DNA of 64,000 nucleotides, taken from assembly GCA_965202585.1 (NCBI GenBank), contig OZ241829.1:73098001-73162000 (forward strand), given 5' to 3'. A model generated the notes under the pieces. The model did no database searches. It was given only the letters and a program-made list of their open reading frames with translations, and had not been told where the DNA came from. How positions within the stretch are numbered: the first letter of the stretch is position 1; each line of letters begins with the position of its first letter. Made by a program: the position numbers and the translations under genes. Below, piece by piece: positions 1 through 64,000 of the stretch. This DNA comes from Thalia democratica. Its lineage: Eukaryota.

Positions 1-1703
1 TTTTATACAGAGTAAAAAACTTTGTATGCTTAAATATTACTTAGAAAAACAATTAGTTACAAAATATCTATAAAACTGACCAAGCTCATCCTAAAAGTAG
101 TCAAATATATAAACAAAATTAAAAAATCTACAGACTATTTCAGTTATATAAAAAATTCTTAAGTAGCTTTGAAGTTTTTGTAATAACCAAACAAGTTATG
201 TTCCAGAAAAACTTCATTCTTTTCAAAGTCATGCGAAATTTCAAAACTGAATTATTAATGACTTATGAAATATGTATGTGCCACATACTAAGGCTTATGT
301 CAGACTTTCAAATATTTGAATCTCTAGTTTAAAGTTAAAAATCATATAGCTACAATTTTTTACTTCTGACAGAAGTTATTCATGAGTTACAGTTAATGCT
401 TCACTAAAAAATATACTAAAATTTTACTTACCATAAATAAAAACAAATTAAGATTTTTAAGTGTTTACATTTTTCGTATGATTCACAATGTAGATAAAAG
501 TAACTTATTAGCTATATAAATATCTAAATAATTATAGAAGTATTGTATTCTTGAAACTATTTTTTATACATTATTTACTTAGTATATTGATGTAAAAATC
601 AAGTTATATAAAGCAAATTTAAATAAAACTGTTTTATAGTTAATATGTGTTCACTATACGTGTACATTGGTCGAATTCTAAGCTTTTTGAAATAGCTTTA
701 ATAATCACAACATATGCTCAAACCATTTCAATTTTAGCACATAGTAAGTTATTCAAAAAGTATATATGTCTAACACAAATGTATTAGATAAAGAATTCAA
801 AATTACTTTTACAAAAAACAAAGCATTGTAGGATTATAGAAAACAATACACTATTCATTGTACAACTGTTTTCTAGTTTTTCATTTTTTGTCTACGTGTC
901 TTTGTGACAAAAAAAAGTAGTATAACAAAATAACTCAAACATAACTTAAATGTCAAAACACTTTATTTTTAAATATAGGAGATAAATACAACTAAACTAA
1001 ATAATAACTTAAATATTTTGTAAAGTCTATATAAAATTAGTTTAAGAAAGCAGTATTTATGGCTTCAGAACAACTAAAAATAAAACATATTTCAAACTAT
1101 GTAAGTATATATAATACAAAAGCTTTTATAAAGTTTTATTAAAGTTTTAATAACTTTTAATGTTAAATATTACTCATGCTGGTAAATCCATTAAGCTGTT
1201 ATATTCTTTTACATATTTTAATAATAAAAAATTTTAAAACTAGTAATACAATACCTCTTTGTAGTACAAAATATTATTTTTGATAGTATATACTAGTATT
1301 TAAATGGTCAATTTAGGTCATGAATTTTTTAAATATAAATCATTACTATATAAAATCACTCGATAAAAAAGTAAACCAGAGTTTTACATAAAACAATTTT
1401 TTTTACAAAAAAAGAAATTGCTTCAAGCAGTAACAATAGTAAAGCTCGTTTTGTTTAGATTTTCAGTATTTATTTTAAGTAACACTATAAGTCTTTTAAT
1501 TTTAACGTTTAATAAGAAAACTTTATAAGTACATACGAGTATTTCCAAGCTTTAGTTTAATGTATATGACAAGGGCAATTAAAAGTTACGAACTGTATTA
1601 TTTATATAAAAAAATAACTTAAAAACTTTATAAATGGTTAGTACGATTAGTTAGTTTTAACTAGTAAGCAAACAATTTCTAACAACAATCTTATCGATTT
1701 CAG

Positions 1704-4700
1704 ATGATGAAAGTAGCAAGAGAATGTCTACAGTGCTGCAGATCAAAAGCATGTTTGAAAGCAACAAACCCGAGAGGCCAAAACCAGCGATCAGATTGTC
1801 AACCAAGAGGACTTCATTGACTACTTCTACTGAAAAGGACGGCAGGAAATCGTATGAAAAGGTAATTGAAAATGCATAATTCATTTTAAATAGTGCTAAT
1901 GATTAATATGTAATTAATTTGTTGCTGCATATTGTTCTAAAGTTCACAAATTTGCCGTTTTTGTAAAACTGTTCAGATTGTCTAGGAAATTACTTCTGTG
2001 TCCTATTTAGAATATCCTATTCTAAATAATATAGTGATTTTTAGCAACTAGCAATAGTTTATTAATATAAGCGTCTTAGCTCAAGTAATTAAAATTTATA
2101 TAGCTAAAGAAAATGGTATATGAAAGTATGTAAAAAATAATCATGTTCTACAATGATAGGTTTGCGAAATAGATTTCAAAAGAATTACTTATATTAATAC
2201 AGTTGTTAATTTAAGTTGAGAATACACAAATTAAGATCAGAATTTCTTTTATTGAAGTATATAAAAGTGTACTTGTAAAAAATGAGAGCATTAGAAATAA
2301 ACATGCTGTTTTAACTGAACTTGAAATAAAACAAAATTTCCAACAACTTGTATACTTTGTTCAACTAGAAAAAAGTAGACGTTACCATATATAAGAATTT
2401 TTTGAATTATATATAGAATGACTAGAGTAAAAAAAGTATACTATTTCCGTTTTGCAATGACTCATATATTTTAAGCATATGTCTCGAAAAATTTCCTTCA
2501 AATGTTAATAATTAAGTATTTTTGTTTTAAAAACAGTTGTTATTTATTGGTATTTTCTTAACAGATCTACACAGGTGTTTATTTTTAAAGAACGGTTTTA
2601 AATTTTTATTGAAAGCTGTAACTATAAAAGAAAACTTTCTTAAAACTAAAGATAGTTTAGTTATCAGTTTGCTGGATGAAACAAAAACAAATAGTTTTTA
2701 TTACATTTTTAAAGTTAAGTCTTTTTTAGAAACTTATCACAATTACTTTAGTTGACAAATAAAAGTTTACCTCTATTTACTTTATCTTTAAATCATCAAA
2801 CAAAATGTTTGTTTTTAACTAAAAGTTCAGCAAACAAGTTTTAGTTTTGTTAATGTTTGACAAAAAAAAACGTTTTATTGAAACAAAAAATCAATGCAGT
2901 TTGCTAGTATGGCATTGTGGTACTAATTTTAAGCACTTTTCTATGAGAGAAGAACTAACTTTTGTTTTAAGCTTTAGATAATAAGGTAAGTGAGTTTTTA
3001 ACTTATTTATATTTTAACCTTACTGTACAAGTATATTATACAAGTAATTAAACAAGATGACAAATTTTAATTTAGTAACAAAAGTAAACGTTTGACAAAC
3101 TTTTACTAGTTTATGCAAGTTTTAGTAATAGTTTCAAATTGTTATTAACACAGCACAAAATGTATGAGAAATGTTTTTTTTCATTATAGTACTTTATCTT
3201 TAAATATTTTTATTTAAGTTCATATTTGTGATGTCACACCAGGTTTGGAAGACCGGAGTGAGCGCCGAGAGCAAGTCTTCCACGTCATCAGAGGACAGCG
3301 CCATGACGTCACAGCAACCCAATGTGACGTCACACTCGCCGAACGTGAAAAGGCGCCCCCCAGTGGCGGCGGGCAGGCAGAGGCCGGCGTACAGGCACAA
3401 GGACGATTACGTGCCAGTGTGGACCTGCGGCAACGGAAAGGTTTGTGACGTAACTATGACGTGGCAATGTTATCTTCGGTTTTGTGGTAAAAGTTGTCTT
3501 GTATGTTAAAGTGTTTGTTTTTTTATGAGGACTTAAGCTTAATATAGCTTTAACTGCAGAAAAATGTTTACTTTCAAAGTTATTTTTGCTGGCTTCATGA
3601 GTAAAAGAAACTACTTACATTGCTTAAAAATAAACTTACTGGAAAAATAGTTCATTAATGAGATATCCGTTAATTTTAAAGCTTAAATTTTAGTAGTAAT
3701 TAAGTAAATTCTTATAGATTAATTCCTAATTTAGACTAAACTAAAACTTAAAAGAATATCCGAGATACCAGTTTAACCATATTATCTTTTTGTAAAAGGC
3801 ATAAGTTTTTAATCAAATAACTTAAGTGAAGTATTTCATCTAAAAAATTTTACACAAAGCATAAACTTAAAGCATTAAACTTCCAGACGTGTTGCTTAAA
3901 GTTTTTAAAATTTTAAAAGGATTTTAAAATTTGGAAATAAGCTAATTTTCTTTGGAAATTGAACAAAGCCTTTGAAACTTCAGTATGACTTTCATTAATT
4001 ATTCAAAACCTTGCTCCGTTCAAAGATAAAATACATGAAATTTTACATACTTGCAACTAACACAGTTGATAAAAAATTGTTTTAAAGTTTACATACAATA
4101 ACAACAAATGTCAATATTTTTTTGTAAAGGATGAATAAAACTTTCTTATCAAGGATTTAACTATATTTAAAGTAACTTCAATAATTTATAAACAAAAACT
4201 ACTGAATGTATTATAAATTAAGTTTATAGTTCAGATTATAGGTATCATAAACTTTTACTTTAACTTAATATTTTCACAGGTATTTCTTGATGAAAAGCAA
4301 GGGAGAAAATCCTTAGATCAGAGTAATGAGGTCAGTGCAAAACAAATTTAGTTAAAACTTTAAAACTTAACATTGTTAAAATAATTCATTATCTTAAATA
4401 TCAAACAAATAAATGAATGTATTTGAATAATAGATCAAGTAATATATGGTATAAAATTCTTGACTTTAGCCTATTTATTTATATCTAGCCTACGAGAATA
4501 GTCTTAAGTTTAAAGAGTTATGTATTATAAATTTTGTTATTTCTTTACAAATTAAAATAAAACCATTAAAACGTATAAGTTTATACTAATTAATTTATAT
4601 ATGAAAACAAATTTTGTTTTTGGATTGTTAATTTAGTTTAAGTTATAATAACTGATTTTTTAAAACTATAAAATTTTTTTTACATTCTCTATCAATCTAT

Positions 4701-7700
4701 ATTTTTATTATTCTTTTTTTTTTGATATTTGCAGTCTTTTTGCTATTAAGTAAAACAGCTAAAATGCTACTACAGAAATACAAAAAACAAACTTATAATT
4801 AAATAAAACAATTATTTATACAACTTAGTTTTATTAACATTAAAAACAAATGTTCTAGATCACTACATAAAAAACAACCAAATATTTACAAAAATCAAGA
4901 AAATATTTACAAAATATACATGTCACAAACTGAAAGCTTGTAGCGTAAGGTACTTGTAACAAGTGGAGAATCTCTGTTAAAAAAGCTTATGACAATTTTC
5001 CTTCAAACATTTAAAAGTAAAACACTTAAACCTTGTTTAATACAGACATACAAAAGGTGAAAAACATACGAAAATTTTCATAGTGTTACAGTATTGTATA
5101 AACTAATGATTTAATTTTCTGATATTAGTTTTTATTATGGCACTCATACCACTTTATTTCAAGTTAAAAGTATTAAAGTATAATAAAAATGTTAAAAATG
5201 TTCCAAACCCACAAAAAAATCAAGCTAAGTATAATAACTTAAGTAAAATGATCAAAACAAAGTCAATTTACAAATGCTTGTAATTTTGGTGTGCTATTAA
5301 CTAAGGTGAACAATTTTTACTTGTTGTGAATAACTACCATAATTTTTAACCTTAATGATATCTTTATTTTAAAAACCTAATAAAGTTGATTATGATTATG
5401 ATGAATAAGAAGATTATTTTATAAAATAATAACTTTCAACTGATTAGAATAAAGAACAGAGTGTAATAAAGACTATGAAATTTTTGTTTAAACTTTAACA
5501 TCTTCTTTTTATAAGGTTGAAATCAGACACATTGATTAAAAAATTACATAAGTTTCTAATTCTTAACTTATTATCTAACAACATTTTAATGCCATAAGTA
5601 AAGTTACTCTGCAGTTAGAGTAACCTTCATACGTATTAGTTTTAGTAACTATGGAATACAAAGTGAAACAATATACCTAGCTCTACTTAATATATTGTAT
5701 TATGACCTAACAAAACTTATATGCTGTTAGCAAACCACACTGCAGTTAGAATATGTCGGAATAATACGTATAAGTAAATATGGAATAGATTGTAACTTAT
5801 GTACCTAGCAACATTTAACCATACGTATTAGTTTTAGTAATAATGGAATTAAATGTACATCAATGTACTTAGCACCACTTAACATATCGCAACATTAATA
5901 TAAACACGTATGGAAAAGAGCCATGCCAATGTTCCCTGCCAATGTCACATAGGTCATGTAGCAAAATAATCTAATGCAGCAGCTCATAACGTTAGTATGT
6001 TAAAACATTTAAAGACGTAACCCTGTAAAGTATATAACTAAGAATAGAATCTTTGTGACCAACTTAAACAAAAAAGAAAGAAAATACAATTTCTGACTGT
6101 TGAAAAAGTTCAATCAGTTGGTTGTAGTGACATAAACAAGCAAAAACTCATAAAAGTCTCTATGACGTCATAGAACGCATAAGAAAAAGTCTAAATCTAA
6201 AACATATGAAACTTATTTTCCCAGCTGACTAAAATATAGTTTACCCTGTTTTTAAGTACTTAAGGCAGCAGCTCTCAAAAGAAAAGATTTCATTATTTCC
6301 TATTTAAAAAATTACTCAAGATAGTTTAGTAATAAAGTAATAAAGAAGTAAACTTTGGTTGAAATTTACCCCATTAAGCGCATATAAAAGGAAAAAGGTG
6401 TAGGTAGTACTCCTGAAACATTTGTAATAAAACAATAAGCCAGCTTCAGCCAACAAAATGCGCGTGACACCGAGTTTCTGAAGTAATAATTATTAATGCT
6501 ACATCATGTAGCTGCACCCCCAAAAAATATCTAGCTCGACCTAATATATGACACCATTCAACATAAAAACGTATTGAAGAGCATCAAAATATTCCCTGCC
6601 AATGTCACATAGGTCAAGTAACAAAATAATCTAATGTAGCAACTCTTAACTCGAAGACACCAGAATTAACTCATAAAGGTTACTCTAAAAAGAGTAAATT
6701 AAGAGAACACCCTGCAATTTAAGTGACCCCTTTAATCAGAAAAAAGGAACAAATTAGCTGTTAAGTGATAAAAAACAGCAAAAATAGTGATGTAAGACCA
6801 AGTTATGACGTTAAAAAGCAAAACAAGGAAATTCTAACCATTAAGTTTAATCAACCCGTTAAAAATAGTATTAAGGTTTTACCCTTGAATTACCTTGAAT
6901 TACCCCAATAAATTGTAACGAGTTTAGATACAACTTCTAAAATAAATCAATTACAACCAACAAAACCCAAAAAGCAATACCGATTGTCGACGTCATAATG
7001 CTGTCGTGACGTCATAATGCTTCTTCCTTGATCAGCGTCTCGCCGAGTAGCTATATCCCTCTGCGTCCGTTGTGTCTCCTCTTGACTCCACGTGGCTCAC
7101 CACTGCTGCTACCGTTGTTGCTTGCCTTGTTGCTGCTACCGTTGTTGCTTCCGTTGTTGCTGCTGTTGTTGCCGCTGTTGTTGCTTCTATTGCTGCTTCC
7201 ACTAGTACCGCTGGACCCACCTGCTCTTGCTGGTCTGTTGCTGGCACTATTGCTGATTGCTCCTTCCTCAACTGCTCTATTTCTTTCTATTTGTCTTCTC
7301 ATGTTCCGGTCTATACAATAAAATATTTTACAGTAAAACAAAAAATGTTTTGCAAACTTAAGCTGTGTGCTGCAAACTACAGTGGCAATGAAAGAGTTTT
7401 TTTTTAAACATCAACCTGTTCGAATTCTGCTGTTGCTGCTTGGCATATTTGGTCCAAGCGCAGCAAGCGCTCCAGTTGGTTCATGGCTTATGTTTCCACG
7501 TTGCACAAAAGGGTCTGGTAAAAGATCAACCAAGATAAGTTGTTGAAAAACAATAACTAAAGAGAATTTGATTACCATTATAAAATCATAAAAAGAAAAG
7601 TTTCTTAAAAAAATTTACTTATGAAAGTCCTCTTACTAAAAAAAGAACCTGTCCAAAATCTTCCGTTGTTGCTTGGCATAGTGGGTCCAAGCACAGCAAG

Positions 7701-10700
7701 CACTCCAGTGGGTTCATGGCTTACGTTTCCACGTTGCACAAAAGGGTCTGTTGAATGAGCATCCAAGATAAGTTTTTGAAAAAACAATTAAAAAAAAAAG
7801 GATTTTAAAAATTATACTTGTAAGTGTCTAACCAAAAAAGTTATTAATGCATACCTGTCCAAATTCTGCTGCTGCTTGGTCCTGCTTGTCCAGTTGATCC
7901 TGCACTTGATCTTGCCCCAATGGCTTCATACCTTTGGTTTTGCACGCACGGGACAATACGACATTGGCAAGTTTGACCATTCTGAAAATTTATTTTAAAT
8001 TACTTTTTGTCTTAAAGCTTTTTGAAAAATAAATATTAGAATTTTCTTTTAGGTTTTTCTTATAAAAGTTTCAATAAAAAATAAGATAATTTTATATTAT
8101 GTTTTTTTTTTTCACAGAATTTAAAAAATTTTTAGATATCTAACAAAATATTAGATATCAAAGCAAATAATTAAGTGGTCATTGCTCATTTGACCACTCT
8201 GATAAAAATTATTAGTTGTGCTATACTATAAAAAAGAACTGGATAACTGTTCAAAAAAATACTACGTCGTGTTACTTTAATTAACCTGTCTGGAATCGAC
8301 GTCCTGCCACGCAAACGGGTTGCGCCCGTCGCCGTCACCAGCCATGCACTCGCACCCCGCCTCGATCGTGGTTAAATCGATGCAGCTGAAATCGCTTGTT
8401 CCGCCGCTCGAGAGAGTGAGCTCATCATCTTCCGCGCTCCATCCTTCCAAAATGGCATCCATGCGCGCGTACCTGTCGTCGTCATCAGACCTGCGCTCGC
8501 TCCCCGCCTCGATGGTAAACTCGAAATTGTTGCGTGTTCCTCCAAAAAAGCTGCTCCCGCCGCTCGAGAGAGTGAGCTCCTCCCATTCATCACCTTCTGC
8601 GCTTCCTCCTTCTGAAACGTGATTCACGGCTGCCGACCGCTCGTCGAGCTTGTTCATGTTTTTAGTCACAGTTTTGAGTGCGTCAACCATCTCTTGATTT
8701 TCAACTAAAGTAATCATTCTCTCTAGAGTCTGCCCGACCTCTTCTTCTGTATTTTCCTCCCTGACGTCACTCGCGGGATTCAGAATTTTGTCAAAGATTT
8801 CTTTGACGTTATTCATCATCCTAGCCATGACTTGCGGAAACCTTTGCAGTTTCGCCACTGCTTGTCGCACCTCTTGTTCTTCTGGATCTTCTTTCTCAAT
8901 GTCACCCGCGGTGTGCGAAGTCCTGTTATAGACTTCTTCCAAGTTTTTGACTAAATCAGCCACGGCTTGCGGCACCCTTTGCAAACTTGCCAATGCCTGC
9001 CGCGTCTCTTGTTCTCTTTCCGCTTCCTCGTCGTTCCTTCTTTCCGCACTTTCCTCCTCGCACACGAAGGAAAAGGAACGAAAGTCGCTGACGTCACTCG
9101 CCACTGAAGGCGGGGGCGCGTCTGAGCCGCTCGGTATCTCCACAAGCGCTGGCAAAGGTTCTATGACGTCATGATGGCTTTCTGCCAGCGCCGGTGCCAA
9201 CGCGACGTCATCGAGGAACCGCTGAATCAAGCTTGAGTCTTGCTCGGGCGCCCCGCCGTCCATCATCTCCGGGAAAAGAATGACGTCAGCACTGTCTTGA
9301 GTGAGCGGAGCTCTCTGCTTGCTGAGGTCAATGTGGTCAGACATCTTTTGCTGATACAAGTTAACAACTAACACTCTGAAATATTTTTATTCAGTAAAGA
9401 AACAGCTTACTACATGCATCTCTATGAGAAAATAATAAGTTTAAATAGATACAAAGAATTCTACTTTTATTGGTTTAATTTCTTTCTAAAACTTTTGCTA
9501 CAGCTTTTGTTAAAAGTATTTATTAGTACCTATACTGTATAATAAATATTATTTACCGCAGTCAACTAACATGTACTTAGAAATCAACTTTATAAAAGCA
9601 GCACTGCTAAAACCTAAAATCTAAAAGTGCAAACAGTAAGCTTCTAAAATGGCCATAATAAAAGTATACGGTTTCAGCTTAATCCACCTAAACTCAAACA
9701 AAATAGCATCAAAGTTAATTTAAAAATTTTGACGTAAACCATTTTCACAGGCCGGAAGTCCTACACCTTATGATAGGAAGTCTTCTGAGGCGGCAAACAG
9801 TAACTTCCAGAAATGGAGTGAGGTTAGTAACTTCATGTATTGTGAATATTTATAGACACAGATTATTAAGTAAAATGATAAAAAAGTTTAGGCATTGAGG
9901 ACCATGCAGATAAAGGGTGCAGAAAAAAATAAACTGCTCTAGATTCAGTTATTAGCAAAAATATAAATTATAAGAAGCAGTAGACTTTAATAAAAAATAC
10001 CTAGTTTAAAATGATCTGAAAATCTTTGAGCCTGCTTGCGATTAGTCATGTTTTAACAGTGTAAATTGTGGTTAACAAATGTAACGTTATGATTTAAATA
10101 GATAGTTTTTTCTTCCTTAATCTGCTTGAATTATTATAAGAAAAACAACTATTGCAAGCCAATTTTTACTTGTTATTTCAACGCTGTTTAGTTAAGTGAT
10201 ATTATTAGTAAATGATAAATTGTGATCTCAATAATTTTGAAACTGACTATCAAAATTATTGTTCCAATTCAACATTAACTTTAGGCTAAATTAAATCTTA
10301 TTTGAAATAAGCTTAACGTTAAACTTATTGGCATATTAAGAATTAAATACAAGTAGTTGCACAGTTTAATTTAAACACGCAAGTAAACGTCTAATAAATT
10401 TTGTCAGTTTAACAGCGGCAGTAAAATTACATTCAATTACATTAAAAGCTGCCTACGAAGCGGCGGAAATTTCAACGAGCACATCTCACTCTCACTTTTT
10501 CGCACTTAAAAACGCTCTCACTGATTCTCTCTACTTTCTCTCTTATCAACAGTGATGTTTTTGCGCGCGATCAACTGCGATTTTTGGGTTTTTTCCGCTG
10601 ACACCTGATGCAATATTTTGTAAATATTCATACGCCGATTCGCGCCTCTCGACTATATGTGTTTGAATTATATCCCAGATAAAAAAAAGCAAAGTTATAC

Positions 10701-13700
10701 GTGGAAACGCCAAACTCTTATGTTTAGTTTCGTACAATCTATAAAATACATATTTCCGAATTAGTATATGATTAATTTAAAAAGTGTAAAGACATTCTAG
10801 GGCACTAAAAGAAAAAAATAAAATCAAATACAAACTATGTTTACTGTATTAAGTTGTGTATGCTTATATAAAGAAAAAAATCGTAAATTATAAATTTTGA
10901 AATAAACCCAACTAAACTGCTTTATAAAATAATATATATAGTATGCAAGTATCAAATAGAAATTATGTTAAGCTAATAACTTTTAACTTGACTATTTCAA
11001 AAGTATATTAAACATAAATATATCTAAAAACAAAACAACCTGACAAACAAACGCTAAGAATTACACTTATTTTAAAACTAACTATGCTTTTATTAACACT
11101 ACTTTGGTGCATTAGTTCAGCAATACACAAATTAAATAAAGTTCTTATGCCTGCTAAAATAAGTAACAATGTGTTTACCTAAAAGCTACGTTTGATTTTT
11201 AAATTTATATGGTCTTTTACACTACACTAAAACTTATCATTGACAATAAGAATGAAACTATTTTAAGGTAAGACAGAATAAATGTCCTTTAAAACTATCA
11301 ACTATTAATTTAAATGAAACTCAAACTTTTAAAAGCACACCTAAAGTAGATAGTTTGATATTACTACTGTATATTTTAGTTGAACTTATGTTACCTATTA
11401 GATGTTTTACCCAGTATTTTAATTATGTAATTCATTAAAATTTTAATAAACGTGTTAATTAAAACTAAACACCATTAACTTTTATTAAAAAAATGTTTGA
11501 AAGAAAATATTATACTTATGCATATGGCAACTTATTTAGATACTAGATATATAAAGTATATATACTCACATACATACATGTTTATTATGTAAATATATAT
11601 ATATATATAAAGTGTAAATGCAATCAAATAAATGTTGAGGTAAATGTATAAAAAGTATAGTTAAAAACCTTAGCATTTGAGACGTAGCATTAAGTGGGCG
11701 GTCAAATAAGTTAAATACTGAGCACCAAATTAAATTGTGTAGACAGTTTTTAACCAGAAAAAAAAAACTCGCGAAAACACAATCACTGTTGGCTAGACAG
11801 CGTCGCAGATAAAACGAGAGAACTGAAAAACGAGAGAGAAGTGTTAAGAGTGTATATTGCAATGAAATCATTGGAGCGTGAATTACATCGCATGATCGCA
11901 TGATACTGTAAGCGCGAAAAACTTGATAATTTGCATAATTCTAGAAAAATCATTACCGCCTAAAACCGTTATTATTTCAACGTAAATCAAATTTTGGCGG
12001 AAAATTTCAGATAGTCAGATCTCAAAAATATAGCCACGTAAAATTTTATGATGCCGTAACTACAACTCAATTTTAATTGTTGTTCCAATCATTATACTTT
12101 TTTACTTAATAAAAGTATATCAATAAAACTGTTAAAAGTTTTTGCTTTTTGTAAAACTTATGAAACTACTATATTATTAATAAATGTATAACTATTATAA
12201 TTACTGCAATAATAATTATTTAAGCTGAAGATATTTAAGCATTTTATGAAATAGATTTAAAATTTTAAATGATATACAATTATGGTTGTAAAACAACAAT
12301 TTTTATAATTAGTTCATACCATTAACTTTATATAACTCTTATGCATTATAAGTTTATTCCTTTAAATATTTTTTCAAGCCACTATGTCAATAGATAAAAG
12401 TTAAGCAAGTTTCTTATCTACAAATAATGGTCTTGAACTAGCTTTACTCACCCAAATAAAGTTTGCAATTATCTGTACCTGTTGTTTGCTTTTATGAAAA
12501 GTTATGTGAATTATCATGTAATTAAAATATGTGGCTTATAAAAACTTTCAGTATTAGTGATTTTCCTTAAAATTTATAAAATGTATTAATGTTTATAAAG
12601 TCTTTTTTAAAGTTAAAAGATTTATCATTTAATTTATACATGTGGGCCACAAACATTTTCAATATTAGTTTTTTTTTTAACAATATCAACATATTATACA
12701 AATATTTAGCAAACTATACCTGCAATTATGTGAATTATAATGTAAGTCAAGCATGTGTAGGCCATTACACATGTTTAACTTTTACTAAAATAATATTACA
12801 AAATTAATATACATGAGACAAATACAAGAGTCAACAGCCTAAACACAGTATTAGAAAACCAAATGTTTTTAAATGATGCCTTTATGTTGAAAGATATGTT
12901 TTAAAAAAAAAAATCATTATAGTATAACATTGTATAATACATTATTATAACATGACTTAAAACACAGACAATCTAACAAAAGGTTCAAAAATAAACACAC
13001 AAAAGTAAATTTGTGCAGAATATTTATATTCTTATCCTAGTAAAAGTAATAATTTAACAAAAAACTATCTGTATTCTGTAATGTCTGGAATTTTAATATG
13101 TAAACTTAAATCTTTAATGGCAATAAATAATAATTACCCAACATTAAAATCTGTTCTATGTGAATCTAAAAATACTCCTATAATACATAGTAAACAAATA
13201 AAACAGCTTGAATAAACTGAGAACATCTAAAAACATAACAATTTTTTATGTTGAACAAAGTTTTTGCATTTATGGGAAGTTGTATAACATTTTGGTGTAT
13301 TCTAGAATTGAACGCTCATGACGCTACCGTGTGGCTTGTTGTTTGTAACAAGTTTTAATTTTAAAACAGTGCATTTTAAAATGCAAAAAACATTACTTAC
13401 ACACAAAAAAAAAAACCTTTATGTTTTTTTTGTAATTTTCATATTTGTTCGATATGAAAATTTTGTAATACTAAATCACAAATTTTAACAGTTAAAAGAA
13501 CAAAGATATTAACTGTATATATTTTAAAACGGTTCGGAAATAAAGTTATCTTTTGTGAATCATTTTAAAAATAACTAAAACACTTGAAAAAAATAAAAGT
13601 TAGAATGGCTAATTAAAGTCTCTTACCAAAGGTAAAAATTGAGAATAAATTATTTGTTAATTATAAACGTAGTCTGAATATAATTTATTCCCTGTTATTA

Positions 13701-16700
13701 CAACTATCCCTTATTGTTTTTCTATAAGCATTTTAACGAGTAAACAACTCTTTAAAAAATTTATAAGCTATAAACAAATTAAAGTTAAAGTATTAATATT
13801 TTAAAACTTTGATTTTCTATAATAAACGTGGCATATACTCAAACACCTGTTTTTAATATTTTTATTAGCAAATAAAACTATTGTTTGCATTGTTTTAAAG
13901 GTATGCGACCAAATCAATTTTATTTTTAAAATTGTTATGTCTGCAATAAAATAAAAGAAATATACTTTTGAATTCAAAATTTTCACATACAAACAATAGA
14001 TAAAATATTTTTAAGGTTCTTTTGTTATCATAATTTTAAAAACAATTTTTAAGTGGTATTGTTATACTGAATCTGCATTTACAAAACGTCTGCTTCATTA
14101 AAAAGAATTGTTCTATTTATTTATGAAAGGTCATGAAACAATGGTCTAATGAGATGCGACTATTTGATTACCTAATATGGTATAAGTAGCTACGTTTATT
14201 AAGTACCTGAAATAAATTAGAGTTCAATAAAACTGGTTTCAACAACAAAATAGTTAATTAAGCATTCGTGGCAGTTAGTGAAATTCTTAACAACGTGTCA
14301 GAATACCTAATTATAACTCAAAATGAGACAAGAGTAAAAAAATCGGGCTGCGTATAAAAGTTTATCGTATCGGGGTATCAAACATCTTATCAAAAATATC
14401 GAGTACACAGTAGTACTGTTATTGATAAGAAAATAATAACTTACCTCTTTACTTGGTACAGTTAGCAAATTTTTATTTTAAACTTCTACTTTAATACCCT
14501 GCGAACATACATACGTACGAGGGTTTTTTTATACTAAGTTAGAAAATTGAAGCAAAATACCAGTATAAGCATATAAAGAAAAAATCAGAATTTCTTTTAA
14601 TCAAATTTAAGTTTATATCTTTTATCTAGTTCAAGTTTAGCTTATTACTTGTTTTTACTTTGTTTGTTAGTTGTACTTAGTTTTTATGTCCAAGTATAAA
14701 GTTTTAACAAAAACTAAAACAGATTATACCAGGAGCTTACATTGAACAAATAAACTTTTTAGGATAAAGAAAAAGGTTGTTTATTTTTAGTTACAAAGAA
14801 TATTAAAACAGAATAGCTAATTAATTTATTTCAGACTTGCTCCTTTTTCAGAAAGCGATTTTTATTTCAACATCATTAATCCTAAACACTTGAATATAAT
14901 AAAAATAAATCGATTTTGCAAGGAGCTTATGTTTTTACCAAGTTTTTTATTTGTTTTTCCATCAATGCCGAGTCCCTCGCCCCAAGTTCACACAGTTTCA
15001 TTATGACGTCACCAACGTAGCTGGTCGAGTGGCCATTATTCCCATGTGTGACGTCATAAAGGATTTAATTTGTTGTAGTGTGCCAGTTTTTTATTTTGCT
15101 TCAATTAGCGTTTGTAGTGGTCAGGAAAGCATGTTTTTATAAAATACAACATTTTAATTTTTCTTTTTTTTTAAAAACTTTAAAAGTTGAGTTCTAGATT
15201 TGCATGCCAAAGAGTAAAAGTTGATATTTATTTTCATATCTTCTATTAAGGTTTTATTTTAAAGTATTTTTGTTCATTTTTGTCGTATGTTTTTTAAATT
15301 TATTTAGAGTCCAAAGTTTATTCTAAGTTCTGAGCTAATTATTGTAATTTTTTAAATTGTTGATAAGTAAACTTTAATTGTTTTTTTGCAAACAAAAATT
15401 CAATATAAAGTTACAACAAGTTAGATTTTTTGGTTTAAAAGCAGCATAGTTTATTAACTTATGATTTTTGTAAATATATTTAAGTTATTTACGTGCTAAA
15501 AGTACTTGTTTGAGTTAAAGTAACAGTTTTAGTGAAAAAGTAGAGATTTGTTGATAGTAACTAAAGCAGAAAACAATGACATGAAGTTTATGTTTGCAAA
15601 TGACAACACCTATTTACTTGTAAATGTTTTAAAAAGGCATTATATTTTCTTTAATTTATATTGAGAAAACAATTAAAAGTAAACAATTACTAAATTTAGT
15701 AACTTCAGTATGATTTTCTAGTACTAATACAATTATAGTTTTTTTAAAGCTATTTAAAATAAAAGTAGGATACTCCTTAAGGTAGCAATCAGATCATCTG
15801 TAGAATATTAAACAAAGTATTGTACTTTAAGTTTTTATCAATGTGCACAAAGCTGCTTATAATAAAGTTTAAGTTAAAGATAATACATTAAAATATTTTA
15901 AAAAAACATACAACCATTTACATCAGAGTATAAAATTAAGCCTAGATTTTTTTTAAAGATGTCGTTACATTAAACACATTTTGATTGTCCTTTATTCACA
16001 GAAAAGCACTTTACTATTTTTAAAAATTGTACACATGCTTAATGTTCATACAGAGTGTAACATTTTGTAAGTTCTGTCTTAACTTTGTTATAAACGATAA
16101 TTTTTTTATACAAAAAATTGTTATAGCATATAGTAGAATAAAAAAAAACTTTTATCGAACTGTCAATGACTGTCATACAAATCATGTGTAAATAAAAGAG
16201 TTTTATAGTGAAATTTGTTATCACATTTTTATGATACAAAAAACATATGTTAAGCTGATAAGGCTTATCTCACATAATATTTTTGCCATATATTTCAAAA
16301 CATACAGCTCATTCGTATTAACACTTCAGTCAAGTAGCATAGTATTTAAATTTAACTCAGTTTGTATTTTGTAAAGTTTTTTGTAAATTAAATTTAAAGT
16401 GTTATTTTAAGAAAAGGCTAGTATTTATTTTATAAACGTTTTTAATAACAGTATGTTTGTACATAGTTATGAAAATGTTTATTTTTGTCTCACTATATTT
16501 GATTGAGCATAGTTTCAAATTTACAGTAGATTTTATTAAAATATTACTGTTTAATATGAATTCCCAAAAAATAAGAAGATTGTTTTCATTCAGTTCAACC
16601 GGTTTTTATGAAATTGATAAGGTTTATTTTTATTTTTGTGTATAACAAGTTAAGCTACTTACGTTTTGCTAACAATATATAGTTTAGAAAAAAATCATTG

Positions 16701-19700
16701 TTCATCCGTGAATAACTAAACTGGTTTGGGCAAAGCTTTTTTAAATGTGTGAAGATAACATACAAAACTTAAAAATTCTGGTTCTTAAAATATTCAATTT
16801 ATTTTTTGATTTTACTAAATTGTTGTCTTAATTTTAAGTTTTTTGAATTAGTATTTGTGTTTAAATAACTTTTTTTTATGTATTATAACTAAAATGAGGG
16901 AAAAAATGTAAATTATTTCATAGCTGCCATATTATGACGACACTTGTTTTACTCTTTTTGTTATCATAGTAAAAAATTTTAGTCATATTTAAATTAATTA
17001 TTATTATTTATTCTAACAGCCAGCGAACAATGAAGAAAATGATGACGTCAGCCAGGATTCCGTTGACGGAATCAGCTACAGTAGTCGCGATATGAACACT
17101 CCTGTTAGTTATTTGTGAAAAATATTAAAACAATAACAATTAATTAATTAGGTTTCGGTAGATGGAATCAGCTACAGTAGTCGCGATATGAACACTCCTG
17201 TTAGTTATTTGTGAAAAATATTAAAACAATAACAGTTAATAAATTAGGTTTCGGTAGATGGAATCAGCTTCGGTAGCCGCGAAATGAACACTCATGTATG
17301 AATTTTGTTTATTGTTTTAAGAAAAGGTGTAGGACAATTAACAGTATACTGTTTAAATGTATACTCTTAAAAATTAAGTCGTCGTAATTTAATTTTTTAG
17401 TTAGCAAAATTATACTATTATGTTAATTGATTTAAGAAAGGGTGTAGTACAATTAACAGTATACTGTTTAAATGTATACTATTAAAAATTAAGTCGTCGT
17501 AATTTAATTTTTTAGTTAACAAAATTATACTATTATGTTAATTGATTTAAGAAAGGGTGTAGTACAATTAACAGTATACTGTTAAAATGTATACTCTTAA
17601 AAATTAAGTCGTCGTAGTTTACTTTTTAGTTAACAAAATTATACTATTATGTTTGTTGTAAATAGCATGTTACAACATGTGAGTTTTTAAAAAGTAATAG
17701 TTTTAAATATATTTACGTGATGCTATTTAAATGTAACTGTTTTTATTCGATTTTAAATTCATCGTACAATGAATTAAAATCTAACAAGTTACAATGAGGA
17801 TTATTTGACTATTTACTCATCAGTGGCACTAACATGAAACTTTAACAATGTGTAGCTGATTTTTTGTCAGTGAAAGTACCATTGGTAGTAAATGTTTTAT
17901 TTATCGTTTTTGTACCCATTTAATTTTGTTTAAAAAGTTATCCATTTAAATTAGTGTTTACTTTAACATTCATACTGACCCTTTCTAGTATGTCTACGTG
18001 TTGTTTTTAAATTGACTTCAAAATGATCTAATACTACTGAATATTAGGCAAAACGGCTACTTAACATTACCTGCACAGACACTTTGTAAAAAATTTACCA
18101 ATATACTCTCAAACACAACCCGTAGAAGAAATCTCTCAAATTTTTTCATAAACAGAATTACTAGTTTAATGACGTCACGAACCTTTAAAAACCACCGCAA
18201 GCTTCAGCGGTATGGTACGGTTGCCGTCCCGTACTACTGCAAGTTGCAGATGGGGATGTTAGACAATGTTTAATTTTTAGCTGTTACTGACGGCTCAACA
18301 CACGCATTCTCACATGTTCGGGCTTACCTACGCGCTGTGCAAGTAACTTGTTTTACTGCATGTAGAAAGCTCGGTGGATGGTAAAACAAAATTACTTGTG
18401 TTGCACGTCCACATTGAATTATAAATCAAGCAGAAGTATACTAATAATTATCATAAGATGTTGTTAAACAATACTGTAAATTTATATAGTTTTTATACTT
18501 GAAAAAACTGTTTTTTAAAGTACTTCTGTTTTTCAAGGGGTCTTCTTCAGATTCTTATGCGGAGCCGAACAATGAAGACCTTAGTGCTGATTTGCCTGAT
18601 CCACCAAGTTTTATTGATAACAAACTGACTACTTCTAGTGAGGAAGGTTGGTAATAAATTTGCTAGTTCAATAAAATTATACATTTTATGTGCAATGTAT
18701 ATTACAGATGATAATTATTAATTAAAATTTAAATTATTTCAGCGAGTAAGGTTGATCGAAAACAAATTTTATAAAATTTTATAAAAATGTATGTCTTATT
18801 AAAAAATACAACTAAAAATACGTTTATATAATAAAAGCTAATTAGATGAGATTAAAAAACTATGTTACAATACAGTAACTTACTTTAGTAAAAAAATGGA
18901 AAAATAAAGTTAATTAATTAAATGGTAAACTTTTTTTAGACTAACAAAAACAACAAAAGTTAAAAATTAATAGCACATATATAACAATTAAAATTAAATA
19001 AATGCTTTTAACCTAAGCTGAAACAACAATCTTTAGTTTCCTATTAACTTTAATTATTGACCAACATTTTTTGTCCCTGCTTAGCTTTTAGTAAGAAGCA
19101 TAAGCTGTGTTGCTTAGAAACAGATAACTTTTATTCACGCTTGAATGGTTTTCAATTTCATGCAAAGCATTACTTGATGAAAACTCTTATGTCATATGAA
19201 AATTTTCGTTTATTGTTTGAAGTAAATTTTTACAAAGTACAAAGAAATTAAAATTTTTCTTAGAAATGTTTATTTTTCACAAAAAAATAGAAGTTTTACT
19301 GAGGTTAGATTTTGTTTGTTTTTTATGCCTGTTAAAGAAAAAAATGCTGTGATTTTACTTTATTTGTAAAGTGCTTTTCATTTGGTTAAAGCAGTTGTCC
19401 CAAACGTTGTTCATAGCAAAAAAAATGTTTAGAACTATTATCTTTGGTTAGTTAAACTAGATTTATAACTTGGATTTTGTCTTGAAAATAAAAGTTGACA
19501 AATAAAATTTAAATTTAAAGCTCAATATTTTTGGGCAGTATTGGCTGAAATTCAAGATGAGATTGAAACTAGTTTAAATTTGGCCTCATTATTAAAAACT
19601 ATAGTTCGAAATTACCTGTAAAATTGTATTTAAATAAACAGAAAAACAGAATAATTCCATTTTTTAGCAACTAAGAACATCAAATAAAAAACCATTTAGT

Positions 19701-22700
19701 TTAAATTTAGCTATAATTTCAAATAGGGTTTATGAGAACTATAAGAATTAAATGAATATTTAGTTCTAGTAGTTCTCATAAACCTTATTTTAAATTATAG
19801 CTAATATTATACTAAATTCATTAAAATTAGTAATTGCACATTTTATAATATTTAGAAGATTTAACATCATAGTTTTTCTTGACTTACAAACTTGAAAAAG
19901 TTCAAAAAAATTATTAAAATAAATATTTTGCAAACTTATTCAAGCTACATCCTGCTACTTAAAACCTTGCAACATTATGTTTTTTTTTGATTTACTAAAC
20001 ATAAAAAAATCATATGAAGTTTAATTATTAAAGTATTGATATTTGAATTACTTTAACTATATGTTCACAATACTTACAATAAAGTAAAACTTTCAACTTA
20101 AAGTTAAGTATTTTTAAATTTTTTTTAAGTAAGGTGGGTTAAAGGTAAGAGTATGGATAAAAGTTTTTAATTATTAAGTATACAGTAAAACTTTTATACA
20201 AAAGCATTTAATAACAACACTTGATTTTTACTTACAGTTCCCAAAAACTTTGAACATTTTATTTAATAAAAGTAAAACTGTTTAACTTTAGAAATAAATA
20301 TTAAAAAGGCATATTAGAAAGAAATTTTGTTTTTGTGATCATTAGAGCGTGTGATTATATTAGTATGGGCCAGGCCATCAGTGTTTCATATAAATAAGCT
20401 AAAAATTTTCTAAATAAAAAAGGTGTCAATTTACTCACATCAATAAAAATTGAAAGTATTTCCCATACCCATGTTCATCTATATTTTACTGGTTTTTGTA
20501 TCTAATATTTTCACTTTTAAGAACAGTTAGATTTTTTTTTAATTTTTTGCTAACATATTTGCAAGATATAAATTTATTTGTTAATTTGTTAAATTCAACT
20601 GAATCACAAGGTACTGTGTTTTCAATAGTAAATTGCTTTACAATTTTCACTAGTTTTAATTTTATGATACTAAAATTGCAGTTTATTTTATAAAAGTTAT
20701 TTATTTGCAGATTTGCTCGGAAGAACTTCATTGAGAAGTGGCAGTAATGCGTCTTCCCAGAGGAATTCTCCTCAAATTAAGAGGTTAAAATCATTTATAT
20801 AAAAGGAAACTTACTGATTAAAAATAAAAAAATAGTAATACTCTTACCTGTGACATGAAGTCATAAGCTTTTCAATTTAATCCTAGTAGTCAAATTAAGA
20901 AAATAGTTAAACATATATCTTTAAACATTTAAAACTTATACCATCATAGAGGATATTATTAATGGTTTTGTGAAGTAATAGAATAGAATTGGTTAGTTTG
21001 TATGTATGAGCAAAGCAGAGTTTATGAGATTTTTTGTAAAATAAACAAGTATCTTGGCTTTTTGATTTTAAATTCACTATTGTAGTTGCTTACATAAATA
21101 ATGTTTTATTAGGACAATAGCTTTCACTATCAAAGTGAGTAAATAAGGTGAATGAAATTAAAGCTAGTTTATTCATAAATAAAGTTTCTAAAGTTTATAT
21201 TTTTAAATATTTTTTAGCAAAATTTAGTACAAATAAAAGTTTTTATATTTATATATCTATTTTTAGTAGCTATTTTTATTACAGTTATATTATTTAATTA
21301 AGAAAGTTAATACTAAACTTAAAATTAAAAAATCTAAACTTGAATATTTGATATTTATGTAGTTTGTTTTCAGTCGAAGTAAATTATAAGCATCAAACCA
21401 ATTATGATGCCACAGGTTTGCTTCTGACGCGACGACGCGCTCCAACGATTCCAATGACGTCATAGCGAGGAACGAAATGACGTCAGAGGAGAAGAAGGAG
21501 AGGTTGATGTTCGATCTCAACAGCACCATGACTTTTCTGAGCCCTCAGGACAGGGGAGACCTCAGCTCGGTTAGTTTTTTCTTATTATTTATTTTTATCA
21601 TTATTTATTTAGTAAGTTTCAACACCATTCTTGTATCTTACTTATGATATACTAAACTGTTTCTAATCACTTTACATTTGGCATCTGTTATTCAGTTGCT
21701 TCATGTTCGCACTAGATATTACAATAATACTTTGAATATTTTGTGATTGTTTGATTGTATATACAATATGTTTTGGTACAACTTTTTTATGTTTAAAAAC
21801 GTTAAAGTTGTTCATCTGTTCGGTTGGGTTTTCGTATGCTTTTTTTGATATTACAATTTAACTTATAAATTTATAAGGCATAAATATAATAAACTAACTA
21901 GTTTATCTTAAACCTAATTACTTGCTTAGTACCTTCGTGAGATGACCTTCAATAGTCCAGAAGACGAATGTGATTTCAGTTCGGTTGGTTTTGGTTTAGT
22001 TTTTTCATCATTTATAACTTACTTAACATATATAGTTTATTATTAAACTTATTCTTTGTTAATACCTACTTGTGTGACCTTCCTGAGGATAGAGTCGAAC
22101 TCAGCTCAGTTGTTTTTTTTAATAATTTTAGTTAAAATATAAAGTGTCATATTTAGTATTTTATTTGTTAGCTGTTTGTCATAATGTTACTGTTGCTAAT
22201 TCAATTCTCTACTACTTACTTGATTATTAATCTTGTTTGTATAATTTTTATGTTACTTTTTTGAAAATTTAATTATCAGTTTTGAAATAAGGAGGCAATA
22301 AAGTCAGTTTAACTAAAGTAATTGAAATAAATAACAAGTTTCTAATGGTTTGACCAAACGACATCGAACCTCATAATGCAAATCTAAAATGCAGCCAAGA
22401 CGAACTTCGGCGTCTCATTGTTTCTTCAACTGAACAAAAATTTCTTCCAGATGGACGTGAATCAGATTGCTGTGGATTATAACTATGTTAGGAATGAAAA
22501 GGAAGCTGACGATCTCAAGAAAAGGTTCATAATGATCTTTGCCGTGGCCAAGAACGATCTCAAGTACTTGAACCAGCTGGAGCGCGTCAACATTGTTAGT
22601 TGTTGTATCTTTTCAAAACATTTGTAATGTTTGTTGATTTAAGAGGTCTGCTAGACAAAATGAGTTAAGAAAAAAATGTTATAAACCTTATTAAAAAAAT

Positions 22701-25700
22701 TTAGTGAAAACATTAAAGTGTATTTAATACTAATTAGTTTATTTAAAGTGTACATAAACTTCTCAAGTTATACTCAGCTATAAAAAAAAATAAAGTTTGA
22801 AAAAAATATTTGTTATAGCTTTCAGCTATTTACAAGCAAGTATCGAAAAATTGATCACGCAACACAAAAATCAAATAACTTGAAGAAAAAAAAAGATTAA
22901 CTAGAAAATAAATCTTCAACAGTTCATACGCTCCCTCAAGCAATCCATGCAGACGTCGCGACCTGTGATTTCGGAGGCTGAGTTCAATATCCTCTTCTAC
23001 AAGGTGGTCGAGCTGATGGAGGCCCAGCGCGAGTTCCAGCAGGGGATGGAGAGGATTTGGCGGGAACACAAGACCACGGGCTCCATGGAGATCGGCGCCA
23101 TTTATCTCAAATTCGTGAGTGCTTGAATCGGTTTTGTTAAAAAATACTATTTTATACTTGTATTATATTGTGGCGGGATCACAATGGTGATCGGCTCCAT
23201 AGTTCGGCTATCTACTTAAAATTTGTAATTTAATGTTTTCACCTGCTTGGGATAGGTTAAACTTTTTCTTTACTGACTGAAAAGTCTTGCAATTTAGTTT
23301 CTTAATGCAAAACTGCAAGTTTTAAAATTTTTTGCCTAATTAAAATTGTCACTATAATATGAAGTCAAAGTTGTGATTGTGTAAGATATTTATAATAGTT
23401 ATTCATATTATCCAGTAGTCCCAAGAGTTATGTGTTAAAACTGCGAGCTTTTAAATTCGTTAAAAAATAGAAATAGTTTGCTTTCTGATAGATTCGAATT
23501 GTTCAACATTTTGTAAATATTTATAATCACTAACAAAGTATCCAACAGTCGCAGAGCCTTAATACTTAAATTTATCAGAACAATTCTGAGAACTGTAGTT
23601 ACGATTTTTTTTGACCTAATCATTCTTACCAAACAGAGTCAGAGCCTTATCACCTACCGCCAGTACCTGGAAAATCACGACAAGCGTCAGACGTGCTTCA
23701 AAAAACTCGAGAACAACAAGAGGTTCCAGGCTTTCTTCGGCAAGATCTGCCCCAACACGAGCTCCAACGATGACGTCACCAACAGGGAGATCCAGCACAT
23801 AAGCGCCGTCCAACAGGGTGATAAACCGAAATCCGCCAACACGCTGGAACGTACGTCATTAATTTGTTACGTCATATATGAGTGATTTCTTGAGTTATAG
23901 ATATACTTTTTACCCAAACAACTTTGATAGTTGTATAGGTATAAAATATTAATTAAAAATGTTTTTGCTTAGTGTATTTATTCCAAATCTATCAACACCT
24001 TGAGAGTGAGTTCATAGTTTAAAATTGTGACGTCATAGATGACTGACGTCATAGATGACTTAAGATTTTTTCGAAACTATTTTATGGATAGATATCAGTT
24101 TTAATGAAACAACTACTTTTACAACTTTTTCTTTCTTGTTTATTAATAACTGTATGATAAAGCTATTTAAAACTAAATCTGTAATAAGATTTCTAACAAT
24201 ATTTTTAAACAACAGAAACGCTGCAATTGCCATCTACAAAGTTCTTGGGAGTGAATGAGGTCTTGCGCATCTTCATCCAAGTCACTCCTGTTCGACACCC
24301 TGATTATCCCTTACTACGAACTGTTAGTTTTTAATGTATCTTCAAAAATTCTTTTTTTCTATTGATAAAGTTATAACATTGAAAGTTTTAAAATGATATA
24401 AAATAATTTTCAGCATGTAATAAAATTAGCTGTTAAGCCACCGTTAAAAACTGTTAGTTTTATATACTCAGTTTTAATTATTTGTAACATTTGCAATTAT
24501 AATATAAAGATTGTAGTTAAGTTTTTTATACTATTTTACAGCCTGTTTTATGAACTATTATGATTGTTTATTTTACATTAATGCTTATCTAATTCATTAA
24601 TTTTATATGTTATTGTAATTACTAATAATAATTTTATCTAAGCAAAAGTTTTAAGTGTACTGTAATAGCAGTGGTGGTCTAAAGTTAAGGTAAAGTTGTC
24701 TCACAAATTAATTTCAGTAAGTAGTGCTGTACTTATAACCGTCAAAACTAATTCAAAACTTATTTGATATATAAGTATAAATAATAAATCAAATAATGTA
24801 CGTAAAACTGAACAAACAAAACTAACCTTAGCAAAACACTATGTCATATGGAGATAAAAAAAAACTAAACATAAAACTACTCAGAACAATTTCAACAACC
24901 TTAAAGGCTACGACAAAATATCAAGAAACAAACTGAATATTTACTATGAAGCTATGAAGTCTTAACCAACACTTTATTAATTTATAAAAATTAAACATCT
25001 TATTGATAACTCATAAAAATGGTCAGTAAAATTAAAATTGTCGGAAAACTTTTAAAAGACCAGTATAAAAAAAAACATATTTGTTTGTATTTTACGATCA
25101 ATTGTTTATGTTTGTTTGAAGTCATTCTTTTTTACTTGTTGTATGAGATATAAAACTTGACCACAAAAGATAAAAATAGTATCAGCTAAAGTACTAAGCA
25201 AATATCTCCACCTTAGAAAAACAAATGTGTTTTTAGTTGTAATAAAAAGTAAATACCTTTAAGATAAATCTAACATTTAAAACTTTATTGCTTTGATATG
25301 AATAAGTACAAACACAATTTTTTGTCAAATAAAATAAATTCTTTATCTACAAAAATATTCTAATAAACTATAAAATATGATGACTGAATAAATATAACAG
25401 TAACTAGCCTTAAAAATATTTATTTTTAATAAACTTAAACTATTTATGTTTATATGACTAAGAAAGTAAGTGCTGAAAAAATGTATTGTTGAACTGTTTA
25501 CAAACAGCAGACATAAATGTATATAGCTCATTTGAAATACCCTTTGTTGATTTATATATTGATTTTTATCAATTGTATAATCCATTTAGTAAGCATTTTC
25601 AACGCACTTAAACACACTTAAGTGAAAACCAGTGCTTTAGTTTGTTATAATTAATTTAACTTGACAAAAACGATTATACAACGCAGAAATAAATAGTTAT

Positions 25701-28700
25701 GCTATGGTCAAAATATTTTCTACTTATACTCCTATTAGTGTATTTTGTATTTTGTAGATTCATCTCAATAATATCTACTTAGAAAAGTGTTACAGTTTCA
25801 AACCTACATAAATAAAAAACTAGCCATCAACTAAAGAATAAACTAGTTTTAACTTCTCAACCAGCTTTACTCATAAAGTTTAATGTATTTATTATATTTA
25901 TCTTAAAATAACTTATTTACTTAAAAAGAAAGTTTTTTAATTATGGCACTGTTAATCAATGACGTTAATTTTCATAAATATTTACTTTAAGCTAAAAATT
26001 ATTAAACTAATTTGAGAGAGATTTGACTATTACTATAAGCTGTATACCACTATTTTTTAATTTAAAGCTTTAAAAAAACCTTGGAAGTTTACAAAACATC
26101 CTTATTGTAACTTTCTCAACAGTGCCTAAATTCTTTCAATGAGGTTCTTAATGTAATGGACTTTAAAATGTCCCATTATAAAGGAATGAAGGTTCCTTCA
26201 TCACTGGCTGCTAAGAGGAGGAACGCAAATAGGAAAAACGTAAAACACGGCCCCATGGTCGAGGTATTTATTTTGAGTTAATATAAACAAAAAACGTTAA
26301 AAATATTTTATTTATACAAGTTTAATAGACATGTGTTTATCACGATTTATAAATGATAAGTTTGTTAAGTATTTTAGTCTGGGCTTTTTTAATGATACTT
26401 TAATAGTTGTTGGAAAAAGTCTTAAAAAAATTAAATAAGCTCTTGTTTTAGTAAACAACAAACCACGTTTGAACAAACATTAAGATACCTTTAGAACAAT
26501 TATTGCTACTTAAATATCTCTCTCAGCTATCTAAGTATTTTAAATAGCAAAGAAACTTAATAGATAAAATAAAATCTAACAAAACAAAGTAATAAACAAA
26601 ATTGAAAGTACTAGTAATAAACATACTGTATGCGTTTATTCTACTGAAAAAAAATAAAATTAAATTGACTATATTAAATAAAATTTGTGTGAAATTCTTA
26701 TCAGTAAAATACATTATCTAAATCATTAATAAATTCTCCGTTTTGATGTAGACCATATGGTTTTAAGTATACATTGTTCACATCTGTTTTAAAATTCAAG
26801 TACTTTTTAGTTCTTTCATGCTGAAATACTTAAGCAACTGAACAAATAGATTAAAGTCATCATGAATCGATTTAAATTGAAATAAATTTATGTAAAAAAA
26901 AGTATTTTTTTCAAACTTTAAATATTAAACTTAATATCTTTCATATAACAAAAACGTTTTTGTGCTATTTTGTTAGGTTTTCGTATTTATTAAAAGAGTT
27001 ATAGTTTGCCGGTACTAATAAAGCTCCAAAACTTTGATAATTGTTGTTTAATTAACCATATAAAGCAAAGCAATTGAAATAATAACAAGCAATACTCCAC
27101 AGTTAAGTGACGTATTAAGCTTTAATATCGGAAATGTAATTAGGTAGTTTCGGTAATTACACTCAATCGATAACATTCATTATAAGTGCTAAAGAAGTTT
27201 CAATTGAATGACAGTAGTGAGAATTTTATAATCGCTTTAATTAATTCAAACTTTTTACCAAAATTTTATTGTCTGAAAGAAATTTAACTGCCACACTAAT
27301 TTTATTATGCTTACTAAGCCTAATACACTTGTTACATGTTTTCACGAATATGTACACGAATTAAACTGATAATATTGTAAATATTTAGTTCAGTAATGGC
27401 AATTTACATTAGTATAAAAATTTAAGTAAAACAAAATTACAAATATAAAACAAGGAATGAAACAACCAGGTCTTTCCTGACGATAAAGTAGCTTCAAGTT
27501 TGTCTTAGTAGAAAATGCAAGTGAAAAAATAAATTAAAATATAAAACAAACAGGTGTTTCCTGATGGCAGCAAAAAGTTGAGGTACTGCTTCCTGACAAA
27601 GACAGAATTCATCATCACAAAGCAGAAGACACCTCCTGGGTTAGTTGTTAACAAATTTTATGTTTAAAATACATAAATTGTTGTTATTTGTGGCTTTTTA
27701 TAATAAAAAAGCACCTTGTGTTTTTGCCAACCAAAGTTCTTTAAATCTAATTTTGATTGTGTAATTTAGTATTTGAAAGATAAGTAAAAAGGTACCCAAA
27801 TTTATAAACATCATTTAAAAAAAATAAAAAAATAAAAGAAAGAAGAGTGTTGAGTATTAACCAGTTTAAATTTTTAGTACTGTTAAAACTAAAATCAGTT
27901 AAACTTTAATGTTTTATTATCTTTTGTTTTGACAAAAAAAAACGGATGTAGACGATAAATTTTTTTTGGTAACAAAAAACATACATAACTACATTTTTGT
28001 CTTCTTTGTGACCTAAATACAGAAAATGAAAAACATCATTTTTTAGCCTTAAAAAACTTTCAACTCAAATAAAGTTTTAGTCACGTCCTAACAAATTAAA
28101 AACAGCCAAGGAAAAAAACAAACATGTTTTTACATTTAATAACAACGCCCTACCATGTGACTTGAATCATTAGTTTAAGCTCATGACGGAAAATAACGTT
28201 TACTGCAAAAATCTTGTGGTTTTTGTTATGCAGATTTGACAATGCTCAATAAACTTTTCAAGTATATTGTAATAAGGCTTGTGTACACAGAATTTTCATA
28301 TAAAAGTTCACGTTTAAGTGTTTAATCTGGTTATATTGATTTCATAGCTACTTGTTTACATACTTGACATTAAAATGTTCTCAGTATTTAAGTGTAATAT
28401 AACTTTATACTTTAAAGTGAAATAACTAAGAAGAAGCTTTTATTAAATTTTTACCTATTATTGTACAGTACATACCTAAATAATAATTTGTTAAAAATAC
28501 TATCAAAAGTAAACTAGTACAAGTAAAATAACGATAAAAAAATGCTGTTTAATATTTTTGCTTACCTTACTTTCATTGTACAGAAACAAACTTACATTTT
28601 GAAAGCTGATTATAAGATTTTGTAAGCTACTTGAAATTTCCTTACACGTCCAGGCCTGTTTAAAATTTTGCTAACTTTGAAAAAAGTAAATATTTTGCCA

Positions 28701-31700
28701 AGAACTTAAATTAATTTCACTCAACTGTTTAAACAATACCAAATTTTTCTAGTTTCTTTTTGGTTTTTGTGACTATTTTTTAGTTTTCAAAGCTGAATGT
28801 CAAACTTTTACAGCGACTTGAAAGCTATTTTTAACTTTGAAAAAAGCATTTTAAATTGTTAAAAGCATATTAGTCACAAAAAAATTTCAATTGAAAGTTA
28901 TTATTACAAAACCTGTGTTTAAATATTCAATGTAAACAGTTTGCTTAGTAGCAGCAAAACTTTTTAGGTTGCCCTTTTAAGAATAACAAGTTAATAAGCC
29001 TTAAAACAACTAGGAAAATATTAAAAAAAGAAACAAGTTTTGAACTATAAGCAAGTGCAACTTGTTTTCTTAAAAAAAAGTAAAATTAATTATTCATTTC
29101 AAAACTTAAGTATTGTATAAGCAAGGTAACAAAATATGTTGACATTTTAGGGAAAATGTGATCAAAATACATTTTTGGCAAAACACACCAAAATTGGATT
29201 AAAAGTCGTAATTAAATTGAAACAAAAATAAACTTTGCCCTTTTAGAATGAAAATTATTTTTAAAATAAGCTTGGCAGCGCTTTAAAAAGGGGAAGAATA
29301 ATTTGGCATTGTTGTAATTATTTTTTGGAAGTAATCAATTAATAATAAAAAGTAGCTCAATACCGCTCAAGTGGTAGGAATTTTGCTAGTAAAACTGAAA
29401 TACTGAGAAGTAATTGGCTTTAAATAAGAGGAAGTTAGATTTAATCTTGCAATTTTTTTCAGCTTAGCATTGGGTTTGCAAATTACCTTTACGAGATTAA
29501 GTGAAAAACTTCAGATTTTATGTTTTTTTCAGACAAGTAAAGCTTTCAAAACCGCTTTGTTAATACCAAAAGTACTAGTAAGAAGAAAAAATATAAAGAT
29601 TTTCCGATAAAGGTTAAAAAAAGTATCCCCTAAAATTAAACAAACTTTAACGTAAATAATCTTTTTTAAGCATGATAAATCTCAAAACAAGTTTATTTGG
29701 TGTAACTTTATTGCGTTTCGAAATACATCCGAACTTAAATAAAAAACATGAGAAATTACATGTAAACTCTTGTGCAAACAAGTAAAACGTAGTAATGTAA
29801 ATGTGTTTACTATGATACAATGTATGTACATACTATGACAAAGTTGTGTAGTAAATTACATAGATGTTGTTGAACTTCACTTAATCATTAACTAATTTGT
29901 TTCATGTATGTTTATCAGTGTTTGTGGTTTGACTTCTGATTAATAGTTTTTGTGGCCGTTCACGTTTTCAAGTTTTTTATTAATTAATAACGTTTAATTT
30001 ACGTTTCTATGGTTTTCATTCAAAGTTAATTAAAAGCATACTCGGCTAAATGGTTAATTTTGTTCACTTTTCTGTAGTATCTTTTTTTTTTCTTTTTTTT
30101 TTCTTTTTTATTTTATTTTATATAACCTCGAAAAACTTTCTATGATTATATTTAATCATAAAGTTTACTCAACCAATATTTTAACTTTATTAATTTTTTT
30201 AATCTGTTTTTTGACATACGTTTTACTGATTTTTAACCACAGTAAACATCGTTGATAAAGTAGTAAACAGTGGTTGAATAAGCTTTGTGATTAATTAATT
30301 AGTCTACAATTTTAATGATGATTAGCCATTAAGTTTATTGGTTGTACGGTACGACTAGACTTTAAATTTTCTTCAATTGCGAATTTTAGCTGTTTAGAAT
30401 GCTTTATCATACTTTTATCAAAATGATATTTTTCCTGTAACTATTTATTCCCTATACTTTTAGTTTTGGCTTATGTGTTTAAATACTTACCGTTTAATCA
30501 TAGTATTACTATTTCCGCTTAATAATAAAACAGGAACAACTTGTGAAATGCATTTTGTTACAAAAATACTTCCTCAAACTTTAATTTTGTAAGATTAATA
30601 AAAACAAAAAAAAACAACAGTGTTTATTTTAATAAAATTTTAAAATAGTGATTATCTTTATAACTTGGCAAAACTCCCTTAGTTTAAACATCAAAACTTT
30701 GTTTTGAGAAAAAGTAACCGTAGAGTCAAATGAAAAAAAAAACTTCAAACAAGCATATCAATAAAAACTTGTGATAATAAATTAAGATTGAGTGGCCGAA
30801 TTGTATTTCATTTGTTTAGTTAAAATTAATACAATTTCCGGTCAATGTTATGTTTGAATGTATGCGTCATAATGCTGTTTTGTAAAACAAATGAAAACTA
30901 TTTTGAAAATATTTTAACATAATGGCCTGCATATTTACTTGATCAAACTAATATTTAATAAAGTTCTTGTTTTTGAATATGGACAGTTATATAATTTTTC
31001 AAACTGTAAAGTAAAAAAGTTTAAATTATTTTTATCTAATTTTCACAAAGTCTTTCGTATAAGAAGTCTAACATTTTGCTAAAAAATAATGTCTGACAAA
31101 TCTAAAAAATGCTAAATCTTAAAACAGCGGTTTAGTAAAATCGATAAGATTAGCATTTAAATTAGTTAATGATGAAGTACTGATGTTAAACTAATTATAT
31201 TAAAATATTTCTGTACCGATAATTATGTTACTTCCTGTTTAAATTTAGTTTACACCTACTCAGTAATAAAAATACTTTCATCTTCTCATTATTCAATTAC
31301 GCGTGTTAAATGTAGCATAACGTTTTTAAAGAATTTTATTTCTTATATAACTAGTCTAAAAATAACAGTGTAATAAAACTGTTTGAAAAATAAGAATTTA
31401 ATTTGCTGTTATAAAATGATTAAAGTTGTTTTCATAACAAGAATTTCCTTCTTAATTAAAGTTTCGACATTGAAATAAATAATATGCATTAATTAGAAAT
31501 TTAATAAATAATTTTTTTTACTTATGTTAATGACGAATGCTATGAGCAAATAAATGTTGTTTACAATTGTCAAAAGTTTTTAATAGATTGTTAATTTAAC
31601 TGAATAAGCTATTATTAATAGGTAATTAGTTTAAAAAATTCGCAAAAACGTTCAATTATTTAAGAACTTATGTAATTTTAAATTATGTTGACGCAAATGA

Positions 31701-34700
31701 AAACAAATTGCAATTTATTGTTGTTACTTCCTGTCCGCTAAAAATAGAACCTACAATTCAGTTCCTGGGTGGTAAATTCATTATGACGTCATTCAAAAGG
31801 GTTGTACTATGACGCATGACCGGTAACAGACAATAAGTAAGCATTAAACTGACAATTTTAAATTAAACATGTAAAAGTGTGGGAACTAATATGTTAACAT
31901 GCCGTTTTAATCCCCTGTCATGCTTGTAACCATGGAATAATTATAAATTATGAAGCATCCCTTTTACACAGGACAAAAGTAAAATTTGTAGACTATTAGC
32001 CCTAAAATCATGGTAAGAGTAAAGTCTTTACAAATTATATAAGATTGAATCAGCTATTATGTCATAAGCTTGATATAAATAAAAGTTTCTTATGAGCTTA
32101 ACATAAATTGTAAAACTATTCTTTTATCCCTAAAACCGAGGTGTATATGAAATCCTTTTTGATTTAGGTATGAATGCATATAATATTTTTTTTAAATAAA
32201 CTTGATATCCTTTTGTTTGATAACAATCTATCGTTTGAAATAAAAGTAATTTTTTGTTATTGATACTTAGAAACTTAAATTACCTACATAACAAACTATT
32301 CTATTAGTTAAAATGAGAATTAGATTACAAACACACCTTGTTGTAAAATTTAAGCAAACAAACGATAATGAATTTACGCGAACAATTTCGTCCAAGAATT
32401 TATCGACCTGTTTACTTAGACAAAAACGTTTAGCAATTATCGATTGTTATTTGACATAAAAACGATAAAAGATTTGTCGTTGTTTGCCCTTTAATAAGCA
32501 CCAGTGGTAGTTTGCATTGTAACTATTTTAAATGTTGTTTTCCATATAGCATTTTGTGAGTATTTTTCAAAAACTATTTTAAGTTACAGGATATGTTTAT
32601 TTTTAGAAAAACGGCATTAACTGTATGTAAGTGACGTAGTTAAAAAAAATTGTTTTGTTTTTGTTTTCTTGATTATATTCTCTTTACTTTGTCGTCTGTA
32701 TTTTTACAAACTAGTCTGTCTACTTTATTGAAATTTGAAGTTATATATTAATATTGCAAACATGTTACAATTTAAGTTTGGGTATTCAACGTGAAATTTT
32801 GTGAACTAAAACATAACTTTTAATTCAATAAAAAATATGTTTATTTAAGTTTATAACAATTAATAGCTAAATTTAGTTTACACTTATTTAACTTTCTAAT
32901 TAGCACAATTAATAATAAATTATTTTACAAACAGAGTATACAAGAACGTGAGGGCACAATATGAATTGAAAAACTTTGTGCAGCTCTCCGATGTTACGTT
33001 TCAGCCGGTTTCAGAAGACCGTAAGTTTATACTTTCGTTTTTATTTAGTTAAAAAACAATTATCTATATGCACTTTGAAATAACTTGAAAAACGTTATTA
33101 TTTAAAATTTTAATATTAAAAGTTGTTATTTACCTGGTAAAAAGATGTGTTGTACAAGCTATTTAATTAATGTAATGGTATTACGTTTAAATATACTGTT
33201 TACTATGTTACTTGCTATACGTACAACAAACTTAAAAAAATTAGGCTTTAAATTCTATAAACAAATTGCATAAACCAGTTTGTCAAACTTATATCCTTAT
33301 AAGGATATACAGATGCATAAAGATCTCGTGACAGTTTGGCCACGTTGAACTTTTTATTCATTGTTCAAAGCTTTTTTTAATACATCACCTGCTTCTTTTG
33401 TTTGTTGAGAAACAAAACAGACTTTTAATTTTTTTTAGTTTTCTAAAGTATTTTACTTTTTAGACTGTTTGAACCGAAAAATAAATAATGAAACATAAGT
33501 TAAACATAAAATTATTAACAACTCTGTAGTTGATAAATATATTATTATATTCTTAAAACACTATTCGCTAATATTAGCATAGAACTGTTATATTACGTGT
33601 TTGATGCACAGATATTGATGAAAGTGACATTTAATAATGATAAAATATAAAAATTTTTCTTAAATACTCACAAAAACTTTAGTTGAAAAATAATTGTGTC
33701 TTCTCTCGTTAGATTTGAGGTAGATTGTATAACAAAGTTAATGTATAGGTTTTAAAGAAAACTCCATCAAAACCTATACAGTACAACATACACAAATATC
33801 TAATACTTTCAAATATTTCAGTCGAGATACCTCCTCAGGACGCAGACATTGGCATGACGTGGAGAATGATTCAGCAATACAGATCCGAAATTGAAGAGGA
33901 GTTGGTGAAACATATGCAGAAGAAAAAGAACAAGGTGAATAAAGTTTTTCTAGTTGCTTTGATATTCTTCTTGATTATTTCAGTTTAAAACGCTAATACA
34001 TTATTTAATTTAGTTGAATTTGTTTCTAACATTTGTTTTGTGGGGATTTTTATGTTTTAATATTTCATCATATTTAAAGTTTTGTTTTTGACTTAAACTT
34101 TGTAAAAAATCTCTAGTTCTAAAGTTTATGTTATGAACAAGATTGATTAAAAAAAGTCAATTAATAATTGCTTCTATTCTCAAAGTTTATTTAAGATTTT
34201 TAAACTCAACAAAGTTTATTATAACTTAGTAATGAAGCATATACATTTACACTCGTTTAATACTCAGCTTTGATTTACAGAATTCGCTAATTAAGTTTAC
34301 CCAAGAACCCCAGTCAACGAGGGAGAAAAAGCTAAGGAGGTTATTGGATGCTGAGACACAGAAATATAGTGAAAAAAGGTGCAGCCTTCCTTTCAGGTTT
34401 GTTGGTTTTATAAGTTAAAACTTATGCGCTAAGGTAACGTATTAAATATAAAAATATTTATTACAAACACTGTTGGCTTAAAAAAAATAACAATAAAATG
34501 GTTATTTACTAAGTTGTAAAAGTTAATTTATACTAAAATTTACTTAAACTAGTCAAACTAGTTAACAAACTTTTTTCTTGTATATTAACTAGTTATTATG
34601 ATTTGAATTAATTGTATTTACTTTGGTTTGATAAATCAAAAACAAAATAAGCTACAACTAGTTACCCAAAGTATTACTTAAAAAACAAAACGCTGAAAAT

Positions 34701-37700
34701 TATAAAGAAAGTTATTAACAGTAAAACGCAAGTTATTTTTGTACATGTAGTACTAGTTTAAGTTTAAAGTTAAAAACGAAACTGTGCATTCTAAAGAAAA
34801 GATAATTGTAGGTAAAAAGCAATTTTTTAATCTAGCTTTTGGATGTTGCTTAAATTAAATATTAATGTTAAGTACAAATTGCAACTATAAATAATTAACG
34901 AAGTTGTTTAGCTGTTAAGAAAAAAATTGCATGTACAAAAAGCTTAACTACTTTTGAAGTAAAATTCTGTCAAAACCATGGAACTTCTGATTGATTATAC
35001 GGAATATACATAATTATACCCAAGAAATACAAAACATTTGCAGTTAAAAACGCATTAAAGCAACAATTATTTCTAAAGTATTTTGGTATTGATAAATTAC
35101 ATTGAAGATATTTGAAAAATCACTGTAGATTTTTGTATCTAATGAAAGTTTGTTGATCAACAGGTTTTATTTTTTTATTTACTATAATGTAGCCAAAAGG
35201 GAAAAGAGTTATTTAAAATTATTATTTTAATAATGGAACTTTTGTGCCGGGCATGTTTAACAAACAATCTTTTAACTTAGTTCACCTGAGTGCAATAAGT
35301 TCATTTAAAATTAAAATTGTATTAGTCACGTACTAATGCTAGTAGATGCTACCATGTTCTACACAAACTCAATTATGATTGATTTCACCAAAACTTTTTT
35401 ACAAGTTTGGTCTGCTGGTAAAGTGACTTTAACAAAGACAAATAACATTTTTGTTTCTAATTTATAAAAGTCTTTCTGTTTATTTTCAATCAGACAAAGC
35501 ATAAATTTACACGTATACGTTGTGTCTAAGTTGGTTCTAAAACTTACTTTAAGTATAAGTTAAGAATTCAAAACATTTTTTAAATCCACAAACAAAAAAA
35601 AAATTATAAAAAAAAAAACTTACAAGTATAATTAAAATTTAATTCATCAAACTATTTTCGTTCACTAGTTTTAGAACTCGAAGTAGCTTTGCGGTTTTCA
35701 AAGGTATTTAACCTGTCTGGTACATCAGCTCAAGACAGAATATTTACAAGTTTTTTCTGACACAGACACAACATTCGCTTAAAATGTGATTAATCACACT
35801 CTCATTGTTTATTCGTTTTAAACATTAGCAAAAATTCTTGCGGTCACATTTTCAAGTGCTTAAGCCGTCTGCTAATATCAACTCAACATGTCTCGTTGGT
35901 TTATATATATATATACTACAAGTGAACTGGCGTCAACAAGTAGCTACCACTAGACTGCAGTGACAGTTTGAAAAGAGACCACACAAATATTGAATGGTTT
36001 CAGATTGACACGAGTTAAATATACTGAGAGCGTATGTGCAAAAAGTTAAGTAGCTTGGTACGAATGGCTCTAGTTATTTTGATTCATGAGATAGTTTGAA
36101 TATAGCACATTTAACTTTTAAACTGAAAAACTACTTTGAAATAATATGTCTATTGAGCTTACGTATCATTGAAAACTTTGTTTTATCATTCTCTTAGCAC
36201 TAAGCAGTTTATTAATATTTATAGTGTCTAAGTTTTTCTAACTAACTTACAGTTTTTTTAGTTTGAATAAATCGTACAAATAGTTTTAATGTTTTAAATG
36301 TGTAATTGGTTAAGTAATATAATGTAAAGTAGTAAATAAAAAGAGTAATAATAATACGCTGAAAATGTGAGTTATGTTTTAGGTTATGCTTAAGAACTGT
36401 TATATATTAAAACAGTTATATATTTTCAAAAGCTCTCGCAAACCTAATTGAAAACTTATCCTAAAAATATCTTTTAAAATTTCCATAAATATAGTTAACA
36501 TTACTTAAAATATGCAAAAAAAAATCAAAGCTAAAGACTTTTCAAATTATTTTTGTATTAAATTTAGAATTTTATATCTGTGTACTTTTCCTGTGTACAA
36601 TGACGTAACGAATAAATAGGTCATTAAAGTTTTTCTTTTAAAAGTATTAGTTTGTTATTGTAAGTCGTACTGCCTAGTTATATAAAAAAAATATCAAACG
36701 AACTACTAAATAAAGACTTCAAACTATTGATGAGAAAATAGAGTATGATTATAAACTGTTGTTTACATGTTGTAAGGTTTAAATAACGTTTAAGTTTTTG
36801 TAGGAAGTACATTAGCTTTGAAGTTATAACATTTTTTGTTACAGACTATCTTGTAATATATAACCAAGGTTGGTTAAGTTATCAAGTAAAAGTATTGGTT
36901 TAAAGTTATAAACTCATAAAAACAATATAGATAAAACTCAAAATACAAAACTGGCCAAGTTTTAATACACAATTAACTTTATACTAATCATTGATACATT
37001 TATATACAGTAATTGTAATTTAGTTCTATTAGCCATAAAACTTACATTCTTGAATAAATTCAACATGATCAAAAATAATACTTTATTGTAATCTTAGAAA
37101 TAAACAGTAACGACAATATCAAAACAACAAATATTACAATTATCAGTATTTTTTTTCTTCTAACAGGCTGTACATAGGTGCAAAACCCATGCTTTTCCTG
37201 CTATCCAGCGAGATGCAAGTAGCAGATTGGAAGGAGAAACTTGCAATGCAGCACGTATCCTGCTGGAACAAGAAGCAACTCACCAAGGAGGAAATTGTGT
37301 CGTTTCTCAACGAACAGGCCAGCAAAATAAGACATAACGTTAGTATCGAAATTGTTTATTGTATTTTGGTTAAATTTTCTAATAAAGTTCATTGTATATT
37401 GGCTCAAACTGCATTTTATAGTATTTATTGTATACTAAATAATATAAAAGATTAAGGTTTTAATTACATTTATAACCGTGTTTACAACCTTACAACTAGT
37501 TTTCAATTCAGGCAAACGTTAAAGTAAATGTTTTTTTCTTCAGTCACTTGCTGCAAATATGCTGTCTGAATGTGAGAACCCTGAGATCCTAACGGGAGAA
37601 CTCGATGTAACTGTTCATTCTGCATCTGGATTTGATGCTGTTTGTGGTAAGTATTTGTTTGTTTACTGTTATCAAAACTACCAGTTAAAAAGTGTAGAAA

Positions 37701-40700
37701 TTTTAATCAACATAATCAAATGATATTTGAATTTGTTGTAGAAACATACATAACTCTTTAAAATATACCACTATAATACCACAGTCAAAGCATTCAAACT
37801 CTGACAGCAAATTTTGTAGAAATTATTCAAACCTTAATGCTAAACACGTAAATTTCTTAACACGTAAATGAAACGTTTCTTCCAAACAGCTCCGTTCGTG
37901 AAAGTTGAAGCCGATTCGTTCGGCGAGTTCCAGCAGATCGCGGCAACTGAACCAAGGATGATGACGTCACGAAACGACGTGGTGACGTGGCAGGATAGAG
38001 TGACGTCACTGATGGTGGAAGGATGCAGCAAGATGAACCTGCTTATGTTCCACATGAGTGAGCAGGGGGAAGAGGTGTTGATTGCCAGGAAGCAGATCAA
38101 CTTGACCAACGTTTGTTTTGTTGTATTATTATTTAGATAAACAAGTTGTTATTTAGACTAGTAACTTATACTTGAAAAGAGGAACACGTCTATATGAACA
38201 ATGATTCTATAATTAATCTTTTTCTAACTAGACAGCTACGTAGAAAAGACAAAAAAAAAAACAAAACAAAGATTAAAATTATATTAACAGCTAATATAAA
38301 ATAATTTGTAACCAGAGTAACATAATAAGTTTAAGTTTTAAGTTCGTAATAGTTCAAAAAATTAAGCCATGCGCGAGTTTTAAGGGAATTTATCATTTCA
38401 ATTTATCATGTAGAAATTGTAGATTTATGGCTAAATTAAAACATAAATGAAAGCTTATTCAATTTTTACTGTGACCAAGTTTAAAGTTTATAATAAACAC
38501 AGAAACATCTCGGCGATTACTAAACCTGGCGTAGCACAGGAGTTTTTTAAACGTTATAAACTTTTTTTGAAATTTATTAGTCATACTAAAATTTGATAGA
38601 AAATTTTATTTATAACAAACATTCTCACAGGAACTTTTCGGTGATTTCAACACTTGGCGTCGCACCACGTTCCACTTCAGCGCGTCCAACCTGCAATGTG
38701 ACGTCAGCTTGTCGTTCGAGCGTGGCAGGAGGAGAGTGGAGAACAGCTACGTCACGTTCGGGGTCGACATCGAGTTTGCGGAGAGGAGTGTTGAAATGGG
38801 TATTCCCCTCATTGTGAAAATACTGATTGATAAAATTGAAGAACGAGACATATCACAGAAGGGTATCTACAGGGTTAATGGTGAGTAAAAATTAGTTGTT
38901 AATACAAAGTAACATAACACACATACAACATCAAACACGATGTAAATTTTTATAATAAAGGAAGAAGAATAAAGCTTTTAACTATTTAAACAGGTCAACA
39001 CAAGGAAGTCTTAGATCTTATGGAGCTGGTAAAAACTGGTAAGTTATTTTTTAATAATTATGATTTAACTATTATTTGTAATTATTTGAATTTTTAAAGT
39101 GTATAAACTGATTAAATAGTTTTAAACAGAAAGCAAGATAATTCAAAGTTATAATTCATGTAAATATTTTTAATCCTGATAAACAAACAGAGGGTAGTGA
39201 AGCATTGCAACAAGCCATAGTTGATACCGATTTGTATACCTTGTGCTCACTCCTGAAGAATTACTTTAGTCAACTGCCTGATCCTCTCATCTGCTCCAAG
39301 TTCTACCAGTGAGTTGTTAGAAATACTGATAAAATAGTTGTGACGTAATAAATGAAATGATTGTTTTGTATGAGCACTTTTGAATTTTGATACAGTAAAT
39401 TTTCAAAAGAAGGACTTTAGAAGATGATAGTTGAATATTTTGTTTCAACTTAATAAGTTTTATAGACTTAGAGTTTTTAACATAAGAACTATTTTTTAAA
39501 ACAATAAGTATTTAAAAGTTAGTTAGTTTTAGTTATATTCTTACAAGAGAAATAGTTAATTTAATATTTCATGTTTTATAGGGAGTGGGTGAAACACTGA
39601 TAAAATAGTTGTGACGTAAAAAATGATATGATTGTTTTGTATGAGCACTTTTAAATTTTGATACAATAGATTTTTTAAATAAGAGCTATATTTTAAAACA
39701 ATAAATATTTACAAGTTAATTAATTGTGGATATATATTTTTATAAGAGTTAATTTAATGTTTAATGTTTTATAGGGAGTGGGTGAACGCGAGCCAGCTGA
39801 CTAATGAGGAGCAGAAGATTGATGTTTACACGAGGTTGCTATTTGCTCTTCCTCGAATAAACTTCCGCACTTTGAGAATTCTCAGCCTTCATCTTGTTAG
39901 GTTTGATTTTGTTGATATTATTTTGGGTTGTTTGTGTCATTATAAGTTAAAAAAATATCAAAATTAAAGCTATTACAGTAACTATTGATAACGATACTTT
40001 AAAAAACTAAAGTTTTAATCTGAATTTTAACTTGTGGTTTACTATAAACATTTAAAAGCATTGACATACAAGTATTTGATGAGTTCATTGCTAAAAGATT
40101 GTTAGCATTAAAAGTATGCTAATTTAAAAATATACTTTCTATCATTCAAACACATTTTAGTATAACAAAACAAACAGTTACATTCAAACTTAAAATGTTT
40201 TTTATTCAATTAGGGTGTCGAAGCATCAGCACACCAACAAAATGAACATGGAGAATCTGAGCACAGTATTCGCTCCAACTCTCCTGTATGACCCCAAACA
40301 ACTGCTCAACCCTACTGTTAGTATTTACAAGTTGAAAAATAACAAACTGTAAACTTGTACGATGTATCTAGATACATTACTTATAGTGTGCTATCTGATG
40401 ATAAACTAATTTTAAGTCCTTATTTCATTGTCTAGGGAGTTTATTAGAAAAATTATTAGAATTTTTTTATTTTATTTTTTAAACGAGTAAATATATAATA
40501 CTAACCCAAAAAGTTGCTTATGCTAATTTAACACTCAAGTAAGTACTCGATCTCAAGTTAGAACGGATCTACTTAATTGTTAAGTTGCTAAAAATTAAGT
40601 TTGTTATTTAAAAAGTTCTACAATCTGAGCAAATATATTGCACAGTATAAACTTTCAAATTAAACAGAAGCAAAAACTAATACTCAGACAGGCAGTCTTT

Positions 40701-41431
40701 AAATTAAAAATACTAAAAAGTTTGTTCAAACTTAATACATTAATAATATGGTTTAACTTGCCAAAGTAAAAGTGCTGAAAATAACAATCAAATAACTTAT
40801 TTTAAATCTTCATCATAGATCAACCTACCAAACTGCCAGGAGAGTCTGGCGTTTATCTTTGAGAAGATAGATTGGTCCAAGAATAGGAACGAGCTGATAT
40901 CTTCGGTGGAACAGAAGAATGTTTCATCTTCCACAGAAGTCAGGCCTCCCAACTTGGATCTGCAGAAGCCTTATCCTAGAAGGTTTTTAAATAAATGAGT
41001 TTTTACAAAACAAAATTAATAGATATGCATAACTGTACAGCTTTATGTTTTAAAATTTGAACAAATAGAAAATCGTTTAAGTAAGAGTCATCAACCAAAA
41101 AAAAGAGGTATAAACATTTTCATAAGAATAAATTTATTTAATATTTGTTTGGCAAAATGAGAATTGATATTATTATGTAACAATATTTTTTTGTTAATTT
41201 TAGTTTTGTAATTTTTTTTCTTCAATTGATTTAAAACCTTGCTGATAAAGTTTGATTAAGACGGTAGAGCTGTTTAAACTAAAAATATATAATAGTATAA
41301 GTACTGTACACATATATACGAAATTTGGATAAAGTTTACAAACTATTCGCAGAAGCCATGACTACGAAACCATTCGGCCGCTGATCCAGGAGCCTTCGAC
41401 GTCAGCGAGCAAATTCAATGAGTACTTGTAA
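1704..41431 (+). CDS. BCR: BCR/ABR-family RhoGEF(DH)-PH-C2-RhoGAP protein, 30 predicted coding exons, about 1200 aa; the 5' end may extend upstream or start at Met 1724
   Basis: Phase-consistent GT-AG exon chain read by hand: 1704-1861, 3243-3440, 4280-4330, 9751-9822, 17020-17103, 17152-17199, 17248-17295, 18538-18646, 20711-20783, 21416-21569, 21930-21983, 22451-22594, 22923-23114, 23637-23850, 24216-24322, 26123-26263, 27554-27639, 32935-33020, 33822-33934, 34281-34396, 37167-37338, 37544-37646, 37890-38110, 38631-38880, 38994-39038, 39191-39308, 39775-39900, 40214-40316, 40819-40982, 41353-41431 (TAA). Domain order and motifs match human BCR/ABR as I recall them (e.g. LDVTVHSASGF vs LNVIVHSATGF; VEADSFGEF vs LEVDSFGYF; GIYRVNG; TNKMNMENLSTVFAPTLL). 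BCR vs ABR orthology cannot be resolved here. The N-terminal exons are less certain than the domain exons. Confidence 0.9.
7051..9344 (-). CDS. Orphan protein of 547 aa (acidic helical-repeat N-half, Ser/Asn/Gly-rich C-tail), nested antisense in BCR-like intron 3
   Basis: Exons 9344-8286 (ATG; 353 codons), 7981-7855, 7747-7649, 7514-7416, 7310-7051 (TAG). All junctions are GT-AG and phase-consistent (0,1,1,1). An acceptor tttcag lies just upstream at about 9376. GC-rich against the AT-rich background. No recognisable domain. Confidence 0.7.
10440..11960. promoter_or_regulatory. Candidate divergent internal promoter pair
   Basis: Two CpG-retaining islands (about 10440-10720 and 11690-11960) carry the inverted shared motif CGCG..AAAA..ATCACTGTTG, each followed by a GA-rich tract. 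Confidence 0.3.
17020..17295 (+). repeat. 96-bp tandem exon+intron array (48-nt exon / 48-nt intron)
   Basis: gttga/gtaga-cggaatcagctacagtagtcgcgatatgaacactcct recurs with period 96. Introns 17104-17151 and 17200-17247 are GTTAGT...TTAG. Confidence 0.85.
17319..17655. repeat. Intronic minisatellite, 115-bp unit x3
   Basis: Units start at 17319, 17434 and 17549 (aagaaa(a/g)ggtgtag...). Each contains the palindrome aacagtatactgtt. Confidence 0.9.
19708..19803. mobile_element. Short hairpin (MITE-like) element with 34-bp inverted arms, TA-bounded
   Basis: Arm 19708-19741 vs the reverse complement of 19770-19803 is identical at 32/34 positions; 28-nt spacer; both ends read TA. Confidence 0.55.
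22451..26263 (+). CDS. DH (RhoGEF) domain exons of the BCR-like gene
   Basis: KKRFIMIFAVAKNDLKYLNQLE / SRPVISEAEFNILFYKVVELMEAQREF / VTPVRHPDYPLLRT align to BCR DH (RKWVLSGILASEETYLSHLE / [27 protein letters not shown] / HTPASHPDHPLLQD). Confidence 0.85.
27554..37338 (+). CDS. PH domain exons (BCR-type, with helical insert); the domain begins at the end of exon 26123-26263
   Basis: GPMVE|VFPDGSKKLRYCFL, QYELKNFVQLSDVTFQ and MLFLLSSEMQVADWKEKL match BCR DSFMVELVEGARKLRHVFL, QYDCKWYIPLTDLSFQ and YTFLISSDYERAEWRENI. Confidence 0.85.
37544..38110 (+). CDS. C2 domain exons of the BCR-like gene
   Basis: TGELDVTVHSASGFDAVCAPFVKVEADSFGEFQQIA matches the BCR C2 N-terminal strands. Confidence 0.85.
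38631..40982 (+). CDS. RhoGAP domain exons of the BCR-like gene
   Basis: TFGVDI...IPLIVKILIDKIEERDISQKGIYRVNG (arginine finger), SLLKNYFSQLPDPLI, LPRINFRTLRILSLHLVRV, NKMNMENLSTVFAPTLL. Confidence 0.92.
39321..39784 (+). repeat. Tandem duplication of nearly a whole intron plus the start of the next exon
   Basis: Unit 1 is 39321-39591 and unit 2 is 39592-39784. Both begin aaa(t/c)actgataaaatagttgtgacgta and end atagggagtgggtg. Confidence 0.85.
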
Positions 41432-43040
41432 ATCATCATCAAAAATATGCTCAGTAATACGTAAAGTGACGTAAAGAGATTGTGATACGTCATAATCTTA
41501 ATTCTACTGCTGATTTGCTAGTGAGCGTCTTTTGAGCTCTTTTTGGTGTGTGAGAGTGTTCTTGTTCCATCACTAGCTTCATAAAAAGTTTTAAGCTATT
41601 TTATTTTACAAATACCAAGTAATTTTCTAGTGACATGTTGTTGAATAATTAAGTATTTAAAACTTCTTTTATTGGTTGTTTATTAGAAAGCCTAAAGCTG
41701 TTTTGAGCTCATCAATGTTGTTCCAAGTAGAATCGCATTCATGACGTCATCACTGCTTAACGTAGACGTCATACATAATAATGACGTCATATACAGATGT
41801 GACATATTGTTACATAAGTTTTTGTTTTTGATAAAACTATAGTTTTGTCGATTTTCTTTGTTGATAAGTTGATAGTTCTTTTAAAATTTTAGTCTCACTT
41901 ATTAGAAAACTTTTTTTTTTCTTTTTGACCAAACTTACTTTTCGATTATCCTTTGAAGCTGTCCAAGCTTTTATGGTGTATTGAGGTTTCATATAAAATT
42001 TAATGAAAGTATTGTGACCTTGTGTGTTTGAATTTCCTTGTTATTAAAAGAAATATGCATTTTAACTATTTTCTTTTTACTCGAGTTTAGTACAAAGTTG
42101 TACACTACTAAGTGATGAACTACTATAGTTTTGGTAAAAACCACCTTTAAAAAATTCCTTACAAATTTCTTATAAGTGCTTTCTAGTTAATCATTCTTTA
42201 ATCAAAACTTAACACTTGATTTTACATTCTCTTACTCCATACTATAGTACGTTTAATTTATTCTTGCAGTTAAATCTTGTTCTTATTTAATTCAAGTGCA
42301 GTTCTAAGCTATTGTTGACAGTTCTCATAATAATGTGTTTACAAAAGATTCTTTTTTTTAAGCTGTTTTTTATTATTTTATGGCGTCACTTTTGCATATT
42401 CAAGTTTTTGGATGCAAAGTTTGAAAGCCTAATACTTTTTATGCTTTTTTTTCGTATCAACAAAAACGTTTTATTTTGCTTAAAATCAAATTATTATTTG
42501 AGGAAATAAAGCCAAAACTCTACGTTTTTTCTAACTTTAATTAACTGCTTAGAATAAAATTTTTAAGCTGTTATCATGTTGCTTTTCGCTTTAATAAATT
42601 TTTTTAACTTCTGCGATTTTTTTGTTCATAAACTAAATACTAATTTAATTGTGTTTATTTTAGAAGAAAAATATAAAAAAGTAAACTCAATATTAATCAA
42701 TAAACGGTTTTAGCAATAAAGTAAATTATTATGTGAAAGTGAGTTTCATAAACTGTTATGTTTAAAGAAACTTTGTTTTGATAAGCTATAAGTAGAAAAT
42801 AACTAACTTTAAATATAAGGTAAAGTAATAGTTTTACTTTTATGTTTTAACAATGTAATTATCTAATGTGAAAAGTCTAAGGTTTTTTGTTTGAAAAATT
42901 ATGATTTAAGACTTGAATTAAAACTAGTTTACTATTTAACGATAAGTTACTGATAGCTTACTTTATCAATAAGAAACTTTTGGACTCTCTTGAATGTTTT
43001 GTTTTAGTATAAGTACTTACCAAAATTATACAGAGTAGAC

Positions 43041-43303
43041 CAGGGTTTCTCAAAATGGGCGGTACCACCGCTTTGGGGAAGATTTTAGTAAGTTTGGGGG
43101 AAATAATTAGTAAAGGGGCTACGGGGGGAATTTTAAAATTTGGACGAATTAAAATTTTCGAACTTACACTAGATATTCTTGATTTGCAGATGAAAAACAT
43201 AAAAAAAGGTATTTTGTGTTTTAAATGGTAGCCTTGTTGGAGGGGCAACAGCCTTATTAATTTTTTAAAGAGAGCAATTAAAAAAAAAGTTTGGAAAACG
43301 CTG
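43041..43303. mobile_element. hAT (Charlie-like) MITE, 263 bp
   Basis: TIRs CAGGGTTTCTCAAA / TTTGGAAAACGCTG (11/14). 8-bp TSD gagtagac / gaatagat (6/8, TAGA core). Confidence 0.7.
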
Positions 43304-43943
43304 GAATAGATAGACCTTATGAAAATTATAATATTATGATAAATTCAAATTTTGTACTACGATTAAGATAAAGTAGTTCGGAGCTTGACCCAAGTAACAG
43401 CTTTTTTTTGGTTATGTTTTTCATGTAAAAATAGTTTTCTTTATGGTGGGCATATAGAAATTCCAGTACATGGTATTGCATAATTAAAACTTACCTTATT
43501 TGAATTTTGATTCTGAAAATTTTATAAAATATGTTTTCTAATTTTATATAAGGCTAGAATAAGTTTCATGTTCTTAATTCTATACATTTAACATTGAATG
43601 AAGTTAGTTTATAAAAGCCAAAAACTGTTAGCAGTGCACAATATCTTCTTCAAGGTAAGTTACATTATCTTTTCAAATTTTAGAAGCTATTGTTTGCGTT
43701 TTATTATTTAATCTTAAATTTCGTAAAAATATTTATTTCAAAATCTAACCTGTCGATAATCGTAACTTTTTAATTGTTATAATGAAAAAATGTGCATTTA
43801 TACAGTGAGTCGTAAATATTGTGCAGTAAACAACGAAAAACCCCAATAATGTTTATATACAACATAAAGTAAAGGCAATGAAACAAATAAAAGTAAACAG
43901 AATTACTATCAATTCGAAAACAAATGTTTATCTATTCAGCATC

Positions 43944-45611
43944 TTAAAGTTTTTCAGCAAGTTTTTGGTATTTATCCTCAACTAAAGTTTTGTAACTATT
44001 TTCACAAATATCTTCAAACTCTTTTGACAACTTATTAAATCTTATTTCTATAAATTGAAAATCAGTGCCTATGTCGTCATATTTGAATATGTTCCAATAA
44101 TAGTTCACAAACATACTGTTAATATTCAACTTACTGTCAGTATATTCGTCGTTAAACTTTTTTAATTCATCGAGGAAAATATATGTTTTAGATGCATCAA
44201 CGTCAATATGTTCAAGCATAAATTTGACTTTTCTCAAAACAAACTCAACTAAGCCCCCACAATTTTCCAACATATTTTGTATACAGTCAAACTTATCCTT
44301 TAGAACTTTTTGTTTTCCGTCTGATAGTTTCATAGAGGTATATTTTAACTTAATTCCCGCCTCTTTCCAAATTTTTTCCTTTAGATTGCAAACAAGTTTA
44401 AAAAAATTTTGCATGTAGTTATTATACTTTTGGTTTGTCTCCTTTTCACGTATATTATTAAGTCGAGGGCAAATTTTACCATACAATTTTGCTGCTGATG
44501 TACCTTTTGCTAACTGATCGAGGTTTTTCTGAAGTTCATTTTCTTCAACTTTTATTAGTCTGAGAGTCTCCTCAAAAACATTTTGCTGCTGAAGTAAATC
44601 GTTACGAAGTTTTAGAACCTTTTTCTCAGAGTTTGGTCTCGTTTTCTTTTTACGTTTTTTCTCAACACTCTGTAACTTATTATTTGAAGGACAGGCTCCT
44701 AAAATTACTTCGTTATCAAAAGCTTCTACACTTTTGACCTTCGTTTGTTCTTGAGTTTCCTTATTATTATGGCTTGTACTTTTTGAAGTTGGTTCTGAAC
44801 AAACCCCTAAACTAACTTCTTGACTTTGATCTGTCAACTGGTCTGGATTTTTCTCATTAGTATTTGCCATGTCTGAATAATTTTTGGAGTTTGACCCTTT
44901 ACAGCTTGAATCAAATTTTGGAATTGATTTTTTACAGTTTAAATCAAATTTTGAGCTTGACTTTTCAGAGTTTGAGTCGATTGTTGAGGTTGACTTTCCA
45001 TAATTTGAGTCAATTTTAGAGGTTGACTTTTCATTATTTGAGTCAATTTTAGAGGTTGACTTCTCATTATTTGAGTCGATTTTTGAGGTTAAATTTTCAG
45101 AGTTTGAGTAGATTTTTGAGGTTGACTTTTCAAAATTTGAATCGATTTTTGAGATTGACTTATCATAATTTGAGTCGTTTTTTGAGGTTGGCTTTACACA
45201 GTGTGAATCGGTTTTCGAGATAGACTTATCACTGTTTGAACTGAGTTCACGGTTACTTACCGATATCTTTCGGATTACTTCCTTACTTACAATTGGAGCG
45301 GCATCACTTTTACTTTTATTTGTAAACAAACATAAACCGTTTTCAGATTTGCTGTTTTTGAATTCATGTTTAGCTAATTTATCTTTACTAAGTTTCGACA
45401 CAACTGTAGGTTTTGTAGAAAAGAGTTTTGAAATATTAATGCCTTTCTTCAAAACATTTTTATTTTGTACAAAATCATTCTCTAACAATCCGTTTAGTTT
45501 ATTTTACTTTTAAATGAAATACCGAAATGCACAAACTGTAGCAGATATACCAGCTACACCCAGAATAACTTTGCTTAAACTGACATCAAAACTTAATCTG
45601 AGTTTTATCAT
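43944..45611 (-). pseudogene. Anchored-family copy 1: ATG 45611, in-frame TAA at 45512-45510 and 45506-45504, then 514 open codons (pseudogene or non-canonically expressed)
   Basis: MIKLRLSFDVSLSKVILGVAGISATVCAFRYFI*K*NKLNGLLENDF... is colinear with copies 2 and 3. The downstream frame is uninterrupted to 43944. Confidence 0.7.
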
Positions 45612-46582
45612 TTTACCAGTTTTACAAAACACTCACCTGTAAGTAAAAGTATCAACAAATTGTTTTTAATAAAACTTAACAATAATAAACGATTAAGTTT
45701 TTCAAAACTTTTAGCCAAAAGAGGCAAGCTAGCTTCTATTTAGTTATAAATGTTTTTGTAATTCTTTTTTCTTATTATATGTTTTGATTTTTAGACACCA
45801 AATAAACAGATCTCAACTACTATAGAAGAAATAATGAATTTATTTCTTTAAGACTTTATTATAATACTTTTAAGACAAACCAAGTTTTGGTCAAAGACCT
45901 CGTCAGTGCTTAAATAAATGTTATTTAATATTTTCTTTTTTCTTATAAAATTTTAGTTGGAAACGTATTTAGCAAAACATAATACATTTTTTAAGTATAA
46001 AATACATTTAAAAATTTTATTAACTCATGCTTAATATAAAAGTTATTTTTCAAAGTATGTTTTTGTTTGTTTGGGTAACTAATTAAGGTATTTAAAGTAA
46101 AACTTATCATATTTTAATCAGCTTTGTTTTTGTAACTATCTGTAAAAAATACAAATTTTTAACTGTTTATACACAAAACCTATCAAAAATAAACTTAAGC
46201 TAAAAAGGGTTTTAAGAAAAAATCTAATAAACTATAAAATTAATAAGTTCTGAGTTAAAGTGTAAGTTAACTAAACTTAAATACCTAGTTTATTTTATTA
46301 CCGACCTAAAAGTAAACATTTTCATCAATCATGATTATAAGTGAAGTTTTTAAAAGAATGCACAATTTTATATGTACTTGAATTTAAATTAACAAAATAT
46401 ATACCTATTGGATAAAGTTAAACTTTTTTGCAGTTGTTTCAACGTTTTTTAGTTTTTTTGTTTAATACAAATTATAGATGTGATACAGTAATATAGCAGA
46501 AAGAATTAACATTATGCATTATAAATATTATTAATCTACAATAAACTATAGTTTTCGATTTTAATAAACACACATATAAAAA

Positions 46583-46626
46583 CTTGGCTGAAGACGCGTA
46601 TTAAACGCAGTAACAGCTGTCCAAAG
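46583..46626 (+). ncRNA. Degenerate minimal type I hammerhead ribozyme (Penelope-type)
   Basis: cttgg-CTGAAGA-cgcgt attaa acgca-G(T)AA-CAGCTG-TC-caaag: palindromic stem III and core A13 changed to U. (TA)12 lies 33 nt downstream. Confidence 0.6.
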
Positions 46627-46658
46627 AAAACCTTTACTTTTTGTATTTTAGTTTTAAA

Positions 46659-46682
46659 TATATATATATATATATATATATA
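46659..46682. repeat. (TA)12 microsatellite
   Basis: Direct reading. Confidence 0.9.
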
Positions 46683-46759
46683 AACAAACTATACAGTAAT
46701 CTTCCTTTATTCTACCAACATATGTTTCTGTGTGTCAACGAATCAACACACTTCAACTG

Positions 46760-47480
46760 GATTGTTAATAGGAAAGATAATTAAATCAAAATTTACTGAC
46801 AGTAACCTTAAATTAACTTCCTTTGCGAAAATTTCTATACTTTCTTTCAATGGTTCTGGACTACCTTCATTGATATTTTCATTGTGTGCATTACACTTCC
46901 AACAATTTGACTTTCAACAGTTTAAGTCGATTTTTGAGATTATTATTTCACATTTTGAGTCGATTTAGAGATTGACTTTTCACACTCTGAGTCGATCTTA
47001 AGATTGACTTTTCACTCTCTAAGTCGATTTTGAGATTGACTTTTCACACTCTGAGTTGATTTTTGTGGTTTGCCTCATCTATGTCTAAATAAGTTTTAAA
47101 GGTTGACTTTTCAAAATAAGGTCCAATTTTAAATACTTACCCTTCACAATTTGATATGGGCTTACTCTTGTTAACTGATGCCTTTTTGAGGACTTCTTCA
47201 TTTTCAATTGAACTGGCGTCTTTACTTTTGTAAGCTAGTATTCTAAATAGTTATCAGTTTTTTTGTTCTTTAGCTCGTTTTTGGCTGATATCTCTCCATT
47301 GATTTTGGGTTCAACGTTAGGTTTTGTAGAAAAAAAACTCGTAGTTGATTGTCTTCCTCTAAATTTGTTTCATTTTGTGTAAAATAAACATTTGAAAAGC
47401 TTTTTAGTTTATATTACTTTGAAGTGAAACAGTGAAATACACAAACTGTTGCAGATATACCAGCTACACTAAATTTTAAT
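46760..47480 (-). pseudogene. Decayed, 3'-truncated copy of the anchored family
   Basis: Retains gtagctggtatatctgcaacagtttgt (VAGISATVC), several 33-nt linker repeats and an NEGSPE-like segment. It has stops and frameshifts, no ATG context and no C-terminal domain. Confidence 0.8.
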
Positions 47481-48369
47481 GTAATATTTGTGATTAAAAC
47501 TAACACAATTTTTAAGACTAGTAATTATTTCTTAGTTTTTTCTATTTCATTATGTAAACATTAATTTTATTTAGTTTAAATGTTTAAAAGATTTAGTATT
47601 TAATGATAGTTTTCAGTTTTGCTATATTAATAATTCTTAGACCTGTGTTTAATTTATTAATAATCAGACTAGCCTTTACTAGTTTGAAGTTTTTTGAGAG
47701 ATTCAGGCTGTTTTATTTTTATTTCAGTAATATTTATAATGATAATTAATATTAAATCCATAAAGTTTTCAAATAGGAAATAGATTATTAAGACTTATGG
47801 TATGTTAGTCAAAGTAAAACTTAGTTTAATGAGTATGTAAAAGTCTTCAGTGTATAGTTAAAAGTCATTTAAATTAATTAAGTAAATATTAATAAGCCTT
47901 GAACAAAACTAAAACAATGTTCTATTTCGTATAACTAAAATTAAAACCTAAACATTATTAAAATGTGACTATAAATAAAACTGAGGCCAGCGAAGATTTT
48001 GAAACTTTAAATTTTGCCTACGAGTTACAATTACCTGCTGACCCCTGAGTTTACTTTTGTTTAAGTTTTTTGTTTTATAATACAATTCGTTTTGATTTTT
48101 TTTTTACTCATTTAATTTTTTTAAGTAGGTAGAGTGAATGCCTTAGTTAGAAAAAATAAAAATCAATATGATTCAGTTAATAGATGTAGAACAACTGTAT
48201 TTAAAAAAGTTACATGAAATTAAGATTCTTGATGTTTTAGATAGTTCTATTTAATCTCCACATAAGAAATTAAAACTAAATATTTTTTTTAAATTGATAC
48301 ATAAATACCAGACTTAACTAAAAACAAGACCAACAAAAACAAAAACAAATTTTCAAAACAAAATGTTTT

Positions 48370-50106
48370 CTAAACATTGACTTCTAATTTTTCTTTAAAC
48401 CTTTGATACTCATCTTCAACTAAAGTTTCATAACTTGTTCCATGAATACAGTAAAACTTGCGAAACAAACAACTAAAATTATCCCGCATAGCAAATAAAT
48501 CTTCCCATATCACATCATTCTCGAATTTATCTAAAAATTCGCTGAACATTAAATTAGTTTCCTTTTGATATTTAATATGTTCATTATACAAATCATCAGA
48601 AACTTCGAAGAAAAGTTTTGTTTTAGATTCATCTACTTCCAAATATTCAAGCATAAATCTAATTCTTCTTAAAACAATATCAACTAAGCCCCCACATTTT
48701 TCTAACACATTTTGTATACATTCAAACTTTTCCTTGAGATTCTTCTGTTTTTTGTTTGATAAGTTAGTAGTGGCATATATTGGTTTTTTTCCCGCTTCTT
48801 TCAATACTTTTTCATTTAAATCGCAAAGATCCAGAAAATAAGCTTTCATATTTTCATTGTAATTTTTATCGGTCTTCTTCTCACGGATTTTAATTTGACG
48901 TTTGTATGCTTTATCATACAAAGAAATTGCTGATGTCCCTTTTTTCAGCTGGTCAAGGTTTAGGTAAAGTTCATTTTCTTCAACTTTTATTAATTTAAGA
49001 GTCTCCTCAAAAACAATTTGCTGCTGAAGTAGATCTTTACGAAGTTTACTAATTTTGTTTTTAGACATTTTTTGATTGTTTTTTTTAGATTTCTCCTTAA
49101 CAACTTGCAAACCGTCATTTGTAGTACTTGCATTACCTTTTAATCTAGCATCTTTGCCAAGAACTTTTATATTTTCATCTTTCAAATGGTCTGGACTTTT
49201 TTTATTTACAGGCTTCTTTTTAATATGTACTTTATACTTTACCTTAACATTTTGCAAATCGTCATTAGAACTACTTGTAGTACTTGTATCAGCTTCTGAA
49301 CTAATTTTCATGTCAATAACCTTAGTTCTTTCATCATTCAATTGTTCTGGACTACCTTCATTTACAGGCTCCTTTTCAATACCTACTTTAGATTTTTCCT
49401 CAACATTTTGCAAATCGTCAATAGAAGTACTTATACCAGCTTCTTTACTATTTTCTTTATCAAGAACCTCGATCCTTTCATCGTTCAATTGGTTTGGACT
49501 TCCTTTATTCAGAAACTCCTTTTTATATTCTACTTTAGATTTTTTCTCAACAGTTTGTAAACCGTCATTAGAAGTTGTTTGATTAGCTCTAATACCAGCT
49601 CTCTCATCAAGAGCCTTTATGCTTTTATCTTTTAATTGCTCTGAACTTACTTCAGTAATATTTGCTTTGCATGATTCATTTTCAGAAATTGGTCCTTTAC
49701 AGTTTAAATCATATTTTGAGATTGATTTTTCAAAGTTTAAATTATATTCACCTTTACAATCTGATGTCTTTCTAAAGATTTCGTTACTAGGACTGATATA
49801 ACCTTTATTTCTATTTGAAAACTTATCTTTGTCATTTTCAGGTTTGTTGTTTTTGAAGTCATCTGTAGCTGATTTGTTTTTACTACGTTTTGACACAATA
49901 GTTGGTTTTGCAGAAACTAGGTTTGACACTTTACTCTCTTTCTCTGAGTTTGTTTTATTTTGTACAACATCGTTATTTAAAAAGCCTTTTAGCTTGCTTT
50001 TCTTTAAAAGGAAATACTGAAATGCACAAACTGTAACAGATATACCAGCTACACCAAGAACAATATTGGTAAAGCTGACATCAAAACAAAATTTGAGTTT
50101 TATCAT
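48370..50106 (-). CDS. Anchored-family copy 2, 578 aa, single coding exon: N-terminal hydrophobic anchor, Lys-rich 49-aa repeats, helical C-terminal domain; function unknown
   Basis: Long intact ORF in about 70% AT DNA. Hydrophobic IVLGVAGISVTVCAFQYFLL is followed by KKSKLK. Clear paralogy to 56299-58170 and 43944-45611. Confidence 0.88.
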   Translation of the reverse strand: MIKLKFCFDVSFTNIVLGVAGISVTVCAFQYFLLKKSKLKGFLNNDVVQNKTNSEKESKVSNLVSAKPTIVSKRSKNKSATDDFKNNKPENDKDKFSNRNKGYISPSNEIFRKTSDCKGEYNLNFEKSISKYDLNCKGPISENESCKANITEVSSEQLKDKSIKALDERAGIRANQTTSNDGLQTVEKKSKVEYKKEFLNKGSPNQLNDERIEVLDKENSKEAGISTSIDDLQNVEEKSKVGIEKEPVNEGSPEQLNDERTKVIDMKISSEADTSTTSSSNDDLQNVKVKYKVHIKKKPVNKKSPDHLKDENIKVLGKDARLKGNASTTNDGLQVVKEKSKKNNQKMSKNKISKLRKDLLQQQIVFEETLKLIKVEENELYLNLDQLKKGTSAISLYDKAYKRQIKIREKKTDKNYNENMKAYFLDLCDLNEKVLKEAGKKPIYATTNLSNKKQKNLKEKFECIQNVLEKCGGLVDIVLRRIRFMLEYLEVDESKTKLFFEVSDDLYNEHIKYQKETNLMFSEFLDKFENDVIWEDLFAMRDNFSCLFRKFYCIHGTSYETLVEDEYQRFKEKLEVNV

Positions 50107-50765
50107 TATAAAAGTTTTATAAACTACTCACCTGTAACATGAAGCTTTAAAGTAATTTATACCTTTACAATTTCTTGTCTAACGTTAAAAAAGCTACTGA
50201 CACATCAAAAAAAAATCTTTTAATAGATAAATTATTAAGATTTTGAAGCTTACCTAACTACGAAAAAATTCTGAAGAACTCAAACTTTAACAAACATTTT
50301 GATGTATGTTTTGTACACTTTTATAAGTAATTTAAACAAGTAGTCTGCTAATTGAAATTTTATAAATAAAACACATAAATACGTTTAGTTTTAAATTGTT
50401 TATTAAAACAAAAATTAACTTTTAAAATCCTTATCTTTATGTTTAATATATTTTTTTTACATAAATTAGTTTTAATATTTTTAGCTCACTTAGCCTTTTT
50501 TGAGAGAAATCAACTATACTTTTTTTTTTAAATATTTTCTAATAGAATTCCGTATGGTACTTTAAAACAAAATTTTCAAGTTGTGCTAGTTTACATATGT
50601 ATATTTCTTTAGAACTTTTTTAGAAGTTAGTTTTAAATAACTATTACATATACCATTAAACATAATAACAAGAAGTTTTTTACAAGTATTGTTTCATAAA
50701 AATTAAACAGTTTTAATTGTTTTTAACTGAGAGTAATTTTTAAAACTATAATTTTTTAGTAGACA

Positions 50766-50780
50766 GTTGTCCATGGTTAC
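50766..50780 (-). promoter_or_regulatory. RFX X-box-like element upstream of copy 2
   Basis: Minus strand GTAACC-ATG-GACAAC, one mismatch to GTNRCC(N0-3)RGYAAC, 660 bp upstream of the ATG; positionally conserved in copy 3. Confidence 0.4.
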
Positions 50781-53700
50781 AAAGCAAATAAAGTATTGAC
50801 AATTCGATATATTAACAATTTCTAAAAGGGCGCACATATCAAAAGTAATTTGAATTTAATTAAAAAAGAAGACCTGGGTATATATTACAATATTGTGACA
50901 GTAAAAAGAATTCTTTTGTTTTATTAGCTTCTATTAAGAAAAAAAACAAAGTCTCAAAAAGTCTCTAGTATAAAAAACATAAATGCTTTTTTTAGGTCCG
51001 ATTATTAAATACTCGATAGTAAAAGAATGCTTAATAAATTTAGTCACAGTAGTTTTTAAGCGACAATTAAGACTCATAATAGTTTCAAATATAGAAATTT
51101 ACATTGTCATGTACCCGTTTTTCACAGAAAAATATAAAACGAAAATATATTTAGTTTTTATAATATTAGTATTTTCTTGTGTACATAAAATCTTAAGGAA
51201 AAAAAAAACTGCAAAAAAGTATGATTTCATTACCATCAGAACTTTTTAAGATAAGTCTAAAGAATGGTTGGCATACATTGGTAGTCTTGTTTTTCAATAT
51301 TTTAGGGTAATGTTATAACCTAAGTTAACAATGAGTATTATACATTTGTCTGACTGGTTGTGAAACTCAACATAATAGTTAAAAAAGTGTTAAACTTCAT
51401 TTGAAAATAATTTTAAAGAAACTTAATATATATAAAGTTTGTGATTTTTAAAAGAAAAACTTTTTTTCTAAAAAATTGAAAAAATTTAGAGTTTTGTTAT
51501 TAAATAATAAATATCATACAACGTTAAAGAATCTTTTATTTTATTTTTGATCAAAACTTCACTGAAATGGTAAGTAGTAGTATGTTTTGTGCGATTTTGG
51601 TGTAAATTTTTGGCGGCTATTTTGTAGTCGAAAACGAAAAATAAAATTTACCGCAGTTTTAGTTTTAGTCACAGTTACAGCTTTAGTTTTTTCAGCATCT
51701 AGTTACAGTTGTAGTTTTACTTATAACTATAAAATATCATATAATAAAAGAGTACAACATATCGTGAGTTTACTAGATATACGTTTAAATTTAGTTGAGT
51801 AAGTTATTTATTAAAGCTCTTCGTTATGAAACCATTTAGTGCATAAAAAAACTAGACACTTGTTTGAAAAACTATTAAAAATATATTGTTTAAAGAAAAG
51901 AAAAAAAAAATTAATTACCAGTACAAAAGATTAGTTTTAGTATTTTAGTGGCCCTAGACAGAAACTTCACCATTTAATTATAACAATTTTTAGTATACTA
52001 TCTTATTTTTCTAATTGATGCATTTTCTTTTGATCAGACATTTATTTTAATAATTTAAATACTAATATATAAATACCTAAAAGCTTTTAAAGATGTTTTT
52101 AAAAACTTTTTTATTTAACAATTCACTAAACTAACACTTTGTTTTGTTCATTAAAAACGCTCAATACCTTAATACTCAATATATTATTTTAAAGCTTAAC
52201 AAACTTTATTCAGTTCAAGGTTTCATCGGACCGTTTGCCAAGTTGTATAAATAATGTGCATTTACCCACAAAGTTTTAGCTTTAGCCACGAGTTTATGTT
52301 TTGTTCACACATAGATGATGATATTTCAAGAATACAAAAAGGCTTCTGACAAAACGTTTTATTTCATATATCGTAAAGTTATGTAGAGTTTTAACTGCTG
52401 TACATTTTTTTTAAGTTTCATATATTAATTTAAACTAAATTGCAGAACCTTTCTGTGATTCTATTGTAAACTGTCTTAGAGTTCTAAAGTTTATTAAAAA
52501 CGACTTTAAATATCTTTATTTTACAAAAATCAAATAAACTTATACAATATCAGTTTTGTTTAAAAATATGGAATTATTTAAACTAATCTATATACAACAA
52601 AAAACACCATAAAAACTCAAGCAGTTTTAGTTTTAATTGAAGTTATAGTTAAACATACTGATCGCTATTTGAATGATACATCTTTTACGTTTTAAATAAC
52701 AGTTCAGTATTATGCGTATATCTAACTAGTTGTAACATTTGATATAACAATTTGTACAACGAAAAAGTTTCATTGAAATGTTATTAATAGACACATAGTT
52801 TACAAAGTTTTGTGAACTTGAGTCGGGAATTATTCTGCTAATAGCTTTACACTTTTAAAATACTAACATATAAAACTGGTAAATTTTACAAAATGAAAAG
52901 CAAAAATTTCTTTAATGTTTAAGTAAAATTTAATAATTCGAATAGTTAATATAGTATATTTTGCTTGTGTTACTTTAATTTTAGTTTATGACTAACACAA
53001 ACTTCAAGCTTTTATAATTATATTTACCCAGTTTTCAGTACTTACACAAAAAACTTTATAAGGTACACATAAGCAAAAATATAGCAGGGCTTAGTTTTTG
53101 GCTGAAAGCAACTTTTTCCTTGAACTGAACTTTAACTTGATAAGACAAGTGAGTTTAAAATTAGTTGACATAAAAACTTAAATTATACTTAAAAATCAAA
53201 AATAAATAAACTTTTAAAATTAAAAATAATCAGTTGAACTTGACTGGAATTCGACGGTTACAATTGACATTAAATTGTAAATTTAACTTGTTTAACATGT
53301 TTGTTCAATAAAATAACCGACAACAGTAAGTCGGCAGCAGTAAAATCGGCACACGCCTTCATTTTCGTGTCGGAGGCCACTATAAAAACTGTCATCAAAA
53401 TAAAAACTTCACATTTTATTTTTCAAACCTTACTTTTTTAAAAATAAGTCAATACATTTAAAAATATTAATATAACCCATTTTAAGAACTTTTATTTATC
53501 AAAAAAGCTGTAGTTGAATGACTAATTATAAAAAATGTAGAATTTAATTTTTTTTGTCAAATAGTAGAATGAAGTTTTTTATCTCCATATAAACCACTGT
53601 TTATAGTCTATAGATTTTGAATATTTATCTACTCGCTAAAAATTTTAATAAATAAATGGTTTTTGACATAGTTTTCAATAATTTATAATTTCAAATTTTA

Positions 53701-54294
53701 TAAAGCAAAAGATTGATTGCATTGTCCTAAATTAAACATTAATGCATATTTGTTTTGAAAACAGAAAACTGAAACCCAGTTAGTAAAAATACAATTCTTT
53801 TATAAATGTTTTCGATTATGATTTATTTTTTTTGTATGTTTAGTTTGCAGAGATTTTTTATACGGTTATTAGAGAAACTGTTAAATTGCTATTGACTATT
53901 AGATTTAAAAATTGACTATTAGATTTATCGCCGAACCTTTATTGTAGTGTAGTGCTTCTAACTGATTACTAGGAAACTATGGTTAGAAGTAAAATAAATT
54001 CATTTAAAAAGTATAAAAATCAGTTTAAATACTTTACACCTAGAGATTATAGCATAAAAGTGTATAGTACACAATTTCTACATATTTTTCATTTGTGTCG
54101 ATCAGCTAAGTAAGTTGTTTGGTGTGCAAATTTTACAAAATATGTAATGAGCTTATAACGTTGTTTTACTTAACTAATTTCATTTTATATATTTTATTTA
54201 TTGAGGTTTTTATAAACTTTTGCTTATAACTTAGATGACATGTAATAACATACTGAAGATATAGTACAGTACTATAAAAGTGTATTAGTTATAA

Positions 54295-54849
54295 CAGTGC
54301 TTCTGAACCTTTTTTTTAATGGCGGAACCCTTTTTCAAAAATTAACTTTTTCGCGGAACTTCATAATTTAATTTTACATAAAATGTTTAAATGTTATATT
54401 TTAAATCAAGCTAATAGACGTTTTTTTTAAATTTTTTTACAGCACTTGAAATAATATAATGTACCAAAAATAAGTTTCTGATAAAGATTTTTTATTTAAT
54501 TTTTCTTTGTAAACATTTAGAATTTGTTTTGATTGCTCCTACATTGTTTGCTTTAGTGATAATACCAGTATTTTCATGACTTCACAAAAAGTATAAATTC
54601 AAAAATTTTTCAAAAATTTGCGCAACCAGACACCTATTATAATGAATACCTATTAAAAGTTCTACCGCTAGATACACACTAAGCAGATCAATGAATGCTA
54701 TAATTATATATGTTTTCCAATTTATGTGTTCCTTTTTTTTTGGAGTTGTATGATTTATGTTTTTCTATTTTTAAAATTTATTTTTTAAATTTTGAAAGGC
54801 TTTGTGGAACCCCTGAGAAGCGTTGCGGAACCCCATTTCAGAAGCAATG
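54295..54849. mobile_element. hAT MITE, 555 bp
   Basis: TIRs CAGTGCTTCTGAA / TTCAGAAGCAATG (12/13). 8-bp TSD agttataa / aattataa (7/8). Subterminal (c/t)ggaac(c) motifs at both ends. Confidence 0.8.
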
Positions 54850-55380
54850 AATTATAAGATGAAAATATTAAGAAATATTGTTGATTGTACAATAGGCAAC
54901 AAAAATAGTCATTTACATGAAATTAAATTTTTTCGAATTTTATTTGTTTATTTAGTCATGAATATCACTGTGCCAAACATTAAAAGTTAAAAATTTAAAA
55001 ATTTCAACAATATATGAATTAGAAACGAGTTTTTTTTTATTTAAAAAATATATTTTTACATGCTGAGATTGTCTTGAATATCAATACTTTTTAAACTTGT
55101 AATAAATCTAAAATTTTTGTGGTTTTATTATATTTTACAATCTAAAAGAAATCACATTTTAATTTAATAAAAAATTTTTTTTTTTTTAAATATCCATAAT
55201 ATTTTAAGTTTCAGTTTTTTGTTACAGTACTTAATGAAATAAAATCAGAAAAAATTAATATAACACAGTATTTATTGTTCAAATCCAAACTAAACTTTCA
55301 AGTTTTTATAATGAAAAAACTGTTTACAAAAACCAAACTCAATGAAAACAAAACTAAACAAAAAAACCAAAACTAAAACA

Positions 55381-55586
55381 TTATTAAACATCAACTTCTT
55401 CAGCCTCAATATGCTTTTGATATTCATTTGCAACTGTTGCAACTTTTTAGAAATGCAATTAAGTTCACTGATAAAACATGCAACAGTATTTTCTATTTAA
55501 TTAACAAGGTTTTTACAAAAGGATATTGGTTTGAACTTTTATGACTATAAAACATTTCCAAACATTTCGCCTGACGAGCTTCTGAC
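55381..55586 (-). pseudogene. Frameshifted fragment of the family's extreme C-terminus
   Basis: ...VANEYQKHIEAEEVDV* resembles copy 2 ...VEDEYQRFKEKLEVNV*, followed by a similar A/C-rich (plus strand) 3' flank. The upstream part is out of frame. Confidence 0.55.
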
Positions 55587-56298
55587 CTAAATAAAACTTA
55601 TGTTGTTTAATAAATGTCGTTGTGAAAATAACCTTTAAGTTTACAACGGTATAGATTACAATTTTAAGTAAGTGGCTACAAGTTAAAAATTAAGAGATAA
55701 GTTTAAAAATAACTAACTTATTTTTTAGTAGAATTGAGCTAAGTGCATTAAGTTACTAAAACAATCATTTAAGATTTTAAATTAATTAACTAAATAGTAG
55801 TTTAAAATCATATAGTTCTTTTCAATTTTTTTTTGATAATTACGTTAAGAATTTTTATCATGACTTACCAAGTAAAACTTTTTATTTTAAAAACGTTATT
55901 AAAAATTCAATTATACACTTAAAAGTTGTTGTTAAAATATTTTTATGATAACTTTCTTTAACGAATATGTATATATTTATTAGAAAATTCTTAGTCTAGT
56001 AATTTATTCTTAAAGGTAATTGCTATAATTTAAAACTTGGTATAAATTTAGCAAAATAAAATTAAGGTATAAGCTAACAATCCAGTTTATTTCACTAAAC
56101 TCGTTTAAATTTTTTAAACTCGAATTCTCAAAACTTAAGAAACACATTAAGGCTATTTACATATCTATATTTATTGTTTATTTAACTACTAAAAAAGGAA
56201 AAGAATGTTTTTTTTTAAACAAAAATCAAGTAAATAAAAAAAACACAGCTAAAACAAAGATAAATCACAAACCAAAAACGTTTTTAAGTCAGTATATT

Positions 56299-58170
56299 CT
56301 AACCTCTATTCTTATATTTTTGATACTCATCTACAACTAAAGTCTTATAGCTATTATCCCAAATACAGATAAACTTGTCAAATAAACAATAAAAACTATC
56401 CTTTATATCATCTAAATTTTTCCATATAGCTTCTCTGCCAAAATTATTTTCATAACCATCATACATTAAGTGAAATTTTTTCGACCATTCTTCATATTCA
56501 TTATGTAAATTTAGCGAAACTTCAAAGAAAAGTTTTGATTTAGATTTATCAGCTTCTAAATATTCAAGCATAAATTTAATTTCTCTCAAAACAATCTCAA
56601 CTATGCGCCCAAATATGTTTAAAACATTTTGCATACAATCAAACTTTTCCTTGAGATTTTTCTGTTTTTTGTTTGATAACTGAGTAGTGGAATATTTTGG
56701 TTTATTTCCCGCTTCTTTCCATACTTTCTCCTTTAAATCGCAAACATCTGTAAAAAATGCTTTCATATTTTCATTGTAATTTTGTTTGGTTTTCTTTTCT
56801 CGTATATTAATCTGACGATTGCAAACTTTATTATACAAAGAAAGTGCTGATGTCCCTTTTTTCATCTTACTGAGGTTTTGGTCGAGTTCTTTTTCTTCAA
56901 TTTTAATTAATCTAAGAGTCTCCTCAAAAAAACGTTGCTGTTGAAGTAAATCGTTACGAAGTTTTTCTATTTTATTTTCATATTTTTTTCTTATGTTCTT
57001 CTTAGGTTTCACCTTTACAGTTTGCAAACCGTCATTTGTATTACTGGCATTACCTTTTAATCTAGCATCTTTGCCAAGAACGTTTATATTTTTATCTATC
57101 AAATGGTCTTGAATTTTTTTATTTACAGGCTTCTTTTTAGTATTTACTTTATATTTTACCTTAACATTTTGATAATCGTCATTAGAAGTACTTGTAGTAA
57201 TTGTATCAGTTTCTGAACTAACTTTTTTGTCAAGAACTTTTACATTTTCATCTTTTAATTGTACTAAACTACCTTCATTTACAGGCTCCTTTTTAATATC
57301 TACTTTAGATTTTTCCGCAACATTTTGCAAATCGTCAATAGAGGTACTTGTATCGTCTTCCAAACTATTTTCCGCACAAAAAACCTCAATTCGTTCAACG
57401 TTCAACTGGTCTGGACTTCCTTTATTCACAGGCTCCTTTTCAATACCTACTTTAGATTTTTCCTCAACATTTTGCAAATCGTCAATAAAAGTACTTATAC
57501 CAGCTTCTTTACTATTTTCTTTATCACGAACCTCGATTCTTTCATCGTTTAAATAGATTTGACATCCTTTATTCACAAACTTCTTTCTATAATCTAATTT
57601 ATACTTTTCCTCAACAGTTTGTAAACCGTTATTAGAAGTTATTACATTAGCTCTAATACCAGCTATCTCATCAAGAGTCTTAATGCTTTCATCTGTTAAT
57701 TGGTCTGAACGTACTTCAGTAATATTTGCCTTGCATGATTCATTTTCAGAAATTGGTCCGACACAGTTTAAATCAGAACTTGAGATAGATTTTTCAAAGT
57801 TTGCATTATATTTACCTTTACAATCTGATGTCTTTCTAAAAACTACGTTAATAGGAGTGATAAAACCTTTACTTTTATTTGAAAACTTATCTAAGTCATT
57901 TTCAGGTTTGTTGCTTTTGAAGTCATCTGTAGCTGATTTGTTTTTACTGAGTTTTGAGTTAATATTTTGTTTTGCTGAAACTAGGTTTGACACTTTTTTC
58001 TTTTTATCAGAGTCTGTTTTATTTCGTACAACATCATTTTTTAAAGAGCCTTGTAGATTGCTCTTGTTTAAAATGAAATACTGCAATGCACAAACTGTAG
58101 CAGATATACCAGCTACACCCAGAATAGTATTGGTAAAGCTGACATCAAAACAAAATTTAAGTTTTATCAT
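56299..58170 (-). CDS. Anchored-family copy 3, 623 aa, single coding exon; function unknown
   Basis: Intact ORF colinear with copy 2, with one extra 49-aa repeat. About 1 kb of upstream flank (to about 59199) is also homologous to the copy 2 flank (to about 51122). Confidence 0.88.
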   Translation of the reverse strand: MIKLKFCFDVSFTNTILGVAGISATVCALQYFILNKSNLQGSLKNDVVRNKTDSDKKKKVSNLVSAKQNINSKLSKNKSATDDFKSNKPENDLDKFSNKSKGFITPINVVFRKTSDCKGKYNANFEKSISSSDLNCVGPISENESCKANITEVRSDQLTDESIKTLDEIAGIRANVITSNNGLQTVEEKYKLDYRKKFVNKGCQIYLNDERIEVRDKENSKEAGISTFIDDLQNVEEKSKVGIEKEPVNKGSPDQLNVERIEVFCAENSLEDDTSTSIDDLQNVAEKSKVDIKKEPVNEGSLVQLKDENVKVLDKKVSSETDTITTSTSNDDYQNVKVKYKVNTKKKPVNKKIQDHLIDKNINVLGKDARLKGNASNTNDGLQTVKVKPKKNIRKKYENKIEKLRNDLLQQQRFFEETLRLIKIEEKELDQNLSKMKKGTSALSLYNKVCNRQINIREKKTKQNYNENMKAFFTDVCDLKEKVWKEAGNKPKYSTTQLSNKKQKNLKEKFDCMQNVLNIFGRIVEIVLREIKFMLEYLEADKSKSKLFFEVSLNLHNEYEEWSKKFHLMYDGYENNFGREAIWKNLDDIKDSFYCLFDKFICIWDNSYKTLVVDEYQKYKNRG

Positions 58171-58845
58171 TATACAAGTTTTACTAACTACTAACCTGTA
58201 ACACGAAGCTTTAAAGTAATTTATACTTTTACAATTTCCTGTCTAACGTTAAAAAAGCTACTTACATCAAAAAAAACTTTTGATATATAAATTATTAAGA
58301 TTTTGAAGCTTACCCAAATACGAAAAAACTCTGAAGAACTCATACTTTGAAAAATAATTAGACTTGCGTATTATACACTTTTATGAGTAACTTATACTTG
58401 TAGTCTACTGATTAAAACTTTATAAAAAAACACATACATACCTTAAGGGTTAATTAATTTATTAAAACAAAAAAAAAAATTTAAACCCTTATCTTTATGT
58501 TTAAAATATATTTTTATATGAATTAGTTTTAATTTTTTAGCGTACTTAGTCTTTTTTGAGAGAGATCAATCAAATATACTTTTTGTGTTTATATACTTTC
58601 TAACAAAATTCTACATGGTAATTTAGAAAACATTTAGAGTTTGTGCTAGTTTACGTTGGAATATATCTTTAGAAATGACTTTTTTTATTTTTTTTAATAA
58701 CTGTTACATGTACCTTTAAACATAAAAGTAAGAAGTTTTTTACAAGTATTTTTAAGTATTTAAGATATTTATAAGATAAAAAGTAATCAATCTAAATTGT
58801 TTTTGTACTAGTCTACATTTTTAAACTAAAATACTTTAGAGAACA

Positions 58846-58860
58846 GTTGCCCATGGTTAC
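58846..58860 (-). promoter_or_regulatory. RFX X-box element upstream of copy 3
   Basis: Minus strand GTAACC-ATG-GGCAAC, a full match to GTNRCC(N0-3)RGYAAC, 676 bp upstream of the ATG. Confidence 0.5.
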
Positions 58861-59734
58861 ATAGCAATTAAAGTTCCAACAGTTTAACATTTTAATAATT
58901 TTTAAAAGAGCGTAAATTCAAAGGTAATTTGAATTTAAAAAAAAAGGATACCTTAGTATATATTACAATATTGTGTCAGTAAAATGTATTCATTTTTTCT
59001 ATTAGCTTCTATTAACAAAAAAATCAAAGTCCTAAAAAGTGTTTTGGATAAAAACATAAATGATTTTATTGTTCTTGTTATTAAATATTCAATTGCAAAA
59101 TAATATTTAATACATTTATTCATAGTTGCTTTCTAAGTGACAACTAAGATTCATAAAAATTTTAAATATATAAATTTGCATTGTCACGTACCCGTTTTTA
59201 CCAAATATTAGAAAGATAGTTAAATGTAACGAAGGTAATTATCTAAAAAACAATCAGTACGTATTTTATAAAAAAATATAACATTTACCATTCTTAGAAT
59301 TTTCTTTAGTAAACTTTTTACTTGAATAAAGTTTTTTTTTAATTCATTGTTAAATAATTAAAACAAAAACACAATTTAATTTTTTTATTAACAAGCACTA
59401 AGTTATTAGTTGAATAAGATAACAACTTATTGTATTAATAGTATTTGTTAAGAGTAAACTAGTAAAAAACATTGAAAAACTTTTTTTTAAAAAGTGAAAA
59501 CATAATTTTTTTGTTTTGTATACACTATTGTTTAGTATTTAAAAGTTATGCAAAAATAATTTTTTAATTTTTTTATAAGTGACTTAAAACTATTAGAATT
59601 TTCTGTTTTTATTTCATATATTTGTTTTAGCTAGTATATATTTCAGCCATCATCAACAAGTTGAGATATTTAATGCCATTGAATATAAATAACGAACTTC
59701 ACCACACGATCAACAATAACAGCATCCGAGACAA

Positions 59735-59777
59735 TCCTACGACCGCTTTCGTCCTAATTAGTATTCATCAGGCAGGA
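59735..59777 (-). ncRNA. Minimal type I hammerhead ribozyme (Penelope-type) with intact core and weakened stems
   Basis: Minus strand: TCCTGC-CTGATGA-atactaattaggac-GAAA-GCGG-TC-GTAGGA. Stem I is 6 bp (one G-U). Stem II is two substitutions from GTCCTAATTAGGAC. It sits in a GC-richer island at about 59640-59865. Confidence 0.65.
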
Positions 59778-60529
59778 ACAGTCGCGAGAAACCGCTGTTG
59801 TGATCTAACCAAGCGGGCTTAAGTACGAAGTACTGAAGCGACTTTACAAACAAACTGTCGCTCTTTTAAAAAAAGAACACTAGAAAAATAAAATAACATT
59901 AAATTGCTAATTGTTTTGTTATTTTTGTACAATTTTATGGTTATAAAATGATTTTTACTGTAAAAATTAACTAAACAGTAAAAACAATTATTTAAAACAC
60001 AATGTCATAAAAGTTTTTTGAAATAAAATTAATATAAGTGGTTTTTATGATTAAACTTTATTCAGATTATTACAAATATTTTTGATAGCTAACTTTTGTA
60101 CTATACAAAACTGTTTTAAAATTTTTCATTAAATTAAATGTTTAAAATATTACATTGTAAGTGTTGTCATAAATATTTTAAATTTATTTATATAACTTGT
60201 TTGAAATAATTACTTTTAGCACCACTGTATTTAAGTGTTAGTTAATTAGTAAAAAGTTATAATATTAAACAAAATTAATAGTGATTAAATAGAAAATTTT
60301 AAACTTCTATACTTTTTTTCATTTATTATGAAGTATGAAATAAAATGAATGAAAACTATTTTTGTAACTACTTTATTTCTTTAACTTGAATTAAAAACAA
60401 TAAATGTGAAAGTTGTGTTTACGGATAACTTAAGATATCTGATGATTTACAATAATTTTGCTTTTTTTTTAGTATAACAGCTATAATTATAGAGGACATT
60501 CTCTGAAAATGTTTATGCAAGTAGTTTAA

Positions 60530-62590
60530 AAATTTTTAAATCAGGATTAAAAACTTAAATAGGAAACTATAGACCCATTTCACTTCTTCTAATTTAAACA
60601 AAATAATTGAAAAAGTAATCTATGATCGCCTGTACACTTTTTTTTTAAATAAAGATTTTAAAAATTCTGAGTCGGCTTTGGACAGAATCATTCCACCACT
60701 TTAGCTTTGTTTGAGTTCGTTGAAGGGGTTCTGTCCAATTTCGATGAAAAAATGCAGTTTGTGCAGTCTTTTGGATTTAAGTAGAGCATTTGATAGTGTA
60801 CATAGATATATCTTACTAAGGAAACTGGAATGATTTGGTGTGAAAGGAAATATGCATTTACCAATCAGTTTATATCTAGATGTAAGGAAACAATTCGTTA
60901 GCTATGAGTCAACATGTGAAAAAAAAAGAAGTTTGGGTACCACAAGGCTCAGTAATATGACCGTTGTAACATATAAATGACTTACAGAATAATACTAGTC
61001 TTAACGTCCGTAACTTTGCAGATGATACAATGTTATACAAAACATTCACAAAGAACATATATCTAAGTGACAGTAAAAATTATAACACAGAGCTATATCA
61101 GATTATATCATTGGCTTAGGAGAAAAAACTTAAACTAAATGTTAATAATACCAGAAGCATGATTTTATAAAAATAAAAAAATATTTTTTGGAAAAATTTA
61201 GATACTAATGTAAAAATAGGTAAAACAGTTATAACAAACTCAAATAGCTATAAATATGTTAGGATAATCATAGACAGTAAATTAAAATGGTCAGAACACA
61301 TAGAAAACATAAAAACAAAGTTACAAAAACATTGGGTGTATTATATAAAACTTAAAACTTCTTAAATACACAAGTATTGTGCTTGATCTTTAATTCTTTA
61401 CGTATGAGCAATGTTAGATATGGCTTGTTAAAACGAAAAAAAGATAAAAGAGTAAAAGAAATATAAATGATATTAATGTGCCATAAACAGAACACTTTAC
61501 AGAATACATTATAAGAAATATGATGATAGTGTAAAAGAATTAAAAACTCAGAATAAAATATTAGATGTTGAAAGTCTGTATCTATATAAATTAGGTCTGT
61601 TTATGTTAAGTTTACTAATAATTTGTTACCTGATAATTTTAAAAATTACTACAAAATTGTAGGAAATACCCATAATTATCATACCAGGTCCTCAGAAACA
61701 AATTTTTCCTACCCAAATTCAACAGCAAAATAGGTCATAAATCGCTATTTTACCAAGGAAGTAAGTTATAGATTGAGCTAACATTATGTTTAAAAAATAA
61801 AAGTCATCTTGGAAAGTTCCAGTATAAACTTAAAAATTATCTATTATACAGTTATTAACAAGGTTATTAGTGGTCATTGCTACTCGTCTATTTACTTTTT
61901 TATAAGGGCTTAATAGTATTTATTAACATTTTAAGCTCAGAAAAGTATTCAATATATAAAAATGTGTATAAAAAAAAAAGAAATTTGTTGTTGTTAAAAT
62001 TTATATTGTTTATGTCCTTATTAAAAATATAAATTTAACAGTACTTATCATTTTATTTTCATTTATAAAATTTAAGTTGAGTTATCGTAGAATTCACTAT
62101 CTTAAAGTTATTAAAATCTACGCAATAGTTTATGTATATATTGGAAAGTAAAATTGTTTAAACTGTTCCATAAAAATTATTCGATAAAATAAAATTAAAT
62201 CTTTAAACGCAAAGTACTGATAAAATTAAACGAAAAAATATTTAAGCGTATTATATTTTGGCTTTCTTTAAAAAGTTTTTAACATTGCATTCAAGTAAAC
62301 AAATGTTTGCTTTAATTATTTTTTATCTTCTTTTATAAATTGATTTCAAGTTATGTATATCTATTTCTTTAGTTCTTATCTTACTAAACAAGTTTTTAAG
62401 TACGTTTTTATACACAAAATTTAGTTAATTTTCGTTTAGTCTTTTTTTACTTTCATTTCGTTTAACTGACTTTTCTATTACTAAATTTTTAAATATTTTA
62501 ATTATAAAAATAAATTCTAATAGCTCGTAAGAAATGTTACAAGTATGTGGTGTACGACTCAATAACCATAAGGTTCCTTTGTACACCAGG
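60530..62590 (+). mobile_element. 5'-truncated, decayed CR1/L2-type LINE (RT + 3' tail)
   Basis: RT motifs in shifting frames: NYRPISLL (60565), DLSRAFDSV (60774), VPQGSV (60937), INDL, FADDT (61015) and C-terminal HNYHTR (about 61670), with many stops and frameshifts. A 3' stem-loop GGTGTAC...GTACACC is at 62549-62587. Confidence 0.88.
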
Positions 62591-64000
62591 TCTTTAGACC
62601 AAATTTTTTCTTTTGTTTTTTAGAGCGCTTTTATTTATCGCTCAAATAACAATATAAACCCGTTCAATGAAACTGCAATAATAATTTTTTATAAAAAATT
62701 TTAGTTATAAAGTACACGAGTACCAACATCGGCACCCTTTCGATTTTTTTCTAAAATCTTAAAAAACAAATAAGAATGTTGTAAATGTAAATGTTTCAAA
62801 GTATAAAAACTTGCTGAGTATTGAATCTTTTTAAACAATACAGTGCTTTAAACTAAATGTAAAATTATTTTAGAACAACTTCTAATACTAGTAAATGATA
62901 ATATTTTAATTATTAATTTTAAAATTATGAAAAGAACATTATGAAGATTTTAAATACTAGTGAGTAATAAATAACAAGAATAAGACAACAGTTTATGTTG
63001 ATATTTTAACATAACTGACAATGTTATATAGATTAAATGCTTAACAAAGTGTATTTTGAAACGTTGTTAATCAAATGTTAAAATTACCCTATATATAAGA
63101 TTAAATTAACTAAAAAGATAAATTTTGATCACCGATTTTAAGAATGTAAAATTTTTTTTTTTTAATTTTTACAAATAAAAATATAAAGATACTTATTTCC
63201 AAATAAACCACTGTCGGTAGACGAAGATTTTTTTTCTATTAGCTGAAGTTATTTATAATAAAAGATTTCTACTATAGTTTTCAATATTTTATAGTTTCAA
63301 TATTTTGAAAGCAAAACATAGTTTTTACTTGATTTAAAAATTCACTCCTTTTTGTTTTGACAAGACAAGTAGAAACAATTTAAGTTAAAATTACTGAAAT
63401 CAAATTTTTAAACAAAATCTTTTTATCTTAATTTTTTTTTTAATTTGCAGCATTTTTTAATATAGATATAAGCGAAACTGTTAAATTTCTTCTTTCTTAA
63501 TTTACCAAACGTTTATTTAAAGTAAACTTACAGATTACCAAATTAATTATGATTATTAATTTAATATTACTTAATAAGTTAATATTAAGTTATTTCATTT
63601 CGAGACTTAAGCATATAACACAAACTATTCTATTATAAATTTTATTCTAGTTTTATTCCAGTATTTTTGATGTAAAAGATCAAATTTCTATTTAATTTAA
63701 ATTCAAGTTTACCCCTTATTTAAAAATATTAATACTTTTAGTTAAGAAATAATATATTAAAACGTTTTCTTTTATACACTATATGAAGTCAGATCTTGTG
63801 CATTGATTTATTAGTTTATACTAAAATATTTTTTCATGATACACGAAAACTAAAATCAATTAACAAACAAAACTAAACGGTATGAACGAAAATAAACTAA
63901 ACTAACATAGAACGCAACGGTAAAACATAGTTACTTTTTTGATCTTCAACTAAATTTTTGTAGCTATTAGCACATATGTAATACAACTTTTCAAACAAGT

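Follow-up and report, generated by a model that had tools for sequence, protein, structure and literature searches.

The 64,000-nucleotide stretch of the Thalia democratica genome that we analyzed (the window) carries tandem members of an undescribed and, on the evidence of sequence searches, lineage-specific family of proteins that combine a short conserved leader, a repeat-built spacer, and a helical head. We put the probability at about 0.5 that these genes form a lineage-specific coding superfamily of membrane-tethered adaptors, in which the leader would act as an uncleaved signal-anchor and the spacer and head would lie in the cytosol. The analysis documents an orphan family well, but it does not establish a system of recognition or conflict.

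Three long minus-strand open reading frames (ORFs), copies A, B, and C, share the same plan and motifs, as an earlier sequence-only reading of this DNA had proposed. That reading counted five same-strand members between positions 43944 and 58170, with two intact, one interrupted, and two decayed. The two intact copies (B and C), the interrupted copy (A), and one decayed copy were confirmed, but the second decayed copy was not found, and protein and nucleotide searches of positions 50106 to 56299 gave chance-level matches only; the span thus holds four members, and the fifth is an intact gene whose 3' end is at position 63927. Copy B (48370..50106, minus strand) is a single ORF of 578 amino acids, intact from ATG to stop, with the leader in codons 1 to 36 (50106-49999), a disordered spacer (49998-49060) that includes 147-bp repeats at 49279-49654, the helical head (49059-48373), and the stop codon at 48372-48370. 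Copy C (56299..58170, minus strand) is likewise a single intact ORF, of 623 amino acids, with 147-bp repeats at 57268-57639 of its spacer; its similarity to copy B reaches about 580 bp upstream of the gene, to position 58753, and three near-identical twins of it were found elsewhere in the cluster. Copy A (43944..45611, minus strand) has a normal leader start (ATG at 45611-45609) and is interrupted by in-frame stops at codons 34 (45512-45510) and 36 (45506-45504), after which 514 codons remain open, with 33-bp repeats at 44924-45240 in the spacer and a head domain at 43947-44633. The dN/dS ratio on the copy A side of the tree was 0.37 to 0.52, similar to that of intact copies. The decayed member is a 5' fragment (approximately 46800..47608, minus strand) with a degraded leader that has no ATG, many stops, no head, a degraded upstream block, and 32-bp repeats of the 11-amino-acid type at 46907-47063, and it has an AAG-TAA stop in common with copy A. 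The fifth member (L036), of which the window holds the 3' end (63927..64000, minus strand), belongs to another subfamily, is intact at 517 amino acids, and runs off the window to approximately contig position 73163450. The intact members are uninterrupted ORFs, which would fit a single coding exon. High-copy repeats sit between the copies.

The leader consists of 33 to 36 N-terminal residues and holds the sole hydrophobic segment of the protein. Met1, Lys3, and Gly21 are invariant, while Ile2, Asp9, Lys14, Gly18, and Ser23 are nearly so. The expected moderately hydrophobic segment of about 20 residues followed by a basic cluster was present in copies A, B, and C, each with one such segment at residues 15 to 34 and K/N-rich residues after it. 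Across the 19 members with long ORFs, the highest Kyte-Doolittle mean over 19 residues was 1.4 to 2.2 in every case and fell within residues 4 to 34, usually 15 to 33; the segment was unique to its protein in 18 of them, with L032 (1.66 elsewhere) as the exception. Most members carried a charge of +1 to +3 within about 5 residues C-terminal of the segment, and the N-terminal flank was positive too; because positive charges stand on both sides, the topology call is weak.

Moderate hydrophobicity and a net positive C-terminal flank are the published criteria for mitochondrial outer-membrane signal-anchors, and the leader resembles those of the Tom20/Tom70 type in having a short segment of this kind (Kyte-Doolittle, 1.4 to 2.2) with net positive charge no more than about 5 residues beyond it in most members. 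However, ER anchors and signal peptides have the same features, no TPR or other receptor domain was found in the family by searches of Pfam, NCBIfam, and PDB sequences, there is no homology to the Tom proteins, and dN/dS values reached 1 or more in only two small low-divergence windows. Mitochondrial anchors of this type carrying conflict-driven recognition or effector heads, as first suggested, are therefore an improbable description of the family, and the germline, gamete, or immune role proposed alongside would be conjectural.

A secreted family, of the kind known from conotoxins and amphibian skin peptides, was weighed more seriously. The hydrophobic run spans 18 to 20 residues, closing with a conserved aromatic Q-Y-F that precedes the K/N-rich residues, but the strongly hydrophobic part is a core of just about 14 residues (15 to 28), and the sequence [V/I/T]-[C/G]-A at residues 26 to 28, conserved across the superfamily, fits the -3/-1 rule of signal peptidase. 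The run is a borderline case, fitting either an anchor or a signal peptide that is cleaved, and the short core together with the conserved [V/I/T]-[C/G]-A makes a cleaved signal peptide a serious rival. The products would then have a near-constant signal peptide of regular n-h-c layout, with a basic n-region, and a diversifying mature part acting outside the cell (in the tunic, mucus net, blood, or gamete surface). Conotoxin-type superfamilies offer a parallel, since they also combine a leader much more conserved than the rest, low synonymous divergence in that leader, and large, lineage-specific tandem arrays with quick turnover. Against secretion, there is no cysteine framework: no Cys is conserved in the spacer or head, where the best Cys column reached 73% and counts were odd or even at random, and the products are proteins of 450 to 700 amino acids with a disordered spacer. 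N-glycosylation sequons were not enriched in the eight members tested, being at the number expected from shuffling or differing from it by no more than about 2 SD. Furthermore, the Q-Y-F and basic cluster are conserved past the putative cleavage site, as would be expected where a membrane helix ends, and the rest of the protein, a long disordered spacer rich in Lys and a helical head rich in Lys and Glu, has an intracellular look. On these sequence features we lean toward the uncleaved anchor with a cytosolic head, and we regard secretion as possible but rather unlikely.

The leader was also the most conserved part of the protein, with unusually low synonymous divergence. Within the genome, leader dS was 0.1 to 0.25, versus more than 1 for the head between subfamilies, and this low value may come from gene conversion or a nucleotide-level element and not from protein function. 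In the divergent relative P0038, the leader was 56 to 78% identical to those of the family and the head only 24 to 28%, with a leader pN/pS of 0.27 to 0.7. By these comparisons, the leader is the constrained module of the superfamily.

The spacer is rich in Lys, Ser, Asn, Asp, and Glu, is predicted to be disordered, and consists of a variable number of repeat units, which are 147 bp (49 amino acids) long in copies B and C and 33 bp (11 amino acids) long in copy A; the repeat-built linker and the Lys-rich character read from the sequence at the outset were thus both confirmed, with Lys making up 13 to 18% of the spacer and head. The spacer has a pI of about 9.0 to 9.5 and 14 to 16% acidic residues. 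In the full-length model, residues 1 to 341 had a pLDDT below 50 except for a helix at 13 to 38. The head, first described as a helical domain of about 220 amino acids, was modeled as an all-helical bundle of about 225 amino acids and seven helices (pLDDT, 87.8; pTM, 0.86).

An N-terminal membrane anchor adjoining Lys-rich tandem repeats and a cytosolic helical C-terminal part is the plan of the ribosome receptor p180 (RRBP1) and kinectin, and the proteins described here would resemble them in this overall layout. There are differences: p180 and kinectin have strongly basic decapeptides and a long C-terminal coiled coil, whereas here the units are 49 or 11 amino acids long with nearly balanced charge (pI of about 9), the C-terminal part is a compact bundle, and the family is multicopy and lineage specific. 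Membership of the p180/RRBP1 group was rejected, as there was no sequence or Pfam match, the Pfam ribosome-receptor region included, and no basic decapeptide in units of 147 or 33 bp.

The family was unrecognized at first reading and remained so. Searches of Pfam (21 members and relatives) and NCBIfam (4 sequences) gave only inconsistent subthreshold matches, and in a profile search against PDB sequences the best E value, 0.0012, belonged to a designed bundle, with syntaxin and SipD at E values of about 1. Fold searches with the head in the PDB, AFDB clusters, Swiss-Prot models, the ESM Atlas, and BFVD and by exhaustive VIA-align returned nothing above helical-bundle noise. Across all Foldseek libraries, the head gave E values of 0.02 or higher and TM scores of 0.46 or lower; the best shape match in the ESM Atlas had a TM score by query of 0.43, the feature search of the same resource gave no usable match, and BFVD, which holds viral folds, had no match at an E value of 0.001 or below. 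The nearest folds were all-helical bundles of similar size, a designed up-down bundle (Z of 10.1) and a PhoU-like protein (Z of 9.5), where the structural aligner places the noise level for helical bundles at a Z of about 13. Judged from the model, this likeness is one of common helix arrangement and not of kinship, and membership of the PhoU-like fold was rejected (Foldseek E values of 0.03 or higher and TM scores of 0.40 or lower; VIA-align Z of 8 to 9.5, under the noise level). The search for a housekeeping or transposon family matching the head likewise found none. A transposon or virus origin was rejected as well, with no transposase, reverse transcriptase, capsid, or viral-fold match in Pfam and BFVD and with the copies lying in local arrays.

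Relatives were found only in the T. democratica genome and in ocean metagenomes. Protein databases yielded 44 matches in an exhaustive profile search and 9 with the superfamily profile, and all of those checked were unnamed marine-metagenome proteins from ENA; these relatives, from independent marine samples, ranged down to about 26% identity in the head. The leader alone found no match at E values up to 0.01 in a set of 5.8 billion proteins, and in the literature on salp and tunicate genomes such a family went unmentioned in the titles and abstracts among the matches listed.

Birth-and-death evolution proved far more extensive than first stated. The genome holds approximately 66 loci, almost all of them in a 1.2-Mb stretch of this chromosome, and 17 were verified as intact; about one-quarter of the loci are intact and three-quarters broken. 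Copies of the head domain are confined to one 1.2-Mb array and a few strays, while the leader also starts ORFs of 400 to 790 amino acids in other clusters on at least seven further chromosome-scale contigs, which brings the copy number in the genome to well over a hundred. In profile-profile comparisons of these other leader-bearing groups with the head, g4 matched clearly (99.8%) and g1 likely (83%; E value, 9e-6), g3 was doubtful (49%), and g2 gave no match. The loci and their tree show that the genes spread via tandem and segmental duplication, including an inverted duplication, with frequent decay. Segments have also been exchanged between paralogs, which are mosaics by their divergence: copies B and C were closest to each other in the 5' half (dS of 0.14), whereas in the head copy C was closest to L005 (dS of 0.25 versus 0.46 for copies B and C).

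With three-quarters of the loci broken and high-copy repeats between the copies, the ORFs could be unexpressed, nonfunctional DNA that was copied passively in recent segmental duplications or by a mobile element. A search for RNA runs containing the genes found none, and the three runs aligned to this DNA consist of genomic contigs, which are uninformative on expression. However, head dN/dS was well below 1 across old paralog pairs (dS of 0.3 to 1.2), ORFs of 450 to 690 codons remain open in AT-rich DNA of 25% GC, divergent relatives from other samples retain both ORF and leader, and the copies are limited to local arrays with no transposase, reverse transcriptase, or viral match. Dead DNA is thus very unlikely, and by the open ORFs, the dN/dS values, and the metagenome relatives, the members are real protein-coding genes. 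The dN/dS ratio was 0.3 to 0.6 for the head in three subfamilies and 0.5 to 0.9 for the spacer. In windows of 25 codons, no pooled window was clearly above 1, although two small low-divergence windows reached or exceeded 1, and the last third of the subfamily 1 head gave windowed values of 0.5 to 0.95. These values fit relaxed purifying selection, and they do not support positive selection or the conflict-type evolution proposed earlier.

If the uncleaved-anchor reading holds, the leader would insert into an internal membrane of the ER or mitochondrial outer-membrane type, leaving the short N terminus outside the cytosol and the spacer and head within it. A conserved helix face of small residues (Gly18, Gly21, and Ser23) would dock all members to one membrane partner or to each other, and the heads, diverged toward different ligands, would be held away from the membrane by a spacer of variable length, giving a common anchor with variable heads. 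A stronger version takes the leader as a sequence-specific docking helix for one shared membrane partner and the hundred-plus heads as an organelle-anchored intracellular recognition repertoire of salps and their kin, varied by duplication, recombination between paralogs, and loss; this we consider a long shot. The design is modular, with a constrained, putatively membrane-targeting leader and a diverging folded head, and the definition of a 35-residue leader means that its targeting rule should be readable with a simple reporter. With at least 138 leader matches and approximately 50 long open ORFs, the superfamily would, if expressed, rank among the largest orphan families in a pelagic tunicate and would offer a concrete, testable case of a lineage building a new protein repertoire from scratch.

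A conserved block precedes members of all subfamilies and one metagenome relative. Upstream of copy B (50107..50161, minus strand), it comprises TATAAAT at 50161-50155 and then TTACAG|GTGAGTAG at 50137-50124, the latter standing 25 nucleotides before the ATG. Its sequence marks this block as a candidate for either a core promoter (TATA plus initiator) or a (trans-)splice acceptor.

The paralogs in the window belong to a real, coding, and modular family. An ORF search of the window (G000:C5:73098001-73162000 in the 802-Mb source genome; GC content of 25%) identified three long paralogous ORFs, all on the minus strand, which we delimited by protein-versus-DNA comparison. Copy B (48370-50106) and copy C (56299-58170) were complete and encoded 578 and 623 amino acids, respectively. 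Copy A ran in one frame from 45611 down to 43947, broken by two in-frame stops (codons 34 and 36), after which 514 codons were open. A fourth, decayed minus-strand member (~46800-47608) consisted of a degraded N-terminal hydrophobic part (leader) and 11-amino-acid repeats, carried many stops, and lacked the C-terminal helical bundle (head). A sequence-only reading had placed five tandem members between 43944 and 58170. Its plan and motifs held but its tally did not, and the observation was confirmed only in part: the span contains four members, a second decayed copy was searched for there and not found, and the fifth member lies beyond it, as an intact minus-strand gene of another subfamily (517 amino acids) with its 3' end at 63927, extending past the window end. 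The bins 45701-46100 and 46501-46900 had a summed contig depth of 40,000 to 540,000 in three genomic DNA runs, versus approximately 50 to 4,000 in other bins; they are very high-copy interspersed repeats between family members. A search for sequencing runs containing this stretch gave genomic DNA runs and no RNA run.

Outside the family, the window had no ORFs of at least 100 amino acids except three at 7 to 12 kb and antisense ORFs inside repeats. The three were 7072-7407, 11566-11901, and a minus-strand ORF of 365 codons in a GC-richer patch (8277-9374; ~41% GC), for which Pfam gave only subthreshold matches and which has another ORF antisense inside it (8320-8622). Plus-strand ORFs of 109 to 172 codons lay antisense to B and C, two of them overlapping 147-bp repeats (49076-49582 and 57227-57556) and one overlapping the 5' part of C (57683-58201). 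The simplest explanation is that these ORFs are not genes but arise from the repeat and its composition.

We aligned 19 members with long ORFs from the leader Met (17 complete and 2 C-terminally truncated), and three parts were visible: the leader, a disordered repeat-built spacer, and the head. The leader starts with M-I-K-[LV] and holds an L-G-V-A-G-I-S-A-T run and then C-A-[FL]-Q-Y-F, followed by K/N-rich residues. The best 19-residue hydrophobic window of every protein fell in the leader (Kyte-Doolittle mean, 1.4 to 2.2), with a comparable second segment in one locus only (L032; 1.66). Spacers were 199 to 362 amino acids long in the five members measured and varied further across the family; they contained 16 to 18% Lys, together with Ser, Asn, Asp, and Glu, and had a pI of approximately 9. 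The spacer repeats were 147 bp (49 amino acids) in B and C and 33 bp (11 amino acids) in A, the decayed fragment, and other subfamilies. A basic cluster immediately precedes the head of about 225 amino acids, for which seven helices were predicted from a 15-sequence alignment (mean pLDDT, 87.8; pTM, 0.86). AlphaFold gave residues 1 to 341 of B a pLDDT below 50, with a helix drawn at 13-38. The alignment and the predicted head bear out the leader-spacer-helical-head plan and the motifs read earlier.

Searches of the family's own genome with the head, as a protein and as a profile, gave 65 and 86 matches, respectively, which we merged by eye into about 66 loci. The birth-and-death evolution proposed from the window is real and much larger than could be seen there, with 17 loci verified as open all the way between the leader Met and the end of the head, about 10 with an open head and a broken 5' part, and the rest fragments. 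All but a few of the loci (61 of ~66) lay within C5:72.43-73.59 Mb; the others were three on the unplaced contig C1297, one on C7, and a pseudogene at C5:66.92 Mb. Head matches were all on the plus strand at C5:72.43-73.04 Mb and all on the minus strand at C5:73.14-73.59 Mb, the two arms being separated by a segment of approximately 100 kb without family members that includes window positions 1-43,000. Additionally, C and the fifth member, 7.6 kb apart, mirror a gene pair at 72.996/73.004 Mb. The mirrored pair and the strand switch indicate a segmental duplication whose inverted arm is the array in the window. A tree resolved three subfamilies, with several near-identical copies 100 to 650 kb apart.

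Outside the genome, 1 match was obtained by word-indexed search among 5.8 billion proteins, 44 by exhaustive profile search among 1.84 billion representatives, and 9 with a superfamily profile. All 20 matches checked and all 9 superfamily-profile matches were unnamed ENA metagenome-assembly proteins, with no relative from an annotated proteome among them. Three of the five contigs traced (P0001, P0003, and P0038) came from the marine metagenome project PRJEB4352 and two from other ENA assemblies; in the tree, three metagenome proteins nested inside the genome's subfamilies and two fell outside. The family was unrecognized, as first read: no Pfam or NCBIfam family matched, PDB sequences contained no relative, and comparisons of the head with the PDB, AlphaFold DB, ESM Atlas, and viral models gave nothing above helical-bundle noise. 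No transposase or viral signature was found.

All subfamilies and a metagenome contig share a conserved block before the ATG (minus strand; 50107-50161, 58171-58225, and 45612-45642), which consists of a TATA-like element, ~24 to 30 nt, TTACAG/GT[G/T]AGTAG, and ~25 nt before the ATG. This spacing fits a candidate core promoter with a short 5' untranslated region; alternatively, the block may be a putative cis- or trans-splice acceptor.

By Nei-Gojobori counts, dN/dS for most pairs was 0.3 to 0.6 in the head and 0.5 to 0.9 in the spacer. When 25-codon windows were pooled over pairs, none clearly exceeded 1; values of 1 or more occurred only in two small windows of low divergence, and the last third of subfamily 1 gave 0.5 to 0.95. 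The pattern is one of relaxed purifying selection with coding constraint, and these values do not support an arms race or the conflict-type evolution suggested earlier. The paralogs have a mosaic structure: upstream of the gene and through the leader and spacer, B and C are each other's nearest copies (dS, 0.14), whereas the head of C is closest to locus L005 (dS, 0.25, versus 0.46 between the heads of B and C). Copy A had a branch dN/dS of 0.37 to 0.52, similar to that of intact genes, and kept its 514 open codons despite the stops. The second stop (AAG-TAA), just after the leader, was common to A and the neighboring fragment (45504-45512 and 47380-47400, minus strand) and is therefore older than their duplication. 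Either A had already diverged for the most part when the stop arose, or its downstream ORF is still in use in leaderless form.

Leader dS within the genome was 0.1 to 0.25, even between subfamilies with a head dS above 1. Against the metagenome relative P0038, whose head was only 24 to 28% identical and whose leader was 56 to 78% identical, leader pS was 0.26 to 0.43 and pN/pS approximately 0.27 to 0.7. Together, these values indicate that the protein is constrained across samples and that, within the genome, gene conversion or a constraint on the nucleotide sequence acts as well. We read the leader, at about even odds, as an uncleaved signal-anchor that would leave the spacer and head in the cytosol. 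This reading is suggested by the run of 18 to 20 residues with conserved aromatics and basic residues at its end, the intracellular-type composition, and the lack of a disulfide framework: no cysteine column was conserved (maximum, 73%), and the number of cysteines per protein was randomly odd or even. In the 8 members tested, N-x-S/T sequons were about as frequent as in shuffled sequence (within ~2 standard deviations). The main rival, a cleaved, conserved signal peptide before a diversifying secreted protein, is supported by the [V/I/T]-[C/G]-A motif and by a conservation pattern resembling that of conotoxins, and we consider it a serious but less likely alternative. If the leader is a signal-anchor, a mitochondrial version is possible, although it had no specific support. 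As the most constrained module, with a conserved small-residue face, the leader may dock to one membrane partner shared by all members, with the heads diverging in their binding targets.

With the first 75 residues as the query, the genome gave at least 138 matches (150 of 218 candidates scored), approximately 65 of which were head-family loci. Other arrays lay at C1: 39.09-39.19 Mb; C2: 4.36-4.40, 14.9-15.0, and 65.1-65.3 Mb; C4: 4.97-5.0 and 100.21 Mb; C5: 21.5-22.0 and 77.2-79.1 Mb; and C9: 43.77-44.18 Mb, with further matches on several unplaced contigs. Each of the 20 loci fetched from these arrays (L056-L075) was a leader-headed ORF of 250 to 775 amino acids, with a low-complexity stretch after the leader and then a helical-looking C-terminal part. 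Met1, Lys3, and Gly21 of the leader were invariant in all groups, and Ile2, Asp9, Lys14, Gly18, and Ser23 were nearly so. In profile-profile comparison with the head, four other leader-bearing groups ranged from no detected homology (g2; probability of ~0%, E of 0.33) through doubtful (g3; 49%, 1.7e-4) and likely (g1; 83%, 9e-6) to clear homology (g4; 99.8%, 1.6e-28). The common leader and these mixed head matches indicate that the leader defines a superfamily, whose heads have diverged beyond, or nearly beyond, recognition.
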